Source: Candidatus Pacebacteria bacterium UBA6180
Lineage (GTDB): Bacteria; Patescibacteriota; Microgenomatia; UBA1400; PJMF01
DNA: 64,000 nt
Assembly: GCA_002422165.1 (NCBI GenBank)
Contig: DITQ01000008.1
Location: 125,082-189,081 of the forward strand
Reading direction: 5' to 3'
Notes under the pieces: model-generated
The model's input: the letters and a program-made list of their open reading frames with translations, nothing else
Told to the model about the DNA's origin: nothing
Database searches by the model: none
Position numbers and translations under genes: made by a program
Part shown: one piece after another, positions 1 to 64,000 of the stretch
Position numbering within the stretch: position 1 is the stretch's first letter
How the letters are laid out: each line of letters begins with the position of its first letter

Positions 1-1394
1 GCGTAGGTGTAAAGCATGTAGGGCCCGGAGTTGCCTTGGAGGTTGAGAATTTCTTCCCAATCGAAATTGATGTTGAGGTCAGATTTGCGCTTAAGATCAT
101 TCCATTTGAGCGCGGCGATGCCGACTGCTTCTGCCACTGCCTCATCTTTGGTGAAAGCAAGAGCTTTTTCTTTGGCCTTGGCTAAAACTTCTTGCAGCCA
201 GATGACATTGCCCTTGCGGGTAGACATTTTGCCTTCCTTGAAGCGGTAGAGGCCGTGCTTGACGTGAACTCTCTGTCCCTTGCTGTACCATCCTAGCAGT
301 TCTTCTGCTCGGTAAAGCTGCTTGAAGTAAAAGGCTTGTTCAGCACCAACTTCGTTGATAACTAGTGGTGCACTGCCATCGGCGTTTTGGTAGCGAGTAT
401 TCTCTAGACGCCACTTATCTGTCGCCAAATCTCTGGTAGCATAGAGGGTACTGCCGTCTTTTTTGGCGATCATCAGGGGGCTTAGCTCGTCGTTTGGGTA
501 GAAAATTAGAATTGCGCCTTGCTCACCAGTTTTGGCTAAGCCCTTGGCTTGCAGTTCCTCGATCAATGGCGCCAACATCGGTTCGAAAAATGACTCTCCG
601 TAACCTCGACCGTTATTTTCGGTGAAACTCACTCCCAACTGTTGATAGATTTGCTCGAATTCCTTAAATGACCAGTCGATACATTTCTGCCAGAGGCGTA
701 GCGCTTCTTCGTCACCCTGTTCTAGCTTCTGGAACCACAGGCGTGCTTCATCCTCCAGAGAGAGGTCTGACTCGGCTTCCTGATGAAATTTAACGTAGAG
801 AGCGACTAGCTCCTTGACTGGATTGCTTGATTTAGCGATCTGCTCTTCATCGCCATATTTTTTGATAGCGACGATCTGTTTGCCAAACTGCGTCCCCCAA
901 TCTCCCAGATGGTTGTCACGAAAAACCTTATATCCACTGGCTTCGAGCAGGTTGGCGATGCTGTCGCCGATGATGGTCGAACGTAAATGGCCGACAGTAA
1001 AAGGTTTGGCGATGTTAGGTGAAGAATATTCGACGATAGCGCTTTTACCTTGACCGAGGTCGGTGAAAGTGGCAGTTTTTTCTCGAGTTAAGTTTTCTAG
1101 GCTCTGTAAAAAATACTTATCAGCTAGAGTCAGATTGATGAAACCTGGTCCAGCGATGTTCAATTCTTTGATTATCTTTTGCTGATCGTGAATTTTGATT
1201 TTGTCGATCAAGCTCTGAGCCAGATCTTTAGGAGAATGGAAGCTCTCGCTCAATTTAGCGTAGGCCAACATAGCTAAATTGGTCGACAAATCACCAAAGT
1301 CAGGATTGCTCGGTTTCTCGAGTTTGATCGGTTGATCGATCTCCAAGTCAGCGGCTGCCTGGGCCAAAATATCTAAAAGTGTCTGTTTTTGCAT
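1..1394 (-). CDS. argS: Arginyl-tRNA synthetase, partial (C-terminus runs off the window start)
   Basis: Manual minus-strand translation from ATG (comp. 1392-1394): MQKQTLLDILAQAAADLEIDQPIKLEKPSNPDFGDLSTNLAM..., HIGH-region-like PFTVGHLRSTIIGD, KMSTRKG (ArgRS KMSKS variant). Open with no stop to position 1; absent from the ORF track because it lacks a stop in the window. Confidence 0.8.
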   Translation of the reverse strand, partial: MQKQTLLDILAQAAADLEIDQPIKLEKPSNPDFGDLSTNLAMLAYAKLSESFHSPKDLAQSLIDKIKIHDQQKIIKELNIAGPGFINLTLADKYFLQSLENLTREKTATFTDLGQGKSAIVEYSSPNIAKPFTVGHLRSTIIGDSIANLLEASGYKVFRDNHLGDWGTQFGKQIVAIKKYGDEEQIAKSSNPVKELVALYVKFHQEAESDLSLEDEARLWFQKLEQGDEEALRLWQKCIDWSFKEFEQIYQQLGVSFTENNGRGYGESFFEPMLAPLIEELQAKGLAKTGEQGAILIFYPNDELSPLMIAKKDGSTLYATRDLATDKWRLENTRYQNADGSAPLVINEVGAEQAFYFKQLYRAEELLGWYSKGQRVHVKHGLYRFKEGKMSTRKGNVIWLQEVLAKAKEKALAFTKDEAVAEAVGIAALKWNDLKRKSDLNINFDWEEILNLQGNSGPYMLYTY

Positions 1395-1448
1395 GAGCTG
1401 TCTTAGATTCTAGCATAACTCGGGGATTAATTCGCTTCGACTAGATGA

Positions 1449-2972
1449 TTAAAGCTCAGCAGATTTGGGTAGAAAGATGAAAAATCTGCCCTCTCCGTCA
1501 CTACCATTGATAACCTGATTAGCTTGGTGCTCCCCCATGTCATCAAATTTACTGGCTACGACAATGGTGTGAGGTTTTTCTAAATCACTCTGATTAATTT
1601 GATCGGCAAAGAAAAAGAGGTTAAGAATGCCGCCATGGTAAGCAATCGGACTCAATTCAAAAGCAAATAAGGCGTAAATATAAGGGTGTTGATAGTCGCT
1701 AGTAAAAACTATTTGGTCAACTCCCGAGCGATCCATTTGCTTTAGGTAGTGAAAAGTTTCTAAGTAAGCATCGACAAAATCGTCACTACTGCGCAATGGG
1801 TAATCTTGATAATAATGACGCAAGTAAAAGCCGGTAATTAGCAAATAAGCACCAAGTACCAAGCTCGTAAATAGGGCTCGCTGACCATTGAGTGCTTGCC
1901 AAATGGCCCGAAAAGCCAAAACCACCCAGAGAATAATGCCTGGTAGAGCCAGTAAACTACGGTTACTACTTGCCAAGCCTTCGGAAATTACAGCCGGCAA
2001 GAAGCCTAAAACCGTCATTGCTAAGGCTAGGATGAACAAAGCTTTATCTTTGTGTCGCCAAAAAAGGTAGCAAATCATCAAGACAAGAGAAAGTGGCTCT
2101 AAGACACCGAAGCGACCGTCGCCGTGGCGAAAATTACCCAAGTTTTTGCCAAAAATTAGGAAGTCAAGCGACAAATAACTCAGGCTATTATTCAGAAAAA
2201 CAACTGAGGTTTCCAATAAGCCCTGATTAGTAGCAAAAATAGTTGAGCTGGCTCTGGTTAAACCTTGAGCAAACAAGGCATCGTGAATAAAAGGAGCCAA
2301 AAGCAATAAACCCCAAAATCCTGCCCAGATGAGTTGTGATAATCTCCCGCGCAGTAGAGGCCAGTAAGCAAAAAGCAAAAAAATAAACAGAAGCGGCGTA
2401 GTAACCTTACTACTGTGATAGGCATAAAAAGTTAGTGAAGCCAGAGAAACCGCCAAAAGTAAGTTGCCAATTTTCGCCAAGCGCAAATAGCGATAGAAAA
2501 AGTAAAGTGCAAAAAGTAACAAATTGAGCGCTAAGCCAGATTCGAAAGCCAAGCGGCTGTAATGTATGTGCCAAGGGGAGATCGCCAATAAGAATGCAGC
2601 TAAAAGCGCCCACTTATGACGGTGGCGATCGCGACTAAAGACCTCACCAAAGAGCAAATAAATCCCTAAAACTGCCAAGACACCGTGTACTGCAAAAGGC
2701 AAGCGCACCGCCCACAAATTCATCCCAAAAAGTGCGGTTGCTAAGCCACTCTGATAAATGGCCAACGGCGCCTTGTAATCGCCAAAGGAACGAAAACTCA
2801 CTGGCAATCTCTCTAGCCACTCATCGCGCCTGGTGTTAAAAATTGCAAAGCCATTGTAGCCGATGGCTGCCTCATCCCAAGCCATGCCCATAGGCACTTT
2901 GCCCAGCTGATAAAATCTTAGCCCACAAGCCAGCAATAAAACCAGGGCTAGAGGAATGATTTTTTTGAGCAT
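1449..2972 (-). CDS. GT-C fold membrane glycosyltransferase, PMT/ArnT-like (GT39/GT83-type, PMT_2-like)
   Basis: Multi-TM protein. N-terminal loop motif RFYQLG...WDEAAIGYNGFAI...RDEWLERLP...FGDYKAPL, i.e. the DE motif of polyprenyl-P-sugar dependent GT-C enzymes. Paralogous to 11694-13340, 13333-14877 and 14867-16540. Confidence 0.75.
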   Translation of the reverse strand: MLKKIIPLALVLLLACGLRFYQLGKVPMGMAWDEAAIGYNGFAIFNTRRDEWLERLPVSFRSFGDYKAPLAIYQSGLATALFGMNLWAVRLPFAVHGVLAVLGIYLLFGEVFSRDRHRHKWALLAAFLLAISPWHIHYSRLAFESGLALNLLLFALYFFYRYLRLAKIGNLLLAVSLASLTFYAYHSSKVTTPLLFIFLLFAYWPLLRGRLSQLIWAGFWGLLLLAPFIHDALFAQGLTRASSTIFATNQGLLETSVVFLNNSLSYLSLDFLIFGKNLGNFRHGDGRFGVLEPLSLVLMICYLFWRHKDKALFILALAMTVLGFLPAVISEGLASSNRSLLALPGIILWVVLAFRAIWQALNGQRALFTSLVLGAYLLITGFYLRHYYQDYPLRSSDDFVDAYLETFHYLKQMDRSGVDQIVFTSDYQHPYIYALFAFELSPIAYHGGILNLFFFADQINQSDLEKPHTIVVASKFDDMGEHQANQVINGSDGEGRFFIFLPKSAEL

Positions 2973-2988
2973 TTTTTGATTTGATTTC

Positions 2989-3852
2989 TCAACGCATCTT
3001 AATAAACCAATAAGGCTGCCAAAGTAAAAATGCTAGTTTCTGCCAAAAATTAGCATTTTTCCAAGTAAATTTTTTGGCATTGCGCCAACTAATCTCACGA
3101 ATTTTCTTCTCACCAAAAACACTCTGGTTGGTAGTTTCGTGATTGTGATCAACTTGAGCCCGAGGTTCAAATAAAACCAAGTAGCCTCTTTTTTTTGCTT
3201 GATAAGAAAGATCGATGTCTTCCCAGTAGGCTGGATAGTAGCGCTTGTCGAAGCCGCCAATTTCTTCAAAAAAAGACTTGCGAAACATGGCACTGCCACC
3301 GCTTGCCCAGGCAGTCTCACCAGCCGACATATCTTGGTGACGACTGTGCAAAAACATGCCACGCTCAAACCATAGTATATTGCGTCCACCAATCTCGCCC
3401 AGGTGGGTTTCGTGTTCGAGACAACCCACCGCAAAAACCCTCGGCTGTTCGAAGTTCAAGAGCAAAAATTTAAGACAATCTCGATGAGGAGCGACATCAT
3501 TGTTAATGAGAAAAACCAATTCGTTTCTAGCAATCTGGAACCCACGATTGGCCGAAGCGCCAAAGCGCTGATTTTCATGATTGATAAGTAGAATGACTTC
3601 AATTTTTTTGGAATTTTTTTGGTAGCTACCAAGGTAGTAATCAACTGCAAAATCTGCAAAAGGTTTTTGCTTGACTTTGAAATTTTGTTTAAACCAAGCT
3701 AAAGTGTCGTCTTCTGGGCCGCTAGCATCATCAATCACAATCAGCTCATCGCCATCACGCATGCAGTCAAAAACTGCTGCTAAATTCTTTTTGTAAAGGT
3801 GAACTCCTCGGTAGCTTGGAATGATGACTGAGACTTGGATTGAGTGAGACAT
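2989..3852 (-). CDS. Glycosyltransferase family 2
   Basis: VSVIIPSYRG...LIVIDDASGPEDDT with DxD-like region; typical GT-A/GT2 N-terminus. Confidence 0.7.
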   Translation of the reverse strand: MSHSIQVSVIIPSYRGVHLYKKNLAAVFDCMRDGDELIVIDDASGPEDDTLAWFKQNFKVKQKPFADFAVDYYLGSYQKNSKKIEVILLINHENQRFGASANRGFQIARNELVFLINNDVAPHRDCLKFLLLNFEQPRVFAVGCLEHETHLGEIGGRNILWFERGMFLHSRHQDMSAGETAWASGGSAMFRKSFFEEIGGFDKRYYPAYWEDIDLSYQAKKRGYLVLFEPRAQVDHNHETTNQSVFGEKKIREISWRNAKKFTWKNANFWQKLAFLLWQPYWFIKMR

Positions 3853-4953
3853 TTACTTGTCCAGCATGGTTAATAAAATTTTATTAAACTTGTCCTTGGA
3901 AAATTCTTGACTGCGAATTTTCACTTTTTGTGCCAAGGCTGTAAGCTTAGTTTTATTTTTGATCAAACCTAGAGTTTTGGCAAGACATGCGTCTTCCTCA
4001 TCCCACATGCAATCTTGTAATTTTGAACCTAAAATTTCTTTTTGACCACCTTTGTTAATCACCACTGGCACCACTCCTGCCGCCATGGCTTCCAGAGTAG
4101 AGATACCAAAATGCTCAGCTTTTTCTGGTTCGACATTCTCATCGATACCGTAGCCTGTAGCGTGCCAATAAATGCTTGCTCGCTGGTAATAATCAAGCAA
4201 GAGACCGCGATCAGCGTCATGAATTAGAGTAATTTTGAATTCACCAACTTGCGCCGCCACTTGATTAGCAAAATCTTGGTCCTCAGCTCTACCAATTAAA
4301 ATTAGCTCCCAGTTTTTCATGTCCTTTGGAGCAGTTTTAACTAATTTTTTAAAAAATTCCACAAGAACGTCCTGACGCTTGCTGTGCAGCTGACGAAAAA
4401 AGCGACCAACTGATAAAATCATTTGCTCTTTATGTGGTGGTTTTTCTAGGGGAGGCAGTTCCACATAGGGCTGGTGAACATAATCAATTTTGGTTCGCCA
4501 ATATTTTTCAATATAGTTCTTGGTGAAGTATGAGTTGGTATTTTTGACTGACCAATTAGCCAACTTGAGTTTTTCCAAGAAAGAAGATTTATCGAGAGGC
4601 AGCGGTACTTGGATGTGCAAAATATTTTTCTTGGCCAAAGAGAAAAAAAGGCTGCCATCGGTTTGATAATAAAGGCAATCAAATTGTCTAGTCCACAATA
4701 ATTTTTTTAAAAGATTGCTGCTTGTAAAAAGTGGCGTAGCGATAAACTCAATTCCCACCAAAGAACAGTCTAAAAACTGCTCATATTTACCTCTCATTTC
4801 TGTTGCCTCATCTAAACTTAGATCCTGAGTGTCACTAACTGCGATAAAAACCTGATGTCCTGCGGCAGCGGCTAGTCTGGCGCAGTCAAGCATGTATTTT
4901 TCACCACCCCCAGTATGCTTGGGCAAATAAGGTGAGTAAAAAGCAATTTTCAT
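3853..4953 (-). CDS. Glycosyltransferase family 4 (GT-B, retaining)
   Basis: C-terminal EX7E-type motif EHFGISTLEAMAAGVVPVVINKGGQKEIL. Confidence 0.75.
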   Translation of the reverse strand: MKIAFYSPYLPKHTGGGEKYMLDCARLAAAAGHQVFIAVSDTQDLSLDEATEMRGKYEQFLDCSLVGIEFIATPLFTSSNLLKKLLWTRQFDCLYYQTDGSLFFSLAKKNILHIQVPLPLDKSSFLEKLKLANWSVKNTNSYFTKNYIEKYWRTKIDYVHQPYVELPPLEKPPHKEQMILSVGRFFRQLHSKRQDVLVEFFKKLVKTAPKDMKNWELILIGRAEDQDFANQVAAQVGEFKITLIHDADRGLLLDYYQRASIYWHATGYGIDENVEPEKAEHFGISTLEAMAAGVVPVVINKGGQKEILGSKLQDCMWDEEDACLAKTLGLIKNKTKLTALAQKVKIRSQEFSKDKFNKILLTMLDK

Positions 4954-5774
4954 CTAAGCTTGCCTTCCTCGCGCCAAAGTTTCTTGATTGCTTGTTCTTC
5001 TTTTTCGTAACGCGCTTGGAGACTTGGTTTTTGTTGCAATTCCCAAACCTGAATGTAAACAATCATTCTATTCATGGCTTGCACTAGAGCTTCAATTAGA
5101 CCGGCCATGCCGTCTTTGTAGCCCTGATGTTTGAAGGCACGGCGATAAAACTCCATGACGCCTTTACGCAAAATTAGCGGCAAAGAAATTTTGCGCACTG
5201 TCGCTGCCTCTAAAGCTTTGGCTTCCTTAATCGTCCAATCAGCACTCTTGCGCAAATTATCCCGAGTGTTGCGGTGAGTTAGATGAAGCATTTTGTGCTG
5301 CAAACGCAATGCCTCACCAGTAAAAATAGGGCTTTCGTGAATTTCTCCTTGCCAACCAAGAAGTGCAGTTTTGTGAAATACTCTAGTTACTAAGTCATTT
5401 TGCCAATTACCATAAGCAAAGCGTTGCCCATAACAAACATTTTCGCGATTAATGGTCATTGCTCGAACGTCGTCTTGCTCTATATGCAACAGAATTTCTT
5501 TGGCTAGGGCTGGAGTAACTCGCTCATCAGCATCGATGTAAAAAAGCCAGTCAGTCTCGACTAATGAAGCAGCTTTCTCGCGCAATTTAGCAAAAGATTC
5601 ATGGCTAAAGCTGACCACTTTACAACCATAGTGTTCGGCAATTTTGCCAGTTCGGTCAGTTGAGCCAGTGTCAAGCACTATGATATTTTGACAGAAGCTT
5701 AAAGTATCTAAGCAGGCCTCCAACATCTGCCCTTCATTTTTAGCGATAATAACTGCACTTAAATTTGATTTCAT
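4950..5774 (-). CDS. Glycosyltransferase family 2
   Basis: AVIIAKNEGQMLEACLDTL...IIVLDTGSTDRT...FYIDADE (GT2 DxD). Confidence 0.7.
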   Translation of the reverse strand: MKSNLSAVIIAKNEGQMLEACLDTLSFCQNIIVLDTGSTDRTGKIAEHYGCKVVSFSHESFAKLREKAASLVETDWLFYIDADERVTPALAKEILLHIEQDDVRAMTINRENVCYGQRFAYGNWQNDLVTRVFHKTALLGWQGEIHESPIFTGEALRLQHKMLHLTHRNTRDNLRKSADWTIKEAKALEAATVRKISLPLILRKGVMEFYRRAFKHQGYKDGMAGLIEALVQAMNRMIVYIQVWELQQKPSLQARYEKEEQAIKKLWREEGKLR

Positions 5775-5786
5775 AATTTTAAAATT

Positions 5787-6710
5787 CTAGACTACCGCTT
5801 GCTTGCCCATTCTTCCGATAAAAACATCAATGACTGCCTTGCGCTCGCTACGACTACCACCCAGCAAACTATTAAGAGCCAATCGCAGTGCAGTTAATTT
5901 GTAGCGCCAAGGAGCATGACGCATAGCCAAAAAAATACGATTGCGGGTCTGATAATATTGCTGCAAGGTAGAGCCAGCTCCTCCAGACGAACGACCAATT
6001 TTATGGTAAACCACTGAGCTTGGACAATAAACTACTTTGAGCCCAGCCTCTTTTACTCTGAGACTAAAATCAACGTCTTCACTATAAAGAAAATAGCGGT
6101 CATCAAGACGACCCACTCGCTCAATCACCTCTCGACTAATCAGGGTGACACAACCAGTAGCATAGTCCGTCTCTATAATCTGGTCGAAGTGGCCACGATC
6201 TACTTCATCAATACCAATGTGATAAGAAAGTAGATTGGTCCAATCAACTTTACCGCCCACATACCAGAGAACTTTATGCCTCTCTGCTTCTTTATAGGAA
6301 TCATTAAAATATTCGAAACCACGGTGAAAATATATTTTTGGAGCAACAAGACCAATTTTTGGATCTTTCTTAGCTAAATTGTAGAGTTCTTGCAAAAATT
6401 CATTGTCCACGATCGTGTCAGAGTTGAGTAGCAAATAATAATCACTATCGTAAGTATCGATGGCGTGTTGAATGCCTAAATTGTTGCCACCAGAAAACCC
6501 CAAGTTACCGTCACTTAGCAGAAGTTCTACTTTGGGATTTTTTTGCAAAAAATCTTGACTAAATTTCAAAGTATCTTTAGAGCCGTTGTCAACCACAATG
6601 ATTTTGTAGTCAAAAGCAAAATGCTTAAGATCGGCCAAGGACTTGATCGCAGCCTTGGTCTCCTCTGGGGTATTGTAATTAACTATGATGATGGAAATAT
6701 GATTGGTCAT
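5787..6710 (-). CDS. Glycosyltransferase family 2 (rhamnosyltransferase-like)
   Basis: ISIIIVNYNTPEET...IIVVDNGSKD...LLNSDT...DDRYFLYSEDVDFSLR motifs. Confidence 0.7.
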   Translation of the reverse strand: MTNHISIIIVNYNTPEETKAAIKSLADLKHFAFDYKIIVVDNGSKDTLKFSQDFLQKNPKVELLLSDGNLGFSGGNNLGIQHAIDTYDSDYYLLLNSDTIVDNEFLQELYNLAKKDPKIGLVAPKIYFHRGFEYFNDSYKEAERHKVLWYVGGKVDWTNLLSYHIGIDEVDRGHFDQIIETDYATGCVTLISREVIERVGRLDDRYFLYSEDVDFSLRVKEAGLKVVYCPSSVVYHKIGRSSGGAGSTLQQYYQTRNRIFLAMRHAPWRYKLTALRLALNSLLGGSRSERKAVIDVFIGRMGKQAVV

Positions 6711-7630
6711 AATCTAAATTTTCTACGAAATGTAGCAAGCAACTTTCGCCAACCCTTGCTTTCTCGCGCCTCCAAATCTCTTACCCAATAGTTTAAATCT
6801 TTTTGGAAACGTCGCAAGTCGGCAAGAACCTTTTCTGGATGGCTAGTTTCCAGGGCAGCATCATTGCCCAGCAGGTCAAAAATTTTCATTTGCACAGTCA
6901 TCTGATAAGCAGCCTGCATAGCACTCATGTAAAAGCCGCGCGCACCATCCAGATAGCCTTGCTTCTGGAAAAATCTGCGCAAAAAATCATCGCTGAAAGC
7001 TTGCAGTAACGTGGAATTGCTAATAATGAAGTCTTTGGCCAAGATTTGGCTTTTCTGCTCTGCCTCAATGTCGGTGTAGCGATCAAAACGAGCCAAATAA
7101 TCCTTGGTGTCATCGTAATTGTGGTGCAAAATGGCCAATTCTTCTTCAGCTGGCAGAATTTCAGCTTCTTTTTTGGCGGCAATAATTGGTCGAGAGTGAA
7201 TGGCCTCTGACCAACTGACCAGCCCACGCTTGAAAAAACGCAGTTGATAATCTGGCCACCAACCTGTGTGTTGCATCCAATAGCCACTGACTATATTTTT
7301 GCGTGGTAGATAAAAAGCTTGAGATCCATCTAGTTTGGTCAGATCTTTTAGCTTGGTGGCCAGAGTGGGTGGAATTTCCTCATCGCCATCTAACACCAGG
7401 GTCCAGTCTTGCGTCGCTTTTTCTAGGGCAAAATTACGGACTGGCTCGACAAAACGGCTGTCTTGAGGATATTCATAAATTTTACTGCAATATTTTTTGG
7501 CTAATTTGACTGTCTCATCTGTGCTTTTGATGTCCACTAAAATTATTTCTTTAGCAAATTGTACGGACTCCAAAATACGAACAATGGTTTTCTTAGAATT
7601 CTTACTGATAACAACTACTGAAATAGACAT
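6707..7630 (-). CDS. Glycosyltransferase family 2
   Basis: MSISVVVISKNSKKTIVRILESV...ILVDIKSTDET...VLDGDEE. Start moved to the ATG at comp. 7628-7630 (M11 of the track ORF), which better fits the divergent neighbour. Confidence 0.65.
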   Translation of the reverse strand: MSISVVVISKNSKKTIVRILESVQFAKEIILVDIKSTDETVKLAKKYCSKIYEYPQDSRFVEPVRNFALEKATQDWTLVLDGDEEIPPTLATKLKDLTKLDGSQAFYLPRKNIVSGYWMQHTGWWPDYQLRFFKRGLVSWSEAIHSRPIIAAKKEAEILPAEEELAILHHNYDDTKDYLARFDRYTDIEAEQKSQILAKDFIISNSTLLQAFSDDFLRRFFQKQGYLDGARGFYMSAMQAAYQMTVQMKIFDLLGNDAALETSHPEKVLADLRRFQKDLNYWVRDLEARESKGWRKLLATFRRKFRL

Positions 7631-7639
7631 ATTAATAGT

Positions 7640-8386
7640 ATGATAGCAGTTGTCATGCAAAAACTTAAGTCTCTGTCTGTTTTCTTCCCTGTTTACAACG
7701 AAGAAGCAAATCTAGAAATTTTAATTGATCAAGCTGCTCGCATCATCCCTACTCTAGCTAAAAAATACGAATTGTTGATTGTCGACGATGGTAGTTTAGA
7801 TCAAAGTGCCACCATTGCCAAACGCCTATGTAAAAAATATTCTCAAGTGCACTTAATTTCACACCCTCAAAATTTGGGTTACGGAGAAGTGCTTAAAACT
7901 GGTATCAAAAAGGCACAATACCAATGGATTTTCTGGACTGACAGTGATTTGCAATTTGATCTAAACGAGTTAGCGCATTTCGTGAAAGCCAGTCAAAATT
8001 CTTCGGCGATGATCGGTTTTCGAAAGAAAAGGTCTGAGGGCTTACGAAGACAATTAAACGCCAGTCTTTTCAAAATTTACATCGACCTATTGTTTCGTTT
8101 GCACGTCAAAGATATTGATTGTGCCTTTAAATTAATTCGTGCTGATTTATTAAAATCTCTAAAACTCAATTCTGGCAGTGCCTTTACTAGTGCTGAGATT
8201 CTCTATCGACTCAAGAAAAAAGGTGTGAAATTCAAGCAAATTGGAGTCAACCACTACCCACGTCTCTACGGCCGAGCAACAGGCTCCAACTTCAAAGTTG
8301 TCATCAAGGCTTGCTACGAAGCACTGACTACATATTTAAATATCAAGCTCTCTTCTCTAAAATGGACTGAGGAAGCCAAAAAATGA
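7640..8386 (+). CDS. Dpm1/ArnC-like GT2 (polyprenyl-phosphate sugar synthase-like), soluble
   Basis: LSVFFPVYNEEANLEIL...LLIVDDGSLDQSATIAKRL...TDSDLQFD. Immediately upstream of, and overlapping, a GT-C gene. Alternative start at 7655. Confidence 0.7.
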   Translation: MIAVVMQKLKSLSVFFPVYNEEANLEILIDQAARIIPTLAKKYELLIVDDGSLDQSATIAKRLCKKYSQVHLISHPQNLGYGEVLKTGIKKAQYQWIFWTDSDLQFDLNELAHFVKASQNSSAMIGFRKKRSEGLRRQLNASLFKIYIDLLFRLHVKDIDCAFKLIRADLLKSLKLNSGSAFTSAEILYRLKKKGVKFKQIGVNHYPRLYGRATGSNFKVVIKACYEALTTYLNIKLSSLKWTEEAKK

Positions 8387-10119
8387 TACAGTTTTTCAAT
8401 CAACTTTCTGAGCTAGTCAAAACTTGGCTAATTTTTTGTATCTTGTTTTTGATTTTATTGGCCAGCAGTTATGCTTTGCTTCATCCTAGTTTTTTTCACC
8501 TACATGATTTTACCCACGCGGCGCGTATTGCCGAAATGGTTCGTGGCTTAGACGCTGGGCAATTACCAGTACGCTGGAGTGAGAACTTTGGTTATGGTTT
8601 TGGCATGCCTTTGTTCAACTTCTACGCTCCATTACCTTACTTTGTTGGAGCTTTGTTTTATAAAGTTGGCTTTTCCCTACTTGCTAGCATCAAATTGCTT
8701 TATTTATTAACAGGCGCCTTGACCATAATAAGTTCTTATTTGCTTGGTCGCCAACTTTTGGGACGACTAGGAGGTCTCGTTCTAGCTGCGGCCTACACCT
8801 TGGCGCCATATCGCGCCCTCAATTTGTTCGTCAGAGGTGCTCTAAGCGAAGCGCTTGCCATGTCTTTTCTACCAGTCGTACTTTGGGCAATCGTCGCTTT
8901 TAGCAAGAAGCAAGACAAAAAATATTTGTTCTTTTTGGTTTTGTCACTTTTTGGCATTATCTTGTCGCACAACCTAACAGCCTTGATTTTTATTCCGCTA
9001 GCGGCTTTGTTTACTTTTTTGTACTTATGGCGCTTAGATCGCTTAAAATTGCTCTGGCCAATCGCTGGTCAATTTATCTTGGCAGCGGCACTAAGTGCTT
9101 TTTACATGCTGCCAGCTTTATTGGAAAAAAATGACACCGTGATTGAGCGAATTTTTGCTGGTTATTTCCATTATTCTCACCACTTCCTCTACCTGCGACA
9201 GTTTTTTCAAGACAACTGGGCCTATGGTGGTTCAGGCTGGGGGCCAGGGGACGATGTTTCTTTTTTTCTTGGCTTTGGACAACTTAGCGGCTTATTGGTT
9301 TTGATGGTTTTATTGTTAGGCAAACTGAGACGAGGCCTGTTAACTCTCACTCGGCGCAAGGAGTTCTTTTTATTGGTAACCATTGGCTTAATGTTGATCT
9401 TTAGCTTACTAATGAGCACTTTCAAAACTCAATGGCTCTGGGATCGTGTCAGTTTGCTACAATTCATCCAGTTTCCTTGGAGGTTTTTGTCAGCTGCCTC
9501 GCTTTTTGTCGCCATATTAGTTGCCTTTAATTTTGCTTGGCTGCGTGGTTTTGGCAAACGCTTGATTTTAGCCTTGATCTTGCTGGTTTTGTTGTTTACT
9601 AACGCTCGTTATTTCCAACCAGAGAAGTACTTAGATAATGCCGCTGCTCTCTACTATGGTGAACCAGAGAGAATTCGAAATGAAATGAGCGAAATCTTAC
9701 CAGATTATATTCCGAAACAAATGCCTGAGGAAAAAGTTCTGCGAGAAAAAAATCAGGAACTACCAGCGCTTTGGTTAAATAATGAAATGTATACGAAAAA
9801 TGACGACGACAAATTAGAAATAATGCTTGATCGCGGTTTTGAAAAAATGGCCCTAATTGATTCTGGCCAAGAGCAAATCTTGAATTTCAAAGTCGCCTAT
9901 TTTCCTGGTTGGCAAGCTGAAGTTGATGGTCAAAGCCAGGAAATTTTAGTTAGTGAAAGCTTGGGTAACATTCAAGTGCGTGTGCCAAAGGGCGAACATA
10001 AAGTGGTAATTTATTTTAGTGAGCAGACGCCTGCTCGAATTTGGGGAGATGCTATTTCTCTCTTAGCCTTGTTGATCTGTTTTTATTACTTCGCTCCATT
10101 TGCCAAAAACAAAAAATAA
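8383..10119 (+). CDS. GT-C superfamily membrane protein, YfhO/PTPS-related-like (putative glycosyltransferase)
   Basis: About 13 TM segments. N-terminal motif HLHDFTHAARIAEMVRGLDAGQLPVRWSENFGYGFGMPLFNFYAPLPYF, shared with the 10052-11701 paralog. Confidence 0.55.
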   Translation: MIQFFNQLSELVKTWLIFCILFLILLASSYALLHPSFFHLHDFTHAARIAEMVRGLDAGQLPVRWSENFGYGFGMPLFNFYAPLPYFVGALFYKVGFSLLASIKLLYLLTGALTIISSYLLGRQLLGRLGGLVLAAAYTLAPYRALNLFVRGALSEALAMSFLPVVLWAIVAFSKKQDKKYLFFLVLSLFGIILSHNLTALIFIPLAALFTFLYLWRLDRLKLLWPIAGQFILAAALSAFYMLPALLEKNDTVIERIFAGYFHYSHHFLYLRQFFQDNWAYGGSGWGPGDDVSFFLGFGQLSGLLVLMVLLLGKLRRGLLTLTRRKEFFLLVTIGLMLIFSLLMSTFKTQWLWDRVSLLQFIQFPWRFLSAASLFVAILVAFNFAWLRGFGKRLILALILLVLLFTNARYFQPEKYLDNAAALYYGEPERIRNEMSEILPDYIPKQMPEEKVLREKNQELPALWLNNEMYTKNDDDKLEIMLDRGFEKMALIDSGQEQILNFKVAYFPGWQAEVDGQSQEILVSESLGNIQVRVPKGEHKVVIYFSEQTPARIWGDAISLLALLICFYYFAPFAKNKK

Positions 10120-11701
10120 AGCCGACTGCGCTGAAAGCGCTTAGGCAATTACCGAGCAGTCGCGGCCAAGTATTTTGAGTGAAGCGCGATTTAACTTGAT
10201 AGTCGCCAGCAGGCAAACTATAAGCCAAACGCCCAGCAATCATCTCGTCATCAATATAATTGACCTTTTGTCCATCAATTCTGGTCTCCCAACCAGGAAA
10301 AAAGGCTGTTGATTCGACAAGAATCGCTTCAGATTCTAAGTGAAGTTGATATTGGCGTTTGGTGCCGTAAAACTGTTCCAGGTAGACCTGGCCTTCGCCC
10401 TGGAGAATAAAAACTGGTTCTTCTTTTTCAGCAAAAAAAGCAAACTTGAAACTTTTGGGCATATTTTCTTGATTGACCGAAGTGGTGCCAGCATCAGCAT
10501 CAAAGTCAATCTGTTCTTGGTGACGAAAGTCGATGGGTCGCACTTGCCAAAATTGCCAAACTTGAAGCAGTAAAAGCAGGCTTAAAAATAATTTTCCAAC
10601 CGAACTCAAATTTTCAAAAATAAGTGCACTAAGTGGCAAAAGTGTAATTGCCAAAAATAAGGAAAGACGCCAAGGAAATTGAATGAAGTCAGCAAAGGGC
10701 ACTGTTTCATAAAGTATTTTGCTAAAAGGTAGTTGCGCTAACACCAAAATAAAGCTAGTAAGGAAAAAAACCAAATTCTGGCCTGGTTTACGTCTCAACA
10801 GATAAATAATACTGAGAAACAAAATTAGCAGTTGCAACCCACCAAGTCCCAAAGACATCGAGTCGACATTGCCCCAATAGGAGTAGCCGAATTCAATTGG
10901 CAAACGCAACAACTGATTAAGATTCGGGAAATGACGGTAATAATTCAAAGTTAAATCAACTTGATCTAGAGTAATTAAATTTTTCTCCACAATCGCTGGC
11001 AACCAGAACCACAAGGCCATAAAAAAGGCCCAAGCAAAAGAGAAAGCGAGCTTGCGCCAGGCTGTAAAATTCTTCGCAAAGTTGAAAATTGAGTAGAAAA
11101 GCAGCAAAATGCTGGCAAAAAAGGCCGCAATATTGTGAGCTAAGAAAAGCAGCAGTAAGCTCAAGGTCAAAGCAAAAAAATATCGACTCCAAAATACTTT
11201 TTCATTCTTAATCTTTTCTAGCAGGTAAAAGATCCAGGGTAAAATACCAATAGCCATGATTTCACCGATGTTGCCGCGAAAAATAATACTAGTCAAAATA
11301 TAAGGGTTAACTGCCAAAACTGTCAAAGCAAAAATTCTTGCAAGACGAGAAAAATTACGGCTGCGTAAAAAGAAATTGCTGCCAACTAAACCAAACAAAA
11401 CGCTCAGGGTCATGATGATTTTAAAGGCAATTTCGTAGTGAATATTAAGAATCGAAAAAGGCAGTGAGAAAATATTAGCCAAAGGATAATTGTAGTTAAA
11501 AACAGGGTAACCATAGCCATTAACTAAGTTAGGTGCCAGTCGCGGCGGCAGGTGCAATTCACGAACAGCAATTTTGTAATTGGCAAAACGCACCAAGTGG
11601 TTTTGACCATCGTGAGTGACTGGCACACCTTGGATCAGAAAGTGACGAGAGCTGATGGCAGCAAGAAAAAGGTAGAAAAAAACTCGCAAAATTTTAATCA
11701 T
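10052..11701 (-). CDS. GT-C superfamily membrane protein, YfhO/PTPS-related-like (paralog of 8383-10119)
   Basis: HDGQNHLVRFANYKIAVRELHLPPRLAPNLVNGYGYPVFNYNYPLANI; multi-TM. Its 3' end overlaps the convergent paralog by 68 nt. Confidence 0.55.
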   Translation of the reverse strand: MIKILRVFFYLFLAAISSRHFLIQGVPVTHDGQNHLVRFANYKIAVRELHLPPRLAPNLVNGYGYPVFNYNYPLANIFSLPFSILNIHYEIAFKIIMTLSVLFGLVGSNFFLRSRNFSRLARIFALTVLAVNPYILTSIIFRGNIGEIMAIGILPWIFYLLEKIKNEKVFWSRYFFALTLSLLLLFLAHNIAAFFASILLLFYSIFNFAKNFTAWRKLAFSFAWAFFMALWFWLPAIVEKNLITLDQVDLTLNYYRHFPNLNQLLRLPIEFGYSYWGNVDSMSLGLGGLQLLILFLSIIYLLRRKPGQNLVFFLTSFILVLAQLPFSKILYETVPFADFIQFPWRLSLFLAITLLPLSALIFENLSSVGKLFLSLLLLLQVWQFWQVRPIDFRHQEQIDFDADAGTTSVNQENMPKSFKFAFFAEKEEPVFILQGEGQVYLEQFYGTKRQYQLHLESEAILVESTAFFPGWETRIDGQKVNYIDDEMIAGRLAYSLPAGDYQVKSRFTQNTWPRLLGNCLSAFSAVGFIFCFWQMERSNKNRSTRLREK

Positions 11702-13340
11702 TTTTTTTCATTTGCCCTTCTTTGACCACCAGAATTAGACTTGGTTCGCCGTCTAAAAAATTAAATTCTTCAATTTTTTCGTAACCCTCTGGAATTTTTT
11801 CCTCATAATAAATAAATTTGGCAAGTTTTTTACCTACATCTTTATCATCCAATAAATAAGCAAACGGGTCTGGCAAACCAAAACTATTGACTGGGCTGTT
11901 GAGAAAAGCGTTCTTGAGTTCACGAGTCGACTCTAGCAATTCGGGAAATTGATAGTAAACAAAAATTCTGGGCAACCAATAGCGTTCGTCAATTTCAATT
12001 TTACTAAATTCTTGGTAGTGATCGCGCAGGTAGATTGCGACCTGGTTGTAGCTATAAAGCCAAGCAGCACTTGAGCGAGATTTATAATCAATGAAGTAAT
12101 CACTGTAATAAAAAATAGCATTGAGCGCAAAAATACCAATCACAATAAGTAGCAGAATTTTACCAGCTCGCAAATAGAATTCATTGAGTCCCCAAGCAAT
12201 TAAAATTGAGAAAGGAAGCAGCAAATAAATGGCTCGTGAGGCGTGCGGCACTTCATAAACCATCGCTGCTGGAATGGGAGACAGGAGCATTAAAGCTAGT
12301 AAAAACCAACTTAATTTGCTGCGCCAGTTAAGCACTAACAATAACGCTCCTAAATAGAAAAAAGGGGCTGTCACCAAGAATAATTCTCCTAAATAGCCAG
12401 AGTGTTGGCGAAGATTTGAGTCACCCCGTAGAAAAAGAAAGTCAACGCTAAAATGGGAACTCATGTTGACCAGAAAATCTCTAGTCACAAAAACGTAACG
12501 GTGATAAACCAAGCGCGCCAATAAACTAGAATTATATTTTTCTAAGTAGGCGCTTGATTCTTCAATCGCTTGGCGATGATGAATCAAATTATTGTTGTTG
12601 AGCCGATAATCTTGGCTGCGCGCATAATAGGGTGAGCGTAGCATCGGGATCATGCTGAGTACGAAAAATAACATTGCGGCAGCCAACCACAACTTGCGGT
12701 TTTTGATTTTATGCCAAAAAATCACGATTAAACTCGCGCATAGCAGCGGCACAATCAAGCGCAGTGAATAATAAGAGTAGACACTAATGCTGGCGAAAAC
12801 AGTGCTGACGAGAAAATACCAAGCTTGAGTGCGCACTGCGCGCAGGAAAAAAATTAGCGCCAACAGTAAAAACGCCACCGATAAGCTCGACTCGAGACCA
12901 ATACGACCAAAATGAACACTCCAGGGAGAAATTGCCAACATCAGTGCCGTCAAAAGCGGCATAAAGCGATAGCGCTTGAGTCTTGGCTCAAGTAAAAGCA
13001 ACTCTCGCACTAACATATAAATCAGATAGACACTCAAAATAGAAAAAATTGTCACTGGCAAGCGAATTGCAAAAGCATTCAAACCAAAAACTCTGACCGA
13101 CAAGCTGCTCAACCAAATCAAAACTGGTGCTTTGAAATCACCATAAGAACCAAGCACTGGTGCTAACCAGTGTTGGTTGTTCATATCTTTGCCAGTTTGA
13201 CTGATGCTGTAAGCATCTAAACCGATCGCTGCCTCGTCCCAGTAGAGACTGATGGGATTATTTCTGAGCTGCCAAAAGCGCAAAAAACTTGCCAGAAGTA
13301 AAATAACCAAGAGCAGTAAACCTTCAGTTTTTTTAGTCAT
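11694..13340 (-). CDS. GT-C membrane glycosyltransferase, PMT/ArnT-like paralog
   Basis: RFWQLRNNPISLYWDEAAIGLDAYSISQTGKDMNNQHWLAPV...YGDFKAPVLIWL. Start ATG comp. 13338-13340 overlaps the upstream stop (ATGACTAA). Confidence 0.75.
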   Translation of the reverse strand: MTKKTEGLLLLVILLLASFLRFWQLRNNPISLYWDEAAIGLDAYSISQTGKDMNNQHWLAPVLGSYGDFKAPVLIWLSSLSVRVFGLNAFAIRLPVTIFSILSVYLIYMLVRELLLLEPRLKRYRFMPLLTALMLAISPWSVHFGRIGLESSLSVAFLLLALIFFLRAVRTQAWYFLVSTVFASISVYSYYSLRLIVPLLCASLIVIFWHKIKNRKLWLAAAMLFFVLSMIPMLRSPYYARSQDYRLNNNNLIHHRQAIEESSAYLEKYNSSLLARLVYHRYVFVTRDFLVNMSSHFSVDFLFLRGDSNLRQHSGYLGELFLVTAPFFYLGALLLVLNWRSKLSWFLLALMLLSPIPAAMVYEVPHASRAIYLLLPFSILIAWGLNEFYLRAGKILLLIVIGIFALNAIFYYSDYFIDYKSRSSAAWLYSYNQVAIYLRDHYQEFSKIEIDERYWLPRIFVYYQFPELLESTRELKNAFLNSPVNSFGLPDPFAYLLDDKDVGKKLAKFIYYEEKIPEGYEKIEEFNFLDGEPSLILVVKEGQMKKND

Positions 13341-14877
13341 AAACTTGCAAGCCTAAACTTTGCGAAATAATAATTTTTTCTTCTGCTTGGAGATCCTCAA
13401 TTTCTTTGATGAAGTGATAGTTGAGTAATTTTTCACCATAATAAAAATTGATACTATCGGCATCCTGGTATTTCATGGTAGCAAAAAACTGCTCGGCAGG
13501 CACGCGCAAGTACCAGGCAGTTAAAATGTATTGATAGCCACCACCATCAATCACCGCCACTTTTTGCTCACTGTATTTGTTAACAGCTTCTCTCAAAAGC
13601 TGCGGGTATGCTACAAACAAAGATTCAGGCTGGTTGTCTGGATAAACCATAAAATAATGGCGATAATAAATCGTCGCTTCGAGCAGCAGCAATCCAACCA
13701 CGAGTAAAGAAATTACCTTACTCTGTTTGCTAAAAATTCGTGTAAGCTTGTCAAAAAATAAAGTAGCCAAACAAAGCAACATAAAAAAGAATAATAAACT
13801 CCTGGTCGCATGAGGACTATCGACCGTAACCACTGAAGGCGCTAGGGAGACAAGTAGTAGGTAGAGCCAAAGCAAATGTCTTTTAACCAGCTTGGCAGAT
13901 TGATCAAATAAGCGCACTACTAACTCGCCAAGAAAATCAATCAACATAAAAAGCGCCAAAAAGTAGGCACTGTAAAACAAGTGACCAAATCCAGCTAAAT
14001 TATGCCAAGGATGAGAACCACCATTTTTCACCAAAAAACTCAATGAGAAACTCTCTACTAGGTTAGTCCACATTAGTTTGGCGTAGAAAACATACTGGTT
14101 GCCCAGTAGCGCTTGCCACAAACCGTTGAAGCTCGCTCGGTACTGAGCGTATGCTAGCCAAGTACTTGAGTCATTAAAAATCGTAATGCCACTTTTTTGG
14201 CTCGCTAAAGAAAAAAAATTAATCGCTCCCCAGACAAAAATTGCCAAGATGAGCAAGCTTGGCCACAGCCATTTTTTGTAATTTTTGACTCCCTGATCAT
14301 AAATTAATGCAGGCAAAAGGAGTGGTAAAAGCAGCAAAGGGGTGTTGTAAGTCAAAACAGCGATCAATAAACATAATGAAGCAAGCAAAACTTGGCGTTT
14401 ATTACGAAATAATAAATACAAACCGAACACAAAAAATAACAAAGCGAAGTTGGCTTCGAAAGCACTGCGTGAGTAAAAAAAGAATACTGGACTAATTGCT
14501 GCCAGAAAGGCCATTAGCAAGGCGCTGTTTGCTTTGACCCTCAAAACATCTCTGGCAAAGAAAAAAACCAAAACAACCAGCATCACCCCTGCTAAAGCAG
14601 AAGGTAAGCGTACTAAAAAATCACTTGGCTGGAAAAAGCTAAAAAGTACTGCTAATAAATATGGATAACCTGGTAATTTGTAGTCGCCAAAAGATTTCAA
14701 GGTTAGTGGCCAGGCAACTTGCCATTCATCTTGCCTGGTTTCTGCTAAAAGATAAGCATTGTAAGCCAAAGCCGCTTCATCTCTATTGAGAATAGCTGGC
14801 AGCTGCTCTAGGCGGAAAAAGCGCAAAGCAAAGGCTAAAAAAATAATCGTCAATAATAAGAGCGACTTAGTTTTCAT
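13333..14877 (-). CDS. GT-C membrane glycosyltransferase, PMT/ArnT-like paralog
   Basis: LRFFRLEQLPAILNRDEAALAYNAYLLAETRQDEWQVAWPL...FGDYKLPGY. Start moved to the ATG at comp. 14875-14877, which has a GGAG SD 5 nt upstream; the track start at 14910 is TTG. Confidence 0.7.
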   Translation of the reverse strand: MKTKSLLLLTIIFLAFALRFFRLEQLPAILNRDEAALAYNAYLLAETRQDEWQVAWPLTLKSFGDYKLPGYPYLLAVLFSFFQPSDFLVRLPSALAGVMLVVLVFFFARDVLRVKANSALLMAFLAAISPVFFFYSRSAFEANFALLFFVFGLYLLFRNKRQVLLASLCLLIAVLTYNTPLLLLPLLLPALIYDQGVKNYKKWLWPSLLILAIFVWGAINFFSLASQKSGITIFNDSSTWLAYAQYRASFNGLWQALLGNQYVFYAKLMWTNLVESFSLSFLVKNGGSHPWHNLAGFGHLFYSAYFLALFMLIDFLGELVVRLFDQSAKLVKRHLLWLYLLLVSLAPSVVTVDSPHATRSLLFFFMLLCLATLFFDKLTRIFSKQSKVISLLVVGLLLLEATIYYRHYFMVYPDNQPESLFVAYPQLLREAVNKYSEQKVAVIDGGGYQYILTAWYLRVPAEQFFATMKYQDADSINFYYGEKLLNYHFIKEIEDLQAEEKIIISQSLGLQVYD

Positions 14878-16540
14878 AAAAACTCCAAACTTCACCTTCT
14901 GTCTGATCAATTAATTTTAAAGCTTGCTGATTAAAATTGGCAGCGCGAAACTCTGGCGAGCTGATAAGCAGAATGGACTTGGATAAATCCAGCTCGTCTG
15001 CCTGATCGATGAAGCTAATTTTACCGAAATTGAGAAATTCACCTTGGTCTTTACGAGCTGTCTCATTCGCGGTTTGCACTAAACGTGGCTCGACTTGTGC
15101 ATAATAAAAATAGTACATCGCTGGCCGGCCTTGTTCGCGGGTAATGTAGATTTGCTCGTAATTGGCCTCTCTATCAAGCAGCTTGCCGACCATTTCTTCA
15201 TAACCAAATTGCCATTCGTGGCGGTATTTTTTCGGATAGATAAAAATCAGCTGGTAGAAAAAAGTTGCAAAAAAAACAAGGTAAGCCAAAGTTAGCACGG
15301 TGTTGAGGATTTTTGGCGTCATCTTCAGCTTGCAAAGCTCCACCAACTGCCACCAGGCAAAACTAAGTAAAACAATAAAAACTGGCCAAGCGGTGAGCGT
15401 TCGCAGAGCATGTGGCGTAGCCTTAGTAAAAGCTGCCGGCAAAATACCTAGTAGCAAAAAAGCAAACAATAACAAGCTAATTTTGCGGCGCTGACGCAGT
15501 AAAAAGTAGCCAGCAAAAATAAATAGCAACAGGTCTAAATAGTAAAAGTTGCCAAAGGTTTGGATGCTATGACGAGGATTATTATCGCCACTAACAAACA
15601 GGTAATTATAGCTAAAATGACTAGCGAAGTTCAAAATAGCCTCACGAGCAAAAAAAACATAACGGTGAAAAAAAGCACGAGCCAGCCAAGTGTTTTTATA
15701 AGCAGCACGCCACTCATTGCTTTCTTCGATTAAATTTAAATCATTGAAAATGCTAGTCTCAGCAATCCGTTGTTGACCACTTTGACCAAGTAGAGATATG
15801 GTGACTGGATAAATCATGATCAGCCCAAGTATCGCTGCAAGTAATAAGGCACGCCAGTTAAATTGATGTGATATTTTTTTGACCGTCAACCGATGATAAA
15901 CAAAATAGGCAGCCATCACGCTCAAGCCCAGTAGCGGCGCAGTCAAGCGGGCGCTGTGATAAGCATAGGTTGATAAAGTTAATAGCAAAGTTGCTAAAAT
16001 TAGCCACTTACTGCGATTGCTTTTGATAAAAAATAAGCCAAAAATAAAACCCCATAGGATTAGAGCGCTGGCCAAAACGCTTTCCCAGGCACTGCGAGAA
16101 AATACAAGCAACCAAGGCGAAATCGTTCCCAAAAATAAACTGCTATGAAACACAAAATTAGCCGCTTGCTTATCTTTTGGCCGATAAAAATGCAAAAATA
16201 AAAAGCGACTCAAAACCGCTGTGCCCAAAATTAAAGCTAGCGAAGCCAAAATAGTCGGCAAGCGCACCGCCAATAAATTCAGACCAAAGATTTTGATGAA
16301 AGGCACTGCCGCATAAAAATACAGGCTAGGCTTGTGATCGCCAAAAGATTCAAAAGAACTAAGCGGCAAAAAATTACCATGGTGATCTCTCCCCGTCAGA
16401 GTGATGTTGTAGGCATCATAGCCCAAGGCCACCTCCTCCCAATAAGGGCTGGGTGGAGAAATCATCAAAGCATAGAACCTGGAAAAAATTGCTAAAAATA
16501 ACAAGAGAGGCAATAAAGCAAACTTGACAGCTAGTTTCAT
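14867..16540 (-). CDS. GT-C membrane glycosyltransferase, PMT/ArnT-like paralog
   Basis: SRFYALMISPPSPYWEEVALGYDAYNITLTGRDHHGNFLPL...FGDHKPSLY. ATGA overlap with the upstream flippase gene. Confidence 0.75.
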   Translation of the reverse strand: MKLAVKFALLPLLLFLAIFSRFYALMISPPSPYWEEVALGYDAYNITLTGRDHHGNFLPLSSFESFGDHKPSLYFYAAVPFIKIFGLNLLAVRLPTILASLALILGTAVLSRFLFLHFYRPKDKQAANFVFHSSLFLGTISPWLLVFSRSAWESVLASALILWGFIFGLFFIKSNRSKWLILATLLLTLSTYAYHSARLTAPLLGLSVMAAYFVYHRLTVKKISHQFNWRALLLAAILGLIMIYPVTISLLGQSGQQRIAETSIFNDLNLIEESNEWRAAYKNTWLARAFFHRYVFFAREAILNFASHFSYNYLFVSGDNNPRHSIQTFGNFYYLDLLLFIFAGYFLLRQRRKISLLLFAFLLLGILPAAFTKATPHALRTLTAWPVFIVLLSFAWWQLVELCKLKMTPKILNTVLTLAYLVFFATFFYQLIFIYPKKYRHEWQFGYEEMVGKLLDREANYEQIYITREQGRPAMYYFYYAQVEPRLVQTANETARKDQGEFLNFGKISFIDQADELDLSKSILLISSPEFRAANFNQQALKLIDQTEGEVWSFYEN

Positions 16541-17985
16541 AAATTTCGTCGCAAACTTCTAATTTCTGCTGCAAATCTCTTACCCGAAATTGCCAAAAAT
16601 ATAGTCGCATATAGAGCAAAACTCGCCACGCCGCCCAAAAAGAAATAGTTAAAACTAAGACTCCACCACTTCAGGCCTAGCATTCCAAAGCCAGCCATCA
16701 AACCACTAGCTACAAGCTGTGCCCAGACGTTTCTCATGATTTGCACGGGCACATATTTTTTGATCAAAATGACTGAAAGCACAGAAGTCCAAGAAATCAG
16801 GAAGGCGGCGATGGCTACGCCGTTGAAAGCAAAACGATAAACAAGCAAAGGAGTTAACAACCAAGTCAAAGTCGTCCAAAAAATCATCAGCTTGAGAGTT
16901 TGGTTGATTTTACCAATAGCGTTTAGACTATTGACTAGGGGTGTCGAAATTGCCGACCATGCGATACTTAGCGAAAACAAGACGAAACTAAACAAAGCTG
17001 GTTGCCACTTAGCGTAGCGTGGCACCAATTCCGTCAGAGGATAAACGAAAACGCTCATTCCCACCAAAGTGGGGAAAATAAATAAGGCGATAAAATAAAT
17101 CGATTTCTCGATGGCTTTTTTGAGTAAATCTGGGTGGTTTTGCAAGCGCGAAAAAGTTGGAAAAGTAATCGCCATGACGTTTTGCACCGTCAGATTATAT
17201 GGATACATTGACCAATTTTTGGCCCACTGCATGTAACCAAAATCACGTAAGGGCAAAAAAGCTCCTAGTAACAAGAAATATAACTGGTCTTTGATCCGCG
17301 CCAATAGATCATTGAGTTGAAATTTGATTCCAAAACCAATTAAGCCACGAAGTGAATTCATGGTGATTTTCAAACGAGGCAACCATGGTTGAATCACTTG
17401 AATAACGATGATGCCAATAATTGAGCGGGCTAAAATTGCGTAAACATAAGAAACGATGCCAAAACCATGCCAAGCCATGAAAATCAAAATGCCGTGAAAG
17501 ACCAACTGTTCAAAAATTTGTGGCAAAACCAATTTATTAAAGTCTAAACGGCGCTCTAAAATGATCGAGGAAACAGTTTTAAAAGTAGCTAGGGGAAAAG
17601 AAATACCTAATGCTAGCAACACCCAGATTCCCTGTTCACCTAGTTTGTTTTGTAAAGCATCGATACGACTCAAACCTAAAATTAGCAAAAATAACAAACA
17701 AGCCAAGAGAAACTGAACACTAAAGGCAGTTTTATGATCGTCCTCGCTTGGCTCATTTTTCTTCTGAATCAGCGCTGCTGCCAAACCAATATCAGAGAAG
17801 AAGACCAGCAAAGCAATAATCTGAGTGACAATGCCAAAAATTCCAAACTCTTCTGGCGAGAAAAAAGCGCTCAAAACGAAAGCCGAAGCCAAGCCAATTC
17901 CCTGGATCAAGATTGTGCGTAAGAAGAAAGAGAAAACACCCCTAACGGATTTGCGTTTGATTTGATCAACTTCTAGGGTTTGCAT
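16537..17985 (-). CDS. Polysaccharide/oligosaccharide flippase, Wzx-like (MOP superfamily)
   Basis: 482 aa, about 12-14 TM helices, typical Wzx-like composition. First gene of the minus-strand GT-C operon. Confidence 0.6.
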   Translation of the reverse strand: MQTLEVDQIKRKSVRGVFSFFLRTILIQGIGLASAFVLSAFFSPEEFGIFGIVTQIIALLVFFSDIGLAAALIQKKNEPSEDDHKTAFSVQFLLACLLFLLILGLSRIDALQNKLGEQGIWVLLALGISFPLATFKTVSSIILERRLDFNKLVLPQIFEQLVFHGILIFMAWHGFGIVSYVYAILARSIIGIIVIQVIQPWLPRLKITMNSLRGLIGFGIKFQLNDLLARIKDQLYFLLLGAFLPLRDFGYMQWAKNWSMYPYNLTVQNVMAITFPTFSRLQNHPDLLKKAIEKSIYFIALFIFPTLVGMSVFVYPLTELVPRYAKWQPALFSFVLFSLSIAWSAISTPLVNSLNAIGKINQTLKLMIFWTTLTWLLTPLLVYRFAFNGVAIAAFLISWTSVLSVILIKKYVPVQIMRNVWAQLVASGLMAGFGMLGLKWWSLSFNYFFLGGVASFALYATIFLAISGKRFAAEIRSLRRNL

Positions 17986-18018
17986 GAGTCCTGCTCATTC
18001 TAGTCGACTTTTTTCGCT

Positions 18019-18047
18019 TTGAAAATAAGCGCCTTTTCCAATATACT
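18019..18047 (+). promoter_or_regulatory. Sigma70-like promoter TTGAAA-17nt-TATACT for the LCP gene
   Basis: TTGAAA at 18019-18024 and TATACT at 18042-18047. The predicted TSS near 18054 lies inside the GGAGG that abuts the ATG at 18057, implying a near-leaderless transcript. Confidence 0.45.
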
Positions 18048-18056
18048 GCGAGGAGG

Positions 18057-19166
18057 ATGAATAAAGACCTCTTAGTCACTCTTGAATACAAGAAGCCTAG
18101 TGGTTTTTGGCGCTTCTTTCTATGGACTTTGGCCATACTCTTTTTGACCGCAATTAGCCTGGTGATTTACCTATATGTCCAGAGCAATAAACTTGTCAAG
18201 GGTTTTACCGCTGGAGCAGAAATCAGTCGCGAAGAATTTTTTGATCAAAGCAATCAGTTTCTAACTGCTTTGCAGAGTCATTACCAAGAAGTTGGCGAGT
18301 TGCCAGAGAAATACAACTTTTTGATTCTCGGCACAGACAAGCTCAGTGGTCGCGAAGGTGATCCCGAGTTGACCGATAGCATAATGCTGCTGCAACTTGA
18401 CTTTGAAGCTGGAGAAATCAAAACTCTATCACTGCCTCGCGACCTATATAACGATGACTACCAAACTAAAATCAACGCTCTATATTTCTATGGTTTAGAA
18501 AAATATCCTGATGAGCCGGGAAAGTTTCCGAGAGAAGTACTTACTGAGATGACAGACCTTAAATTTGATTACACTCTGGTCATCAGTATTGAAGACCTGG
18601 AAAAATTAATTGCCTTGGTTGGCGATATCGAGCTAGATGTGCCGACTGCTTTTACTGATCCAAGTTTTCCCATTCCTGGAGTGGACGTTCACACCGTGCG
18701 TGATCCAAAGCTACTATATGAAGAAATTAGCTTCGAGACTGGGCTTCAAACTATGGATAGCGCGACTGCGCTCAAATACATGCGTAGTCGCTACAGCGAA
18801 GGTGATGAAGGCACTGATTTGGCTCGCTCCGCTCGCCAGCAGCTCGTCCTAGAAGCTTTGGCTTCAAAACTAATAAAAGCTCAAGATCCATTTCTCTTTG
18901 GTCAACTTTACCGCTTCTACCTCGACAGATTCTCTAAATTTTTGCCAGCAGAGGAAATTGCTAAGTTGCTCAGCGTCTACTTGAACTATGTCGAGAGGAA
19001 TCAAGCTACCGAATTGACTTTTGTCAAACACCAGTTGCCGATCTACCCTACGGATGACAACGGTGTCATTTATAATCCTCCATTCTGGCAGAGTAGACAG
19101 CAGTGGATTTATCAGATCAAAGATCAACAAACCTTTAAAGAAAGCCTAGATGCTGTTTTCAACTAA
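18057..19166 (+). CDS. LytR-CpsA-Psr (LCP) family cell-wall glycopolymer phosphotransferase
   Basis: N-terminal TM then LCP core FLILGTDKLSGREGDPELTDSIMLLQLDFEAGEIKTLSLPRDLY...ALKYMRSRY. Confidence 0.8.
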   Translation: MNKDLLVTLEYKKPSGFWRFFLWTLAILFLTAISLVIYLYVQSNKLVKGFTAGAEISREEFFDQSNQFLTALQSHYQEVGELPEKYNFLILGTDKLSGREGDPELTDSIMLLQLDFEAGEIKTLSLPRDLYNDDYQTKINALYFYGLEKYPDEPGKFPREVLTEMTDLKFDYTLVISIEDLEKLIALVGDIELDVPTAFTDPSFPIPGVDVHTVRDPKLLYEEISFETGLQTMDSATALKYMRSRYSEGDEGTDLARSARQQLVLEALASKLIKAQDPFLFGQLYRFYLDRFSKFLPAEEIAKLLSVYLNYVERNQATELTFVKHQLPIYPTDDNGVIYNPPFWQSRQQWIYQIKDQQTFKESLDAVFN

Positions 19167-19182
19167 AAATCTATTTCGCCTT

Positions 19183-19317
19183 ATGTTACTGTTAATTATT
19201 GTCTTGGCCTTGGCTGCCGGCTATTACCAATCAGCGCTAGAGGTGGAACAACGCAAAAATAAATATTTACGAAATCAGATCGAAATCTTAAGCAAGCAAG
19301 AAACAACGAAAATCTAA
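19183..19317 (+). CDS. Small (44 aa) single-TM protein with C-terminal coiled-coil-like region (hypothetical)
   Basis: ATG at 19183: MLLLIIVLALAAGYYQSALEVEQRKNKYLRNQIEILSKQETTKI*. Fills the LCP-rmlB gap. No clear SD. Below the track size cut-off. Confidence 0.3.
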   Translation: MLLLIIVLALAAGYYQSALEVEQRKNKYLRNQIEILSKQETTKI

Positions 19318-19321
19318 ACAT

Positions 19322-20344
19322 ATGTCGCAAAAAACTCTCCTCGTCACTGGCGGCGCTGGCTTCATCGGCTCCAATTTCATTCGCCATTATTTGCAAGCTC
19401 ACCCAGAAGATAAAATTATCAATCTAGACCTTTTGACTTACGCAGGCAACCTAAGCACTCTGACAGAAGTTGCCAACAATCCTAATTACCGCTTCGTCCA
19501 GGGAGACATTTGCGACCCACAAACTGTCGATCAGCTGATGGCTGAAATTGATACAGTTGTTCACTTCGCTGCCGAAACACACGTGGATCGCTCGATTATG
19601 GAACCAGCGGTTTTCTTACAAACCAACGTCATTGGCACCCAAGTTTTGCTTGATGGTGCTTTGCGCCACAAGATTAAACGCTTCCACCACATCTCCACTG
19701 ACGAGGTTTTTGGCGCTTTGCCACTTGATTCAGCTACAAAATTCACTGAGGACACTCCCTATAATCCACACAGTCCATACTCTGCTTCCAAAGCTGCTTC
19801 CGACCACCTAGTACGAGCTTACGGCGACACCTATGGTTTACCCTACACCCTCAGCAACTGCTCCAATAACTATGGCGAATATCATTTTCCTGAAAAAATG
19901 ATTCCCTTAGCGATCACCAATCTCATCGATGACCAAAAAGTCCCAGTCTATGGTGATGGCCTGTACGTTCGTGACTGGCTTTATGTACAAGATCACGCTC
20001 GCGGCATTGACCTCGTCTTGAGAGATGGAGAGATTGGTAAAACCTACCTTTTCGGCGGTCTCTACAAAGACATCAATAACTTGGAACTAGTCAAAATGAT
20101 TCTCTCCATCATGGGTAAAGACGAGAGCCATATCGAACATGTTTTGGATAGACCTGGCCACGATCGACGCTACAGTGTTGATTTTTCGAAAACCAGTCAA
20201 GCACTTGGTTGGCAGCCAAGCCTGGATTTAGAGGAAGGTTTGCGTAGAACCATTTCCTGGTATCAGGCTAACCAAGCTTGGTGGCGACCACTCAAGGAGA
20301 AAAATCAAGCCTACTTCACCAAGCAATACCAAGAAAGAAAGTAA
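19322..20344 (+). CDS. rfbB: dTDP-glucose 4,6-dehydratase
   Basis: LLVTGGAGFIGSNFIRHY...YSASKAASDHLVRAY (SDR YxxxK), typical RmlB length and motifs. Confidence 0.85.
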   Translation: MSQKTLLVTGGAGFIGSNFIRHYLQAHPEDKIINLDLLTYAGNLSTLTEVANNPNYRFVQGDICDPQTVDQLMAEIDTVVHFAAETHVDRSIMEPAVFLQTNVIGTQVLLDGALRHKIKRFHHISTDEVFGALPLDSATKFTEDTPYNPHSPYSASKAASDHLVRAYGDTYGLPYTLSNCSNNYGEYHFPEKMIPLAITNLIDDQKVPVYGDGLYVRDWLYVQDHARGIDLVLRDGEIGKTYLFGGLYKDINNLELVKMILSIMGKDESHIEHVLDRPGHDRRYSVDFSKTSQALGWQPSLDLEEGLRRTISWYQANQAWWRPLKEKNQAYFTKQYQERK

Positions 20345-20347
20345 AAA

Positions 20348-21226
20348 ATGAGCAAAATTCCCCTACTTGGCACAGGCCTCAACGGTTTGGTTGGTTCGAA
20401 ATTTGTAGCTGATTTTGGCGACATTTATGATTTTACCAATCTCGACTTGCGTCACTCTCAACAACCGACAGATATCACAAACCAACAGCAGGTTTATACA
20501 GCTCTAAACAACTCCAGTGCCAAATTTGTCGTTCACATGGCTGCTTACACCGACGTCACTGGCGCCTTTCAACAAACCGGAGACCAAACTGCACCATGCT
20601 ACCAAATCAACGTTAAGGGCACAGAAAATTTGGTCAGAGCCTGCAACGCAACTGACAAGCACCTAATCCATCTCTCCACCGCCTATGTTTTTGATGGCGA
20701 GAAAAAGGAAGCTTATAAAGAAACCGATTCAACCAATCCAATCGAGTGGTATGGTCAAACTAAAGCCCTGGCTGAAGAAGTAGTGATGAAAGATGCAAAA
20801 ACTTGGACCATCTTGCGTATCGACCAACCTTTCCGCAACGACATTTTTCCTAAAGTTGACACTCTGCACCGCATCATCGAGGGTATGCGCAGTGATCAAC
20901 TCCATCCACAGTTCACTGACCACCATTTCGGACCCACCTATATCAATGATTTCGTCAAAATTATTGATCTCGTCATTCGCCAACGCATGATTGGCCTCTA
21001 TCATGCTTCTTCTGGGGAGTCTTGGACTGACTACGAGTTTGCCAAAGCCGTCAATAACATTTTACAGCTTGATTTTGAAGTTCGGCGGGGTTCACTTGCT
21101 AAGTATTTGAAAACAAGTCGCCGGCCCTATCAAAAGAACACGGCTTTAAACATCGACAAGCTCAAAAAGTTTTTAGATTTCAAACCAAGATCTATCAAAC
21201 AAGCAATTGGTGAAACTATTCTTTAG
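20348..21226 (+). CDS. rmlD: dTDP-4-dehydrorhamnose reductase (RmlD family)
   Basis: HLSTAYVFDG, YGQTKALAEE and a 292-aa size fit the RmlD family; adjacent to rmlB. Confidence 0.65.
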   Translation: MSKIPLLGTGLNGLVGSKFVADFGDIYDFTNLDLRHSQQPTDITNQQQVYTALNNSSAKFVVHMAAYTDVTGAFQQTGDQTAPCYQINVKGTENLVRACNATDKHLIHLSTAYVFDGEKKEAYKETDSTNPIEWYGQTKALAEEVVMKDAKTWTILRIDQPFRNDIFPKVDTLHRIIEGMRSDQLHPQFTDHHFGPTYINDFVKIIDLVIRQRMIGLYHASSGESWTDYEFAKAVNNILQLDFEVRRGSLAKYLKTSRRPYQKNTALNIDKLKKFLDFKPRSIKQAIGETIL

Positions 21227-21244
21227 TGATAGAATCTAAATATT

Positions 21245-21433
21245 ATGATTGAAAAACTACCAGAAGAAGATGTTATTGCCAACATAACTAGAAGAATGAG
21301 TGTTGAAGGTGCTGATTACTTGGAAAAAGAACGCAAGCGATTGAAAGAGCTGAAGGAAAAAGGAGTTGAGATTCCAGTAGAGATCATCGAAGCTGTTGGT
21401 GATTTAGAACCAGAGAATTCAATGGAAAAATAG
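21245..21433 (+). CDS. Hypothetical small acidic protein (62 aa)
   Basis: Coding-like composition, fills the otherwise empty gap between rmlD and convergent trmD. No SD and no recognisable motif. Confidence 0.35.
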   Translation: MIEKLPEEDVIANITRRMSVEGADYLEKERKRLKELKEKGVEIPVEIIEAVGDLEPENSMEK

Positions 21434-21441
21434 CTCTTATC

Positions 21442-22083
21442 TTATTTTCCACTTCTCCATTTTTTAATTTTCTCGTGATCCCCAGACAATAGCACTTCCG
21501 GCACTTCCCAACCACGATAAACAGCTGGCTTGGTGAATTGTGGATGAGCTAATTTGCCAGGAAAATTGTGCGATTCATCTTGATTGCTGGCTTCATTGCC
21601 AAGAACCCCAGGCAACAAGCGCGTCACTGCGTCAGCCATCACTATGGCTGCCGCCTCGCCGCCAGTCAACACGTAATCGCCGACTCGCACTTCAGCATCC
21701 ACTAAGTGTAGGGCAACTCGCTCATCGACCCCTTCATAGTGACCACAGATTATGGTCAGTTCTTGCAGTTTAGCTAAATGCTGAGCTCCTTTTTGAGTAA
21801 ACATTTCGCCTTTGGCTGAAGTTAGAATGATTTGCCTATCAACTTGGCCTTTGGCTACTCCCAAAGATACCAGAGCGCGGTCAATTGGCTCGACCATCAT
21901 CACCATCCCTGGTCCGCCGCCAAAAGGGCGCTGATCAGTGGTTTGGTGCTTATCAGTGGTGAAGTCACGCAAATTCAGCACACGAAATTCAACTAACTCC
22001 TTGGCCACGGCGCGTTTGAGAATAGAAGTTTGCAAAGGTGTCGTGAAAAAATCTGGAAAGATGGTCAAAAAATTAATTTTCAT
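21442..22083 (-). CDS. trmD: tRNA (guanine37-N1)-methyltransferase
   Basis: MKINFLTIFPDFF...FTTDKHQTTDQRPFGGGPGMVM. Start moved to the ATG at comp. 22081-22083; the longer track ORF would overlap ugd. Confidence 0.85.
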   Translation of the reverse strand: MKINFLTIFPDFFTTPLQTSILKRAVAKELVEFRVLNLRDFTTDKHQTTDQRPFGGGPGMVMMVEPIDRALVSLGVAKGQVDRQIILTSAKGEMFTQKGAQHLAKLQELTIICGHYEGVDERVALHLVDAEVRVGDYVLTGGEAAAIVMADAVTRLLPGVLGNEASNQDESHNFPGKLAHPQFTKPAVYRGWEVPEVLLSGDHEKIKKWRSGK

Positions 22084-22131
22084 AAAATCGTGATGGTTTT
22101 TCCTTAGCAATGTGGTTATTATACTAGACAT

Positions 22132-23412
22132 ATGAACGTAACTGTTATTGGGACTGGTTTTGTGGGAGTAGTGTCGGCAGCGGTTTATGCTTCCCTTGGT
22201 CACCAAGTGATCGGACTAGACGTCGACGAGAATAAAATCAAAATGCTTAAGCAAGGCCAAGTGCCATTTTATGAACCAGATTTGCAGGAACTTCTTCTCG
22301 AACAGCAAAAAACCAGCCAATTGGAATTCACCACTTCATACGAAGAAGCTATTGGCGAAGCAGAGATTATCATTGTCGCTGTTGGCACCCCTTCGGCTCC
22401 TGACGAAACCGCAGACTTGCGCTACGTTCTGGCGAGCAGCGATTCGATGGCGCCTTACCTTCAAGAAAATGTTATCGTTGCTATCAAGTCGACAGTGCCG
22501 CCGGGCACTCTCGAAAAAGTCACTCAAACTATCAAGAAGAAAACTCAAGTCAAATTCTATGGGGCTTCTTTACCTGAATTTTTACGTGAAGGTTCGGCCG
22601 TCCATGATACTCTCCACCCCGATCGAATTGTCATAGGTGCAGAAGATAATTTTGTTTTCGAGAAACTTGAAAAGCTACATGTCAAACTTAAAGCTTCAAT
22701 AGTACGTTGTAGCATCCCTTCCGCCCAAATGGCCAAATACACCGCCAATGCTTATTTGGCGACTCGAATCACTTTCATTAACGAAATTGCCAACCTCTGC
22801 GAGAAAAATGGCGCCAACATCGATGAAATAATTCAAGCCATCGGTTATGACAAACGCATCGGGCCTCACTACTGGTACCCAGGTCTTGGTTATGGTGGCT
22901 CTTGTTTCCCTAAAGACGTCAAGGAGTTAGCTGCCTATTCACGCAGCGTTGGCGAGGATGGCAACTTACTCAACCGTATTAATGAGATCAATAAAGCCCG
23001 CATTTTTCGTTTGCTAGACAGGTTTGAGCAAGAAACCGGTGGCTTCGAAAGCAAAACTATCGCTCTGCTTGGCTTAGCTTTTAAACCCAACACCGATGAT
23101 ATGCGCGAAGCCCCCTCTACCAAGATTATTCCTTACCTTAGCAAACAAGGTGCTAAAATCCAAAGCTATGACCCCATGGCTAAATACCAAAATTCAGATG
23201 GTGACCGACATACACAAGTTGCGACTATCGAAACAGCCTGTGCCGGTGCCGACATTATTATGGCAGTGGTAGAGTGGCCTGATATTGTCAACTTTGATTT
23301 CTCGACTGTCAAAACCGAGCAGACTCAATTTTTCATCGATACACGCAACCAATTCTCTGCTAGCAAAATCGAGTCTTCAGGCTATAAATATTTAGGTGTT
23401 GGAAAAAAATAA
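22132..23412 (+). CDS. ugd: UDP-glucose 6-dehydrogenase
   Basis: MNVTVIGTGFVGVVSAAVYASLGHQVIGLDVDENKI...GGSCFPKD (catalytic Cys region), UDPG/GDP-Man dehydrogenase family. Confidence 0.85.
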   Translation: MNVTVIGTGFVGVVSAAVYASLGHQVIGLDVDENKIKMLKQGQVPFYEPDLQELLLEQQKTSQLEFTTSYEEAIGEAEIIIVAVGTPSAPDETADLRYVLASSDSMAPYLQENVIVAIKSTVPPGTLEKVTQTIKKKTQVKFYGASLPEFLREGSAVHDTLHPDRIVIGAEDNFVFEKLEKLHVKLKASIVRCSIPSAQMAKYTANAYLATRITFINEIANLCEKNGANIDEIIQAIGYDKRIGPHYWYPGLGYGGSCFPKDVKELAAYSRSVGEDGNLLNRINEINKARIFRLLDRFEQETGGFESKTIALLGLAFKPNTDDMREAPSTKIIPYLSKQGAKIQSYDPMAKYQNSDGDRHTQVATIETACAGADIIMAVVEWPDIVNFDFSTVKTEQTQFFIDTRNQFSASKIESSGYKYLGVGKK

Positions 23413-24351
23413 ATGGCAAGAATTTTGATTACTGGTGGAACTGGCTTCGTTGCCTCTCATTTAGTTGAAGCGCTCCACAAGCGCGGTGAAGAAGACATTC
23501 ACCTCACCGCTTACAGAGATGAAGGAGAATTCGTCAAGCAATTTGTCAAAACCAAAAATATCCATCAATTAAATTTAGCTGACAAACAAGCCACTCTGGA
23601 TCTCATCCAAAAAATTCAACCAGATCAAATTTATCATTTAGCTTCGCTAGCCAGCGTTGGTGATAGTTTTGAAAAACAAAGTTTCGTACTTGAAATGAAT
23701 ATTGCCTTGCAAGTCAATTTGCTGGAGGCCATCAAACTTCACGTTCCAAAAACTAAACTCCTGCACATCAGCACTGCTTTGATTTATGCCAAAAGCAACC
23801 AGCCTCTCAATGAGCTGGCTACTGTGGGACCAGACAACCCTTACGCTTTGTCTAAATTCACTCAAGATTTGTTGACTCAAATTTTTAGTCAAAAAGAGAA
23901 CTTGCAAGCAGTCATCGCTCGCCCTTTTAATCACATTGGCGAACGACAAACCCTAGGTTTCGTCGTCGCTGATTGGGCCGCAGCAATTGCTCGCATTGAG
24001 CGAGGTGAACAGGAATCTTTACCAGTCGGCAACCTAAGCAGTGTTAGAGATTTCACTGATGTCAAAGATATGGTGCAGGCCTATATTTTGCTAATGGAAA
24101 AAGGCTTGCAAGGAGAAATTTATAATATTGGTTCTGGCCAAGGCGTAAAAATTCAAGAAATTTTAGATTTGCTCTGCTCCCTAGCGCAGAAGCCTATTGA
24201 AGTGATTGCTGATCCACAAAAAATTCGTCCGATTGACCTTCCTTCTCTTGTTTGCGACAATGAAAAGATCATGACACTTGGCTGGCAGCCAAAACATCAA
24301 TTAAAAGCTACTTTAGCAAGAATTTTAGAATACTGGAGAGAAAATCTATGA
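23413..24351 (+). CDS. rmd: GDP-4-dehydro-6-deoxy-D-mannose reductase (Rmd-like SDR), predicts GDP-D-rhamnose
   Basis: [14 protein letters not shown]..., [28 protein letters not shown]; these match Pseudomonas Rmd motifs ([11 protein letters not shown] / VSRDFLDVQD / YNVCSGQ). Directly upstream of gmd. Confidence 0.7.
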
Positions 24352-25325
24352 AAAAAGCATTTATCACCGGCATCACTGGCCAGGATGGTTCTTACTTGGC
24401 AGAATTACTTTTAAATAAGGGCTACAAAGTCTACGGCTTGACCAGACGCACCAGCACCCAAAATTTCGACCGCATCAAAGATATCATTCACAACCCCAAT
24501 CTAGAGTTAATTTCTGGAGATCTAATCGACCAGCATTCATTAACTTTTGCTCTCCAAGATATTCAGCCTGACGAAATTTATAACCTAGCCGCCCAATCTT
24601 TCGTCAAAGCTTCCTGGGAACAACCAGTTTTGACCGGAGAATTCACTGCCATCGGTGTCACCAGAGTTTTAGAAGCAATGCGCTTAGCTTGTCCTAAAGC
24701 CAAGTTTTACCAGGCTAGCTCAAGCGAAATGTTTGGCAAAGTGCGCGAAGTACCTCAAACTGAAGAAACCCCCTTTTACCCTCGCTCTCCCTATGGTGTG
24801 GCCAAGGTTTATGGTCACTGGATCACCGTCAATTATCGCGAATCATATGATATGTTCGCCGTCTCTGGTATTCTTTTCAATCATGAGTCGCCGCGCCGAG
24901 GACTCGAGTTCGTCACTCGTAAAATTAGCAATGCCGTCGCTCGCATCAAACTTGGCAAACAGAAATTTGTAGAGCTAGGTAATCTCGATGCCAAACGCGA
25001 CTGGGGCTATGCCAAAGACTATGTCGAGGCGATGTGGCTAATGTTGCAGCAAGATCGCGCTGATGATTACGTAGTGGCCACTGGCGAAACTCACAGCGTA
25101 CGCGAGTTTTTGGAAATCGCCTGCAAAGCAGTTAGCTTAGGCAACTACGAAGATTACTTCAGACATAATAAAAAATATGATCGCCCCGCCGAAGTTGATT
25201 TACTTATTGGCGATCCAACTAAAGCCAAAAAAGACTTAGGCTGGCAACCATCTGTCAGCTTTGAGGAATTAGTAACCTTGATGGTAGAAAAAGATCTGGA
25301 ATTCGAAAGTAAAAATCCCAATTAG
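24348..25325 (+). CDS. gmd: GDP-mannose 4,6-dehydratase
   Basis: [35 protein letters not shown]...[10 protein letters not shown]. Canonical Gmd N-terminus and Y-x3-K. Confidence 0.9.
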
Positions 25326-25335
25326 AAATCACTTC

Positions 25336-26535
25336 ATGAAAATTGCCGTTGTCATCATTCCGACTTACAATGAAAAAGGGAATATTGTCAAAACTATCGA
25401 GGCTTTGGCAGTAGTTTTTCAAAAAATTAAAAATTACCAAATGAAAGTTTTGGTAGTTGATGACAGTTCGCCAGATGGCACAGCAGAAGTGGTTCGTCAG
25501 TTGCAAAAAAAGTTTAAATTTTTAGAATTGTTGGTCAATTCAAAAAAATCTGGTTTAGGCGGAGCCTACCTAAGCGGCATGAAGCAAGCCTTTGGTAAAA
25601 TCAGGGCTGATCTTGTTTTTGAGTTCGACGCCGACCTATCCCACGACCCAGCCAAAATTCCTGATTTTCTAAGCAAAATCGATGAAGGTAATGACTTCGT
25701 GCTTGGCTCACGCTATATAGCTGGCGGCTCTATTCCAGAAAATTGGGCTCTGCATCGTAAATTTTTAAGCATTTTTGGTAACTTATTTATCAATTTTTTG
25801 ATGTTAGACTTCTCCCTGCGAGACTGGACGACTGGCTTTCGCGCTATCAAGAAAAAAGTCTACTTGGCAGTAGAAGCGGAGCTTCACAGCGAACGGTTCT
25901 CTGGCTATACTTTTCAAATTGGCTTCTTACATAAAGCGCTGCGTAAAGGTTTTAAAATTGCTGAAGTACCCTTTGCCTTCAAAGACCGCGTGGTCGGCAA
26001 ATCAAAAATTGGCCCGGAATACATCAAAAATACTATGCTTTACCTTATTAGAGTCAGAGTTAAAGAGCTATTAGCTATGCGCATAATCCGTTTTGCAATG
26101 GTGGGTGCTTTTGGAGCTATAGTTCAACTTGTAGCGTTACAATTGTGGCGCATTATTTTTGCAACCGAAAAAACCTTTGTTATTGCCAACTTTCTCTCGA
26201 TAGAGACTGCTGTTATTTCCAACTTCATCTGGAGCAACTTCTGGACTTTCAAGGACCGCAAGCTCAAGGCAAGTCAAATTCCCTTAAGCTTCATCACCTT
26301 CAATCTCTCCAGCGCTGGTTCGATTTTGATTCAAAGCGTAATTGCCTACGTAACTGCTCACACGGTTGGTTTGGTGCCATTATTCGTGGTGCCAACCATC
26401 AACTACACGGTTGACACGGGAGTCGTTTCAGCCATCATCGGTATTTTGATTGGCATGTTTTGGAACTTTTTTGCTTACAATACTTTTATTTGGAAGAAGA
26501 AAAAAGTTGATGAAAAATCGCCTGTCACAAATTAA
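25336..26535 (+). CDS. Polyprenyl-phosphate mannose/hexose synthase (Dpm1/Ppm1-like GT2) fused to a C-terminal GtrA-like 4-TM domain
   Basis: VVIIPTYNEKGNIVKTIEAL...VLVVDDSSPDGTAEVV...EFDADLSHDP, then RFAMVGAFGAIVQLVALQ... four TM helices (GtrA-like, as in archaeal DPMS). Confidence 0.75.
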   Translation: MKIAVVIIPTYNEKGNIVKTIEALAVVFQKIKNYQMKVLVVDDSSPDGTAEVVRQLQKKFKFLELLVNSKKSGLGGAYLSGMKQAFGKIRADLVFEFDADLSHDPAKIPDFLSKIDEGNDFVLGSRYIAGGSIPENWALHRKFLSIFGNLFINFLMLDFSLRDWTTGFRAIKKKVYLAVEAELHSERFSGYTFQIGFLHKALRKGFKIAEVPFAFKDRVVGKSKIGPEYIKNTMLYLIRVRVKELLAMRIIRFAMVGAFGAIVQLVALQLWRIIFATEKTFVIANFLSIETAVISNFIWSNFWTFKDRKLKASQIPLSFITFNLSSAGSILIQSVIAYVTAHTVGLVPLFVVPTINYTVDTGVVSAIIGILIGMFWNFFAYNTFIWKKKKVDEKSPVTN

Positions 26536-28063
26536 GTTTGAGCAAATTTTTTTAGTGCTAATTTTATTAGCAGCTATTTTTTTACGTTTTTATAATCTAC
26601 GCGATTCTCTAATGTTTCAGGGTGATCAGGGCAGAGATGCGCTAGTGGTCTCACAAATTTTCAAAGATTTAGATCCAGTTTTCATCGGACCGGTCACTAG
26701 CATTGGCAACATGTATCTAGGACCTTTTTATTATTATTTTATGCTTCCATTTTTGATGCTAAGTTATCCTGATCCGATGGGACCGGTTTTTGCGGTAGCC
26801 GCGCTTGGAGTTATCACAGTTTGGCTGCTATTTAAGGTTACTCGACAAATTTTCGGCATTAAAACTGCCTATCTAGCAACTTTTTTCTTCACTTTCTCTG
26901 CGGCAGCAGTTAACCTAAGTCGCTTCAGTTGGAATCCCAATATTGCTCCATTTTTCAGTTTGCTGATGTTTTATTTCACTTATTTAGCTTGGCAAAAAAA
27001 CAGCAAATACTGGCTAGCCGCCGCCATATGTTTTAGCTTGCTCATCCAATTGCATTACGTCACTCTTTTATCTTTTTCTGGACCAGCAATAATTCTATTA
27101 ATTCAATTAGTCGAAAAATACAAACTTACTCCAAAAAAATTCTTCATCAATCAAAAAAAATTGTTTGGCCATCTTGCTCTTTCGATAATAATTTTTCTAG
27201 TTTCCCTAGCTCCACTAGTTTTATTTGACTTCAAACATGACTTTATAAATGCTCGTTCCTTTAGCACAATCGTTGTCAAAGAAGATAGTTTCAACTTAGA
27301 GAAAAAAGCTAGAAAAGCTGGCTTTGGCACTTTGCAGAAATATTTTACACTTGACCTCAAAGATCGTGCTTCACAAGTTTTATTTGAACCAAGCTTTGGT
27401 GTTCACACTGCCAACCACCCACTACTTTTTATTACTGTCGGCTTAACACTTTTTTACCTACTCAAAACCAAAGTTCGTCTCAAAAAAGGCGAGATAGTTT
27501 TACTTGCCTATTTAGTCCCAGGCATTATCGGCGTCAGCCTATACCAACACCAAATCTACGAACATTACATTGCCTACCTCTTTCCTTTTATTTATCTTTT
27601 TTACGCTTTATTTTTTAGCAAAATCCGAAGTAGGTGGTTGCTAACCATTTGTTTATTACCTTTCGTAGTTTTTTTCATAATTAATAACGCCGGTCGATAT
27701 TGGCTTCAAGACAATAGCTGGACTATTGACGATATGCGCCATACTAGCGAAGCTATATTCGAAAGGGTCAAGGAAGGCGAGAAATATAATATAGTTTTGC
27801 TATCTGAATCTCGTGATCTCTACGGTATGAACTATCGCTATTTCCTGCATACCATGAGACAAGCTCCGGTAAAAATGGAGGATCACCTCTTGGCCAAAAA
27901 ACTTTTCATCATCAACGAAGAAAAAGTTGCCGATGACGTAGTTAGCTTACCCATTTACGAAATCATTGTCTTCAGAGGTAAATATGTCAGTGAAATTTTT
28001 CAAATAGAAAATGGCCCAGAAATTACTGTTTTAACTCGCTATAATGAACAGTCGTCACTATGA
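26510..28063 (+). CDS. Putative GT-C fold membrane glycosyltransferase
   Basis: LRFYNLRDSLMFQGDQGRDALVVSQIF... acidic loop-1 motif after TM1, about 12 TM helices. Start taken at ATG 26510 (M21 of the track ORF). Confidence 0.5.
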   Translation: MKNRLSQIKFEQIFLVLILLAAIFLRFYNLRDSLMFQGDQGRDALVVSQIFKDLDPVFIGPVTSIGNMYLGPFYYYFMLPFLMLSYPDPMGPVFAVAALGVITVWLLFKVTRQIFGIKTAYLATFFFTFSAAAVNLSRFSWNPNIAPFFSLLMFYFTYLAWQKNSKYWLAAAICFSLLIQLHYVTLLSFSGPAIILLIQLVEKYKLTPKKFFINQKKLFGHLALSIIIFLVSLAPLVLFDFKHDFINARSFSTIVVKEDSFNLEKKARKAGFGTLQKYFTLDLKDRASQVLFEPSFGVHTANHPLLFITVGLTLFYLLKTKVRLKKGEIVLLAYLVPGIIGVSLYQHQIYEHYIAYLFPFIYLFYALFFSKIRSRWLLTICLLPFVVFFIINNAGRYWLQDNSWTIDDMRHTSEAIFERVKEGEKYNIVLLSESRDLYGMNYRYFLHTMRQAPVKMEDHLLAKKLFIINEEKVADDVVSLPIYEIIVFRGKYVSEIFQIENGPEITVLTRYNEQSSL

Positions 28064-28815
28064 AAACCTATCTTTCAGTCATTTTGCCCTCTTACAATGA
28101 AAGTAAAAACATTGCTCGCGGTGTTTTGACAGAAGTCTACCAATTTTTGCTCGACTACGAGAGATCTTGGGAGTTAGTACTATCTGACGATGGAAGCAGT
28201 GATGACACTCCAAAAAAACTGCAAGAATTTGCCAAGCAGGACTCTCGCATCAAAGTCATTCTCAATCCTCATCGTGGCAAGGGCCCAACAGTCAAGGCTG
28301 GCATGCTTAAAGCAGAAGGCAGCTGGCGACTTTTTACTGATTTCGACCAATCTACTCCTCTTCGAGAAATTCGCAAACTCCTCAAACATACCTCTTCTCA
28401 TGAGGTGATCATTGGTTCTAGAGAGATAGTTGGCGCCAAACGGGAAAAAGAGCCATTTTATCGCCACCTGATGGGTCGAGGCTTCAATCTAGTTGTACAG
28501 CTTTTGGCTGTTCAAGGCACTCAAGACACCCAGTGTGGCTTCAAGCTGTTTTCTGCAACGGCAAGTGAAAAATTATTTGGCAATTTACACATTTACTCAG
28601 GAAAAAGCGAACGCCAAGACGCTTTTACTGGCGCTTTTGACGTCGAGCTGCTTTACTTAGCCAAAAAATACCACTTCAGCGTCAAAGAAGTCCCCATCCT
28701 CTGGAAACACTTCGCTACTGATCGAGTCAACCCCTTGCGAGATTCTTTTTTGATGTTTGCCGATATTTTGCGTATCAAGCTAGCAGACTTGCGTGGCAAA
28801 TATCCTAAGAGCTAG
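28060..28815 (+). CDS. Dpm1/ArnC-like GT2 (polyprenyl-phosphate sugar synthase-like), soluble
   Basis: LSVILPSYNESKNIARGV...LSDDGSSDDTPKKL...TDFDQSTP. Confidence 0.7.
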   Translation: MKTYLSVILPSYNESKNIARGVLTEVYQFLLDYERSWELVLSDDGSSDDTPKKLQEFAKQDSRIKVILNPHRGKGPTVKAGMLKAEGSWRLFTDFDQSTPLREIRKLLKHTSSHEVIIGSREIVGAKREKEPFYRHLMGRGFNLVVQLLAVQGTQDTQCGFKLFSATASEKLFGNLHIYSGKSERQDAFTGAFDVELLYLAKKYHFSVKEVPILWKHFATDRVNPLRDSFLMFADILRIKLADLRGKYPKS

Positions 28816-28834
28816 GTGGCGATATAAATGCAAA

Positions 28835-30019
28835 ATGAAAAAAGCCTTATTATTTAGTTATTTTGCTCTTTTTCTAATTTTTGCTGTTTTTTCTTTCGTA
28901 TTAACTGACCCTAATTTATTTTTACTCAAAGCCGACTGGTTCGTTAATTTTCAACTCTATCTCTGGCAAAATTTCCTCCCTCTGCAAACCTGGCGCACTG
29001 GGTTTTTTGTGGTTTTAGTGCTGCTGCTTTTTTGCAATTACATCCTCATCATTAAAAATTGGCCAAAATTAGAGTTGAATAGTCGCCGCGATTTTTGGCT
29101 GTTTCTAGCAGCTCTTAGTTTGCCACTAATTTTGTCTTATAACGCCCTTTCTTACGATCTTTTTAATTATATCTTCAACGCCAAGATGGTCATTGAGTTT
29201 GGTGCTAATCCGCACCTTAGAACTGCCTTGGAGTTTGCCGATGAGCCAATGTTGCGCTTCATGAACAATGTTCACACCGTGGCTCCATACGGTTATGGTT
29301 GGACAGGCTTGTCGCTTTTGCCTTACGCTCTTGCTGGCAGTAAATTTTTGGCTGCCTTCTTCTCTTTTAAGTTGTTTGCTTTGCTGTCTCTGTTGCTTTG
29401 TTTACTGATTAGTGAAAAACTTTTCACCAAGGTTAACTATCGCCAATTGGCCTTGTTTTTTCTAAATCCTTTAGTTCTAATCGAGGTGCTCAGCAGCGCC
29501 CATAACGATTTGTGGATGCTGTCGCCAGCCCTAGGGGCGCTCTACCTGGCAAGTAATTTTGAAAATAAAAAAACAACTAAGCTTTTATTAATTGTCCTGC
29601 TCCTTGGCATTTCTATTTCGATCAAATTCGCCACCATCCTACTACTTCCTTTTATTTTGTACTTGCTTTTGCAAAGCAAATTGCCCAAAATTCCCTACTT
29701 TTACGACTTGATGAGCTTAGCGATGTTTGCGCCACTCTTGACTGAGAGATCAAAACATTTTTTGCCCTGGTATTTACTCTGGGCTTTAATTTTTCTGCCT
29801 TGGCTCAAGAGTAGTCTCTGGCGACAGTTGCTGCTTGTCTTTTCGCTAAGTGCGCTGCTGCGCTACGTGCCTTGGATTTATTATTTGCCGTGGATGAGCT
29901 TTCATCTGGATACGAGCAATTTATTAGCCTATCAAAAAAGCGTTACCTGGCTAATTCCTGCTTTCTTCCTCTTGTCCAAAGGCCTGCTTGTCTTGTTTAA
30001 TAGAAGTCGTGCAAAATAA
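28835..30019 (+). CDS. Integral membrane protein, putative GT-C glycosyltransferase (DUF2029/GT87-like features)
   Basis: Multi-TM. ...ILSYNALSYDLFNYIFNAKMVIEFGANPH...HNDLWM. Start ambiguous: GTG at 28793 or ATG at 28835. Confidence 0.4.
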   Translation: MKKALLFSYFALFLIFAVFSFVLTDPNLFLLKADWFVNFQLYLWQNFLPLQTWRTGFFVVLVLLLFCNYILIIKNWPKLELNSRRDFWLFLAALSLPLILSYNALSYDLFNYIFNAKMVIEFGANPHLRTALEFADEPMLRFMNNVHTVAPYGYGWTGLSLLPYALAGSKFLAAFFSFKLFALLSLLLCLLISEKLFTKVNYRQLALFFLNPLVLIEVLSSAHNDLWMLSPALGALYLASNFENKKTTKLLLIVLLLGISISIKFATILLLPFILYLLLQSKLPKIPYFYDLMSLAMFAPLLTERSKHFLPWYLLWALIFLPWLKSSLWRQLLLVFSLSALLRYVPWIYYLPWMSFHLDTSNLLAYQKSVTWLIPAFFLLSKGLLVLFNRSRAK

Positions 30020-31484
30020 ATCTATTTTTTTCTTTTTGCTTTTACTCGGCCTCTACTTTGGGTTACATTTATTTCGTCTGACTGCTCTTCCAGTTTTCGC
30101 TGATGAGGCCATTTACATTCGTTGGAGTCAATTAATCATTGATGATTTTGATCGCTATTTGTTTTATCCCATGAACGATGGTAAAACTCCGCTTTTGATG
30201 TGGCTAAGCGTCCCACTGCTGCGCTTGATTGACAATCAATTGCTGGCTGCTCGCTTGGTCTCTGTACTTCTTGGGGCTGTCAGCGTTTCTTTCATTTTTT
30301 TGTTACTTCGTGAATTTAAACAAAAGCAGGCCGCTTGGTGGGGGATGTTTTTGACCATCATTGCTCCTTTTACTTTTTTCTACCACCGCCTTGCTTTGAC
30401 TGATTCCTTACTTTTATGTAATTTGATTGTCGCTTATTATTTCACCGTCAAAACTGTGCAGGGTAAAAACTGGCTAACAATTTTTGGATTAGCTTTGTTT
30501 TTTTTCCTCGCCGTCATGAGTAAAACTCCAGCTTTGCTGTTTATTCCAGTTTTTTACTTCACGATTTTTTTGACTCCAAAATTGACTTGGCGAGTACTAC
30601 TGCGACAATTTTTGCTCATTAGTTTTGGTTTAGGCTTAGCACTTTTGACTTTTTACAGCTTTAGGGTAATACCGCTTTTCACTCAGCTTTTTGCCGTTGG
30701 TGGTAATTTTCTCCAAGATCGAGAAACAATTTTATCGGCTGCTATTTGGCCAGTAGTCTGGCGCAATGGCAATTTTTTTCTCGAACAGTTAATGATTTAT
30801 TTAGGACCGATTATTTTAATTTTGGCCCTACCACTTTTCACCAAAACTAGACGTTTGCAACTGATTTTGTTTCTTTCAGCTATTTTATTTCTACTCCCCC
30901 TCATTCTCATGGGTAAAATCATCTACCCTCGATACATTCTGCCCAGTAGTTTTTTGCTGCTTAGTTCCGCAGCAATTTCACTAACTCACTTACGCTTCCA
31001 CAAGTTTTGGCGCGCGCTGCTTTTAGCTCTAATTCTTTGGCCTAGCCTGATGTTTATCCAAACCTCTTATTTCAAAGTCGACCAACTTCCGCTAAGTACA
31101 GCCGACCGTGAACAATTCTTTGAAGAATGGTCTTCAGGCCAAGGCATCAAGGAAGCTAGTGATTTAATTATTGAGCTCGCTAGAAACCAAAAAGTAGCTG
31201 TTGCCACCGAGGGTTATTTTGGCACTTTACCTGACGGGATTTTGCTTAACTTGCACAACAAAGACGTCAGTAATATTTATGTAGAAGGCATTGGCCAACC
31301 AGTGAGAGAAATTCCCAAAGAATTTGTTCGGAGAGCGGAAGATTTTGACCTCAAATTATTAGTCGTTAATTCACATCGTATGAAAATAGAACTCCCATCC
31401 TCACAGTTGCTTAGAAGCTACTGTCGACCCAATCAAGCTCCTTGCTTGCAGATTTGGCAGTTAAACGAAGAAAATTTTAAGTAA
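29988..31484 (+). CDS. GT-C membrane glycosyltransferase, ArnT/PMT-like
   Basis: LHLFRLTALPVFADEAIYIRWSQ... (DE motif), multi-TM, 498 aa. Confidence 0.7.
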   Translation: MSCLIEVVQNKSIFFFLLLLGLYFGLHLFRLTALPVFADEAIYIRWSQLIIDDFDRYLFYPMNDGKTPLLMWLSVPLLRLIDNQLLAARLVSVLLGAVSVSFIFLLLREFKQKQAAWWGMFLTIIAPFTFFYHRLALTDSLLLCNLIVAYYFTVKTVQGKNWLTIFGLALFFFLAVMSKTPALLFIPVFYFTIFLTPKLTWRVLLRQFLLISFGLGLALLTFYSFRVIPLFTQLFAVGGNFLQDRETILSAAIWPVVWRNGNFFLEQLMIYLGPIILILALPLFTKTRRLQLILFLSAILFLLPLILMGKIIYPRYILPSSFLLLSSAAISLTHLRFHKFWRALLLALILWPSLMFIQTSYFKVDQLPLSTADREQFFEEWSSGQGIKEASDLIIELARNQKVAVATEGYFGTLPDGILLNLHNKDVSNIYVEGIGQPVREIPKEFVRRAEDFDLKLLVVNSHRMKIELPSSQLLRSYCRPNQAPCLQIWQLNEENFK

Positions 31485-31513
31485 ATTTTAAGTTGAAGAC
31501 TTAATATCTGTCT

Positions 31514-31942
31514 GTGACAGATGTTTTCTTACTGACTCAAGCTATAGAAGAAGTGATTGACCAGATGAAATCGGCCAATCAACAATTAATTTTAATAAAT
31601 AAAATTAACTTTCCAGCAGAAATGAAACTACAAGGCAAGAAAAAAATCTTTACACAATTTTTCTATGAGCTACTTTGCAAAGCTGAACTTTCTTATCAAG
31701 AAACAGTTTCCAATAAAATTATTTTACTCACCAGCAAATTTGAAACTGACCAAAAATTGTCGATTAGTATTACTGACGGAGGTCATCTAAACAAACCATA
31801 CTCGCTTCGAGATGTAAATCTAAATGACCGCCTAGCAAGCGTCATAATTGCACTAAAAAATGAATTTTCTGGTAAATTAGAAATCATCAGTCGCAATAGC
31901 AAAGGTAAAACCATCAAATGTCTTTTGCCCTTAAATCAATAA
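31514..31942 (+). CDS. Hypothetical protein with degenerate histidine-kinase-like ATPase (HATPase_c-like) features
   Basis: 142 aa. ...FFYELLCKAEL (N-box-like, but without Asn), SISITDGGHL (G1-like), ...GKTIKCLLPL (C-terminal HK-like). No DHp/His domain. Start is GTG at 31514; other in-frame starts are possible. Confidence 0.35.
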   Translation: MTDVFLLTQAIEEVIDQMKSANQQLILINKINFPAEMKLQGKKKIFTQFFYELLCKAELSYQETVSNKIILLTSKFETDQKLSISITDGGHLNKPYSLRDVNLNDRLASVIIALKNEFSGKLEIISRNSKGKTIKCLLPLNQ

Positions 31943-32588
31943 ATTTGTAGCCACGATTTTTGTAAGTTAAGATTTGAAAATCTTCCGCTGGTAATTTAGA
32001 ACGAATTCTCCTGATGTAGACACTAATGGTTTTTTTAATTGGCAGAACTTCCCTATAACCCCAAACATAACTGGCAATTGTCTCATAAGAAATAACCATG
32101 TTTTGGTGCCTGATCAAGCACTCTAGAATTTTAAGCTCTTGAGGACGTAGTTGTAAATTTGCCTGCGCAGAAAAATTATTTTCTCTAAGTAAGAATTGGT
32201 TATTTTCTAAAAAGTCTTGGTTGCCTAGTTTGCGCATGCGTAGTAAATTATTAATTTTTAACAACAATTCACCAAAGTGTAGCGGCTTAGCCAGAAAATC
32301 ATCAGCCAACTTAAGTGTCTCAATCCTCTCTGCTAAAGATTTGTGGCGACTAATCACTAGGGTCCGAAGAAACAAATGTCGTTCTTTAATTTTTTCCAAT
32401 AAATCTAGACTACTGCCATCTGCTAATTTTCGCTCAGCAACCAACAAATCAAAGCTGTCTTTTTTAAGCAATTCTTCAGCCCTAGTAAGCGACTGGACAC
32501 AATTCACCAAATGACCTCTTTTTTCCAATAACGTCCTTAGAGAAGACATTACAAAATAATCATGGTCTAGAATTAAGATTTTTTGCAT
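31914..32588 (-). CDS. OmpR/PhoB-family response regulator (REC + winged-helix) with Glu at the phospho-acceptor position
   Basis: ILILDHDYF..., DLLVAERKLADGSS (aligns with DLILLDWMLPGGSG of PhoB, so D->E), LAKPL (conserved Lys). C-terminal ISYETIASYVWGY...VYIRRIRSKL...GYKF (trans_reg_C). Confidence 0.75.
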   Translation of the reverse strand: MQKILILDHDYFVMSSLRTLLEKRGHLVNCVQSLTRAEELLKKDSFDLLVAERKLADGSSLDLLEKIKERHLFLRTLVISRHKSLAERIETLKLADDFLAKPLHFGELLLKINNLLRMRKLGNQDFLENNQFLLRENNFSAQANLQLRPQELKILECLIRHQNMVISYETIASYVWGYREVLPIKKTISVYIRRIRSKLPAEDFQILTYKNRGYKFIDLRAKDI

Positions 32589-32662
32589 TGTGTTGACCTC
32601 ATGTCACCAAAAAACTCTTTTTGTTATATAATCGAAACATAAAATAATCTTAAAATTTAGAC

Positions 32663-32733
32663 TCCCGGGTAGTGAAATGGCATCACCACTGACTCTGAAT
32701 CAGTTATTCTAGGTTCGAATCCTAGCCCGGGAT
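32663..32733 (+). tRNA. tRNA-Gln (anticodon CUG)
   Basis: Manual fold: acceptor TCCCGGG/CCCGGGA, D-arm GTGA-AATGGCA-TCAC, anticodon arm ACTGA-CTCTGAA-TCAGT (U33, anticodon CTG, A37), T-arm CTAGG-TTCGAAT-CCTAG, discriminator T. CCA is not encoded. Confidence 0.8.
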
Positions 32734-32743
32734 CAATCAATTT

Positions 32744-32992
32744 ATGACAAACAACGAAAATTTGGAAAAAGAAATCCACCAACTAAACAAAACTATCCTC
32801 AAACTTGATAAACGTCACAATCTAACTAATTCGCTACTTAGAGGAATTTTTTATGGACTAGGCTCTGTCATTGGTGCTACTATGGTATTCGCTTTGCTAG
32901 CTTACTTATTGCGAAATATAGAATTGATTCCTGTCATCGGGTCTTGGACTGCACAGCTCATAGAACACGTTAATAGTGTCTCTAGCAAATAA
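32744..32992 (+). CDS. Small membrane protein (hypothetical)
   Basis: 82 aa with an N-terminal coiled-coil-like region and one TM helix (GIFYGLGSVIGATMVFALLAYLL). Confidence 0.4.
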   Translation: MTNNENLEKEIHQLNKTILKLDKRHNLTNSLLRGIFYGLGSVIGATMVFALLAYLLRNIELIPVIGSWTAQLIEHVNSVSSK

Positions 32993-33006
32993 CCCCAATT
33001 TTTTAG

Positions 33007-33720
33007 TTGGAAATCCTACCAGAAATTCTATATAATTTTTCTGTGATTCAATTAATCAAAAAAAACGCTCAAGTCTTTTCATATCTCATCGGCATTGATC
33101 TGGCCATTGTTTTATTACATCTTTTTCTAGCCAGAAACTGGACCTTTTTTCATCTAGATCATGAGTTAAATTTACCTACTTTTTGGCAATCTGGAAAATT
33201 AATTTTGTTTGGCAGTTTATATTTTTTGACCAGCTTCACCAAAAGATTTGGCAAAGAACTTAGATCATTCATCTTACCACTTGCTATTTTCACCACTTTT
33301 TTAGGCTTAGATGAGTTGCTACAAATTCACGAGAATATTTACCGTATCTTTGAATTTTTACCTTGGTTACACCCCAGTAAAATTGTTGATGCTTCCATGA
33401 AACTTGGTTACAGATCTTCACTATGGATTCTCTACTATCTCCCTTTCATCTTTTTGTTTGTCTTTTGGAGTGGCTATTGGCTGCGTTACTTCCAAGACAG
33501 AATTAAGAGCAATTTTTGGATTATCTTGGTCAGCAGTTTTTCTCTGTTGACCATTTTAGTTATGGAGGTCATGAGTTCAACCGGCACTTACAGCGACAAC
33601 ACTTATTTCATCATGGTTACCATCGAAGAAAGCGCCGAAATGTTGCTTGGCTCCACTCTGGTTTTAGTCGGACTCAAGGTTCTTGACCGAGCTATTTCGC
33701 AAAAAACAAAAAATCGCTAA
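33007..33720 (+). CDS. Integral membrane protein (hypothetical)
   Basis: 237 aa with about 6 TM helices; no recognised motif. Confidence 0.45.
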   Translation: MEILPEILYNFSVIQLIKKNAQVFSYLIGIDLAIVLLHLFLARNWTFFHLDHELNLPTFWQSGKLILFGSLYFLTSFTKRFGKELRSFILPLAIFTTFLGLDELLQIHENIYRIFEFLPWLHPSKIVDASMKLGYRSSLWILYYLPFIFLFVFWSGYWLRYFQDRIKSNFWIILVSSFSLLTILVMEVMSSTGTYSDNTYFIMVTIEESAEMLLGSTLVLVGLKVLDRAISQKTKNR

Positions 33721-33769
33721 TTCTCTATATCATTTGTGCTTACCACACTGACTATGTTAAGATATTTTT

Positions 33770-34294
33770 ATGCTTAATCTTTCCCCGGTGCTTAAGCACC
33801 CCACCTTTCAAAAATTAGATCAAGAGTTGGAGGCAGTTTTTGCCAACGCACCGCATTTGCCGAAAAAGGTTGTTGACGTTTTGGTCAAAATTGCCCCTTA
33901 TATGATGTTGGTTTCTGGTTTGTTTATGATTACTGGCGGTTTACAAAGTATTTTTGGCGCTAATAGCTTCTACCGTATGATGGATTTATGGATGAACACT
34001 CCTCCTTTTTACTTTTATCTAATCGGCTTGCTACAAATTGTCGCCGGCGCACTTTCCATCATAGCCTACCAACCTCTCAGGTCTCGCTTACTAGAAGGTT
34101 GGCAAATTATGTTTATTTTAACCTGGCTCAGCCTGCTAATGAATTTAGTCAGCGTGGGCTTTTTTAGAGACGGCCTTTTTGGCTTACTGCTAAGCCTACT
34201 GCTTAGCCTATACTTGATTTATGAACTCAGACCCGCCTATGTGGGAGCCGATAAACTCAAAAAAGTCCAAACACTAAAAAGAAAAAAGAAATGA
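33770..34294 (+). CDS. Integral membrane protein (hypothetical)
   Basis: 174 aa with about 4 TM helices and a Lys-rich C-terminus. Confidence 0.45.
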   Translation: MLNLSPVLKHPTFQKLDQELEAVFANAPHLPKKVVDVLVKIAPYMMLVSGLFMITGGLQSIFGANSFYRMMDLWMNTPPFYFYLIGLLQIVAGALSIIAYQPLRSRLLEGWQIMFILTWLSLLMNLVSVGFFRDGLFGLLLSLLLSLYLIYELRPAYVGADKLKKVQTLKRKKK

Positions 34295-35361
34295 CTTATC
34301 AGGAAATTGTTGATTTGCTTGGCAGCGATGCTTCTTATTTATTAAAGCATCGCTGCCAGTTATTGCCCAAAGAATTAATTCACTTTCCCAAAGGCGATCA
34401 CGTGGAGCAAGTTTTTGCCAATTCTGATCGCAGCGAAAAAGTCTTGCAAAACCTCTCCAGACTCTATGGTCACGGCAGGTTAGCCAACACTGGCTATCTT
34501 TCAATCTTACCAGTAGATCAAGACATCGAACACAATGCCAATTATTCTTTCTATAAAAACCCTATCTACTTCGATCCTGAGAACGTGGTTAAGTTGGCCA
34601 TGGAAGCAGCCTGCAATGGCGTCGCTTCGACCTTGGGAGCGCTCGGACTGGTCAGCAAGAAATACGCCGATAAAATCCCTTTCATCGTCAAAATCAATCA
34701 CAACGAGCTCCTGACTTATCCAAATAAATGGAATCAGGTACTTTTTGCCTCAGTCAGGCAAGCAGCCGAGATGGGTGCCGTCGCCGTCGGTGCGACCATA
34801 TACTTCGGCTCAACTGACTCTAGTCGCCAAATTACTGAAATCGCTCACGCCTTCGAAGAAGCACATCGACTGGGACTAGCTACTATCCTCTGGTGTTATC
34901 CGCGCAATAGCGCTTGGCAGGAAAAAGACATCAATTATGAAAGTGCTGCTGACGTCACCTCTTATGCTAATCGCTTGGGAGTAACCATCGAAGCTGACAT
35001 CATCAAGCAAAAATTACCTGAAAATGACGGGGCGATGCTTAAGTTTAAATTTGGCAAATATAGTAAAGAAATGTACGAGTCGCTTAGTACCGAAAACCCC
35101 ATCGACCTAGTACGTCTGCAAGTTGTCAATTGCTACGCGGGCAAAATCAGCCTGATTAATTCTGGGGGCGAAAGCAATTCCTCTGGTGATTTTGAGGCTG
35201 ACCTACGTGAAGCTATCAAAACTGCTGTCATCAATAAACGTGGTGGAGGTAGCGGTCTAATTATGGGTCGCAAAGCTTTTAAGAGACCGATGAATGAAGG
35301 CGTTAAAATTATTCAGGCTGTCCAAGACGTTTATTTGACAGAACATATTGATTTAGCTTAA
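34291..35361 (+). CDS. fbaB: Fructose-bisphosphate aldolase class I (FbaB/DhnA type)
   Basis: DASYLLKHRCQLLP..., GYLSILPVDQDIEHNANYSF, NPIDLVRLQV, VINKRGGGSGLIMGRKAFKRPM. Near-colinear with E. coli FbaB. Confidence 0.85.
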   Translation: MTYQEIVDLLGSDASYLLKHRCQLLPKELIHFPKGDHVEQVFANSDRSEKVLQNLSRLYGHGRLANTGYLSILPVDQDIEHNANYSFYKNPIYFDPENVVKLAMEAACNGVASTLGALGLVSKKYADKIPFIVKINHNELLTYPNKWNQVLFASVRQAAEMGAVAVGATIYFGSTDSSRQITEIAHAFEEAHRLGLATILWCYPRNSAWQEKDINYESAADVTSYANRLGVTIEADIIKQKLPENDGAMLKFKFGKYSKEMYESLSTENPIDLVRLQVVNCYAGKISLINSGGESNSSGDFEADLREAIKTAVINKRGGGSGLIMGRKAFKRPMNEGVKIIQAVQDVYLTEHIDLA

Positions 35362-35944
35362 AAAGAGCCTGGCGACGATGAGAAATGGTGTTTTTGAAAT
35401 CTGCTCCTAACTCTGCAAAAGTTTTGTCCTGGCCCTCAGGAATAAAAATCGGATCATAACCGAAGCCTTCTAGTTTGTTGCCTCGTGGCTGCTTAGCAAT
35501 CTGACCCTGAATTTCTCCTTCGAAAAATTGCTTGTCTGAAGTTTTTGGATCGAAAAAACAAATCACACTATAAAATCTAGCTCGGCGATCAACTTTTTCT
35601 TCTAGCAGCTTCAACAAAGCCAAATTTCTCTCTGCAGGCGTACCGGTAAACCAACGGTTGGAATTGACCGAGGGGAAACCATCTAGAGCGGTCACCTCCA
35701 GTCCAGAGTCATCAGCAATGGTTGCCAAGCCAGTCAGGTTGGCATAGGCCTGGGCCTTAAGCCAAGCGTTTTCCCGAAAAGTTTTGCCGTCCTCGACAAC
35801 GTCGAAATCACTCGGAATGACAATACTCAGCTCAGCCAACTTAGCCTGATCCGCGACGCTCACTAATTCCACCCCACTATCCTGGAGAATGGCTAGGATT
35901 TCCCTGATTTTACCCTGGTTGGCGCTAGCGATAAATAAGCGCAT
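35309..35944 (-). CDS. rdgB: Non-canonical purine NTP pyrophosphatase (RdgB/Ham1)
   Basis: IASANQGKIREI, DDSGLEVTALDGFPSV, FGYDPIFIP, ISHRRQAL. 3' end overlaps convergent fbaB by 53 nt. Confidence 0.85.
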   Translation of the reverse strand: MRLFIASANQGKIREILAILQDSGVELVSVADQAKLAELSIVIPSDFDVVEDGKTFRENAWLKAQAYANLTGLATIADDSGLEVTALDGFPSVNSNRWFTGTPAERNLALLKLLEEKVDRRARFYSVICFFDPKTSDKQFFEGEIQGQIAKQPRGNKLEGFGYDPIFIPEGQDKTFAELGADFKNTISHRRQALFKLNQYVLSNKRLGQPE

Positions 35945-35958
35945 GAAGGTTGATTAAA

Positions 35959-36237
35959 TTATTTACCCAGCAAAGAGCCGAGACCACCAGTCATGCTCTG
36001 CAATTTTTTGGCTGCCACTTCCTGTGATTTCTTGATGGCTTCATTGAGGGTTTTGACTAGTTCCTCACTATGAATGCCTTGGACAGAGACATCTTTAATC
36101 TCTTGGCCTCCAGTAATTTTGACGATGATATCACCGCGCTCGACGACAATCTCCTCCGCCGCCAGATCCTGCTGCATCTGTTTGGCCTGCTTGCGCAATT
36201 TATTAAGATCTCCTAGTTGATTCATGAAACCTGCCAT
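35959..36237 (-). CDS. ybaB: Nucleoid-associated protein YbaB/EbfC
   Basis: MAGFMNQLGDLNKLRKQAKQMQQDLAAEEIVVERGDIIVKITGGQEIKDVSV; directly downstream of dnaX as in most bacteria. Confidence 0.85.
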   Translation of the reverse strand: MAGFMNQLGDLNKLRKQAKQMQQDLAAEEIVVERGDIIVKITGGQEIKDVSVQGIHSEELVKTLNEAIKKSQEVAAKKLQSMTGGLGSLLGK

Positions 36238-36266
36238 ATGTCTTCCTTTCCTATTTTTATAGTAAT

Positions 36267-37769
36267 CTATAACAAAGAATCTCGGGCTGCAAGCACCAAG
36301 TCAGTTTCTGCGACTGCTGATGATGGTGCTTGTTCTTGCAAAACAAAATCAAAGTTTAAATTCGTTCCTAACAAATCCAAAGCCACCCGACGCAGGAGGT
36401 CTTTATTTTTGTTTTGTTCGAGCTGCTCTTTGTGAAATGAATAATAGACTGAAATTTGGGCTTTTTCCTGGCTGAGACTGTCTAGGCGGCAAGATTTAAG
36501 TAGGGTGTGCAAGGAAAAGTTTTCACCTGCAAAAGCTTTAACGATTTTTTGCCAAGTCTCTTTAAGGTCAGTGGCTGAAGATGCTGGATCTAGGTCAATT
36601 TTTTTTTTCGCTGCAGGCTTGATAGTGGGAGCTGTTGATTTTGAACTTGATTTCTGTGACTCTGCTGCTTTTGGCTTGTCTTTGGTAGGCGGATTTTTTT
36701 TAGACCTAGTAATAATTTCCAATAACTTGAGTTCGAGAACCAGAAAAGGAATCGGGCTGTCCTGATTGAGGTCGGCACTTAAAGCCTCACGAATGAAAAA
36801 TTGATCCACCGCTGCTTCATAAGTTGGCGCTCCTTTAACCACGCCTAGGTTAAGTAACAAATCGCTATGCAGAAACTGCAAGAAATCCTTGTAAAAATCT
36901 CGCTGGTTGTAATTATTCTCCCGCAATTCTAGGAAAACGCTGGCTAGAGCAGCTTCGTCCTTTTGCATCACCAAGTCAATCAATTTTTTGATGTAGTGAG
37001 CCGTGTCGGTTGCCAAGAGATCTTTGATACTCTCCAGATCTAGTTTGCCACTCTGACAAGCCATCTCCAGAATTTTGACCCCGTCACGAAAACTACCTTC
37101 AGCTCGCAGGGCAATTTTAGACAGATCAGTTGGCTCAAATTTGATTTGCTCAGCCAGCAGCACGCGCTCTAGAGCCTGCTTAATCTCCTCATCACTAGCT
37201 TTGCGAAAATTCACCACGCTACAGCGAGAAACGATGGTCGCCGGAATCTTATGTAGCTCCGTAGTAGCCAAAATAAAAACTACGTGCGCCGGTGGTTCTT
37301 CCAGAATTTTCAAAAGGGCGTTAAAAGCCTCCGTGGTCAGCATATGGACCTCGTCCAAAATGTAGACGGTCATTTTGCCCTCAGTCGGTGGTAAGTTGAT
37401 CCGCTCCTTGAGCAAGCGAATATCGTCGATGCGCCGATTCGAGGCGGCGTCAAGCTCTTGGACGATGAAGGAGTGACCCTCGTAAACGCGACGAGCAAAA
37501 TCGCTCTTGGTGTCTGGCTCCGCGAAAACCAGTTTGGCGGGTGCGGCTTTTTGGAAAAAAAGGTGGTCAACAAGCGCAGCGTTGGCCGGATCATTAAGCA
37601 TCGCTCCCAGAATTCTCGAGGCAGAAGTTTTACCCGTGCCCCGAGGACCAGCGAAGAGCAGCGACTGGGGAACTTTGCCGCTTTGCATCATCTGCTGCAG
37701 GGTTTCCCTGACGGAAGTGATGTTGAGATCAGCGATTTGTTTGGGGCGATAGAGACGGTACCAAGCCAT
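36267..37769 (-). CDS. dnaX: DNA polymerase III subunit gamma/tau
   Basis: YRPKQIADLNITSVRETL...LLFAGPRGTGKTSASRILGAMLN (Walker A), SRC box-like TIVSRCSV. Confidence 0.9.
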   Translation of the reverse strand: MAWYRLYRPKQIADLNITSVRETLQQMMQSGKVPQSLLFAGPRGTGKTSASRILGAMLNDPANAALVDHLFFQKAAPAKLVFAEPDTKSDFARRVYEGHSFIVQELDAASNRRIDDIRLLKERINLPPTEGKMTVYILDEVHMLTTEAFNALLKILEEPPAHVVFILATTELHKIPATIVSRCSVVNFRKASDEEIKQALERVLLAEQIKFEPTDLSKIALRAEGSFRDGVKILEMACQSGKLDLESIKDLLATDTAHYIKKLIDLVMQKDEAALASVFLELRENNYNQRDFYKDFLQFLHSDLLLNLGVVKGAPTYEAAVDQFFIREALSADLNQDSPIPFLVLELKLLEIITRSKKNPPTKDKPKAAESQKSSSKSTAPTIKPAAKKKIDLDPASSATDLKETWQKIVKAFAGENFSLHTLLKSCRLDSLSQEKAQISVYYSFHKEQLEQNKNKDLLRRVALDLLGTNLNFDFVLQEQAPSSAVAETDLVLAARDSLL

Positions 37770-37908
37770 AGGTTGAGTTTACCATTAAAACAGAAGTTGC
37801 GCTTATTTACTTACGCCTAGATTTCAGTTTTTGTCGAATTGACTTCTAGAGGGAGTAAAGTAGAATCTCTCCTTAAAGTTCCTAAATAATGCCTGAGAAA
37901 GGCAAAAA

Positions 37909-38265
37909 ATGCCAAAAGAAGCTAGAATAGCCATTATCGAGGATCATAAAGATTATCTTCAAGTTATTGAAGAATTTCTTCAGGAGAACGGTCACATAAT
38001 TGTAAAAATAGCAACAACTTTCCCAGATGCATTGCTTTTAGCTAAGAATTTAAAAAGATTGAAAGTGAGTATTGTCATACTAGACGGAAATCTCACTCCA
38101 GGCAAAATTGACGGTAAAGAAGGTCAGCTTATATTAACAGCTATTAGAAAATACGCTCCACATATTAAAGTAATTGGAATTAGTTCTGTGAAATTTGAAG
38201 GCGTCGATCTAGACCTATTAAAAAGAAATATAAAAACAATTGGAGAAGCTGTTAACAACCTTTAA
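37909..38265 (+). CDS. Stand-alone response-regulator receiver domain protein (CheY-like)
   Basis: 118 aa: IAIIEDHKDY...VSIVILDGNLTPG...VIGISS. Receiver-like, with no output domain. Confidence 0.6.
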   Translation: MPKEARIAIIEDHKDYLQVIEEFLQENGHIIVKIATTFPDALLLAKNLKRLKVSIVILDGNLTPGKIDGKEGQLILTAIRKYAPHIKVIGISSVKFEGVDLDLLKRNIKTIGEAVNNL

Positions 38266-38279
38266 TAACTTATTATAAC

Positions 38280-38675
38280 CTAATGATCATCGTGATGATA
38301 ACCAAGTAAGTGCAGGAGTGCGTGTTCCACGTAGAAGCAAATCTGGTCGTCGACCATTTTTCCGAAGCGCTTGGCTGTTTTGACTGCTTCAGGAAAGCTA
38401 ATAATAATGTCGCCTAGGTGACTGAGTACTCCTTCTGGTAAGGGCATATCTTGCAGTTGGCCTCGATCGTGCTGGGGAAAAGACAAGACGTCAGTCGGCC
38501 CTTGGTGCTTGAGGTGCTGCTCGTTGAGAGTGGTGATTTTTCTGGCCCCGACGATGGAAACGTCCACTTGGACGTTGTCAAGTTTGTGCTCCTTCAGAAC
38601 TCGTTCGACGGTGGCTTTAATTTGCCGTCGACTAACTGGGTAGCGCGAACCGATGAATAAATTAGTTTTGATCAT
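38280..38675 (-). CDS. ybeY: rRNA maturation endoribonuclease YbeY
   Basis: VEHALLHLLGYHHDD (HxxxHxxGxxH zinc motif); about 131 aa. Confidence 0.85.
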   Translation of the reverse strand: MIKTNLFIGSRYPVSRRQIKATVERVLKEHKLDNVQVDVSIVGARKITTLNEQHLKHQGPTDVLSFPQHDRGQLQDMPLPEGVLSHLGDIIISFPEAVKTAKRFGKMVDDQICFYVEHALLHLLGYHHDDH

Positions 38676-39456
38676 GAGAGCTTATTTTAGCAAAATCCAA
38701 AGAAATTGGACCAAGCGGAATTTGGTCTTGCTCGTCATCGACGAAAAGCAACATCACCTTGCCTTTGCTGGCAGGACTCCAAATTTTACCTTCCCGAATC
38801 ACCTCTGGGGAACCGCCAAACTGCTTCTTGACCCACATCGCTGGACCAGCATCAGCGACGACACCCACGACCGCCATTTGTTCGGCTGGATTGATGACGA
38901 TCATTTTGCGAAACTTATACCAGGGCTTAAGCTGCGGATGCTGACTGCTCCAGTCTGGTAGATACATCAGCTGCACTGCAAAATAATACTTCTCTCGCAT
39001 GATTGACTGTTCGGTCAACTGACCATTTTCCGTAAACCAACCAAAAGCTCCACGATTGGGAGCGATGCCTGCTTCCTGGTAGACGTCGTGCTGAATGAGT
39101 TCGTCTCCTGGAAAACGCAACAGATGCTGTTCAGCACCCATGATACCAATGCTGTGATTGAGACGATTGCCTTCAAGCTCAGCTCGCACTTTGAAGCCCA
39201 AGATTTCTGAGAGCTGCTGCTCCAGATAGAGTTCAGTCTCACGCTCCAGATGACCAGCCGGAGAATTAACATGAGCGTTTAACTTGGCCATGATTTCTTG
39301 GTGCTCGGTTTCAGAGATGTCCAGGGCAAGCTCACGAGTTTTTTCATCTAAAACGACGTTCTGCTGGTTATTGCTGGGAGTTGGACTTGTCATCACCACC
39401 TGGCCAGCCATTGCTAGGCCCGCCAAAAATTGCTGGGGTTTGTTTTGGGCAGTCAT
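38662..39456 (-). CDS. Hypothetical protein
   Basis: 264 aa, no recognised motif; sits between gltX and ybeY in a tightly packed minus-strand operon. Confidence 0.5.
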   Translation of the reverse strand: MTAQNKPQQFLAGLAMAGQVVMTSPTPSNNQQNVVLDEKTRELALDISETEHQEIMAKLNAHVNSPAGHLERETELYLEQQLSEILGFKVRAELEGNRLNHSIGIMGAEQHLLRFPGDELIQHDVYQEAGIAPNRGAFGWFTENGQLTEQSIMREKYYFAVQLMYLPDWSSQHPQLKPWYKFRKMIVINPAEQMAVVGVVADAGPAMWVKKQFGGSPEVIREGKIWSPASKGKVMLLFVDDEQDQIPLGPISLDFAKISSHDQN

Positions 39457-39472
39457 ATATTTACTTTTGCAT

Positions 39473-40909
39473 TTATTCTAACTTAGCCAGGGCTTCTTCC
39501 AGACGAGCAATCAATAAATCTCGACCAAGCACTTCCATGGTCTCGAAAAGGGGTGGTGTAGCCTTTTCACCAGTGGCTGCCAGGCGCAACATCATAAAAT
39601 ACTGGCCGCGGTGCCAATTTTCCTGTTCTTGAAGCTGGCGAATTGATGACTCGAGTTGTTGGGTGGACCACTCGCTGATTTTTGCCAGCGCTTCAGTAGT
39701 AGCTCTAAGCTGTGTTTTGACCAAAGCAGCATCAGCTTTTTTGAGTAGTAGAGCACTATCGTAAGCGATTGGCAAGTAAAAAAACTTAGTCAATTCACTA
39801 AAATCAGCCAGAGTCACCAGGCGCTCGTGAATTAAGGGTAAAATGGCCGGTAATTTTTCGACAGGGAAATCAGCTGGGATAAAAGGCTGAAGACGTTCCT
39901 GCAGCTCTTCACTAGACAACTTACGGATATAGACGCCATTGAGCCAATTGAGCTTAACCAGATCGAAAGCAACACTATTGCTACTCAAATCACTGGGTTC
40001 AAATTCTTGAATATATTCCTCTAGAGAGATCACTTCTTCCTGATCTTTTTTTGCCCAACCAAGAATCATGAAAAAATTAAGCATCGCTTCTGGTAGATAG
40101 CCACGATCTAAAAATGACCCTGCTGAAACCATGCCTTTGCGTTTGCTCATCTTACCCTTGCCATCAGGGTTAAGAAAGACTGGAATATGAGCGAAAACCG
40201 GCTTGGGCCAGCCAAAAGCCTGGTAAAGCAGTACGTGCTTGGGAGTGGAACTAATCCACTCTTCGCCCCGCATGATGTGGCTTATTTTCATCAAGTAATC
40301 ATCAATTACCACCGCCAAATGATAGGTCGGGTAGCCATCTGACTTAAGCAAAACTTGATCATCAATCAAATTGGAATTGAAGCTAATTTCCCCTCGCAAC
40401 AGATCAATAAAAGAAATTTCCTGATCTTCTGGAACTTTGAGGCGAATGACATAAGATTCTCCAGCAGCAATTTTAGCTTGTGCTTGTTCTGGCGATAAAT
40501 GGCGACAATGACGATCGTAACGCGGTGCTTGTTTGGCGGCAATTTGTTGCTCTTTGACTTCTGCCAGGCGTTCCTTGGAACAAAAACAGTAGTAAGCCTG
40601 GCTATTACCAATCAGGGTTTGCACTTCACGCTGATAGATCGCCAAGCGCTCTGACTGGATGTAGGGCCCATAGGAGCCATCTTTGCCCGGCCCCTCATCC
40701 CAATCCAAGCCATAGCGACGGATGATCTCCTGAATTGCCGCCACACCTCCCTCAACTTCTCTTTCTTTGTCGGTGTCCTCGATGCGCAAGATAAATTGCC
40801 CACCATGCTTTTTGGCATAGGCGTAGTTCTTGAGTAAAGTGGCCATGCTACCAACATGCATTTCGCCGGTTGGACTAGGGGCCATTCTGGTTCTGACGAT
40901 ATTATTCAT
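39473..40909 (-). CDS. gltX: Glutamyl-tRNA synthetase
   Basis: RMAPSPTGEMHVGSMATLL (HIGH), ...GKGKMSKRKG (KMSKS), 478 aa. Confidence 0.9.
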   Translation of the reverse strand: MNNIVRTRMAPSPTGEMHVGSMATLLKNYAYAKKHGGQFILRIEDTDKEREVEGGVAAIQEIIRRYGLDWDEGPGKDGSYGPYIQSERLAIYQREVQTLIGNSQAYYCFCSKERLAEVKEQQIAAKQAPRYDRHCRHLSPEQAQAKIAAGESYVIRLKVPEDQEISFIDLLRGEISFNSNLIDDQVLLKSDGYPTYHLAVVIDDYLMKISHIMRGEEWISSTPKHVLLYQAFGWPKPVFAHIPVFLNPDGKGKMSKRKGMVSAGSFLDRGYLPEAMLNFFMILGWAKKDQEEVISLEEYIQEFEPSDLSSNSVAFDLVKLNWLNGVYIRKLSSEELQERLQPFIPADFPVEKLPAILPLIHERLVTLADFSELTKFFYLPIAYDSALLLKKADAALVKTQLRATTEALAKISEWSTQQLESSIRQLQEQENWHRGQYFMMLRLAATGEKATPPLFETMEVLGRDLLIARLEEALAKLE

Positions 40910-40931
40910 GGTAGATATTCTAGCATCATTT

Positions 40932-42026
40932 CTATCTGGTGGCTGACCGACTCAAGTAATTTGGATCAATCGCTGGCACCATGGCGAAAAAATTATTGTC
41001 ACCCTTGAAAACATAAATGGGTTGCAAATATTTTTGCTCTTCAAAGCTATCATAGTAAGCCAATTCAAACTCTCGCACCACTGCCTCCTGAAGATTCTCG
41101 CCGCCAATCACATAAGCTTCGCCTGACTGAACTAAATTCCAGGCCGAGCGAGCACTCCGCAGAGGATAAGTTTCGAAATTTAAATAATCCACCCGACGAT
41201 AATAATAATTCATCTCAACAATCGAATTATTTCCAGAAAAAGCCGCGCTCAGCTTGGCTGAAATAATGCCTCGCTGCGGATCGCTGGTATAAACTTTGTA
41301 AACCTGATCAATAGGGCTGCGGTTGAGGTCAATTTGCAAAAAATTGGCGTCAGAGAGCGAAAAAGCAGTCTTGAGTTCCCCACCAATAGAGCGTAAAAAG
41401 GTCACTTGACCAGAGCCAGTGGCAATATCTGCCTCCAGTAAGCTGCCTGTTCCAGCAAACTTCCTAACTCGGTCGATAGCTTCAAACTCTTCTGGCAAAC
41501 GCCCACTAGTCGTCAACAGGTCTGGCCTAGAAAGAAAATTACTCTCCATCGAAAAAGTGAAGTCAACTGCACTAATTTCGAAGCTCATGTCGAGCGGGGT
41601 GTTTTTGGTGAAGCGATAAGTTTGATCGGCAATCAGCTCTGGCGCAAAAATAAAACCGTAGTTGGAAGCAATTTGTTTAACCCGATCATCAGCCAATAAA
41701 TTAGCGCTTGATTTGGTAACCAAGAAAACCTTGGCTCGATCAGTAACTTCGCGAATGCCAAAGGGCATCTCTAGAGTGTAAGAAGCTGGCTTATCAGCTT
41801 CATCTTGAGGAGGAAATTGCAAATTTGGCAAAATACCAAAGCCAACCGTTGGTGGCGGAGGCGGCTCAGGATGAGTGGCCTTCCAATAAGCAACAAAAGC
41901 ATTGAGTAAAACTCGACCAACCATCAAAAACACCAAAAAAGCCAAGCCATATCTCACTAGCATCCGTCCAGCATAATTGATGTTAGTTAGATTGGGTCCA
42001 GAAGAGTTGGTTGCTTGGCTCGGCAT
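40932..42026 (-). CDS. Membrane-anchored extracytoplasmic protein (hypothetical)
   Basis: N-terminal TM (LAFLVFLMVGRVLLNAFVAYW), then EPPPPPT and about 300 aa of extracellular domain. Confidence 0.5.
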   Translation of the reverse strand: MPSQATNSSGPNLTNINYAGRMLVRYGLAFLVFLMVGRVLLNAFVAYWKATHPEPPPPPTVGFGILPNLQFPPQDEADKPASYTLEMPFGIREVTDRAKVFLVTKSSANLLADDRVKQIASNYGFIFAPELIADQTYRFTKNTPLDMSFEISAVDFTFSMESNFLSRPDLLTTSGRLPEEFEAIDRVRKFAGTGSLLEADIATGSGQVTFLRSIGGELKTAFSLSDANFLQIDLNRSPIDQVYKVYTSDPQRGIISAKLSAAFSGNNSIVEMNYYYRRVDYLNFETYPLRSARSAWNLVQSGEAYVIGGENLQEAVVREFELAYYDSFEEQKYLQPIYVFKGDNNFFAMVPAIDPNYLSRSATR

Positions 42027-42028
42027 AG

Positions 42029-43021
42029 CTAGTCGTTATTGTACTCGTTTTCCTGTAGTTTTTGCCACTCGTAATTGTTAAAAATCCAAGCCAACAACTT
42101 ACTAGTATCGAGATAACGATCTTGACTATTCATTAGGCTAATTAAAATCTGCTGACCCTCTCTCTCGACAAGAGTAATCAGAACTTCACCAGCCAACTCG
42201 GTTGTGCCTGTCTTGACACCTCTCACTCCGCGAATTCTACCAAGCAGCTGATTGGTGTTGTACAAATCATAAGTCCAACCCTGATCTGGATTGGCAATCC
42301 GCTTGTATGGTGTGGCTACTAATTCTCGAAGGTAAGGTTGTTTGAGCAACTCTCGAGCGATAAGATTGAGTTCTCGAGCGGTGCTAAGCTGACCATCCTC
42401 ATCCAGTCCGGCTGGATTGCTAAAATGAGTCTCCACTAAACCTAGCTGCTGCGCCTTTTGATTCATAGCTGCAACAAAACCAGTCGAACCGGTAGGGTAA
42501 TTGTTGGCCAAAACGTAGGCACTGTCGTTGGCCGAATTAATTAGTAAAGCAGCCAAGAGATCAGCGGTCGTAATTTGCTGACCAGGATCTAGAGACAGCT
42601 TGGTGCCAAGAGTGGTAGCGGCCTCGCTAGCAACTAATAATGCTTGATTTAAATCAAAAGTATCTATAGCCACCAAAGCAGTCATCATTTTGCTAGTTGA
42701 GGCGGGATAAAGCCCCTGGTCGGCGTTTTTCTCGTAGAGCAAAGTCATTGAAGTCAAGTCAACGACGTAAGCAGCGGTAGCACTAATTTCTAGAGTTTGC
42801 TCCGTCAAACCTGAAGCGCGCAAAATGGGCAATTCCTCAATTGTTGCCAATTCCAACTCATAACTCAATATCTGCTGCTGTGGGTAGAAAAAAAACAAAT
42901 AGAAAGAAACAAAGAGCGAAACAAACAGCAATAAAACAAGAATAAAATTAAATTTTTTCACTAATTCATTGTAACAAAAATCTCTTAGGCTAGTTGCATA
43001 ATTTTGGAAGTTTGACCACAA
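42029..43021 (-). CDS. D-alanyl-D-alanine carboxypeptidase (peptidase S11, PBP5-like)
   Basis: N-terminal TM; SxxK active-site motif in YPASTSKMMTALVAID; ...SANDSAYVLAN (SxN). Confidence 0.8.
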   Translation of the reverse strand: MWSNFQNYATSLRDFCYNELVKKFNFILVLLLFVSLFVSFYLFFFYPQQQILSYELELATIEELPILRASGLTEQTLEISATAAYVVDLTSMTLLYEKNADQGLYPASTSKMMTALVAIDTFDLNQALLVASEAATTLGTKLSLDPGQQITTADLLAALLINSANDSAYVLANNYPTGSTGFVAAMNQKAQQLGLVETHFSNPAGLDEDGQLSTARELNLIARELLKQPYLRELVATPYKRIANPDQGWTYDLYNTNQLLGRIRGVRGVKTGTTELAGEVLITLVEREGQQILISLMNSQDRYLDTSKLLAWIFNNYEWQKLQENEYNND

Positions 43022-43650
43022 ACAACTACCAAGTCTTCTTTTTGAAAAATTAAGCTCTTATCTGGATTAGTGATAATTTCCTTGCCTCTTTTAATAGCTG
43101 CCAACATCAAATCATGTTTCTTAAAAACTTCTATTTCAGCCACTTGCTTCCCCAGCCAAGATTCTAAAACCACCAATTCGACAAAGCGAAAATCTGGAGT
43201 CAATTCCAAAGAATCAATGACTTTGTTGGAATATAGGCTAAGCGCAACTTTTCTTCCCATTTCTCGCTCAACCGTCACTACCCAATCGGCACCAATTTTT
43301 TGCAAAATTTTCTCATGCAAATCATCAGCTGCCTTGGACACTACATATTTGGCTCCCAATTCTTTAAGTAAAGTGGTTATTAAAACACTAGATTCAATAT
43401 CGTGTCCAATGGCCACCACCACCGCATCAAAATGAGCTAAGCCTAAAGATTCCAAAAAATCTTCATCGTGAATGTTGCCTGCCATGGCCTCAGTGACATC
43501 CTCGCTAATCTTGCTGACTTTTTCAAAATCTTCATCGACAGCCACCACTTCACAATCCATTTTCATCATGTTTCTAGCGAAGCTGGAACCAAAACGTCCC
43601 AGACCAATCACTAGAAAAGACTTCTTTTTTAAAGTTTTTTTTACAAACAT
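42985..43650 (-). CDS. trkA: Potassium uptake protein TrkA/KtrA (RCK NAD-binding domain)
   Basis: FLVIGLGRFGSSFARNMMKMDCEVVAVDEDFEKV (GxGxxG Rossmann). Confidence 0.85.
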   Translation of the reverse strand: MFVKKTLKKKSFLVIGLGRFGSSFARNMMKMDCEVVAVDEDFEKVSKISEDVTEAMAGNIHDEDFLESLGLAHFDAVVVAIGHDIESSVLITTLLKELGAKYVVSKAADDLHEKILQKIGADWVVTVEREMGRKVALSLYSNKVIDSLELTPDFRFVELVVLESWLGKQVAEIEVFKKHDLMLAAIKRGKEIITNPDKSLIFQKEDLVVVCGQTSKIMQLA

Positions 43651-44981
43651 ATGTCTGCTTTCGGATATTTTTTAATTACATTGTGCCTTTTAGTATAAAA
43701 GATTAAACCATAAAGCAACACATAGAGACCAACTCGACCCATAAACATAAGGAAAATCAGCACTATTTTACCCAAAATTGATAAATCAGCTGTCAAGCCC
43801 ATGGACAACCCAACTGTTCCCATGGCAGAAACTGCTTCAAATAAAGCGTTTAAAAAAGGAGGATTATCAAAAATCTCCAAAGCTATCAAACCAACAATGA
43901 TCAATAAAAAACTAATTGCAGCCAAACTTAATCCTCTAAAAGCTGTTTTAAGGTCAATATTCTTTTTCATCACTTGCAAGGATAAATCCCCCCTTATCGT
44001 GCCCCACAACATCAAAAAAAGCACTAAGGCCACGGTCACCTTGATACCCCCAGCTGTAGAAGCTGGCGAACCACCAATAAACATCAGGCCCATTAAAACT
44101 GTTAAGGACGGCTTGCTCATAGTCGATAGATCATAAACACTAAAACCTGCTGTTCTGGCACTAACGCTGTGAAAAATTGACTCACGCAAATGCGAAACTT
44201 GATTCGTCATCGCAAGTCGATTGCTACTTTCTAAAAACCAAAAAGCTAAAGCGCCTAAAATTATAAGTAAAATGTTTGCAATTAGCACCACCCGACTGTG
44301 AAAAGATATTTGATGAGTTGACCTTTTTTTAATTTTTTCCAGTAAATCGAGCCAAACTGGAAAACCCAGCCCGCCCAAAACAATTAAAAACATCACTATT
44401 TCCAAAGCAAAACCAATTCCAAGTAAAGGCTCCGCACTAGTGCCAAGCCCAAAAATATCAAAGCCAGCATTCGCAAAAGCTGAAACAGCGTGAAAGATAC
44501 CGTGCCAAAGTGAGAAATTGAAGTCAAATCCGTGCAGCAAAAAATTGAGAGTTAATAGCGACGCTCCAAAAAATTCAATCAAAAAAACATAGCGCACTAC
44601 TATTTTTAGCACTTTGACTACTTCGCCTTTATTGCCAAAACCTAAGTTATCTCCGAGTAACATTCGGTCAGCATAATAAAAACGTTGTCCCAATAAATAG
44701 GCTATGTATCCACCTATTGTTACAACTCCTAATGCTCCTGTCTGAATCAACAATAAAATCACTAGTTGACCAAAAAATGACCAGTGACTACCGGTTTCCA
44801 CCACAGCCAAACCAGTTACAAACAAAGCAGAAGCGCTGGTAAAAAGAGCATCGATGAAAGTGGTGTTAAAACCTGCCTGAGTCGCCCATGGCTGACTAAG
44901 CAAAAAAGCTCCCAAAAGCATGGTCAACAAAAATGCCAAAATAACTAGTAAAAAAGGATTAATCCTCTTATTTTTTACCAT
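43641..44981 (-). CDS. trkH: Potassium transporter TrkH/KtrB
   Basis: 446 aa polytopic protein with repeated TxGxxG-like pore loops (FVTGLAVVETG, TVGLSMG). Confidence 0.8.
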   Translation of the reverse strand: MVKNKRINPFLLVILAFLLTMLLGAFLLSQPWATQAGFNTTFIDALFTSASALFVTGLAVVETGSHWSFFGQLVILLLIQTGALGVVTIGGYIAYLLGQRFYYADRMLLGDNLGFGNKGEVVKVLKIVVRYVFLIEFFGASLLTLNFLLHGFDFNFSLWHGIFHAVSAFANAGFDIFGLGTSAEPLLGIGFALEIVMFLIVLGGLGFPVWLDLLEKIKKRSTHQISFHSRVVLIANILLIILGALAFWFLESSNRLAMTNQVSHLRESIFHSVSARTAGFSVYDLSTMSKPSLTVLMGLMFIGGSPASTAGGIKVTVALVLFLMLWGTIRGDLSLQVMKKNIDLKTAFRGLSLAAISFLLIIVGLIALEIFDNPPFLNALFEAVSAMGTVGLSMGLTADLSILGKIVLIFLMFMGRVGLYVLLYGLIFYTKRHNVIKKYPKADICL

Positions 44982-44987
44982 ACCAAA

Positions 44988-46385
44988 TTAAGCAACCTTG
45001 ATCCCCAATTCTTTGAGCTGTTCTACACTAACTTCGCTGGGCGCCTCCATAATGGAGGTGTGACCAGTCGAATTCATCGGAAAAGCAATTGTTTCCTTGA
45101 GAGAAGTTTCGCCAGCAAGCAACATCACTAGACGATCAAGTCCGAGAGCAATGCCTCCGTGGGGCGGAGTACCAAGCTTGAAAGCCTCTAGCATGTGGCC
45201 TATGCTTGCTTCGATTTCCTGGTCAGAGTAACCCATAATTTTAAATGTTTGCTTGAGCACTTCTGGTTCGTGAGCGCGGATGCTGCCACCGCCAGCTTCG
45301 TAGCCATTGCAGACCAGATCGTACTGAGCGGTAATAATCTTGTCGATGTTCTCGCCAGCTAGATGGTCAGCAAGTGACTCATCGATGGGGCGGGAAAAAG
45401 GGTTGTGAGTGAAGGTCCAGCCACTCTTACCGTCGCGCACTTCGGCAATGTCTTTTTTATCGACTTTTTTGAAAAATGGAAAACGCACTACCCAAGCGAA
45501 AGCGAGCACGCCAGCTGCTTTCTCTTCTTGCGAGCGCAGGTCGAACTTGTCGGCGCCGTGCTGGGCGATGGCATCTTCATAATTGATGACGGGGAAATTT
45601 TCTTGCTGGAGCTGGCCACCAACTTTCTTGACCGCGTTTTTGACGATTTCTTCGACGTGCGCCATCAGTTCCTCCTGAGTGACGAAGCTCATCTCGAGAT
45701 CAAGCTGAGTAAATTCAAAACCGCGATCAGCTCGCAGATCTTCGTCTCGGATACAACGAGCAAACTGATAGTAATTCTCTACACCAGCAGTCATCAAGAG
45801 CTGCTTATACTGCTGCGGACTCTGCGGCAGGGCATAAAATTTACCCGGGTTGAAACGCGAAGGGACGATGAAGTCCCGAGCGCCTTCCTTGGTGGACTTG
45901 GTCAACATCGGAGTTTCGACTTCGGTGAAATCTTTTTTTTCGAGCTGTTCACGCAGCGCCTGATAAAACTTGGAGCGCAGACGCACAATTTTTTGCATCC
46001 GTTCTCGACGCAAGTCGAGGTAGCGATACTTGAGACGCATTTCCTCGTTGACCTCGCGGCCGTCGCCTTCCACGAGAATCGGTAGCTCGGCTGACTTATT
46101 GAGGATTTGGTAGCTTTCGACAAAAATTTCGATGCTGCCAGTTGGTAAATTGGGGTTGACGGATTTCTCTTGGCGCTGATTAATGACACCAATCAACTCG
46201 ACCACTGACTCAGTGCTTAAGTCGCTCAACTTGCCTTGGATGCCCACTGCTTGAATTTTACCAGTGCGGTCACGCAGGTCGATAAAAGTGACCTTGCCGT
46301 GATCCCTTTTGGAATCAACCCAGCCACAGAGGCGGACGGTTTGGCCAATTTGCGCTAGAGTGTCGAGGACGAGAGTGCGGTGCAT
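44988..46385 (-). CDS. aspS: Aspartyl-tRNA synthetase, short form lacking the bacterial GAD insertion
   Basis: Class II: RYLDLR, FYALPQSPQQYKQLLM (AspRS QSPQ motif), FRDEDLRADR, TPPHGGIALGLDRLVMLL; 465 aa. Confidence 0.85.
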   Translation of the reverse strand: MHRTLVLDTLAQIGQTVRLCGWVDSKRDHGKVTFIDLRDRTGKIQAVGIQGKLSDLSTESVVELIGVINQRQEKSVNPNLPTGSIEIFVESYQILNKSAELPILVEGDGREVNEEMRLKYRYLDLRRERMQKIVRLRSKFYQALREQLEKKDFTEVETPMLTKSTKEGARDFIVPSRFNPGKFYALPQSPQQYKQLLMTAGVENYYQFARCIRDEDLRADRGFEFTQLDLEMSFVTQEELMAHVEEIVKNAVKKVGGQLQQENFPVINYEDAIAQHGADKFDLRSQEEKAAGVLAFAWVVRFPFFKKVDKKDIAEVRDGKSGWTFTHNPFSRPIDESLADHLAGENIDKIITAQYDLVCNGYEAGGGSIRAHEPEVLKQTFKIMGYSDQEIEASIGHMLEAFKLGTPPHGGIALGLDRLVMLLAGETSLKETIAFPMNSTGHTSIMEAPSEVSVEQLKELGIKVA

Positions 46386-46396
46386 AGATGAGGAAT

Positions 46397-46402
46397 ATTA
46401 TA
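46397..46402 (-). promoter_or_regulatory. Perfect TATAAT -10 hexamer 11 nt upstream of the aspS ATG (minus strand)
   Basis: Minus-strand reading cccTTATAATattcctcatctATG. No SD between it and the start, implying a near-leaderless aspS mRNA. Confidence 0.35.
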
Positions 46403-46478
46403 AGGGAGAAGGTGGGGAAAAGGTAGAGGAGGTGGGGAAAGATTCACCCCGACCCTTACGGGTCGGGGGGGTTGGAGG

Positions 46479-46583
46479 CTATCGGGGGCGATCAGGGCAT
46501 TTGCTTGACTTGTGGTCTCCCCCACAATGAATGCAAACACTTTCACACACCCAAATGACCAAACTTAAAATTAAGTTTTTCAT
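46479..46583 (-). CDS. Small Cys-rich peptide (34 aa), hypothetical
   Basis: Minus strand AAAGGAGGcctaaaaATG: strong SD with a 7-nt spacer. Peptide MKNLILSLVIWVCESVCIHCGGDHKSSKCPDRPR*. Followed by a perfect 9-bp GC hairpin with a GTAA loop. Below the track size cut-off. Confidence 0.45.
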   Translation of the reverse strand: MKNLILSLVIWVCESVCIHCGGDHKSSKCPDRPR

Positions 46584-46744
46584 TTTTAGGCCTCCTTTCT
46601 TTAGGATGTCCTTCCTTGCGGAAGAAACTCCCCTCGAGTACTGAAGCGCAGGCGCCTCAGCCCCTGGGGGGATTCCTCAATCTTCGAAATTCAAAATCTG
46701 AAGAATCCACCCTGGAGAAAAAACCTTTTTAATGTGCCCTAAAA

Positions 46745-46790
46745 CAAAAAATCCCGCTTATCTAGGCGGGGTTTAGTTTTTTTTGCTTTT
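46745..46790. terminator. Bidirectional intrinsic terminator-like hairpin (CCCGC-ttatctag-GCGGG) flanked by an A-run and a T-run
   Basis: Stem 46752-46756 / 46765-46769. T-rich tract tttagttttttttgcttttttct follows on the plus strand; an A-run upstream gives a U-tract on the minus strand. Confidence 0.55.
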
Positions 46791-47148
46791 TTCTGTTACG
46801 CAACTACAACACCCCGCAAATCCTTGCGCAAAAAGGCGACAATAAATCTGAGGTGATAATTACTTGATAGCATGGGGTTTATTATAAGAAACACTCATAA
46901 TATTGCAAGTCGCAATTTTTGCATGTGTTAGCTTACTCTTCATCTTGCCCTGATTTTTTCTTTTGCGCTATCTCATCTTTTTCTCTACGTTTCATGTGGC
47001 AACGACTATCGTGGGGCTTGAGAGATTTAATATATAGTCAATAAACTATCCTCATCTCCAGAATAAAGATTTCTAAGCTCATCAGGAATCATCCTCTCAG
47101 CCTCAACAGCGCTAGGAGTAGACCATCTTTTTTCCACATACTAAGATC

Positions 47149-47176
47149 AAAAAACCCGCCTCTCTTTGGACGGGTG
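47149..47176. terminator. Terminator-like hairpin (CCCGCC...GACGGG) with flanking A-run and T-rich tract
   Basis: Folds best on the minus-strand RNA (CCCGUC-caaagaga-GGCGGG + UUUUUU). On the plus strand there is one C.A mismatch followed by a U-rich tract. Confidence 0.45.
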
Positions 47177-47240
47177 TTCCTATTTGTGTTTGTTTAATTT
47201 ATATTTTTACAACCAATTTCGCACCAGCTGTTTTTTGCTT

Positions 47241-47269
47241 TGCAAAAAGCAGAGAGCAGAAATATAATC
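47241..47269 (+). promoter_or_regulatory. Sigma70-like promoter TTGCAA-17nt-TATAAT for the hydrolase gene
   Basis: TTGCAA at 47241-47246 and TATAAT at 47264-47269. Predicted TSS near 47276, ATG at 47283, no SD, so a short-leader mRNA. Confidence 0.55.
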
Positions 47270-47282
47270 AGCCTAGCAAAAA

Positions 47283-48389
47283 ATGCTCAAATTATTTCTC
47301 TCTATTTTTATTTTAATCTCTATCAGTAGTTTGTCTTTCGTCCTTGGTCATTTTTATGACAAACTAGCCAAGCTACCAACTACACCTCATTTTTTTCAAG
47401 TGCAACCCACTCCCAAACCGCTGCCCTTGCTTGCTTACACGATTGAAAAGCTGAGTCAACAAGAAGTCAAGGCCACTTCCCCCCTCCAAGTCGAAAAACT
47501 TCTCAATCACGACCCTATCGCCAACCTCTACACTTTGCTTTTTACCTACCAAAGCCAGGGAAAACAAATTTCTGGCGCCCTCAACCTCCAGTTGGATGAG
47601 GCGACTACTGCCAGCCCAAGCGCCATGCCTGTCATTCTCATGTTGCGCGGCTATGCGCCTCTCGAAGTTTACTATTCAGGCATAGGCACCAAAAGCGCCG
47701 CTAGTGTTTTCGCTCAGGCAGGCTACGTCACTCTGGCGCCAGATTTCCTAGGCTACGGCGAGAGCGATCCTGAGCCAGACGATACCTGGGAAGCACGCTT
47801 TATCAAGCCTCTTAATATTCTGGATTTGCTGGCCACGCTACAAAAATTCCCCATTCTCGATCTAAGCAAAATCGAGGAGTCTCCCCTCAAATCAATTTCC
47901 CTAGACCCTGCGCACCTCGGTGTTTGGGCCCACAGCAATGGTGGCCAAATTGCAGTCACCACTCTGGAGATTCTTGGCCAAAATCTACCCACCACCCTCT
48001 GGGCGCCAGTTTTGGCGCCTTTTCCTTATTCGATTCTCTACTTCAGTGATGAATATGAGGACGAGGGCAAAGAAACTCGCAAGTATGTGGCGCTGTTTGA
48101 AGCCGACTATGATGTCTTCGATTTCTCTCTGACTCGCCACCTTGATCGCTTGCATGGACCCATCCAAATTCACCACGGCGGTCGCGATGACGCTGCCTTA
48201 CTTAGTTGGAGCGAAGAGTTTTTGGCCAAAGTCGATTTGGAAAATCAGCGCCGAGCGACAGCGAGCGCCTTGACGGAGGAATTGGAAATCAAGCTGTATC
48301 GTTACCCAAGCGCCGACCATAATTTGCAACCCAATTGGAATGAAGCGATTCAGAGAGATTTGGGGTTTTTTGCGGAAAATCTTAACTAA
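47283..48389 (+). CDS. Secreted alpha/beta-hydrolase fold protein (putative esterase/peptidase)
   Basis: Signal-peptide-like N-terminus; GYVTLAPDFLGYGES; nucleophile-elbow-like WAHSNGGQIAV; C-terminal ...HHGGRDD... acid/His region. Confidence 0.6.
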   Translation: MLKLFLSIFILISISSLSFVLGHFYDKLAKLPTTPHFFQVQPTPKPLPLLAYTIEKLSQQEVKATSPLQVEKLLNHDPIANLYTLLFTYQSQGKQISGALNLQLDEATTASPSAMPVILMLRGYAPLEVYYSGIGTKSAASVFAQAGYVTLAPDFLGYGESDPEPDDTWEARFIKPLNILDLLATLQKFPILDLSKIEESPLKSISLDPAHLGVWAHSNGGQIAVTTLEILGQNLPTTLWAPVLAPFPYSILYFSDEYEDEGKETRKYVALFEADYDVFDFSLTRHLDRLHGPIQIHHGGRDDAALLSWSEEFLAKVDLENQRRATASALTEELEIKLYRYPSADHNLQPNWNEAIQRDLGFFAENLN

Positions 48390-49525
48390 CCCTTCAAAAG
48401 CTTCGGCTTCTCGCCATCGTCCAACAGCTCCACCGAGCTGCCGCGATATTGTTCGATTTTGGCAATTCTTTTTTCCATTTGTTTCTTGCGGGTGCCAGTC
48501 AGAGTATCGTAATTCTTTTGCAAACTCTCGATGCTGCGACCAAATTTGGCAAATTCTTCGTCGAAGCGCAACCATTCAGTCGCGAATGCGTCAATCTGCT
48601 TGATCACTTCTTTGATCTTCTTACCAACCATAAAATTGCGGTAACTCTCCATGACGGTGCGAGCCACTATCAGGAAGCTAAAAGGCGAACAGATAATAAC
48701 CTTTTTTGCCAAGGCCTCATCGATAATGTCAGGAAATTTCTGATTGATGAAGGAGAAAAGCGCCTCGTTGGGAACAAACATAATCGCGTAGTCAAGAGTA
48801 TCGTTTTCTGGTGAAATATATTCGGCCACTTTGTCAACTTTTGCCTTGAGATCTCGCTTGAACTGTTGGACGTGAACTTGCTTATCACTCTGGCTTTCAG
48901 CGACGGACATTTTTTGAACTTCCTGGTAGGGGAACTTGACATCGACCGGCACCACGCGTTTGTCTGGCAGAAGCAAAGTGATGTCCGGCTTCATCACCGA
49001 GTCACCCAACTTGGCCTGGCGCAAATAATGAATCCCCTCTTGCAAACCATTGGCTTGCAGCAAGTCTTCAATGATCCGCTCGCCCCAAGCTCCACGAGTC
49101 TGATTGTTAGAGAGCACTTTCGCCAAGGCCTCGGTGGACACCTTCAGCTCCTTGGTTAGCTGGCGGTGTTCTTCGACAGCGGTACTGACTTTGCTAATTT
49201 TATCGATCTGGTCTTTCTCGATGTTGCGAATTTCCTGCTGTTGCTCGTTCATTTCAGAGCGCAGTTCCTTGATCATTTTTTCCATCATTGCCTGTTTGTT
49301 AGCCAAATCATTCTTGATGACATCTTTCTCAGAAGACAAGGCCTGCTTGCTCTGCTCGACGAGCTTATTGGCAGTCATCCCAAACACCTTGTGTACCATG
49401 TTTTCTAGTTCCACCTCGTCTGCGACAGAGTCTTTGTTTTCCAAAAGTTTCTTGATCGCTAGATAAAAAATCACCAGGGCGGCAATCAACAACAAAAATA
49501 ACAAAAAAAGAGTGGCGTTGGACAT
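48386..49525 (-). CDS. rmuC: DNA recombination protein RmuC
   Basis: N-terminal TM, long coiled-coil, then C-terminal RmuC core ...DYAIMFVPNEALFSF...VIICSPFSFLIVARTV. Confidence 0.75.
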   Translation of the reverse strand: MSNATLFLLFLLLIAALVIFYLAIKKLLENKDSVADEVELENMVHKVFGMTANKLVEQSKQALSSEKDVIKNDLANKQAMMEKMIKELRSEMNEQQQEIRNIEKDQIDKISKVSTAVEEHRQLTKELKVSTEALAKVLSNNQTRGAWGERIIEDLLQANGLQEGIHYLRQAKLGDSVMKPDITLLLPDKRVVPVDVKFPYQEVQKMSVAESQSDKQVHVQQFKRDLKAKVDKVAEYISPENDTLDYAIMFVPNEALFSFINQKFPDIIDEALAKKVIICSPFSFLIVARTVMESYRNFMVGKKIKEVIKQIDAFATEWLRFDEEFAKFGRSIESLQKNYDTLTGTRKKQMEKRIAKIEQYRGSSVELLDDGEKPKLLKG

Positions 49526-49547
49526 ATGAGTCTACTATACTGGAGAA

Positions 49548-50042
49548 ATGGACAAGATCCAAGCCAAATCGAGACTCAAAAAGCCACTCAACAAGCCTCC
49601 AGCTCCCAATCCTACCCCTGCGCCCTCTAGGCTGGCAAAGCTGATCAAACCTCCAAGGAAGGTCAAGGAACAAAATAAGCGCCTGCAAGCTTACGGTCGC
49701 TACATTATTTGCCTCGTCATCGCCATGATGTCTTACTACGGGCTATTTTTCCTGATGAGTCAAGTTTATCCTAGCCAAATTCAACATTTTCTATGGACCA
49801 ACAGCTATTTGCCTTTCTTTACCTTGCTCTTCGTTGGTAATTTTTTCTTGCTAACTTTTTTGTTTTTGGATAAAAAAATCGGCTTCTACTTGGCAATCTG
49901 GCTCAATTTGGTCATTTATTTAAAAATTAGCCAGGTCAGGTTAGACTTTTACAGCCTAGGGTTACTGCTTTTACTAGCTGCGATTTTGCTTTTACCAGAT
50001 ATAATAAGAAATTATGCCAACAACTCAAACAACAAAAGATAG
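49548..50042 (+). CDS. Membrane protein with basic, Pro-rich N-terminus (hypothetical)
   Basis: SD ctGGAGaaATG. N-terminal KKPLNKPPAPNPTPAPSRL, then about 4 TM helices. Overlaps the metG start by 29 nt. Confidence 0.5.
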   Translation: MDKIQAKSRLKKPLNKPPAPNPTPAPSRLAKLIKPPRKVKEQNKRLQAYGRYIICLVIAMMSYYGLFFLMSQVYPSQIQHFLWTNSYLPFFTLLFVGNFFLLTFLFLDKKIGFYLAIWLNLVIYLKISQVRLDFYSLGLLLLLAAILLLPDIIRNYANNSNNKR

Positions 50043-51468
50043 CTTTTACCTCACTACCACTTTGCCCTACGTCAACGCTGCACCACACATTGGATTCGCC
50101 TTGGAAATCATCGAGGCGGACGTGATCGCTCGCCACCAGAGAGAAATTCTCGGCACAGAAGTCATTTTTAACACTGGTACCGACGAACATGGTCAAAAAA
50201 TTTGGGAAAAGGCGGTTGAGCGAGGCTTGGAGCCTCAAGTTTATTGTGATAGGTGGGCGGCTAAATTCTCAGAACTCAAGGAGATGCTTAATTTGAGTTT
50301 TGACCACTTCATTCGCACCACTGATGACAAGCACGTCGCTGCTGCCCAAGAATTCTGGCGCCGCTGCGACAAAAATGGAGACATTTACAAAGCCAAATAT
50401 CAAATTAAATATTGCGTCGGCTGCGAATTAGCCAAGACTGAAAGCGAGTTGGCTGAGGGACGCTGTCCACTACACCCCAAGCAAGAAATCGAGTTGCGCG
50501 AGGAAGAAAATTACTTTTTTCGCTTTAGCAAATACCAAGACAAATTACTTGAACTTTACGAACAAAACCCGAATTTTGTCAAACCCAAGCATCGCTTGCG
50601 AGAAATTCAGGCTTTTGTCACTGCAGGCCTCGAGGATTTCAGCATCTCACGCCTAAAGAGTAAAATGCCTTGGGGCATCGCTGTGCCTGACGACAACAAA
50701 CATGTCATGTATGTTTGGTTCGACGCTCTGGTCAACTACATTTCTACACTAGATTGGCCGCAGGATCAGGCCAAGTTTGAACGCTTCTGGCCAGGCATAC
50801 AACTAGCTGGCAAAGACAACTTGCGCCAACAATCAGCCATGTGGCAAGCAATGCTGCTCTCCGCTCAGCTGCCACCAAGCAAACAAATCCTTATCAACGG
50901 TTTTATTGGTGTCGATGGCCAGAAAATGAGCAAGTCGCTTGGCAACGTCATTAGTCCTCAACAACTAATAGAGCGCTATGGCATTGATGCCGCTCGCTAT
51001 CTACTAATCAATTTGGGCACTTTTGGTGAAGACATGGATGTAAGCTTTGAGAAATTAGATATCAATTACAACGCTGCACTAGCCAACGGTCTTGGCAACC
51101 TCTGTTCACGGGTCGCCAAAATGGCTGAACAGGTCGACTTGAGTGCTTCGACCAAAAAACCCGCAGCCCCAGAGCAATATTTAAGCTTGATGAAAAATTT
51201 CCAGCTCAATGAAACACTGAATTTTGTGTTAGAACAAATTGGCGAGACAGATAAATTCCTCGCAGAGCACAAACCTTGGCAAAAGGAAGAGCAAGAGAAA
51301 AAACAAATTCTAGCGAAAGCAGTCGAAAAAATTAAAGTAATTGCTTTGATGTTGCAGCCTTTCATGCCCACAACTGCTATCATCATCAACAAGCATTTTA
51401 CTGGCCAAATCCAAGCTTTTGCTGCTGGCCTTTTCCCGAGAATTGAAGCCGCCAAAACCAGTAAATAA
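50014..51468 (+). CDS. metG: Methionyl-tRNA synthetase (short form)
   Basis: FYLTTTLPYVNAAPHIGFALE (HIGH-type), CxxC...C zinc knuckle (CVGCE...CP), KMSKSLGN. Confidence 0.9.
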   Translation: MPTTQTTKDSFYLTTTLPYVNAAPHIGFALEIIEADVIARHQREILGTEVIFNTGTDEHGQKIWEKAVERGLEPQVYCDRWAAKFSELKEMLNLSFDHFIRTTDDKHVAAAQEFWRRCDKNGDIYKAKYQIKYCVGCELAKTESELAEGRCPLHPKQEIELREEENYFFRFSKYQDKLLELYEQNPNFVKPKHRLREIQAFVTAGLEDFSISRLKSKMPWGIAVPDDNKHVMYVWFDALVNYISTLDWPQDQAKFERFWPGIQLAGKDNLRQQSAMWQAMLLSAQLPPSKQILINGFIGVDGQKMSKSLGNVISPQQLIERYGIDAARYLLINLGTFGEDMDVSFEKLDINYNAALANGLGNLCSRVAKMAEQVDLSASTKKPAAPEQYLSLMKNFQLNETLNFVLEQIGETDKFLAEHKPWQKEEQEKKQILAKAVEKIKVIALMLQPFMPTTAIIINKHFTGQIQAFAAGLFPRIEAAKTSK

Positions 51469-51474
51469 CCTGCC

Positions 51475-52281
51475 ATGCAACTTTTTGACACTCATTGCCA
51501 CTATAATCTCGAGCCTCTGCTCGCAAATTGGCAGAAACTTTGGGGTGATAGTCAACAAGCAGGAATAAATCGAAGTTTAATTGTCGGAACCACTTTGGCT
51601 AGCAGCCAATTAGCTGTCGAGCAAGCCTCAAGCGACGAGCGGCTTTACGCCTCCTTAGGCATTCACCCAGGCCATGTAGATCAAGCTGCTGATCTGGAGC
51701 AAGCAGTGAGTGAACTTAAAAAAATGGCAGCGAATAAACAAGTAATCGCCTTCGGCGAGGTAGGCTTGGATTATTATCATTTGTCAAATAATCTAGACCA
51801 GCAAGCAATTAAAATCGAACAAAAACACCTTTTCCTCGCCATGATTAATTTGGCTAAAGAAGCTAATTTGCCACTCATTTTACATGTCCGCGATCGAGGT
51901 GAAGCAGCCTATTTTGAAACCTTAGAGCTTTTGGAGAAGCATTGGTCCTTCGAGCAAGCAATAATTTTTCACTGCGTTTCTGGCCCTCTTGAATACGTGC
52001 GTCGTGCTCTGGCGATGAAAAATAGCTATTTTGGCTTCGATGGCAACTTGACTTTCAAAAACGCACATTACCAGCGAGAAATTTTCGAGCTGGTGCAACA
52101 AGCCGATTCCCGCAAAATTCTACTCGAGACCGATGCGCCTTACTTGGCTCCTGAGCCTTACCGTGGACAAGTCTGCGAACCTGCGATGATTACTTCAACC
52201 GCTAATTTTGCAGGACAAAAATTAGGTTTAGACTTAAACCTAACCTACCAAAATTCGCTGCGCGCCTTTGGCCTTTTATAG
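51475..52281 (+). CDS. tatD: TatD-family metal-dependent DNase/hydrolase
   Basis: MQLFDTHCHYN..., ...GEVGLDYY..., LPLILHVRD, ...ETDAPYL. Confidence 0.85.
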   Translation: MQLFDTHCHYNLEPLLANWQKLWGDSQQAGINRSLIVGTTLASSQLAVEQASSDERLYASLGIHPGHVDQAADLEQAVSELKKMAANKQVIAFGEVGLDYYHLSNNLDQQAIKIEQKHLFLAMINLAKEANLPLILHVRDRGEAAYFETLELLEKHWSFEQAIIFHCVSGPLEYVRRALAMKNSYFGFDGNLTFKNAHYQREIFELVQQADSRKILLETDAPYLAPEPYRGQVCEPAMITSTANFAGQKLGLDLNLTYQNSLRAFGLL

Positions 52282-52303
52282 AGTTATAGGATAAAATACA
52301 ACG

Positions 52304-53800
52304 ATGGTCAGAAATTACTTTCGCCGCCACCCCATCCGCACCAGAAGAGCTTTGGAGATTTTGCCTGGCGCCTTTTCCTGGTTTTTGATCCTTTTTCCGA
52401 TCTGGGGCTCCTTCGTAATTCCACAAGCCGTCGCCTACTACGTGATTATTTTCGCCGTTTATTGGCTGTACCGCTCATTGATGCTGACTTTTTTCGCCAC
52501 TATCTCGCACTTCAAAATTCGCGCTTTCAGCAAATATGATCACATTCCTGAACTCAAGGCGCGTTTCAAGGACAAGTGGGACCAAATTCACCACATCATC
52601 GTTATTCCGACTTACCAAGAACCAGTCGCAACGTTAGAAAGAACGCTGGAAGGCCTAAGCAAGCAAACTTTTCCAAAAAGCAATCTTCACATCATGCTCT
52701 CTTTCGAAGAACGAGAAGGGGCAGTGGTTGATGAAAAAGCCAAGGTATTGCTCAAAAAATTTGGCAGAGTCTTTGGCCACCTCTGGGTCAGCAAACACCC
52801 CGACGTCGTCGGCGAGATCAAAGGTAAATCTTCCAACACTTGCTATGGCGCCAAAGCTGCCAAAGCGCTTTTAGTTGACCAAGAAGGGATGCCAATCGAA
52901 AACATCACCATCACCAGTGAAGATGCGGACGCCATTTTTCACCCCCACTATTTTTCTTACCTGACCCACTCTTTCCTAACTAGCGAAAAGCCTTACAACC
53001 GCAGCTGGCAGGGCGGAATTAGTTTCTACAACAATATCTGGCGCGTGCCTGCGCCGATTCGCGTCTTGGCTGCCATTCAATCAGTAATGCAGATTTACAT
53101 TTTGTCACGCAAAGATCGCCTGATTAATTTTTCAACTTACTCGACTACCCTCAAGCATGTCGACGAAATTGGCTACTGGGACACCGACGTTATTCCTGAG
53201 GATTACCGGCTTTTCTTCAAATCTTACTTCGCCAAAAAAGGCGACTTCGAGGTCGAGCCGATTTATCTACCCATCTACGCTGATGCTGTTCAGGCCGATG
53301 GTTTCTGGCGCACAATGCACAACCAATATGAACAAATCAAGCGCTGGGCCTGGGGAGTTAGTGACGACGCCTACATCATTCGCCAGTATGTCTTGACTGA
53401 AGGTTTGCCTTTTTGGGATAAAACTATTCGCGTCCTTAAGGTTATAGAAGACCATTTCCTCTGGCCAGTCAACTGGTTTGCGGTAACCGTTTCTGCCATG
53501 TTGCCCCCCCTGCTCAATGATGAATTCAACCGCACTATCATCGGTAAAACTTTGCCTCAAGTCACCTCCACTTTATTGACCTTGTCGCTGATCGCTATGC
53601 TGACCATCTTCATTATTGATTCAAGCAATCGCCCCGCGCACCACAACAAGCGCGGTTTCTTTTCCTACCTAATGCAGCCGCTTGAATTCATTTTAATACC
53701 GGTGATTGGCTTTTTCTTCTCTGCCTTACCAGGCATTGACGCTCACACTCGGCTGATGCTTGGTAAATACATGGAGTACAAGGTAACGGAAAAAGTCTAA
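52304..53800 (+). CDS. Processive membrane GT2 glycan synthase (cellulose/chitin/hyaluronan-synthase-like)
   Basis: N-terminal TM helices; IIVIPTYQEPVATLERTL; ITSEDADAIF (DxD); QIKRWAWG (QxxRW); C-terminal TM bundle. Confidence 0.7.
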   Translation: MVRNYFRRHPIRTRRALEILPGAFSWFLILFPIWGSFVIPQAVAYYVIIFAVYWLYRSLMLTFFATISHFKIRAFSKYDHIPELKARFKDKWDQIHHIIVIPTYQEPVATLERTLEGLSKQTFPKSNLHIMLSFEEREGAVVDEKAKVLLKKFGRVFGHLWVSKHPDVVGEIKGKSSNTCYGAKAAKALLVDQEGMPIENITITSEDADAIFHPHYFSYLTHSFLTSEKPYNRSWQGGISFYNNIWRVPAPIRVLAAIQSVMQIYILSRKDRLINFSTYSTTLKHVDEIGYWDTDVIPEDYRLFFKSYFAKKGDFEVEPIYLPIYADAVQADGFWRTMHNQYEQIKRWAWGVSDDAYIIRQYVLTEGLPFWDKTIRVLKVIEDHFLWPVNWFAVTVSAMLPPLLNDEFNRTIIGKTLPQVTSTLLTLSLIAMLTIFIIDSSNRPAHHNKRGFFSYLMQPLEFILIPVIGFFFSALPGIDAHTRLMLGKYMEYKVTEKV

Positions 53801-53840
53801 AGACTTGCTTTTATTGCCGCCATCCCGCTAAAATGAAGTC

Positions 53841-55427
53841 ATGAAATTCATCGAACTGCTCAAACGTGCCGACCGCTATTTCGACCGCCAGACACCAATT
53901 CTGGTTTTGTTTTTGCTTATTTTGGCTTTGCGCTTGCCTAATTTTTTCGAACCTTACTGGTACGGCGATGAAGCCATCTACCTGACATTAGGCACTGCTT
54001 TGCGTGAGGGTGGCGCGCTTTACACCACCATTATCGATCACAAGACTCCTCTCATTTATTATTTGGCGATGGTACCTAATCAGTTTTACTTCCGCTTGCT
54101 CAACTTAGTTTGGATGTTGGTAACCACCGCCTTGTTTTTCAAATTTGCCAAAACTTTGTTTAAGAAAACTATTTGGGCCTGGTTGGCAACTTTGGTCATG
54201 GTGCTTTTGACCACCTTGCCGTGGCTGGAGGGTCATATTCCCAATGGGGAATTGTTTGTCATGGGTTTTGTCATGGCAGGGGCCATTTTGTTTACCAAAA
54301 GCGATGTTTGGAAACTATTTTTTAACACCAAAAAAACTACCTTTGTTCGTAATTCGCGCCAAAAAGAAATTTGCTATCTTCTAAGCGCTGGCGCTTTCAT
54401 GGGACTGGGCATTTTGACCAAAGTCCCGGCCATCTTGGACGTGGCTGCTTTTCTAGCTATTTTCTGGCTCATTTTGGCTGGCCAGTTTTTCAACCCTCAA
54501 ACCAAGGCTAAAGAGTTAGGGCAAACTTTTACTTGGTTGCTCAAAAGAGGCTTGATTTTTATGACTGGCTTGCTGCTGCCATTGCTCGCTTCAGTAGTCT
54601 ACTTCGTCGCTGTTGGTAGTGGCCAAGACTACCTAGATTATGGTTTGCTCTACAACTTTCGCTACAGTCAGTCTTGGTCGCTCGATCTAGGCAATGAACT
54701 GCTTAATTTCGCTTTTAGCATGCCGGGCAAAACCATCATCTTGCTGATAGTAGTGATGCTCATCACCCTGAACGTGCGCAAGCTTAAGAAAAGAACTCAA
54801 TTTATCTGCCTCTATTTCCTCTTCACTCTCTATTCTGTGTTGTTGTCTAGCAGACCTTACCCGCACTACTTCATCCAGATGGTGCCAGCTTTGGCTTTGT
54901 TACTTATTGATTTACTGCAAAACTGGAAAGAAGTTAAAGGAACTGCTCTCAAAATCGGCTTAATCGCTGTAACTGCCTATGTAATGCTTAGCCTGGGTTT
55001 TAAACCATATTCAACTGGAGAATATTATAAGAAATTTTGGCAATTTGCCACTTTGAAAATTACCCAAGAAGAATATGAAAACTCCTTCGACAGCAATGTC
55101 AAAGACAACCGTGAAGTCAGCAGGCTTATTCATGAGATGGGGGTCAAGAAAATTTTCATCTGGGGAACCAATCCTCTCCTTTATGCACAAAGCAAAACTG
55201 TACCCACCTCGCGCTTCACTGTTGCTTTTCACATCAAGGACTTCGATGATCAGGCTAGAACTTTTTCTCAGATCGAACGCGAAGAGCCAAAATTAATCGT
55301 CGTCATGAAAAACGAGCGCGACAGCTTCCCGCAACTAGAGGCTTATCTTAGTAAGTATTATCTGCCCAATACCCAGTTTGATAGAATGGTCTTATATCTA
55401 AGACAAGAACTACCTGAGATAAAATAA
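53841..55427 (+). CDS. GT-C membrane glycosyltransferase, ArnT/PMT-like
   Basis: LRLPNFFEPYWYGDEAIYLTLGTAL...DHKTPLIYY (DE motif), about 12 TM helices. Confidence 0.7.
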   Translation: MKFIELLKRADRYFDRQTPILVLFLLILALRLPNFFEPYWYGDEAIYLTLGTALREGGALYTTIIDHKTPLIYYLAMVPNQFYFRLLNLVWMLVTTALFFKFAKTLFKKTIWAWLATLVMVLLTTLPWLEGHIPNGELFVMGFVMAGAILFTKSDVWKLFFNTKKTTFVRNSRQKEICYLLSAGAFMGLGILTKVPAILDVAAFLAIFWLILAGQFFNPQTKAKELGQTFTWLLKRGLIFMTGLLLPLLASVVYFVAVGSGQDYLDYGLLYNFRYSQSWSLDLGNELLNFAFSMPGKTIILLIVVMLITLNVRKLKKRTQFICLYFLFTLYSVLLSSRPYPHYFIQMVPALALLLIDLLQNWKEVKGTALKIGLIAVTAYVMLSLGFKPYSTGEYYKKFWQFATLKITQEEYENSFDSNVKDNREVSRLIHEMGVKKIFIWGTNPLLYAQSKTVPTSRFTVAFHIKDFDDQARTFSQIEREEPKLIVVMKNERDSFPQLEAYLSKYYLPNTQFDRMVLYLRQELPEIK

Positions 55428-55430
55428 AAC

Positions 55431-55811
55431 ATGGAGCTAACTTTTCGAAGTGAAACCAAAACCAAAAACTGGCGCTATCTGCTTTTTTTACCCAAAGAGC
55501 TGCGACCATTAGGAGTCTTGACTCTTGGAATTAGCTTGATCATGTTGTTGATCAGCTTAGCTTTTTACTTTCCCTTGCAGAATCAAGTCCCGCTTTTTTA
55601 TTCACTGCCGAGCGATCAGCAGCTAGTTGATAAAAAATTCCTTTTTATCCTGCCAACTTTATCTATCCTCATCAATTTTTTTCACATGCTGATCATCAAG
55701 TTCAATAAAGAAATTCATGAATATGTATTAAAAATGTTCGTGCATCTAACTTTCCTGCTGCAAATTTTGCTTTTGGCGATTCTGCTTAGAATCATTATAA
55801 TAGTTACCTAA
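55431..55811 (+). CDS. Small integral membrane protein (hypothetical; about 4 TM)
   Basis: 126 aa, hydrophobic; sits between the GT-C and phosphotransferase genes. Confidence 0.45.
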   Translation: MELTFRSETKTKNWRYLLFLPKELRPLGVLTLGISLIMLLISLAFYFPLQNQVPLFYSLPSDQQLVDKKFLFILPTLSILINFFHMLIIKFNKEIHEYVLKMFVHLTFLLQILLLAILLRIIIIVT

Positions 55812-56869
55812 TGTGGTCCTTTACTTTGAGTTTCTTTTTGGCGGTGTTGCTTGCTCCACTCGTGATTTATTTCTATCGTAAAAACGCTTGGCTGGATGAC
55901 CCAGAAGTCAACCTTCACGCCAAAAAAACTCATCGTGAAGCCGTGCCGCGCGGTGGAGGAATAGTCATTTTTTTGGCTACTTTCCTAGCAGCAGCCATGC
56001 TGCTAGATTTTGACAAATATTTGTTGGCGATTTTTCTTGGCGCCTCTATTTTGACTTTTGTTGGCCTGCTTGACGATATCCTTGATCTCAATCCATATTT
56101 TCGCCTATTCACCGGTCTTTTTGCTGCCTTGATCGTAGTTGGCGCCGGCATCGGCATCGCCTACGTCAGCAATCCTTTTGGTCCTGGAGTCATTCACCTC
56201 GATCAACCGCGTCTTTACTTCGAGTTGTTTGGGACTGATCATTCTATCTGGCTACTCTCAAGTTTGTTTGCCATTTTTTTCATCGTTTGGAACATGAACA
56301 TCATCAACTGGGCCAAGGGTGTCGATGGCCAGCTACCTGGTTTTGTGGCCGTTTCCTGTCTTTTTATTGCCATTTTGGCGGGCCGTTTCGTCGATGCGCC
56401 GACACAGTTTAATGTCGCTAATTTAGCTCTGATCGTCAGCGGCGCTTTTGCAGGCTTACTAGTCTGGAATTTCTACCCACAGCGTATTATGCCTGGCTAT
56501 GGAGCGGGCTCTCTGGCGGGCTTTTTCTTGAGTGTCTTGGCAATTCTCTCTGGAGCCAAGGTCGCCACTATGCTGATGGTGCTGGCGGTGCCGACTGCAG
56601 ACGGTTTGTTTACCATCTTGCGGCGCTTGCTAGCCGGCAAATCACCTTTTTGGGGCGACCGCGGCCACTTGCACCACAAGCTGATGGACTACTACGGCTG
56701 GGGCAAGCGCCGCATCGCCATCTTTTATATCCTAAGCAGCACTGCTCTTGGAGGACTCTCACTTTTACTTGACAGCACTGGCAAACTCATTGCCATCATC
56801 ACCACCACTGTCATTGTCTTTGCTTTTTTGATATATACTAAGCTTGCTAGCAACAATAAATCAAAATGA
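55811..56869 (+). CDS. Polyprenyl-phosphate N-acetylhexosamine-1-phosphate transferase (WecA/TagO/MraY family)
   Basis: DDPEVNLHAKKTHREAVPRGGGI (compare WecA DKPNYRKRHQG.IPLVGG), NMNIINWAKGVDGQLPG (compare NAFNMVDGIDGL), 352 aa with about 10 TM helices. Confidence 0.75.
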   Translation: MWSFTLSFFLAVLLAPLVIYFYRKNAWLDDPEVNLHAKKTHREAVPRGGGIVIFLATFLAAAMLLDFDKYLLAIFLGASILTFVGLLDDILDLNPYFRLFTGLFAALIVVGAGIGIAYVSNPFGPGVIHLDQPRLYFELFGTDHSIWLLSSLFAIFFIVWNMNIINWAKGVDGQLPGFVAVSCLFIAILAGRFVDAPTQFNVANLALIVSGAFAGLLVWNFYPQRIMPGYGAGSLAGFFLSVLAILSGAKVATMLMVLAVPTADGLFTILRRLLAGKSPFWGDRGHLHHKLMDYYGWGKRRIAIFYILSSTALGGLSLLLDSTGKLIAIITTTVIVFAFLIYTKLASNNKSK

Positions 56870-57816
56870 ACAATCCGCTCTGGCTACTCATCAAATCTGC
56901 CCGCCCCAAGCAGTGGCTAAAAAATTTTGCCCTTTACGCTGCGCTAGTTTTTTCTGGCTTTTTCTTCTATCAGGAGGCTGGGCAAGCACCTTATTTCGTG
57001 ATCGTCACCTACGCTTTTTTGATTTTTTGTGTCCTGACTTCAAGTATTTACTTAATCAATGATCTGATCGATATCGAATCGGACCGCAAACACCCTTTCA
57101 AGAAAAACCGCCCTTTGGCCGCTGGCAGTTTGCCCGTACCCATCGCCGTTTTTAGCGTGGTCACTGGCTTGGCGATAGTTTTTTTTCTGTCTCTGAATTT
57201 GCCGGTTTTCTTCAAAATCTTAGCTTTTGCTTACTTCATCTTGCAAATTCTCTACTCGACCCATCTTAAAAATTATGCCATTTTTGACATTGTGGCCATT
57301 GCCCTAGGCTTCTTGATCCGCGTCTACGCCGGTGCAGTAGTGGTCAATTTGCACATGAACGTCTGGTTTTTGCTAACGGTGGTATCTGTGTCGCTCTTCA
57401 TGGCTGTGGGCAAGCGGCAAAGTGAACGCACCTTGCTTAGCAGTAGCCACGTCGAGTTTGCCCGCAAGAGCCTCGATCGTTATAGTCCGCGCCTGCTCGA
57501 CCAGTATACTTCGATGTTCGCCACCTCGACTTGGCTAACTTACGCCATTTTCACCTTCCAAAGCTATACTGGTAGCGTTAACTTACTCTACGAGAAATTT
57601 CCCGAGCTCTACTTCATCTTGCCAAAAACTCTCCAGTCACAAAAGCTACTGATGCTGACTTTGCCCTTCGTAATTGTCGGGGTGATGCGCTATTTGCAGC
57701 TGATTTATGAAGAAAATAAAGGCGAGGCTCCAGAGGATGTCCTACTCAAGGATCGAACTTTGCTAACCACGGTCTTTCTGTGGTTTGCGGCAGTGATTTT
57801 TGTAATATATGCTTGA
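56866..57816 (+). CDS. UbiA-family prenyltransferase, decaprenyl-phosphate phosphoribosyltransferase (DPPR synthase)-like
   Basis: RPKQWLKNFALY..., YLINDLIDIESDRKHPFKKNRPLAAG (NDxxDxxxDR plus K..RP.AAG), about 8 TM helices. Confidence 0.6.
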   Translation: MNNPLWLLIKSARPKQWLKNFALYAALVFSGFFFYQEAGQAPYFVIVTYAFLIFCVLTSSIYLINDLIDIESDRKHPFKKNRPLAAGSLPVPIAVFSVVTGLAIVFFLSLNLPVFFKILAFAYFILQILYSTHLKNYAIFDIVAIALGFLIRVYAGAVVVNLHMNVWFLLTVVSVSLFMAVGKRQSERTLLSSSHVEFARKSLDRYSPRLLDQYTSMFATSTWLTYAIFTFQSYTGSVNLLYEKFPELYFILPKTLQSQKLLMLTLPFVIVGVMRYLQLIYEENKGEAPEDVLLKDRTLLTTVFLWFAAVIFVIYA

Positions 57817-58105
57817 AGAAAATAATTTGTTTCACTCAAGATCACGTTCGACTGAAATTAAAGCTTTCCTCAATTAACGATCTTCTTCTCACTCGATGAA
57901 GTCGCTGTCTATAATCAACTCAACAGTTAATCTTACAGTTCAGCTCCTTCAACGGACTTGAGAGAAACAAATTTTTTCTAAGAATCAGTAAATCAAACGG
58001 GTCGGAATTTAGACAAATTGCTGCCAAATTAATTAAAATCTGCTTCTCCAACAGACTTTATTGGAGTGTATTTTTACCTATTTTTTCACTTAGGCAAATT
58101 GTTCT

Positions 58106-59047
58106 CTAATGATCAAGCAACCAATGTTCCACATCCAAGGCGGCCTGGGTGCCCATGCCGGCGGAAACAATGGCTTGGCGGTAACGGTGGTCAGCAACGT
58201 CGCCAGCGGCGAAAACGCCTTCGACTGAGGTTTGGGTGGAATAAATGTCGTGAGACAAGAGTTCGATATAGCCTGCTTTGTCCAGATTCAGCTGGTCGAC
58301 AAACAAACTAGTATTAGGCTTGTGACCGATAGCGAGAAAAACGCCCTCTGCCGACAACTCTCGGACTTGACCATTTTCTTCTACTTTGATGCCAGTAATA
58401 TTCTTGCCGTCGCCAAGAACTTCTCGAAGTTGAGTGTTCCACATTATTTTGACATTGGGATTATTTAAAATGCGTTCCTGCATGATTTTACTAGCCCTGA
58501 AAGCGTCGCCGCGGTGAATAATAGTCACTTGCTTGGTGAATTTGGTCAAAGCCATAGTGTCTTCCATGGCAGAGTCGCCACCACCAATGACGTAGACGTT
58601 TTTATCGACATAAAAAGCAGCGTCACAAACTGCACAAGTGCTGACGCCGCGACCAAAATACTCCTTCTCACCAGGCACACCCAGCATGATGCTGCTGGCA
58701 CCACTAGCGATGATCAGGGCATCTGCCTCGTAGGCCGCTTCGTTTTTTTCTGGATCAGCATTCCAAAGTTTAAAAGGCCGCTGACTCAAATCCACCTTAG
58801 TGATGTGCTCGTACTTAAGCTCTGTACCGAAGCGAGTGGCTTGCTTCTGCATGTCCATCATCAGGGCTGGACCTGCTTTGCCCTCAGGAAAACCAGGGAA
58901 ATTCTCGATGTCGCTGGTGTACATCAGTTGCCCACCAATTTCCAAGCCCGCAAACAGAGTCGTCTGGATGCGCGCCCGAGAAGTGTAAATGGCGGCGGTC
59001 AGTCCAGCTGGACCAGAACCAATAATGGCGAGTTTAAGTTTTTGCAT
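58106..59047 (-). CDS. trxB: Thioredoxin reductase
   Basis: LAIIGSGPAGLTAAIY..., CAVCD redox centre (STCAVCDAAF), GGGDSAMEDT (NADPH GxGxxA). Confidence 0.9.
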   Translation of the reverse strand: MQKLKLAIIGSGPAGLTAAIYTSRARIQTTLFAGLEIGGQLMYTSDIENFPGFPEGKAGPALMMDMQKQATRFGTELKYEHITKVDLSQRPFKLWNADPEKNEAAYEADALIIASGASSIMLGVPGEKEYFGRGVSTCAVCDAAFYVDKNVYVIGGGDSAMEDTMALTKFTKQVTIIHRGDAFRASKIMQERILNNPNVKIMWNTQLREVLGDGKNITGIKVEENGQVRELSAEGVFLAIGHKPNTSLFVDQLNLDKAGYIELLSHDIYSTQTSVEGVFAAGDVADHRYRQAIVSAGMGTQAALDVEHWLLDH

Positions 59048-59072
59048 AATTTGATTTTACTCTAGATTTGGT

Positions 59073-59396
59073 TTAGGCCAAAGCTTTATCAACCATGGCT
59101 TTGAGGCCATCTGGGCCAGGGTAGCCAACTTGACGGTCGACTTCTTGACCATCTTTGAAAACCACGAAAGTGGGAATGCTCATCACCCCATACTTCATGG
59201 CTGGCTCGCGAGCTTGATCGACGTCAACTTTGACAATGCTGGCTTTGCCTTCATAGTCTCCTGCCATCTGATCGACGACCGGCGCTGACATCTGACAAGG
59301 ACCACACCAGACCGCAAAAAAGTCGACCAAAACGACCCCCTTGGCTTCTTCGACCTGCTTAGCAAAATTTTCACTAGTTAAATGTACTGCTGACAT
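59073..59396 (-). CDS. trxA: Thioredoxin
   Basis: WCGPCQ active site; 107 aa. Confidence 0.9.
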   Translation of the reverse strand: MSAVHLTSENFAKQVEEAKGVVLVDFFAVWCGPCQMSAPVVDQMAGDYEGKASIVKVDVDQAREPAMKYGVMSIPTFVVFKDGQEVDRQVGYPGPDGLKAMVDKALA

Positions 59397-59432
59397 TTTT
59401 ATCTTTCTTTAGACCAACTTCTGGCCCATAAT

Positions 59433-59678
59433 TTAATAACGCAAGAGCTCTTTGAGGACTAAGTTGAGTTGAGCGCGGTTTTCATCTTTAGAACAGACGC
59501 CCGCTTCACCAGTCAAAATATCCCGAGCCACCGTGCCGACAGAGTTGCGAACTGCAGCCAACTGTCGAGCAATCTCGACGCAGGGTCGCTTTTCTTCATA
59601 CATCTTGATGATGCCATCCACTTGCCCGCGAATGCGGTTGAGGGAAGCGACAACTGGATCTTTTTTGAGGCCTTGCAT
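59433..59678 (-). CDS. CsoR/RcnR/CstR-family transcriptional repressor (two-Cys, no His: CstR-like thiol/persulfide-sensor type)
   Basis: LNRIRGQVDGIIKMYEEKRPCVEIARQLAAVRNSV...GEAGVC. CsoR-family RxxGQxxGI...C...C spacing, with Glu where CsoR has the metal-ligand His. Confidence 0.65.
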   Translation of the reverse strand: MQGLKKDPVVASLNRIRGQVDGIIKMYEEKRPCVEIARQLAAVRNSVGTVARDILTGEAGVCSKDENRAQLNLVLKELLRY

Positions 59679-59703
59679 AATTAGTATTTAATAATTTTTC
59701 TAT

Positions 59704-59731
59704 AATATACCCTATGGGGGTATGTTGACAA
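59704..59731 (-). promoter_or_regulatory. Sigma70-like promoter (TTGTCA-16nt-TATATT) with an embedded CsoR-type operator palindrome ATACCC-N5-GGGTAT
   Basis: Minus strand TTGTCAacataccccCATAGGGTATATTatag. Palindrome ATACCCtatggGGGTAT at plus 59707-59723 lies between -35 and -10. It resembles the B. subtilis CsoR box TACCCTACGGGGGTA as I recall it. Confidence 0.6.
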
Positions 59732-59741
59732 GGGGCAAATT

Positions 59742-61562
59742 CTAGCCAAGTTTCTTGATTATTGCCTGTTTCTGGACAATTTCAGTCAAAAGCTGATCAA
59801 GGCGAGCTTCTTCCTCACTACTTCGCTCAAGACTGCTATCTAGCTTGCTAATCTCTTCGTTTATACTAGCAATTTCCCGTCGCAAAGCTTCTTTTTTGAT
59901 CATGGTCAGGGTGGTGAGCCATTCTTTTTCCAGATCTTGATCTTTGGCATTTTTTTCGTACTCAGGATTAAGCAGAGCATCCATTAGGGCTTTCTTGAGG
60001 TCTTCAGCCAAGGCGCTGGAGAAGCTTTGCAAACTAAATTTACCTTTGACTAAGAGGAGGCGCTCGATGATTTGCTTGAAACCCAGACTGGAAAAGTTAA
60101 AATCGCTCAGCGTACCAGCTCGCTCCTGAATTTTATCTGGTTCGAAACTAAACAGCAAAAAGAGCAAATATTCTTCGTTACGCTGCTGGTAAGTTTTGAG
60201 AGTGGGCTTACTGGCTGAAACTTCTTCTGGAGTGGTGGAAGTTGCAGCACCAGCCTTAATTTGTCCAAATTTGCTGATATCGGCCTTAAGCAGCGACTCC
60301 TTGACGTTGAGGGCGACAGACAGTTTTTGCAGGTAAAATTCTTTCTCGACGCTATGCTCAATTCCCTCAAGAATGGGAGCTAAATAGTTGATGATTTTGC
60401 GCTTGCCCTCGGCAGTCTTGGGGTCGAAAGCGTCCAGAGCGTGATTAATCAGAAATTCGTAAACCGACACCGCCCCTTCGACGGCTTGACGCCAGACTTT
60501 GGGCTGCTCTCGAGCCAGTTCGTCGGGGTCTTTGATCTTATCCGCCTCAGCTAGCAAAGTCGAGTGCTTGAGGTCAATGACTTTGAGATCGATACCCTTG
60601 GCGCGAACGATATCGATAGCGCGCTCAGTAGCTTTGACCCCAGCAGCATCCGCATCAAGAGCCAGGATGATGGTTTGTACCACTCTGGAGAGTAAATTAA
60701 CCTGGTCAACAGTCAGAGCCGAGCCCTTGATCGCCACCACGTGGTTGACGTGGGCCTGGGCAGAAGAAATCATGTCAAACTCGCCCTCGACCACCACCAC
60801 TTGTTCCTTCTTCTTGATCTCACGAAAAAGCTCGCTGTAACCGTAAAGCATCTTGGACTTGTGATAAAGCGAAGTTTCCGGCGAATTGATATACTTGGCT
60901 TCCTTGGGTGATTGACTGAGGAGACGACCAGAAAAACCAACCACCTGACCACGGTGGTTTTTGAGGGGAAAAATCAAGCGCTCGCGAAAACGATCGTAAT
61001 AGCCACCATTGCGACCTTTGATAATCAGGCCAGTTTTCTCGATCAGTTCCAGCGGATATTTTTTCTTATGGTGCAGGTACTTGAGCAACGAATCCCAAGC
61101 GTTGGTGGCGAAGCCCAGCTGAAAAAGCTTGATCGACTCGCTGGTAGTACCCCGCTGTTTAAGGTAATCACGGCCAACCTGGCCAACCTGGTGCTCCATT
61201 AGTAAGAAGTGGTAATACTCCTTGGCTAAACTAAGAATTTCCAGGAGCTTCTCTCGCTCCTCGTCCTCGCCGCTTCTTTGAAAATCCTGGAGAGTGATGC
61301 CTGAGCGATCAGCCAGACTCTTAAGTGCTTCGTAGAAAGTCACGCCCTCGAAGTTCTGTAGGAAGTCCAAGACATCACCGTTAGCGCCACAGCCAAAACA
61401 GCGGTAACGCTGCAGGGAAGGATTGACGAAAAAAGAGGGTGTTTTCTCCGAGTGAAAAGGGCAACAAGCCTTGTAATTGAGGCCACCGACATCGAGCTTG
61501 ATGCGCTCGCCAATCACCTCGACGATGTTGTTGGCTTCTTTGACGGTGCGTATTTGCGACAT
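59742..61562 (-). CDS. dnaG: DNA primase
   Basis: Zinc ribbon CCPFHSEKTPSFFVNPSLQRYRCFGCGANGDVLDFL; TOPRIM region (VVVVEGEFD...LALDADAAG). Confidence 0.9.
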   Translation of the reverse strand: MSQIRTVKEANNIVEVIGERIKLDVGGLNYKACCPFHSEKTPSFFVNPSLQRYRCFGCGANGDVLDFLQNFEGVTFYEALKSLADRSGITLQDFQRSGEDEEREKLLEILSLAKEYYHFLLMEHQVGQVGRDYLKQRGTTSESIKLFQLGFATNAWDSLLKYLHHKKKYPLELIEKTGLIIKGRNGGYYDRFRERLIFPLKNHRGQVVGFSGRLLSQSPKEAKYINSPETSLYHKSKMLYGYSELFREIKKKEQVVVVEGEFDMISSAQAHVNHVVAIKGSALTVDQVNLLSRVVQTIILALDADAAGVKATERAIDIVRAKGIDLKVIDLKHSTLLAEADKIKDPDELAREQPKVWRQAVEGAVSVYEFLINHALDAFDPKTAEGKRKIINYLAPILEGIEHSVEKEFYLQKLSVALNVKESLLKADISKFGQIKAGAATSTTPEEVSASKPTLKTYQQRNEEYLLFLLFSFEPDKIQERAGTLSDFNFSSLGFKQIIERLLLVKGKFSLQSFSSALAEDLKKALMDALLNPEYEKNAKDQDLEKEWLTTLTMIKKEALRREIASINEEISKLDSSLERSSEEEARLDQLLTEIVQKQAIIKKLG

Positions 61563-61915
61563 AATTTGCGTAGAGAGACATGACGCGATCTGCGATCAGA
61601 CGCCCCAGATGGGGCGAACTGGCCCAATCTCTCAAGGGAGTTATCTCATTTTTCGAAGGAAAAAGCAAGGTAGGGCGCAGGGGTTTGGGAGAAAAGTAGT
61701 ATGTGTAAAATTTGCACCAGTTGTTTCCAAAATGGAAAATACATAAAAACCCAGCTAGAAAGAGCTTTGATCACCTAAATAATTAACGCATTTTATGACA
61801 AATTATTTAGTAAACTAAAATAGCCGTGAAAAACTATTCTAACCTGGTGAATATTGATCCGTTTATAATGTTTGAAAATTAGGAGAAATAACCAATTAAA
61901 TATGGTCTATCTTTT

Positions 61916-62983
61916 TCACGACTTTTTCACTAAAGAGACAAGCAATCGCTCATATTTTTTTGCTGTCTGTTTCCAGAGATATTTTCCCAAAATTCTTTCC
62001 TTAAGCTTACTACTCATCATCTTTGCTTTATCTTGATTTCTCAACAAACTCTCAATGCCAGCTTTAACACTTTCATCCGTCGGTTCAACTAATAAACCTG
62101 AAACACCATCTTTAATTATTTCTCTAGTGCCTCCCACATTTGTCGCCACTACTGCACAGGAAGCCAAACCAGCTTCTAGCAAAATTGTTGGCAAACCCTC
62201 GTGATGAGTTGATGGGTGTACAAAAATTGTCGTTTGCTGCAATAAATCCATAACTCGCTGATGTGAAACTCCACCAACTCGCTCAAAAACGACTTCTTTA
62301 TAAAGTGGCTTGAGTTCTTTAGCAACTTGATCAAAAAAACTCGCTCCCTTGGCAGCAATGTTTCGACCAATAAATCTAACGCTAATTTTGGAATTTTTAG
62401 GTTTTTTGTCGATCAACAAAGACTCGCTGACACTATTTGTAATTACCGCTATTTTTCCAGCATTGCCAATTTGCTTAATCCAAAAATCTTTAGTAGCCTG
62501 ACTGACTACGGTAATTTGATCATAAACTTTACTAAGCAAAGGCATTAACAATAAATCAATTAACTTGGCAATCAATTTGACTACTGCATTTTTGTGTTGT
62601 GGGTGACTAGCGCAGTGATCTGTCAAAATTGACTTAGCACCCAAATATTTGGCTGCCAAAAAACCCCACCAGGCTGTGTCAAAAAAACGCGTGTGAGCAT
62701 TCACCAAATCATATTGATTGGCCTTTAGTTTTTTAAGCAGCTGGTAAAGCTCGAGATAGTTGGGCAAGGCAAATTGACCTGGCAAAATCTCCCAACACCC
62801 CACTCGGTAGATGTTAAAACCTCGGTAGCGCTCAAGTTTTGAGCTTTGGTTGGTGTTGTAAGTCAAGACATCTACATTTACATTCTTGTTTTGTCTCATC
62901 AATTCGCCATACAACTCTTCGATATAGCGCTCACTTCCTCCAAGGTGCGGGTGGAAATATGGAGTTAAGACTAAGATTTTCAT
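61916..62983 (-). CDS. Glycosyltransferase family 4 (GT-B)
   Basis: HEGLPTILLEAGLASCAVVATNVGGTREII (EX7E), N-terminal MKILVLTPYFHPHLGG. Confidence 0.75.
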   Translation of the reverse strand: MKILVLTPYFHPHLGGSERYIEELYGELMRQNKNVNVDVLTYNTNQSSKLERYRGFNIYRVGCWEILPGQFALPNYLELYQLLKKLKANQYDLVNAHTRFFDTAWWGFLAAKYLGAKSILTDHCASHPQHKNAVVKLIAKLIDLLLMPLLSKVYDQITVVSQATKDFWIKQIGNAGKIAVITNSVSESLLIDKKPKNSKISVRFIGRNIAAKGASFFDQVAKELKPLYKEVVFERVGGVSHQRVMDLLQQTTIFVHPSTHHEGLPTILLEAGLASCAVVATNVGGTREIIKDGVSGLLVEPTDESVKAGIESLLRNQDKAKMMSSKLKERILGKYLWKQTAKKYERLLVSLVKKS

Positions 62984-63735
62984 GCCCCCACCTCTCTGCT
63001 AAGTTTCCAAGATTTATTTGCGCTAGCGAAAAGAGCTGACCATAAGGTTTGTAGTCGGTAAGTCAAAATAAACCACAAATGCTCTAAGCCCGTCAGCACC
63101 AATTTTTGTTTACTCTGGCCAAATTCGCGTTCGTAATGATGAATGTGAAACTCATCCAAAGCAAGATCTTGATTTAAAGCTGCAGCTAGTTTGATTTCTG
63201 GCGAGAGATTCCAACCGCCTTGCTTTAAATGTAATTTGCCAAGCGCAGGCTTTCTAATCACCCACATACCACTGAGTATATCGCTTAGCGCTCTGCCATA
63301 TAAGAGTCTGACTTCACTGTTGAGCACCCAAACTCCAGCCTGGCGCCAAAGCGAAATCGCTTGTCCATCAACTAGAGGAAAGCGACTACACAAAACCATG
63401 TCGAGGCAATTTTTCTGCAAAAATTTTACTGCCTCTGCGACTTGGTCGAGTGGATAAGTGCCATCGCCATCCAAAGTCACAATGATTTCATGCGTGGCTG
63501 CTTTCATTCCCTTCACTAGCGAATAACCGTAGCCAATGCCTAATTTATCGACTCTAGGCTCTTTAATGACTCGTGCGCCAGCTTTTTTAGCTACCAATGC
63601 TGTTTTGTCAGTTGACTGATTGTCAACAACGATAACTTCAGCGGCTATTTGGAGGGCACGTTGAACTAAATGGCCGATGCCCTCTGCTTCATTGCGGCAA
63701 GGAATGATCAAAGAGATGTTGAGTTTATTTTTCAT
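62980..63735 (-). CDS. Dpm1/ArnC-like GT2 (polyprenyl-phosphate sugar synthase-like)
   Basis: MKNKLNISLIIPCRNEAEGIGHLVQRAL...VIVVDNQSTDKTALVAKKAGARV...TLDGDGTYP. Start moved to the ATG at comp. 63733-63735; it overlaps the upstream gene's stop by 11 nt. Confidence 0.7.
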   Translation of the reverse strand: MKNKLNISLIIPCRNEAEGIGHLVQRALQIAAEVIVVDNQSTDKTALVAKKAGARVIKEPRVDKLGIGYGYSLVKGMKAATHEIIVTLDGDGTYPLDQVAEAVKFLQKNCLDMVLCSRFPLVDGQAISLWRQAGVWVLNSEVRLLYGRALSDILSGMWVIRKPALGKLHLKQGGWNLSPEIKLAAALNQDLALDEFHIHHYEREFGQSKQKLVLTGLEHLWFILTYRLQTLWSALFASANKSWKLSREVGA

Positions 63736-64000
63736 CTTGCACCTCCCAAATAGCCATTGCTCCATTCTGATAAACCAGCTTTAGGCCATCTCTCTGGCTG
63801 ATCTGCCTGATCAACTCTCCATCTGTAAGCGACAAAATAACTGGCGACCACACGTTATAAGCAAATGATTGCCACGCTTCATCGTTGGCGCGAGCCCAAG
63901 CCATACTACGGCCAGAAACGACTAGAAGTTGCGCTTCGCTGTCACCAAGATCAGTCAATTCTCTGGCTGCTGCGGCTATTTTGCTAGCATTTCTCGAGTA
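63725..64000 (-). CDS. C-terminal fragment of an upstream gene (possibly another GT-C-like membrane protein), partial at the window edge
   Basis: ...LLVVSGRSMAWARANDEAWQSFAYNVWSPVILSLTDGELIRQ...AIWEVQDEK*. The reading frame is open to the window end. The tail resembles the C-termini of the PMT-like paralogs (e.g. ...GEVWSFYEN). Confidence 0.35.
   Translation of the reverse strand, partial: YSRNASKIAAAARELTDLGDSEAQLLVVSGRSMAWARANDEAWQSFAYNVWSPVILSLTDGELIRQISQRDGLKLVYQNGAMAIWEVQDEK

Follow-up and report, generated by a model that had tools for sequence, protein, structure and literature searches.

Receivers without the acceptor Asp are common, and their origin and control are poorly understood. 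A domain is called an aspartate-less receiver (ALR) or pseudo-receiver when it is recognisable as a receiver but at least one of the five catalytic residues, the acceptor Asp or another, is missing (PMC4395418, PMC12632262). Where the acceptor Asp is absent, its place is most often taken by Glu (26%), and just 29% of such receivers have an acidic residue at the second position of the metal-binding Asp pair (DD2) (PMC4395418). The exchange of Asp for Glu is not always activating (PMC4395418, PMC12632262). Orphans make up 18 of the 20 bacterial atypical regulators described in a 2025 review (PMC12632262).

Several described systems resemble the pair of genes reported here, which lies in a window of 64,000 nucleotides (the whole stretch of DNA analysed) and consists of a response regulator and a convergent open reading frame (ORF) of 142 amino acids. 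CmrT of Clostridioides difficile is, like the window regulator, an OmpR/PhoB-family protein with Glu at the acceptor site (E53) that keeps the T/S position and the Lys, and both have lost the second Asp of the DD pair, which reads D-G-D in CmrT and D-H-D in the window (PMC12548384). Constitutive dimerisation of CmrT has been inferred and in part shown; AtvR of Pseudomonas aeruginosa carries the same two changes (PMC12548384). The operon of CmrT also encodes CmrS, an intact kinase, and CmrR, a canonical paralogue of CmrT, whereas the window regulator adjoins the convergent remnant of a kinase and has no canonical OmpR-type paralogue beside it. AtvR and ChxR of Chlamydia trachomatis are likewise OmpR-family regulators with an acceptor Glu and are thought to be kinase-independent (PMC4395418, PMC12548384); ChxR misses a secondary-structure stretch in the pocket region (PMC4395418), whereas the window receiver is predicted to be complete. 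No conserved kinase remnant beside the chxR or atvR genes was found in the literature consulted.

CosR of Campylobacter is also an orphan atypical regulator without the acceptor Asp; the residue that aligns with the Glu of the window regulator is Ser. It was the best PDB sequence match of the window regulator (8uuz/8uvx) and shared the best fold E-value (8uvk), and HP1043/HsrA, an orphan atypical regulator of Helicobacter (2hqr), was the fourth sequence match and ranked only 41 by fold; identity over the fold alignments was low (22-24% for CosR, 20% for HP1043). No kinase-derived partner of either protein was found in the literature consulted. On the side of the partner, DivL of Caulobacter and RetS of Pseudomonas resemble the 142-aa ORF as kinase-fold proteins with abnormal phosphorylation that signal via protein binding (PMC4211667). 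Both are large multidomain proteins which keep the DHp domain as an interaction surface, whereas the window ORF is a bare catalytic (CA) domain. Literature searches for kinases without DHp paired with regulators gave nothing, and those for two-component systems in Patescibacteria gave nothing relevant.

The regulator and its receiver active site

Pfam searches with the 224-aa regulator identified a Response_reg domain (PF00072; E-value 2e-13, aa 4-112, 50.9 bits against a cutoff of 30.2) and a Trans_reg_C domain (PF00486; 2.1e-16, aa 144-216, 60.2 bits against a cutoff of 26.2). The protein thus combines the receiver fold and the DNA-binding domain of the OmpR/PhoB family. In its AlphaFold model (pLDDT 81.5) the (beta-alpha)5 fold of the receiver is complete, and a disordered linker (aa 121-143) connects it to the winged helix; the predicted receiver superposed on that of E. 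coli PhoP with 1.1 Å and a TM-score of 0.92, and the top PDB matches were CosR, VbrR, KdpE and PmrA. The regulator has about 48 orthologues among the proteins searched. Positions that are invariant in the family lie mostly in the DNA-binding domain: 12 of the 18 such columns fall at aa 148-213 (including V190, Y191 and R193-R196). The coordinates of all features are given in Table 1.

Table 1. Features of the regulator locus, in positions of the window
Feature	Position	Strand	Basis or description
Envelope glycosyltransferase genes (GT2-GtrA, PMT_2, GT2, MptA_B-family, PMT_2)	25336-31484	(+)	Pfam
Stand-alone degenerate histidine-kinase catalytic (CA, Bergerat-fold) domain	31514-31942	(+)	142 aa; homology and predicted fold
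Convergent 3' overlap of the regulator and the 142-aa ORF	31914-31942		29 nt, from coordinates
OmpR/PhoB-family atypical response regulator	31914-32588	(-)	224 aa; pseudo-receiver and winged-helix DNA-binding domain
Winged-helix DNA-binding domain of the regulator	31941-32159	(-)	aa 144-216; Trans_reg_C match
Receiver (REC) domain of the regulator	32235-32588	(-)	aa 1-118: D8, H9, E52, S80, F98, K101
Glu52 codon (GAG), phospho-acceptor Asp position	32433-32435	(-)	sequence and alignment columns
His9 codon (CAT), second metal-binding Asp (DD2) position	32562-32564	(-)	sequence and alignments
Conserved block ATTTTAAGATTATTTTATGTTTCGATTATATAACAAA in the tRNA/regulator spacer	32620-32657	(-)	alignment of 14 loci
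tRNA-Gln (anticodon CTG)	32663-32734	(+)	ARAGORN; divergent from the regulator, 74 bp from its start

A reading of the DNA made from the sequence only had proposed that the phospho-acceptor Asp of this regulator is replaced by Glu, with the acidic pocket and the conserved Lys intact. Alignments against canonical regulators and against PDB regulators placed Glu52, within the motif FDLLVAE52RKLADGSS, in the phospho-Asp column, as proposed. Since an identical regulator protein was present in independent ENA, JGI and Logan assemblies (NCBI is also a listed source), a sequencing error at Glu52 is unlikely. The claim about the pocket held only for the Lys: Lys101 is kept (followed by Pro102), as are Ser80 at the T/S position and Phe98 at K-3, but the acidic pair reads D8-H9, with His9 where canonical regulators carry the second, Mg-binding Asp; Asp10 comes directly after the pair. 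Of the canonical receiver residues the regulator therefore keeps the Thr/Ser and the Lys and lacks the acceptor Asp and a complete DD pair, and E52 together with H9 places it among the ALRs or pseudo-receivers. The loss of the second Asp makes independence from phosphorylation more likely, not less.

Glu was also the majority residue across the regulator family, with E in the acceptor column of 23 of the 32 members; four have D and five some other residue. The DD2 residue has been lost throughout the family: of the 32 members only two have D in this column, while 14 have N, five S and two H. Within the clade whose members bear the kinase remnant, Asp and Glu were swapped at the acceptor position (P0036), and the DD2 residue was not restored alongside.

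The 142-aa reading frame as a stand-alone CA domain

The 142-aa ORF closes the series of same-strand genes that makes up the glycosyltransferase cluster. By itself it had no significant Pfam match, and the Pfam/NCBIfam matches that it did give, to DUF5636 (0.055) and PnpS (0.029), were dismissed as noise. As the lone ORF lies below Pfam detection, homology was established through its orthologues and through structure. HATPase_c was matched by 5 of 10 orthologues (best E-value 2.3e-7), and the ORF aligned to residues 70-213 of a 214-aa minimal kinase consisting of DHp and CA domains, with 36% identity and an E-value of 2e-21; HisKA of that relative (residues 6-58) lies outside the aligned region. 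An exhaustive profile search similarly put the ORF beside proteins of 207-275 aa, the size of a minimal kinase, matching over their C-terminal 150 aa, and a profile of 10 stump orthologues gave a weak match among PDB sequences (ZraS at 0.021). The AlphaFold model of the ORF (pLDDT 83) matched the CA domains of ThkA, HK853, ZraS and RetS in Foldseek searches, with E-values of 1e-9 to 1e-8 and a TM-score of 0.75 for ThkA. Orthologues, intact-kinase homology and predicted fold thus all assign the ORF to the HATPase_c (Bergerat) fold.

These results bore out the description of the neighbour as kinase-ATPase-like and devoid of the N-box Asn, the G2 box and a DHp domain. The ORF starts at the CA domain, so that the DHp/HisKA region with the phospho-accepting His is absent. 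The N-box Asn is replaced by Lys56, G1 is reduced to D88-G-G-H and followed by a 10-residue deletion of the ATP lid, and there is no G2 box; accordingly, none of the ATP-binding motifs (N-box Asn, G1 DxGxG, G2 GxGxG) is preserved in canonical form. ATP-pocket residues are not conserved across the stump family, in which the N-box Asn occurs in 12 of 23 members and the G1 Asp in 7 of 23; G2 is missing from all CA-only members, and G89-G90 is invariant. PF13581 (HATPase_c_2) was not matched by the ORF and gave only sub-threshold matches in intact relatives, and no STAS or sigma-factor gene was seen in the locus, which sets the ORF apart from stand-alone GHKL kinases of the SpoIIAB/RsbW type.

Related loci and the surroundings of the pair

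The arrangement of the window was found in 15 related loci from uncultured small-genome bacteria: tRNA-Gln is divergent from the regulator, which converges with a kinase or kinase stump preceded on its own strand by PMT_2, MptA_B, GT2 and PMT_2 genes, so that the glycosyltransferase gene order of the window is also kept. The 29-nt overlap between the 3' ends and the position of tRNA-Gln upstream of the regulator were both as the sequence-only reading had given them. A 3' overlap was present in 15 of 15 related loci. Where the partner is CA-only it mostly measures 11-31 nt, and five loci have 29 nt; it is 50-65 nt long in L023 and L024, 35 nt in L022 and 4 nt in the two loci with an intact kinase. 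The same tRNA-Gln sequence preceded the regulator in 14 of 14 related loci examined; a tRNA-Gln upstream as a window-specific trait was consequently dropped.

Two lineages (L020 and L021) carry a canonical receiver (E8-D9, D52, Ser, Lys) together with an intact DHp+CA kinase of 212-214 aa, whose motifs are a HisKA H-box LKHGINNP, N-box LINNA, G1 TDGGTG and G2 SGQGLY. They are positional orthologues of the window pair, with the same tRNA-Gln, glycosyltransferase genes and convergent 3' ends, and a CA domain that is 36% identical. Whereas these kinases keep the H-box His, the N-box Asn, G1 and G2, and their receivers the E-D pair, Asp, Ser and Lys, the window kinase has lost the H-box His, the N-box Asn and G2 and its receiver two of the five catalytic residues. 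In 12 related loci (13 including the window) the partner is CA-only and 133-171 aa long. The preceding gene ends 29-48 nt from the CA-only gene where this was measured, and 29 nt from it in the window; with a gap this short the DHp coding region is gone. Most related loci combine a receiver that has Glu or is otherwise degenerate with a CA-only stump, and in one lineage the regulator locus is without any kinase remnant. Among the syntenic relatives, a fully canonical receiver occurred only where an intact DHp+CA kinase sits in the same position. This distribution, the Glu majority and the loss of DD2 together strengthen the view of the earlier reading that the regulator would signal without phosphotransfer, and the loss of the DHp domain from the cognate kinase lends this view indirect support.

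As the earlier reading had stated, no intact sensor kinase was found in the window: none of its screened ORFs (64 kb of a contig of ~237 kb) encoded a HisKA/HATPase_c protein. A canonical-looking single-domain receiver that keeps its acceptor Asp is encoded at 37909-38265, which implies some kinase in the organism.

Alignment of the spacer between tRNA-Gln and the regulator revealed the conserved block ATTTTAAGATTATTTTATGTTTCGATTATATAACAAA, in which two TTTTA pentamers, spaced 11 bp from each other, and ATTATATAAC are invariant. This block is a candidate bidirectional promoter and/or operator. The motif pattern occurred twice in the window against 0.14 expected; the second match (42932-42948) was taken as chance, because it lies in T-rich sequence coding for the hydrophobic N-terminus of a DD-carboxypeptidase gene. 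A scan of 31300-32900 with sigma-70 and terminator consensus patterns gave nothing above shuffles.

Explanations for the locus and their meaning

Taken together, the locus is best explained, with a probability of about three in four, as a fossilised two-component system in which the regulator now works without phosphotransfer and the stump is retained as a non-catalytic pseudokinase domain. The ancestor would have been a cytoplasmic DHp+CA histidine kinase of ~213 aa, its gene placed at the end of a cluster for envelope glycosyltransferases and opposite that of a canonical OmpR-type regulator. In the lineage of the window, the His-bearing DHp domain of the kinase would have been deleted and its ATP-binding motifs would have drifted, while the regulator would have lost the Mg-binding second Asp (His9 here, Asn in most relatives) and exchanged its acceptor Asp for Glu. 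Glu52, with Ser80 and Lys101, may hold the receiver in, or bias it to, an active dimer-competent state, as in CmrT, AtvR and ChxR, and output would then be set by the abundance of the regulator or by a non-phosphoryl input instead of a kinase. Likely targets would be its own promoter, shared with tRNA-Gln, and the adjacent glycosyltransferase cluster. The CA-only protein would be incapable of autophosphorylation or phosphate transfer; its retained role is probably non-catalytic, selected as that of a pseudokinase domain co-produced with the glycosyltransferases, and it possibly acts on the regulator by binding.

It could be argued that the old kinase survives in the 142-aa ORF only as a dead pseudogene fragment, beside an orphan atypical regulator, the pairing having no present function. 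The lack of a significant Pfam match for the window stump alone is in keeping with this, and so are its motifs, the most eroded of the family (N-box Lys, 10-aa lid deletion), its faster evolution compared to the regulator and the complete loss of the stump in one lineage. We nevertheless consider a dead fragment unlikely, given that over 20 clusters retain an uninterrupted ORF of constant size, between 133 and 171 aa, at identities as low as ~35% and with 14 columns invariant, that the predicted fold is confident (pLDDT 83) and that position and 3' overlap are conserved. Moreover, regulator and stump genes are intact ORFs at 35-60% protein identity with pN < pS in every pair; the regulator had a pN/pS of ~0.1-0.25 and the stump one of 0.16-0.7, with most values between 0.2 and 0.45, although dS was saturated, which makes these estimates rough.

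Control of the regulator by a distant sensor kinase, through phosphorylation of another residue, kinase binding or a heterodimer with a phosphorylatable regulator (as proposed for CmrR/CmrT), appears quite improbable. It is true that in most related loci a second OmpR-type regulator and a membrane HATPase_c kinase with the H-box GLVHDIR are encoded a few genes off, another receiver in the window retains its Asp, and the genome was seen in part (64 kb). However, the upstream cluster of the relatives (the membrane kinase, 236-aa, 284-aa and 600-aa proteins and the second regulator) had no match in the window by tblastn at 1e-2, the second regulators of the relatives are also degenerate at the DD pair, and Glu52 with His9 rules out normal Asp phosphorylation chemistry. 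That the CA-only protein still uses ATP, as half of a split kinase or as a Ser/Thr kinase/anti-factor like SpoIIAB/RsbW, is very hard to credit: its size, the invariant G89-G90, the N-box Asn in about half of the family and the sub-threshold HATPase_c_2 matches of intact relatives would suit such a protein, but the adenine-binding G1 Asp is so seldom kept, no CA-only member has G2, the window copy has lost the N-box Asn and part of the lid, and neither a HisKA-only gene nor a STAS or sigma-factor gene was seen in the locus.

A more specific and rather doubtful proposal is that the CA-only protein is a dedicated non-catalytic binding partner of the Glu-receiver, with a vestigial nucleotide pocket that may serve to sense a ligand. 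The old pair would then remain a two-component switch, one driven by protein binding in place of phosphotransfer. As the stump comes last in the glycosyltransferase cluster and the two transcripts are convergent and overlapping, the level of the stump would couple envelope-glycosylation output to the regulator and feed that output back to it.

The regulator is an ordinary member of its class; what is modestly new in these findings is the conservation of the stump and the series of decay stages. To our knowledge, almost no regulation has been studied in uncultured bacteria with small genomes. The syntenic series runs from an intact minimal kinase with a canonical receiver, through a CA-only stump with a degenerate receiver, in which the acceptor residue is Glu in most cases and Asp or another residue in a few, to a locus with no kinase remnant, and it shows the order of events as a two-component system becomes independent of phosphorylation. 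It also supplies matched natural 'before' and 'after' proteins for asking whether Glu together with the loss of DD2 suffices for constitutive activity. The link to the envelope glycosylation cluster suggests what the regulator controls, and, given the retained stump, a regulatory role for a CA domain on its own is a possibility that can be tested.

Receiver residues of the regulator

The profile searches proposed in the sequence-only reading placed both domains of the regulator above the curated Pfam cutoffs, Response_reg at residues 4-112 (2e-13, 50.9 bits) and Trans_reg_C at residues 144-216 (2.1e-16, 60.2 bits). In NCBIfam it matched many OmpR-family equivalogs (e.g. PhoB, TctD, PmrA), all below threshold, which assigns the protein to the OmpR family and to no named orthologue group. 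Catalytic positions were taken from alignments to canonical regulators and to PDB regulators, and residue counts from 32 aligned family members. Two of the five phosphoryl-transfer residues are missing. The Glu described from the sequence alone does stand in the phospho-Asp column and the conserved Lys is present; the acidic pocket, which had been called intact, is not, since its second, Mg-binding Asp has been lost. The identical protein was found in independent ENA, JGI and Logan assemblies (NCBI is another listed source), which argues against a sequencing error.

Features of the locus, with coordinates in the window
Feature	Coordinates	Strand	Description
CA-only ORF	31514-31942	+	142 aa, start GTG
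Convergent overlap of regulator and CA-only ORF	31914-31942		29 nt common to both
Regulator ORF	31914-32588	-	224 aa, start ATG
Phospho-acceptor codon of regulator	32433-32435		GAG
Conserved block in spacer	32620-32657		from alignment of related loci
tRNA-Gln(CTG)	32663-32734	+	74 bp from regulator ATG, divergent from regulator
Single-domain receiver	37909-38265	+	118 aa; E-D and acceptor Asp kept (VILDGNL)

Receiver positions in the regulator and its family (DD1 and DD2, acidic metal-binding pair)
Position	Regulator	Status	Counts in 32 members
DD1	Asp8	kept	Glu/Asp 28
DD2	His9	lost	Asn 14, Ser 5, His 2, Asp 2, other 9
Residue after DD pair	Asp10	outside the pair	
Phospho-acceptor	Glu52	lost	Glu 23, Asp 4, other 5
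T/S	Ser80	kept	Ser 29
K-3	Phe98	kept	
Lys	Lys101-Pro102	kept	Lys 29

An AlphaFold model built with the 32 family members as input (pLDDT 81.5) predicted a receiver with the complete (beta-alpha)5 fold, a disordered linker (residues 121-143) and a winged helix, and its receiver part superposed on that of E. coli PhoP at 1.1 Å. The top full-length PDB match by sequence, and joint top by fold, was Campylobacter CosR, which is an atypical regulator too but carries Ser in the acceptor column instead of Glu. The regulator belongs to the OmpR/PhoB family, its receiver to the Asp-less or pseudo-receiver class, and a canonical receiver is excluded.

About 48 orthologues were found, every one from metagenomes or MAGs. 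As to whether Glu is conserved, it is in the majority among the 32 aligned, the remaining members having Asp or another residue. In Asp-less receivers, Glu is the top replacement (26%), DD1 and the Lys are usually retained and DD2 is acidic in only 29% (PMC4395418), the typical changes being DD2 to Asn and acceptor to Glu (PMC12632262); the family pattern agrees with these published statistics. Of 18 invariant columns, 12 map to residues 148-213, within the DNA-binding domain, including V190, Y191 and R193-R196. Read from these alignments, the residue profile is that of a transcription factor in which DNA binding is strongly constrained and phosphorylation chemistry appears abandoned.

Two cysteine positions were also observed. 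Cys157 (window ~32118-32120) is shared by 32/32 members and lies in the first DNA-binding-domain helix; in most members a Cys also directly precedes the Glu (LCER), a position occupied by Ala51 in the window. RitR and HP1021 are examples of redox control.

A kinase-derived catalytic domain as convergent neighbour

Alone, the 142-aa ORF gave no significant family match in Pfam or NCBIfam, and it was characterised through its positional orthologues in related loci. HATPase_c matched 5 of 10 orthologues (best 2.3e-7), and a profile search gathered a family of 23 members of 133-161 aa. The full-length ORF aligned to residues 70-213 of the 214-aa protein of the related locus L020 (36% identity, E 2e-21), which has HATPase_c at 50.7 bits and HisKA at residues 6-58, just below cutoff (26.5 vs. 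26.9 bits). Its AlphaFold model (pLDDT 83, pTM 0.79) matched isolated catalytic (CA) domains of ThkA, HK853, ZraS, PhoQ and RetS (E 1e-9 to 1e-7, TM ~0.7-0.77). From the orthologue matches, the kinase alignment and the predicted fold, the ORF is a bare CA domain; the kinase-ATPase likeness first suggested for it failed in Pfam for the single sequence and stood by these comparisons.

The His-bearing DHp domain, with its phospho-accepting His, is absent from the ORF, and the gap of only 29 nt after the stop of the preceding PMT_2 gene shows that the DHp-coding DNA was deleted and not just mutated. Among the ATP-binding motifs, Lys56 replaces the N-box Asn, G1 is D88-G-G-H and leads into the ATP lid, 10 residues of which are deleted, and G2 is absent; the lack of N-box Asn, G2 and DHp had been anticipated. 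Across the 23 members G89-G90 is invariant, but 12 retain the N-box Asn and 7 the adenine-binding G1 Asp, so that ATP binding is no conserved property of the family. Tested for DHp/His and for the ATP motifs, the ORF failed on both counts; it is a kinase-derived CA domain and no histidine kinase. In this it differs from the kinase-derived pseudokinases DivL and RetS, which keep DHp (PMC4211667), and a limited literature search turned up no account of an Asp-less regulator whose partner is a conserved CA-only descendant. A public copy of the ORF (P0080, sources NCBI and Logan) has just 106 aa; orthologue alignments favour the longer GTG-start form.

We also screened the window for kinases by Pfam families of called genes and additional scans, which covered most ORFs of the 64 kb. 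No HisKA or HATPase_c protein was detected among the screened ORFs (glycosyltransferases, aminoacyl-tRNA synthetases, TrkAH, DnaG and the like), as the sequence-only reading had stated for sensor kinases. The single-domain receiver, whose Pfam match covers positions 1-79 of 111 only, keeps its Asp, which implies some phosphodonor elsewhere in the genome.

Nearly half of the window (1449-31484) is occupied by envelope glycosylation and polysaccharide genes (at least 5 PMT_2, ~7-9 GT2, GT4/GT1, LytR_cpsA_psr, a Polysacc_synt flippase, UDP-glucose dehydrogenase, epimerases), a density unusually high for a small genome. On grounds of spacing and common strand, the CA-only stump is probably co-transcribed with the glycosyltransferase genes. 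A hairpin (ATCTGTC-TGT-GACAGAT) with a T-rich tail, located within the gap after PMT_2 (31503-31525, +), spans the GTG start codon and could attenuate or gate stump expression.

Synteny, decay and maintenance of the pair

Gene order was compared, as far as each contig reaches, in 15 related loci from records labelled TM6, Pacebacteria, Parcubacteria and Patescibacteria group, with small genomes where contigs are complete (e.g. the 853-kb chromosome CP011212). The shared order is tRNA-Gln, divergent regulator, convergent kinase-derived gene and, oriented as the latter, PMT_2, MptA_B-family, GT2, PMT_2 and GT2-GtrA. The 3' overlap and the tRNA-Gln upstream of the regulator, both reported before, were recovered, and in 14/14 loci with upstream DNA read tRNA-Gln(CTG) and the regulator diverge.

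Four locus states were distinguished. L020 and L021 combine a canonical receiver (E8-D9, D52, Ser, Lys) with an intact soluble kinase of 212-214 aa (H-box LKHGINNP, N-box LINNA, G1 TDGGTG, G2 SGQGLY), and the majority, window included, have the stump beside a Glu receiver. The stump accompanies other receiver states in L023-L026: L025 and L026 keep the Asp and have lost DD2 (Asn or Gln), and L023 and L024 have a residue other than Asp or Glu at the acceptor position. L022 has no kinase remnant; there (1939-5455) the regulator keeps Asp with a His-Tyr DD pair, and MptA_B-family and PMT_2 are fused in one 952-aa ORF overlapping the regulator 3' end by 35 nt.

A minimal DHp+CA kinase is expected to have about 207-275 aa. 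A profile search run exhaustively on 1.84 billion representatives ranked CA-only proteins (≤172 aa) first, followed by dozens of 207-275-aa proteins matched over their C-terminal 150 residues, and given these larger proteins the simplest reading takes CA-only as derived. Since an Asp persists beside the stump in L025 and L026, loss of DHp and DD2 probably came before, or independently of, the change from Asp to Glu; after kinase loss the two residues appear interchangeable.

More than 20 clusters, with identities as low as ~35%, carry the stump as an unbroken ORF whose length is stable, and 14 of its columns are invariant. When 78 locus pairs were compared, pN was lower than pS in the 25 pairs of highest similarity. 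The crude ratios, rough because dS is saturated, ranged for the stump from 0.16 to 0.69 (mostly 0.2-0.45) and for the regulator from 0.09 to 0.25; between L020 and L021 they were 0.18 for the intact kinase and 0.17 for its regulator. A neutral remnant would not have remained open across such divergence, and these patterns indicate that both genes are kept by selection.

Beyond the tRNA, relatives carry a second signalling cluster (L004 2545-5847, L008 4651-7855, L020 820-4817, L023 66-4854, L024 86-4875), no part of which is in the window. It comprises a membrane HATPase_c kinase (H-box GLVHDIR, His to Asn in L008), two unknown proteins, one of 600-650 and one of 236-247 aa, and a second regulator of OmpR type whose DD pair is degenerate. 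Decay of two-component systems may be a general feature of the lineage.

Candidate control of the regulator

The spacer between regulator and tRNA (32589-32662) is conserved far above the proteins. Its conserved block contains an invariant palindromic ATTATATAAC next to a pair of invariant TTTTA pentamers, whose distance of 11 bp is that of OmpR-type tandem sites. The block could serve both genes as a bidirectional promoter, act as operator for the regulator, or do both; it is equally possible that the TTTTA and ATTATATAAC elements are -10-like promoter hexamers of the two divergent genes.

The regulator's positional partner has neither a His domain nor conserved ATP-binding residues. CmrT, with D-G-D and E53, behaves as a constitutive dimer (PMC12548384), and by analogy with CmrT, AtvR and ChxR (PMC12548384, PMC4395418), Glu52 with Ser80 and Lys101 would bias the receiver towards an active dimer of the alpha4-beta5-alpha5 kind. 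Output would then be set by the regulator's abundance or by a non-phosphoryl input, the candidate control points being the conserved spacer block and convergent transcription through the conserved 3' overlap. The CA-only protein would be non-catalytic, and we consider it unlikely that it contacts the regulator.

Collectively, these results confirm the original observation with one correction, that of the acidic pocket, and support and extend the interpretation of the pair. Taken alone, the regulator adds one more ordinary member to a known class; what makes the pair modestly interesting is the conserved kinase stump together with the syntenic decay series.

Follow-up and report, generated by a model that had tools for sequence, protein, structure and literature searches.

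The 897-bp gap at positions 46386–47282 of the window (the whole stretch of 64,000 nucleotides from Candidatus Pacebacteria bacterium UBA6180 that was analysed) is, with somewhat better than even confidence, a compact, lineage-specific micro-gene cluster on the aspS strand and not spacer DNA. The gap is flanked by a divergent alpha/beta-hydrolase gene and aspS, and the minus strand between them carries five elements: a frameshifted orphan gene; a sigma-70-like promoter with a 25-codon ORF and a terminator, together termed unit 1; a two-hairpin leader RNA, termed motif B; a 34-aa ORF with the spacing of a CCHC zinc knuckle; and a terminator-like hairpin with the −10 box of aspS. These elements exist and are conserved, with covariation, and a coding signature is present in the ORFs. 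Our reading of the whole, which we moderately favour, is that of an attenuator-gated micro-gene cluster.

Organization of the gap upstream of aspS

The preliminary description of this DNA had presented the region as a non-coding island of about 900 bp. The size was correct: no other gap between long ORFs in the window is as large, the next one, of 418 bp, containing a tRNA. The statement that it holds no ORF of more than 60 aa is not literally true, because positions 46309–46546 are overlapped by two mechanical ORFs (63 and 73 aa); both straddle the aspS start and are without support. The term 'non-coding' had to be abandoned, as the stretch carries a frameshifted small gene, a conserved 25-codon ORF and a 34-aa gene, the first two of them in the AT-rich part (46800–47150) that had been described as free of ORFs. 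This part (38.5% GC, compared with 42.8% for the window) is indeed bracketed by terminator-like hairpins, at 46749–46774 (bidirectional) and 47175–47154 (minus strand). The small RNA suggested between them survives in part: a short promoter-to-terminator transcript is predicted there, but the conserved leaderless ORF and the attenuator-type alternative structure speak against a plain sRNA. The GC-rich part (46590–46700, 53% GC), noted earlier for its hairpins, contains a conserved RNA structure with strong covariation. Promoter-like sites are found in the gap above chance (8 versus 1.6 expected).

A matching order of elements upstream of aspS was observed in loci L001, L004, L006–L010, L013, L033, L088, L091, L092 and L097 of related genomes. 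The link to aspS partly reflects sampling, because all but four of the relatives were fetched via aspS. These four (L088, L091, L092 and L097) are the only genuine unit-1 loci from a pattern scan of metagenomes, which returned 26 loci, 22 of them chance matches in unrelated coding DNA. In agreement with the earlier failure to match tmRNA, RNase P, SRP or 6S motifs by eye, Rfam searches of the whole window at gathering thresholds, and of the gap, L001 and L008 in E-value mode, gave no family that explains any part of the region; the sub-threshold matches were terminator-driven and belonged to the Trp, Phe, Leu and Thr leaders, rnk, rimP and similar families. A Pfam search of the small proteins gave nothing significant, and the AspRS of the window, looked up by exact match, had no record.

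The 34-aa zinc-knuckle gene

The 34-codon ORF (46479–46583, minus strand) was located with the sequence reported earlier, and the Shine-Dalgarno (SD) sequence claimed for it, AAAGGAGG (46591–46598, minus strand), does lie 7 nt before its ATG. This is the sole intergenic occurrence of GGAGG-N4-10-start in the window; most window genes have no SD, and every cassette ORF in the relatives has one. Sequence comparison identifies the ORF as a real, conserved gene. The motif C-x2-C-G-x2-H-x4-C-P has 11 exact matches in 1.75 million six-frame residues, all of them syntenic. In the comparison with related genomes that the preliminary description had proposed, 11 loci (about 9 distinct genomes) share the knuckle with no change in its Cys/His spacing, and the invariant residues are encoded by varied synonymous codons, which fits zinc binding. 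The micro-protein is most likely a small protein that binds nucleic acids and one Zn, the latter through the putative ligands C17, C20, H24 and C29. Conservation is confined to the 14-residue knuckle, the flanks on both sides being variable, and the family ranges in size from 21 to 50 aa. The homologues in L006–L008, L013 and L092 contain a CPxCG half-site. In L009 and L097 the knuckle is lost and the two sequences differ by a frameshift; the cassette ORFs turn over quickly. Of the roles considered for the peptide at the outset, zinc binding remains the likely one in view of the invariant Cys and His residues, and a membrane role is not supported, as only the window and L004 have the hydrophobic N-terminus, the other homologues having Lys-rich N-termini or hydrophobic C-termini.

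The 34-aa protein has no Pfam match, and a profile of the knuckle family found no match in a collection of 5.8 billion proteins. The nearest solved motifs are the knuckles of eIF3g (CRLCGNDHMTMNCP) and Mit1 (CRCCGIKHLPAHCP) (PDB 2MJC, 4U1E, 6ZU9 and 5IKF), in which the spacing C-x2-C-G-x2-H-x4-C-P is identical; the PDB matches cover 15–18 residues at E values of only 0.003–0.02, and the Pfam eIF3g matches score 11.5–15.1 bits against a cut-off of 24.4. The basic sequence context of the 34-aa protein resembles that of RNA-binding knuckles. In contrast to eIF3g and Mit1, the protein is bacterial and the knuckle makes up essentially all of it, and the likeness is likely a case of convergence. The canonical zf-CCHC family (PF00098) has the spacing C-x2-C-x4-H-x4-C, whereas that of the 34-aa protein is C-x2-C-x3-H-x4-C, and hmmscan gave no PF00098 match even at E ≤ 10. 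Brz of Halobacterium salinarum, a small CPxCG zinc-finger micro-protein of haloarchaea (PMC2253796), is likewise very small and basic, with one zinc site of the C(P)xCG type (putative in the 34-aa protein) and an intergenic position beside a gene that it may influence. However, Brz is archaeal and has a different second half-site (PMC2253796), and no homology to the 34-aa protein was detected.

Downstream of the ORF, a 9-bp GC hairpin with a GUAA loop is followed by UGAAUCUUUCC (together 46436–46468, minus strand), and the cassette thereby ends in a terminator-like way, although the U-tract is weak in the window. This hairpin had been noticed before; its position is 46447–46468, 10 nt past the stop codon, and not 46450–46476. 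In all genomes each cassette ORF is followed by a GC hairpin of 7–13 bp that differs in sequence and mostly has a U-rich tail. Directly 3′ of the stop codon of the 34-aa ORF lies CCUCC (46474–46478, minus strand), for which the MFE and the centroid structure alike predict pairing with the SD of that ORF, and which also begins the terminator hairpin in many homologous cassettes. Further on, the TATAAT previously noted before aspS (46402–46397, minus strand) is its −10 box, 11 nt before the ATG; its position is conserved in the relatives, and aspS has no good −35 element.

These features bear on two other readings of the ORF, both rejected on the pattern of conservation. The first is that of a type I toxin with a structured 5′ UTR, SD sequestration and control by an antisense RNA. 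Its hydrophobic N-terminus, the very stable fold of the leader with the 34-aa ORF (z = −6.97) and the predicted long-range SD:CCUCC pairing would suit such a toxin, and a plus-strand promoter-like site (46542–46571) together with the bidirectional terminator at 46749–46774 would yield an antisense RNA. However, that promoter-like site lies within non-conserved coding sequence, and the hydrophobic segment, of no more than about 13 residues, is not conserved; the homologues are Lys-rich and soluble-looking, with nothing but the knuckle in common, and we regard a toxin as very improbable. The second reading, a precursor of a ribosomally made, modified peptide (RiPP), had been raised in the preliminary description and is suggested by the small size and Cys content of the ORF and by its variable N-terminal 'leader'. 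The variability affects both sides of the core, and the core contains His, Gly and Pro in a metal-knuckle spacing as in solved zinc knuckles. In addition, the neighbouring genes are aspS, TrkH, alpha/beta hydrolase and RmuC, with no gene for a modifying enzyme, transporter or protease nearby, and there is very little to be said for this reading.

A covarying leader RNA in front of the 34-aa gene

The 34-aa gene is preceded by motif B, a two-hairpin 5′ leader of 91 nt (46624–46714, minus strand; covariation, model R1). Its first hairpin, P1, is a plain AU-rich hairpin of 15 bp, and the second arm is composed of P3 (CCCC/GGGG), an internal loop and P2 (CUGAGGCGC/GCGCUUCAG), the latter being the helix noticed in the GC-rich part at the outset. 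Of the 29 pairs, 20 show compensatory changes, and 93% of cells are paired, a result reached in 0 of 500 shuffles, with slid controls at 33–58%. The helices persist despite drift of the sequence, and the internal loop (UGUGG / UUUCGA) is also conserved. In the sequences searched, model R1 matches solely before small SD-led ORFs upstream of aspS, in 14 loci (about 12 genomes) that have one or two copies each, and no family of Rfam 15 matches motif B at or above its gathering threshold. Between motif B and the SD, the window has the GNRA-capped hairpin CUUCC-GCAA-GGAAG, found where it had been reported (46611–46624, minus strand). It is a lineage-specific insertion, absent from most homologues (alignment A1); in L007 another small hairpin takes its place.

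Motif B is most likely a cis-acting operator of the micro-protein that would control translation or stability. In this respect it resembles the leader operators of ribosomal proteins, which are also structured 5′ leaders before genes of small basic proteins, with drifting sequences and retained helices; unlike them, motif B has no match above noise (L20 and S15 at E of about 0.01), and the encoded protein is not a known ribosomal protein. An alternative that we consider improbable is that motif B is not a protein operator but a riboswitch sensing a ligand (a metal, e.g. Zn2+), or a tRNA-sensing element, with the micro-protein genes under its control. The strong covariation and conserved internal loop would be in line with this, as would the putatively zinc-binding ORFs downstream of most copies. 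A CCCUU segment can moreover pair with an upstream or a downstream AAGGG, as an extension of P1 (about 70% of cells) or within P3 (about 88%), which suggests a two-state switch. Against such a sensor, the loop sequences of the paralogous copies c1 and c2 differ, and c2 precedes Lys-rich ORFs without Cys. The consensus structure does not sequester the SD, and no conserved expression platform, by SD masking or by a terminator, is present in motif B. Its distribution is also very narrow, at about 12 genomes, and matches to Rfam or to T-boxes are lacking.

Two more specific assignments of motif B were tried and dropped. A T-box or tRNA mimic would require features that were not found: there is neither a specifier nor a GUC loop, UGGC is not retained in the c2 copies, and the T-box family RF00230 gave no match in the gap at E ≤ 10, nor in L001 and L008 at E ≤ 1. 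The P3/P2 hairpin does not serve as a second terminator, as A's separate the U-run from the stem and the U-run is missing in several copies.

Unit 1: an apparently leaderless ORF followed by a terminator

Unit 1 spans positions 46908–46745 of the minus strand. The promoter scan placed a sigma-70-like promoter, TTGCAA-16 nt-TATAAT, at 46881–46908 (minus strand), and the ATG of a 25-codon leader ORF, MLSSNYHLRFIVAFLRKDLRGVVVA (46796–46873, minus strand, stop included), follows 7 nt past the −10 box. An equivalent promoter is found in all relatives, with the ATG 5–11 nt past the −10 box, and this spacing suggests that the unit-1 mRNA is leaderless and starts at or next to the AUG. The leader ORF is intact in 11 close species, where six sense codons and the stop codon vary only synonymously; in the 21-aa group, variable sites are distributed 7/7/13 over the three codon positions, an excess at the third. 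More distant species have homologous ORFs of 20–29 codons (about 17 loci), so that the ORF is kept in about 28 loci altogether, with an invariant ATG. The peptides have no run of a single regulatory amino acid, and no run is common to the loci; the sole theme that they share is a hydrophobic block of F, I, L and V followed by K/R. Autoregulation of aspS by the sensing of Asp or Asn codons was considered and rejected, the Asp at codon 18 not being conserved and Asn near the N-terminus being common but not universal.

The unit ends with an intrinsic terminator, CCCCGCC...GCGGG + AUUUUUU (46745–46771, minus strand), which was scored as bidirectional (46749–46774). In 23 loci the terminators consist of a GC stem and 5–8 U. 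The terminator of unit 1 is strong (6–7 U), which would also suit a gene standing on its own. What follows it in the window is motif B with the 34-aa ORF, and the promoter scan found no promoter-like site between the terminator and the ORF; in distant loci a downstream ORF begins 1–77 nt after the terminator. Unit 1 sits before other, unrelated small ORFs in L003 and distant species, and the second cassette copies have no unit 1 ahead of them. L033 is without unit 1 and has a consensus TTGACA-16-TATAAT at the corresponding place.

Competing pairings in unit 1

Two mutually exclusive pairings were identified in unit 1. Region 1, UAUCACCUC (46850–46858, minus strand), comprises codons 6–8 of the ORF and pairs with region 2, UGCGGGGUGUUGUAGUUG (46801–46818, minus strand), to form a predicted anti-antiterminator; across loci region 1 lies in codons about 4–13. 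The 1:2 helix has 9 bp, with 92% of cells paired and compensatory changes at 3 pairs (slid controls for the whole 1:2 structure, 36–53%) and a pairing energy of −15.8 kcal/mol. The palindrome UUGCGCAA is invariant in its loop. Alternatively, region 2 pairs with the 5′ arm of the terminator and bases upstream of it (region 3), a candidate antiterminator. This 2:3 pairing is 95% pairable in the close clade, where it shows no covariation because the terminator never varies there; L001 and L010 have an A-C mismatch. Across 23 Patescibacteria loci the pairing follows the species-specific terminator sequence: cognate 2:3 duplexes have a mean energy of −17.1 kcal/mol, compared with −12.2 kcal/mol for non-cognate ones (0 of 20000 permutations; mean z = −4.5), and the cognate terminator is the best partner of region 2 in 12 of the 23. 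The stop codon of the leader ORF is 2 nt past the end of region 2 in the window and between −13 and +11 nt from it in 20 of 22 loci.

From this architecture we infer a leader-peptide attenuator of the trp type with ribosome-gated read-through. A terminator lies downstream of the ORF, the mutually exclusive antiterminator shows covariation, and the 5′ strand of 1:2 lies inside the ORF. Two hallmarks of such attenuators were not found, namely a cluster of codons for one amino acid and a match to a curated Rfam leader, the best scores being 29.7 bits for Phe_leader (gathering threshold 55), 25.3 for Leu_leader (50) and 25.3 for Trp_leader (41).

A different account, which we hold to be rather unlikely, is that unit 1 is an independent sRNA, or a dual-function sRNA with a 21–25 aa peptide, that always terminates; the cassette would be expressed from an unrecognised promoter, and the complementarity of region 2 to the terminator would serve folding or stability. 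In its favour, the strong terminator is invariant, L003 and distant species have unit 1 but no motif B, and the palindrome in the 1:2 loop could be a seed or a protein-binding site. The motif GCGGGG is also kept in two different reading frames and is therefore under RNA-level constraint. However, the 2:3 complementarity reaches 5′ of the terminator stem and co-varies with it across species, the signature of an antiterminator, which a simple sRNA would not need. The tie between the stop codon and region 2, the start of a gene so shortly past the terminator in distant loci and the lack of a promoter-like site before the cassette in the window also argue against independence.

The attenuator reading of unit 1 can be set beside the known leader-peptide attenuators (trp, pheA, leu, thr, his and pheST; RF00513, RF01859, RF00512 and RF00506). 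Both have a short ORF, an intrinsic terminator and a competing antiterminator, with a competing segment within the ORF and a stop codon at which a terminating ribosome would mask region 2. These leaders are also the only near-misses in Rfam, at 20–30 bits, far below the gathering thresholds. Unit 1 differs from them in having no run of a single amino acid, in its apparently leaderless mRNA, in preceding orphan micro-protein genes in place of a biosynthetic operon and in its Patescibacteria host. In mycobacteria, leaderless polycysteine short ORFs act as cysteine-responsive attenuators (bioRxiv 10.1101/834739). They share with unit 1 a leaderless short ORF as the first cistron and its use, proposed in the case of unit 1, as a translation-dependent attenuator of downstream genes, but their signal is defined by consecutive Cys codons, whereas unit 1 has no Cys run and an explicit terminator/antiterminator, and there is no sequence relationship between the two.

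A frameshifted orphan gene upstream of unit 1

Between unit 1 and the hydrolase gene lies a frameshifted copy of an orphan family of small proteins of 66–70 aa (46933–47137, minus strand), identified by homology to syntenic ORFs. Intact ORFs occur at the syntenic place in L001, L004, L005 and L033, and the family motif reads ..TPTRTAVEKFT..GWLxCLLKxQxPHDSSRxERR... Positions 47031–46936 of the window are 47% identical to the L004 protein over 32 aa (E = 7e-6), and the frame is broken at a TATATAT run near 47030. The copy is probably decayed, or else mis-assembled. The family comprises 7 clusters only and has neither a Pfam match nor a name. Next to it, a terminator-like hairpin, ACCCGUCC...GGCGGGU followed by U6 (47146–47175, minus strand), has 7 pairs and a TTTTTT tail. 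Its counterpart in L004, ACCCGCCC..GCGGGTTTTT, has the same relative position and immediately follows the RmuC stop codon. A second, weak match of model R2 in the window (47282–47143, 33 bits) corresponds in position to this RmuC terminator of L004 and was rejected as a copy of unit 1, as it has no ORF and its similarity is restricted to an A-rich spacer and the terminator.

A frameshifted ORF of this kind, together with the fast turnover of the cassette ORFs and the loss of the knuckle in L009 and L097 with their mutual frameshift, could be taken to mean that the whole island is decaying junk, made of pseudogene remnants and chance hairpins. The knuckle is under purifying selection, compensatory changes affect 20 of the 29 pairs of motif B, and unit 1 is conserved across distant species; the covariation and codon data largely refute decay as an explanation, and we give it next to no credence.

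Proposed mechanism and significance

In the mechanism that we propose, transcription would start at the unit-1 promoter (46908–46881), and the mRNA would begin at or next to the AUG of the leader ORF. Four regions would then compete for pairing: region 1 in codons 6–8, region 2 at the 3′ end of the ORF abutting the stop codon, region 3 in the 5′ arm of the terminator with its upstream bases, and region 4 in the 3′ arm. If the ORF is not translated, 1:2 would form and then 3:4, and transcription would end at 46745; a ribosome that reaches the stop codon would cover region 2, with termination as well. A ribosome slowed in the middle of the ORF, on the hydrophobic F/I/L/V block, would instead melt 1:2 and leave region 2 free to pair with region 3, so that the polymerase would read through. 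The read-through RNA would carry the 91-nt motif B, as probable operator, and the SD-led zinc-knuckle gene, and would end at the GC hairpin, some transcription possibly continuing into aspS, for which there is just a −10 box.

A broader joint reading is offered tentatively, as a possibility. Unit 1 may belong to a hitherto undescribed class of attenuators, spread across Patescibacteria, that sense the ribosome on leaderless transcripts, responding to generally slowed elongation (e.g. shortage of host-supplied hydrophobic amino acids) and not to one amino acid, and gating a fast-evolving cassette of zinc-finger or Lys-rich micro-proteins. Motif B would be a new class of riboregulator (protein operator or riboswitch), and the module would be inverted in the lineage of the window, where read-through would also feed aspS.

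Patescibacteria (Candidate Phyla Radiation) are mostly uncultured, and to our knowledge almost nothing is known of their gene regulation; a literature search on this group brought up no work on leaders, leaderless translation or small zinc proteins. The region provides three testable objects: a compact terminator/antiterminator switch on a leaderless mini-ORF with cross-species covariation; a structured RNA of 91 nt, not in Rfam, whose covariation is unusually clean; and a zinc-knuckle family of 21–50 aa not found among 5.8 billion proteins. Should the attenuator fail, the corrected annotation of a supposedly empty region would remain. If it works as proposed, it would be a case of ribosome-coupled attenuation in ultra-small symbionts whose mRNAs mostly lack an SD, and metatranscriptomes could then report the physiological state of Patescibacteria.

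The gap upstream of aspS

The gap between aspS (44988–46385, minus strand) and an alpha/beta-hydrolase gene (47283–48389, plus strand) spans 897 bp (46386–47282). No larger gap between long ORFs is present in the window; the second largest (418 bp) contains a tRNA that is the window's sole Rfam match. In the gap itself no Rfam family reached threshold, and the sub-threshold matches were driven by terminators. Mechanical ORF calling gives two ORFs, of 63 and 73 aa, that overlap its aspS-proximal end, and the TrkH and RmuC genes sit outside the aspS/hydrolase pair. The window belongs to a Patescibacteria/CPR genome of the Microgenomates-'Pacebacteria' kind: its AspRS is 84–91% identical to those of MAGs so named, some of whose record titles are unreliable. 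A length of 465 aa and the Pfam result (anticodon-binding OB fold and class II core within a single continuous match of 326 residues) mark this AspRS as a short form.

The comparison set was built on 80 aspS loci of species-representative genomes. Almost all loci compared were obtained via aspS, and only four real pattern-scan matches are independent of this choice. In blastn, eight of the closest relatives shared the segment at about 46918–46673 as conserved DNA upstream of their aspS, and in tblastn the Cys-rich tail of a 34-aa ORF (46479–46583, minus strand) was conserved even without DNA conservation. When the relatives' aspS upstream regions were read, one common architecture became apparent on the aspS strand. 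The sequence does contain the features of the preliminary description: the 34-aa ORF with its SD, the hairpins, both terminator-like sites and the TATAAT. The GUAA hairpin exists as well, but at 46447–46468 rather than at 46450–46476.

A stretch first described as AT-rich and ORF-free is mostly accounted for by a small, probably decayed gene (element 1; 47137–46933, minus strand), recognized by homology to intact ORFs of 66–70 aa at the syntenic place in the related loci L001, L004, L005 and L033 (motif ..TPTRTAVEKFT..GWLxCLLKxQxPHDSSR..). The C-terminal half of the window copy matches the L004 protein (E = 7e-6, 47% over 32 aa) and is out of frame with an N-terminal 36-aa ORF, the frame breaking near 47030 within a run of TATATAT. 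The protein collection holds only seven clusters of this family, with no Pfam domain and no name. Upstream of this gene, a hairpin with U6 (47175–47154) is the positional counterpart of the RmuC terminator of L004. The RmuC (minus) and hydrolase (plus) genes are convergent and overlap by 4 nt (48386–48389); since this nearest minus-strand terminator is 1.2 kb off, RmuC transcription may run antisense across the hydrolase gene. The hydrolase promoter (TTGCAA-17-TATAAT; 47228–47268, plus strand) overlaps the inverted repeat CTGTTTTTTGC-TTT-GCAAAAAGCAG. The same block of about 50 nt lies directly upstream of aspS, facing it, in L001 (4836–4884) and L010 (4754–4805), and may be a shared promoter/operator module.

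A putative zinc-knuckle cassette

The motif C..CG..H....CP of the 34-aa ORF has 11 exact matches in the 1.75 million six-frame residues of all sequence examined, and all 11 are syntenic. Its invariant Cys, Gly, His and Pro residues are each encoded by several synonymous codons, which shows selection at the protein level. The flanks are unrelated among lineages: only the window and L004 have a hydrophobic N-terminus, L001 and L033 have a hydrophobic C-terminus, and in the other homologues the flanks are Lys-rich, so the initial reading as a small membrane protein is unsupported. The protein has no Pfam match, and its knuckle family has no member in the protein collection. Among solved sequences, the eIF3g and Mit1 knuckles come closest, with identical spacing and marginal E-values; the likeness to eIF3g-type knuckles is in spacing, and that to haloarchaeal CPxCG micro-proteins, e.g. 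Brz, in size and genomic position (PMC2253796).

The GGAGG-N7-ATG of the ORF is the sole intergenic instance in the window. In every genome, every cassette ORF is followed by a GC hairpin of 7–13 bp (element 5) that differs in sequence and mostly has a U-rich tail, which is weak in the window. The aspS −10 box lies downstream of this hairpin, 11 nt before the ATG, with no recognisable −35 element. Between hairpin and box, a C/U-rich direct repeat (UUUCCCCACCUCCUC / UUUUCCCCACCUUCUCCC; 46404–46440, minus strand) contains an anti-SD-like CCUCC, and similar CU-rich tracts occur at that place in L004 and L033. The first cassette ORF lacks the zinc knuckle in L009 (3276–3345) and L097 (3222–3300), which differ by a frameshift in an A-run; the leader RNA thus persists through a rapid turnover of cassette ORFs.

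The leader RNA of the cassette

This leader RNA, motif B (element 3; 46714–46624, minus strand), was defined by an alignment of 15 copies from 10 genomes. It has two arms, one formed by P1 (15 bp) and the other by P3, an internal loop and P2, the last being the CUGAAGCGC...GCGCCUCAG pairing noted at the outset. The GC-rich sequence initially called structured is a conserved RNA structure, with 93% of cells paired and compensatory changes in 20 of 29 pairs. Slid controls gave 33–58%; the observed value was matched by none of the shuffles on four of five measures and by 3/500 on the fifth. A search of 0.87 Mb with a covariance model (R1; E-values rough), covering the remainder of the window too, found motif B only before small SD-led ORFs upstream of aspS, in one or two copies per locus. 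The RNA of leader and ORF (46745–46440) is far more stable than shuffles (z = −6.97, 0/100), and the GNRA hairpin at 46611–46624 is a window-specific insertion. For the CCCUU strand of the motif, which reads CCCC in the window, two alternative AAGGG partners are available, one upstream and one downstream, which hints at two states; no conserved SD-masking or terminator platform follows it.

Second, paralogous copies in L006 (4646–4823), L009 (3393–3570), L013 (3089–3266) and L092 (1200–1380) precede a conserved Lys-rich ORF of 15–18 aa (MKKDKKKKKGHRNKKGNK), which has an SD and a terminator hairpin of its own. The ORF after the second copy in L001 and L010 is a CxxC...CxxC zinc ribbon of 27–30 aa.

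An attenuator-like unit upstream of the cassette

In unit 1 (element 2; 46908–46745, minus strand), a TTGCAA-16-TATAAT promoter and, after 7 nt, the ATG of a 25-codon ORF are followed by an A-rich spacer and then by a strong terminator. In 11 close species the ORF is intact, with an ATG start and no indels. In a seven-species subgroup, six sense codons and the stop show synonymous-only changes, and the three codon positions have 7, 7 and 13 variable sites. The motif UGCGGGGU is retained in two subgroups in two different reading frames, which indicates that the RNA itself is also constrained. Region 1 (codons 6–8) and region 2 (UGCGGGGU) form a 9-bp helix that is 92% paired with three compensatory pairs, as against 36–53% in slid controls for the whole structure, and the 5′ arm of the terminator is also complementary to region 2.

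A second covariance model (R2; E-values rough) extended the set by weaker homologues at about 17 more distant loci, almost all of them just upstream of aspS on the opposite strand. Each has a TTGACA/TAnAAT-type promoter, an ATG 5–11 nt past the −10 box, a 20–29 codon ORF, an A-rich spacer and a terminator, whose stem sequence varies from species to species. In a cross-species test the ORF 3′ end paired far better with the 5′ arm of its own terminator than with those of other species (means of −17.1 and −12.2 kcal/mol; 0/20000 permutations as good; mean z of −4.5 vs shuffles). Across unit-1 loci, region 1 falls within codons about 4–13, and in 20/22 the stop codon lies −13 to +11 nt from the end of region 2. 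Two unit-1-like attenuators stand in tandem in L068 (4205–4356 and 4774–4914, minus strand), with a different ORF after each.

Judged by sequence, unit 1 follows the four-region scheme of trp-type attenuators, on an mRNA that is apparently leaderless, the start site being inferred from the consensus boxes. Its architecture is like that of leader-peptide attenuators, but it fits neither their curated models nor their codon runs: unit-1 leader ORFs contain no run of a single regulatory amino acid, and what they share is a hydrophobic block (F/I/L/V) with K/R after it. For a leaderless version, mycobacteria offer the closest precedent with their polycysteine short ORFs (bioRxiv 10.1101/834739). 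For Patescibacteria, literature searches turned up no papers on leaders, small zinc proteins or leaderless translation.

Proposed mechanism and orientation of the module

No promoter-like site lies between the unit-1 terminator and the 34-aa ORF in the window, and in L033, where unit 1 is absent, a perfect consensus promoter takes its place. Unit 1 is therefore proposed as promoter and attenuator of the zinc-knuckle cassette. Ribosome slowing mid-ORF would free region 2 and block terminator formation, and the polymerase would then read through motif B and the zinc-knuckle gene and perhaps reach aspS. The role of motif B is the weakest link of this proposal, with protein operator, stabiliser and riboswitch as candidates.

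In distant species the module faces the other way, ahead of other small ORFs and the hydrolase gene, and the segment with unit 1 and small ORFs was evidently inverted in the window's clade to face aspS. In L020, L028, L034, L036, L019 and L003 the opposite strand, about 100–1700 nt upstream of aspS and divergent from it, carries unit 1, followed by small orphan ORFs (a 'MSPAQ..' family of 55–67 aa and zinc ribbons) and the alpha/beta-hydrolase gene.

The cassette micro-ORFs have strong SDs, in contrast to the long genes of the window, of which about 47/56 have no SD-like tetramer ahead of the start and many have a −10-like TAnnnT box ending 5–14 nt before the ATG, which makes leaderless starts plausible. 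None of the 54 GGAGG sites in the window precedes the start of a long gene. Taken with the scarcity of SDs and the boxes near ATGs, this suggests that the genome relies mostly on leaderless or very short-leader mRNAs.

Follow-up and report, generated by a model that had tools for sequence, protein, structure and literature searches.

In Candidatus Pacebacteria bacterium UBA6180, an operon of five membrane-protein genes ends in a gene whose product, to judge from its sequence, is a PRPP-using polyprenyl-phosphate 5-phosphoribosyltransferase, and not a quinone or lipid prenyltransferase. The operon as a whole probably (at roughly 60%) represents a conserved cell-envelope glycan pathway, which would synthesize a lipid-linked, ribose-type donor and transfer its sugar, outside the cell, to a cell-surface polymer. 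The envelope chemistry of CPR bacteria (Patescibacteria) is almost uncharacterised, and contact with the surface of the host is vital to them; the operon offers a concrete prediction for this surface, namely a pentofuranose supplied by a PRPP-derived polyprenyl-phosphate donor, and would extend the paradigm of pentofuranose modification to a deep-branching lineage. The mechanism is known, from mycobacteria and several Gram-negative bacteria, and the lineage is new: novelty lies in the lineage itself, in the core-genome context and in the absence of accessory enzymes. Nothing is overturned: how the key step works enzymatically is established, and automatic pipelines already give the enzyme its name. 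An earlier note on this DNA had proposed a pentofuranose donor pathway outside Actinobacteria; the type of pathway is upheld, but not the novelty that was implied, such systems having been published (PMC11127046; P. aeruginosa TfpW), with pilin arabinosylation in P. aeruginosa (bioRxiv 10.1101/2020.04.19.049825) predating Kelly et al. 2024.

Architecture and conservation of the operon

The five genes lie co-directionally in the window (the whole stretch of 64,000 nucleotides that was analysed), each on the + strand and with ATG as its start codon. They are predicted to encode, in order, a membrane-integrated GT2 of the hyaluronan/cellulose-synthase type (52304-53800; 498 aa), a glycosyltransferase of the GT-C fold (53841-55427; 528 aa), a small membrane protein with three TM helices in its hydropathy profile (55431-55811; 126 aa), a polyprenyl-phosphate N-acetylhexosamine-1-phosphate transferase of the WecA/MraY family (55811-56869; 352 aa), and a polyprenyl-phosphate 5-phospho-beta-D-ribofuranosyltransferase (PPPRS, or DPPR synthase; 56866-57816; 316 aa). 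Gaps of 40 nt and 3 nt separate the GT2 gene from the GT-C gene and the latter from the small-protein gene, while the two remaining junctions are overlaps, of 1 nt (TAATG) between the small-protein and WecA-like genes and of 4 nt (ATGA, 56866-56869) between the WecA-like and UbiA-family genes. The coordinates and the 4-nt overlap given in the earlier note are exact, and each of its gene labels stands.

The order GT2, GT-C, small protein, WecA-like, UbiA is kept across Pacebacteria/Patescibacteria species genomes, and since the identical order recurs in dozens of these, the arrangement is not due to chance. Among related loci (UbiA identity 57-86%), 63 include enough upstream sequence for counts: the WecA-like gene immediately precedes the UbiA gene in 63/63, commonly with a 4-nt overlap, the GT2 is present in 59/63, the GT-C in 58/63, and a small protein in the slot between the GT-C and WecA-like genes was detected in 52 of the 63 assessable loci (28-58% identity). 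The GT-C diverges fast (37-75% identity) and yet is retained in the cluster; in the loci examined that have lost it, a GT-C of another type fills the slot. A second GT-C, of the PMT type, follows directly behind the UbiA gene in 34 of 75 loci, and is absent from this position in the studied window. Around the cluster, housekeeping genes (MetRS, TatD, TrxB, DnaG) keep their synteny, and conservation of the GT2 exceeds that of MetRS.

The UbiA-family enzyme and the search for its partners

The product of 56866-57816 is a UbiA-superfamily protein homologous to Rv3806c. It is matched by the Pfam UbiA model at 66 bits, and by NCBIfam NF008978, the equivalog model for decaprenyl-phosphate phosphoribosyltransferases, at 208.9 bits, a marginal pass 2 bits above the cutoff of 207. 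Its scores against three DPPR-synthase models are 209, 193 and 154 bits, and a HAD-fused model, PRK08238, gives 141 bits through positions 194-434, the UbiA part, only. The sole relative in the PDB is M. tuberculosis Rv3806c (8J8J/8J8K; E 4e-36), and 20 of 20 homologues tested match NF008978 and two other DPPR-synthase models (E <= 1e-5). The ORF contains the stretch NDLIDIESDRKHPFKKNRPLAAG; across 20 homologues the motif NDxxDxxxDRxHPFKKxRP is invariant, with the exception of the nearly invariant F78 and of the non-conserved position 80. In Rv3806c, Mg is bound by N73 and D77, ribose by N73 and Q135, the 5'-phosphate by K28, Y70 and Y157, and pyrophosphate by a Lys/Arg cluster (R22, K87, R90, K143) together with Y138, whereas ordinary UbiA enzymes do not have conserved phosphoribose-binding sites (PMC10994848). 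All 11 of these ligands are conserved here (R22 as R13, K28 as K19, Y70 as Y62, N73 as N65, D77 as D69, K87 as K79, R90 as R82, Q135 as Q127, Y138 as Y130, K143 as K135), the sole change being Y157 to F149, a substitution of a type also present in some mycobacteria.

The assignment as a PPPRS thus follows from the equivalog match, from the single PDB relative and from the conserved PRPP ligands, and the suggestion that the protein is of the DPPR-synthase type is borne out. It would be extremely improbable for the protein to be a conventional prenyltransferase acting on quinones, heme O or archaeal-type lipids, in a glycan context that is coincidental. Such a role would agree with the Pfam UbiA match and with the label '4-hydroxybenzoate polyprenyltransferase' that JGI auto-annotation gives to many homologues, but the best conventional model reaches 37.6 bits, more than 100 bits below the DPPR-synthase model; where the second Asp-rich motif would be expected there is the Lys/Arg cluster characteristic of Rv3806c; and scanning most of the window's predicted ORFs of at least 80 aa with Pfam (the exceptions being the ORFs for thioredoxin and primase, one that overlaps another, and some short ones) revealed no quinone-pathway genes, either beside the UbiA gene, where the earlier note had already seen none, or further away. 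PGAP, the automatic annotation of NCBI, already calls close homologues decaprenyl-phosphate phosphoribosyltransferase.

The same scans, together with a tblastn that used a DprE1 query confirmed beforehand in the PDB, detected no DprE1/DprE2-like genes in the 64-kb window, in keeping with the earlier reading; the tblastn was also without a match in 86 loci from related contigs (1.49 Mb in all, window included). FAD_binding_4 is absent from the scanned window ORFs, and no oxidoreductase pair occurs among the Pfam-annotated recurrent neighbour clusters. Phosphatases known to act on lipid-linked phosphoribose are of two types, PAP2 (Rv3807c) and HAD (the PRP domain); neither a PAP2 nor a HAD 5'-phosphatase was found in the cluster or among its conserved neighbours, and the 316-aa UbiA protein carries no extra domain of the fused HAD phosphatase kind. 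The cluster also gave no match to flippases of the MATE, SMR or GtrA type. Of the donor pathway, nothing beyond the first step is recognisably encoded. Given the lack of a linked epimerase in the window and the 86 related loci, ribofuranose is by default favoured as the sugar and arabinofuranose is unsupported; of the ribose- or arabinose-type donor that had been proposed, the first-step enzyme is supported by homology while the arabinose-type version is not. The lipid carrier is probably other than decaprenol.

Upstream genes, proposed pathway and alternative readings

The GT2 (52304-53800) shows weak sequence matches (26 bits), below the family thresholds for any characterised synthase, and has a hyaluronan/cellulose-synthase-like fold. 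Like members of the processive membrane GT2 class, it comprises a GT-A domain, TM helices at the N- and C-terminal ends that include a channel-forming region, and the invariant motifs D207xD209, E299-D300 and Q344xxR347W348, the last of which reads QIKRW and accords with the synthase-type assignment made previously. For the second gene (53841-55427), sequence searches of Pfam, NCBIfam and the PDB produced no match; its predicted fold nevertheless places it with high confidence in the GT-C superfamily, to which it had been assigned. It has the multi-TM architecture of that superfamily and, in its first extracytoplasmic loop, the acidic motif. Invariant residues include D43-E44, immediately behind TM1, and R338/Y340-P341-H342-Y343, and the C-terminus forms an alpha/beta extracytoplasmic domain. 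Its best matches among solved structures are PIG-M, ArnT and ALG3, all users of polyprenyl-P-monosaccharides. The lipid-linked pentofuranose is its predicted donor.

The small protein (55431-55811) has a conserved loop behind TM1 (Q50, P54, L65, K68) and no match in Pfam; 7 of 58 homologues weakly match DUF1648 (best E 0.0013), and a GtrA match is lacking, the protein having three TM helices and not four. A role as flippase or as accessory subunit is possible. This protein, which has no family assignment, and the GT-C family are candidates for new donor-handling functions. The WecA-like enzyme (55811-56869) matches Pfam Glycos_transf_4 (PF00953) at 75 bits, which confirms the WecA/MraY-family label and places it in the wider PNPT family, but scores 68 bits against the WecA equivalog TIGR02380, far below the cutoff of 326. 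Its divergent motifs, seen across 78 sequences, are D88-D89, NMNxxNWxK169GxD172G and GDRGHxHH, the second of which departs from the canonical NxxNxxDGxDG through a conserved Lys at the point where WecA and MraY carry Asp.

Homology and active-site conservation indicate that the UbiA enzyme would transfer ribose-5-phosphate from PRPP to polyprenyl phosphate at the cytoplasmic face, generating polyprenyl-P-beta-D-ribofuranose-5-phosphate. The 5'-phosphate would then be removed by a putative phosphatase and the lipid-linked ribofuranose flipped outward, with the 3-TM small protein as a candidate helper. Finally, as suggested by its fold and conserved adjacency, the GT-C may move the pentofuranose to an extracytoplasmic acceptor glycan. 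This acceptor would most probably be either the GT2's polymer or a polyprenyl-PP-HexNAc glycan primed by the WecA-like enzyme, whose gene is translationally coupled. Systems consisting of a PPPRS, a flippase and a GT-C attach Ribf, Xylf or Araf extracytoplasmically (PMC11127046).

The genes could also be neighbours that do not share one pathway, the UbiA product feeding another GT-C, such as a PMT-type enzyme like that of many relatives or one of the window's roughly nine further GT-C-like ORFs, while 53841-55427 takes a polyprenyl-P-hexose made by a GtrB/DPM1-type enzyme, a reading that we regard as rather unlikely. About ten ORFs of the window are GT-C-like, and its three small GtrB/DPM1-like GT2 genes could feed 53841-55427 other lipid-linked donors; mannosyltransferases and ArnT are the closest structural matches of this GT-C, a PMT-type enzyme often stands behind the UbiA gene elsewhere, and within housekeeping synteny adjacency may partly reflect frozen gene order. 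However, the GT-C is kept in most species loci despite its fast divergence and is replaced by another GT-C where lost, and the downstream PMT gene is absent in the studied window. Moreover, 53841-55427 is unrelated to the other GT-C enzymes of the window, each of which lies beside its own GtrB/DPM1-like gene (7640-8386, 28060-28815), so that every GT-C has a donor synthase as its partner.

Improbable, too, is a full arabinofuranose pathway of the mycobacterial type, with unlinked DprE1/DprE2-like enzymes and with the GT-C assembling or modifying an arabinan-like chain upon a glycan that is primed by WecA and ligated to the wall by an LCP protein. The first enzyme is as in mycobacteria, the GT-C of one related locus weakly matches Pfam GT-C_AftD, and the presence in the window of the WecA-like initiator, an LCP ligase (18057-19166), the dTDP-rhamnose genes RmlB/RmlD (19322-21226) and a Wzx flippase (16537-17985) echoes the logic of the arabinogalactan linker. 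These points are countered by the lack of FAD_binding_4 or DprE1-like genes and of recurrent oxidoreductase pairs in the sequence covered above; known non-actinobacterial Araf systems cluster DprE1/E2 homologues with the PPPRS (PMC11127046). Still less probable is a route that dispenses with a phosphatase altogether, in which 5-phosphoribosyl is transferred, or lipid-linked 5-phosphoribose is the end product, giving an anionic, teichoic-acid-like decoration. It would account for the lack of a PAP2 or HAD enzyme in the cluster and its conserved neighbours, and the conserved 5'-phosphate-binding residues K19, Y62 and F149 indicate that the primary product carries the phosphate. Nevertheless, moving a doubly anionic head group across the membrane is unfavourable, and Rv3807c is dispensable in mycobacteria, so that unlinked phosphatases are able to do the job. 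The characterised systems all dephosphorylate the product and then flip it (PMC11127046).

The preferred reading, a ribose-type donor serving a surface polymer, can be taken further: the clade-wide CPR cluster might be core machinery for an essential wall polysaccharide, built by the GT2 and pentofuranosylated outside with its own solution to donor export, although we consider this doubtful. If it were true, the cluster would be a minimal counterpart to the arabinogalactan chemistry of mycobacteria, organised independently of it and working without the known phosphatase, flippase and epimerase families, and either the 3-TM protein or the GT-C would constitute a new means of donor export.

Comparison with known systems

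The decaprenyl-phospho-arabinose pathway of mycobacteria and corynebacteria involves the UbiA enzyme Rv3806c, Rv3807c, DprE1/DprE2, Rv3789 and the Aft/Emb GT-Cs. The Pacebacteria cluster shares with it a homologous first enzyme with a fully conserved active site (allowing for Y157 to F149), a GT-C neighbour of the UbiA gene (as Rv3805c, AftB, adjoins Rv3806c in M. tuberculosis), and a WecA-type initiator and LCP ligase in the same genome region; it differs in that no Rv3807c-type PAP2 phosphatase, DprE1/DprE2 or GtrA-type Rv3789 was found in it. The GT2 resembles class I hyaluronan synthase, BcsA-type GT2s and PcManGT (6YV7) in its GT-A domain, its interface and TM helices and its DxD, ED and QxxRW motifs; it differs in being devoid of a PilZ domain and accessory subunits.

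D-arabinofuranosylation of group IV pilin in P. aeruginosa (PSPA7_6246 and TfpW; bioRxiv 10.1101/2020.04.19.049825) likewise employs a stand-alone PPPRS, to which no phosphatase is fused, and a GT-C outside Actinobacteria, but its cluster includes DprE1/E2 homologues and targets pilin, whereas the Pacebacteria cluster has no linked epimerase. Among the three-component pentofuranose systems, that of Citrobacter youngae O1/O2 consists of the PPPRS ORF15, the MATE flippase ORF14 and the GT136 GT-C ORF12 (Kelly et al. 2024, PMC11127046). As in Pacebacteria, a gene for a PRPP-dependent PPPRS of the UbiA superfamily lies beside a GT-C gene, ArnT is the nearest solved GT-C relative by sequence or structure, and in the absence of an epimerase Ribf is the default sugar. 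The Pacebacteria cluster lacks the fused HAD phosphoribose-phosphatase domain and the MATE flippase, and adds a WecA-like initiator and a synthase-type GT2; it forms part of a core-genome synteny conserved across a CPR clade, whereas the C. youngae genes belong to a serotype-variable O-antigen locus.

The five-gene operon and its UbiA-family enzyme

The operon at 52304-57816, in a window of approximately 43% G+C, comprises five genes on the + strand: those of a GT2 synthase (52304-53800, 498 aa), which carries the motif QIKRW, a GT-C (53841-55427, 528 aa), a small protein (55431-55811, 126 aa), a WecA-like phosphotransferase of the WecA/MraY family (PNPT; 55811-56869, 352 aa, Pfam PF00953), and a UbiA-family protein (56866-57816, 316 aa), which carries the motif NDLIDIESDRKHPFKKNRPLAAG. 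From first to last, neighbouring genes are separated by 40 nt and 3 nt and then overlap by 1 nt (TAATG) and 4 nt (ATGA). An ORF check matched exactly the coordinates of the five co-directional genes proposed in the earlier note, and recovered the quoted motifs in the last and first ORFs, respectively.

The Pfam assignment of the 56866-57816 protein goes no further than “UbiA”. Three NCBIfam equivalogs for decaprenyl-phosphate phosphoribosyltransferase score 209, 193, and 154 bits; for the first of these, NF008978, the cutoff is 207, which the protein passes with 208.9 bits. The next-best model, PRK08238 (141 bits), matches only through its UbiA half, and would be of the HAD-fused type judging by its length of 482 aa and by where the match lies; conventional prenyltransferase models all remain at or below 38 bits. 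The only PDB relatives are two cryo-EM entries of M. tuberculosis Rv3806c (E 4e-36). In Rv3806c, N73 and D77 bind Mg, N73 and Q135 the ribose, and K28, Y70, and Y157 the 5'-phosphate, while the pyrophosphate is held by a K/R cluster (R22, K87, R90, K143) together with Y138; the phosphoribose sites are not kept in ordinary UbiA enzymes (PMC10994848). HMMER alignment places the equivalents of these ligands at R13, K19, Y62, N65, D69, K79, R82, Q127, Y130, and K135, the one substitution being that of Y157 by F149, a change also known in some mycobacteria. The equivalog scores, the restriction of PDB matches to Rv3806c and the kept ligand residues together indicate that the reading is correct, and that the product, as predicted from sequence, is a PRPP-dependent polyprenyl-phosphate 5-phosphoribosyltransferase (PPPRS). 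The earlier assignment to the DPPR-synthase type, as opposed to quinone prenyltransferases, is borne out by these same ligands and by the distance between 208.9 and at most 38 bits.

Conservation and genomic surroundings

In one scan of GTDB species genomes, relatives of the UbiA-family protein were detected in 389 species; the best 80 loci, with 57-86% UbiA identity, all belong to Patescibacteria, and close homologues without exception come from MAGs of Candidatus Pacebacteria, Woesebacteria, or Patescibacteria, which marks the window as part of a CPR (Candidate Phyla Radiation) genome of Microgenomates type. Many operon-bearing MAG records (among L008-L086, loci fetched from related contigs) are titled “uncultured Pseudomonadales bacterium,” and two others “Vitreimonas sp.” and “Limisphaerales”; these titles are probably taxonomic mislabels in the deposits. 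Analysis by tblastn and ORF clustering showed that the order MetRS, TatD, GT2, GT-C, small protein, PNPT, UbiA is conserved over the loci. In the 63 loci whose upstream sequence reaches 4.8 kb or more, the PNPT gene always adjoins that of the UbiA protein; 59 of these loci have the GT2, 58 a GT-C of the 53841-55427 type, and 52 the small protein. Identities across loci are 61-90% for GT2, 54-78% for PNPT, 37-75% for GT-C, and 28-58% for the small protein. Across related species the neighbouring MetRS (37-72% identity) is less conserved than GT2, a sign that the synthase is very strongly constrained.

In loci that lack the 53841-55427-type GT-C, another type fills its slot or comes after the UbiA gene: loci L004 and L056 have PMT_2, whereas L051 and L062 have PTPS_related together with a GT87-like protein. 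Directly 3' of the UbiA gene, 34 of 75 loci carry a PMT-family GT-C on the same strand (PF02366 plus PMT_4TMC, about 460 aa; for example 10961-12352 in L030), and 20 of 75 a sugar nucleotidyltransferase. Since the window has only a 289-nt spacer at this position (57817-58105), followed by a thioredoxin reductase gene on the opposite strand, the PMT-family gene was either lost in this genome or gained in relatives.

On the 5' side lie the genes of MetRS (50014-51468, +) and TatD hydrolase (51475-52281, +), which were left out of the system, although they share its strand and keep their position in relatives, because the metG-tatD pair is a frequent housekeeping arrangement. Overlapping the MetRS start by 29 nt is an ORF for a membrane protein of 164 aa (49548-50042, +), whose N-terminus is rich in Lys and Pro. 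It has no Pfam match, and 50 related loci carry a homologous ORF in the corresponding place. An Rfam scan of the window found tRNA-Gln as its only element.

Partner proteins and a putative pathway

A phmmer search of PDB sequences returned no match for the GT2, GT-C, or WecA-like proteins, so that fold comparison had to take its place. The WecA-like protein is recognized as a PNPT by PF00953 (75 bits), and scores far under the WecA equivalog cutoff. It keeps the motif NMNxxNWxKGxDG, residues 161-174 reading NMNIINWAKGVDGQ. The Lys at position 169, conserved in 78 homologues, stands where WecA and MraY have Asp (NxxNxxDGxDG), so that donor specificity or metal binding may differ from those of WecA. 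For the small protein, which could be assigned to no family, three TM helices are predicted, and the loop that follows TM1 is conserved. A role as flippase is unsupported, since Pfam yields no GtrA or SMR match for this protein or for 58 homologues, but only weak DUF1648 matches in 7 of the 58.

In the cluster, the Pfam-scanned ORFs of the window and the annotated recurrent neighbour families, no PAP2 or HAD phosphatase, no MATE, SMR, or GtrA flippase, and neither DprE1 nor DprE2 was found; tblastn with a DprE1 query, whose sequence had been checked against the PDB, gave no match in 1.49 Mb covering the window and related loci.

Homology and active-site conservation support a first step in which phosphoribose is transferred from PRPP to polyprenyl phosphate, forming polyprenyl-P-ribofuranose (Ribf)-5-P. 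We infer the subsequent steps from fold and conserved adjacency, with the systems of Kelly et al. 2024 (PMC11127046) as precedent. There, Ribf is added by PPPRS, flippase and GT-C together; an SDR epimerase turns the donor into xylofuranose, and DprE1/E2 homologues of the same cluster turn it into arabinofuranose. An unlinked phosphatase would dephosphorylate the intermediate, the lipid-linked Ribf would be flipped across the membrane, and the GT-C would move the pentofuranose onto a surface glycan, which the synthase-type GT2 would make or the PNPT would prime. As no epimerase is linked to the operon, Ribf is the default sugar of its donor.

Further glycosylation genes and comparison with known systems

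About nine further GT-C-like ORFs occur within 64 kb of this small CPR genome, which thus devotes an unusually large share of its genes to extracytoplasmic glycosylation. They belong to the PMT_2 or PTPS_related/YfhO type, or have BLAST similarity to members of these: 1449-2972, 10052-11701, 11694-13340, 13333-14910, and 14867-16540 on the - strand, and 8383-10119, 26450-28063, 28793-30019, and 29988-31484 on the + strand. Several are paralogous to one another, and BLAST related none of the nine to the GT-C at 53841-55427; 8383-10119(+) and 10052-11701(-) are long and convergent, their 3' ends overlapping by 68 nt. Three small GT2s of GtrB/DPM1 size (248-261 aa), two directly beside GT-C genes (7640-8386 and 28060-28815, both +) and one beside a GT4 gene (62980-63765, -), probably act as polyprenyl-phosphate hexose synthases and supply those GT-Cs; the nine ORFs cluster with such small GT2 genes, which fits a rule of a donor synthase next to its GT-C. 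A wall-polysaccharide locus at 16537-25325 encodes a flippase of Wzx type (16537-17985), an LCP ligase (18057-19166), RmlB and RmlD (19322-21226), UDP-glucose dehydrogenase (22132-23412), a UXS/epimerase-like SDR (23413-24351), and GDP-mannose 4,6-dehydratase (24348-25325); taken together with the WecA-like gene, it follows much the same logic as a wall glycopolymer that has a linkage unit.

That lipid-linked pentofuranose donors exist beyond Actinobacteria is established, with Citrobacter and other Gram-negative and Gram-positive candidates (PMC11127046) and TfpW of P. aeruginosa (bioRxiv 10.1101/2020.04.19.049825) as examples, and PGAP already labels several close UbiA homologues “decaprenyl-phosphate phosphoribosyltransferase.” Literature searches on UbiA and decaprenyl-phosphate phosphoribosyltransferases in Patescibacteria and the CPR turned up no description of such a system, and the novelty therefore lies in the lineage. 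Both the concept and the enzymology of the central step were known before, and the later pathway steps are those that we infer; the observation made in the earlier note is confirmed, and its interpretation, a lipid-linked pentofuranose donor operon outside Actinobacteria, is supported. The CPR operon differs from known systems in being without recognised phosphatase and flippase modules, in being a clade-wide, core-genome feature and not a serotype locus, and in coupling a PPPRS to a PNPT and a synthase-type GT2.
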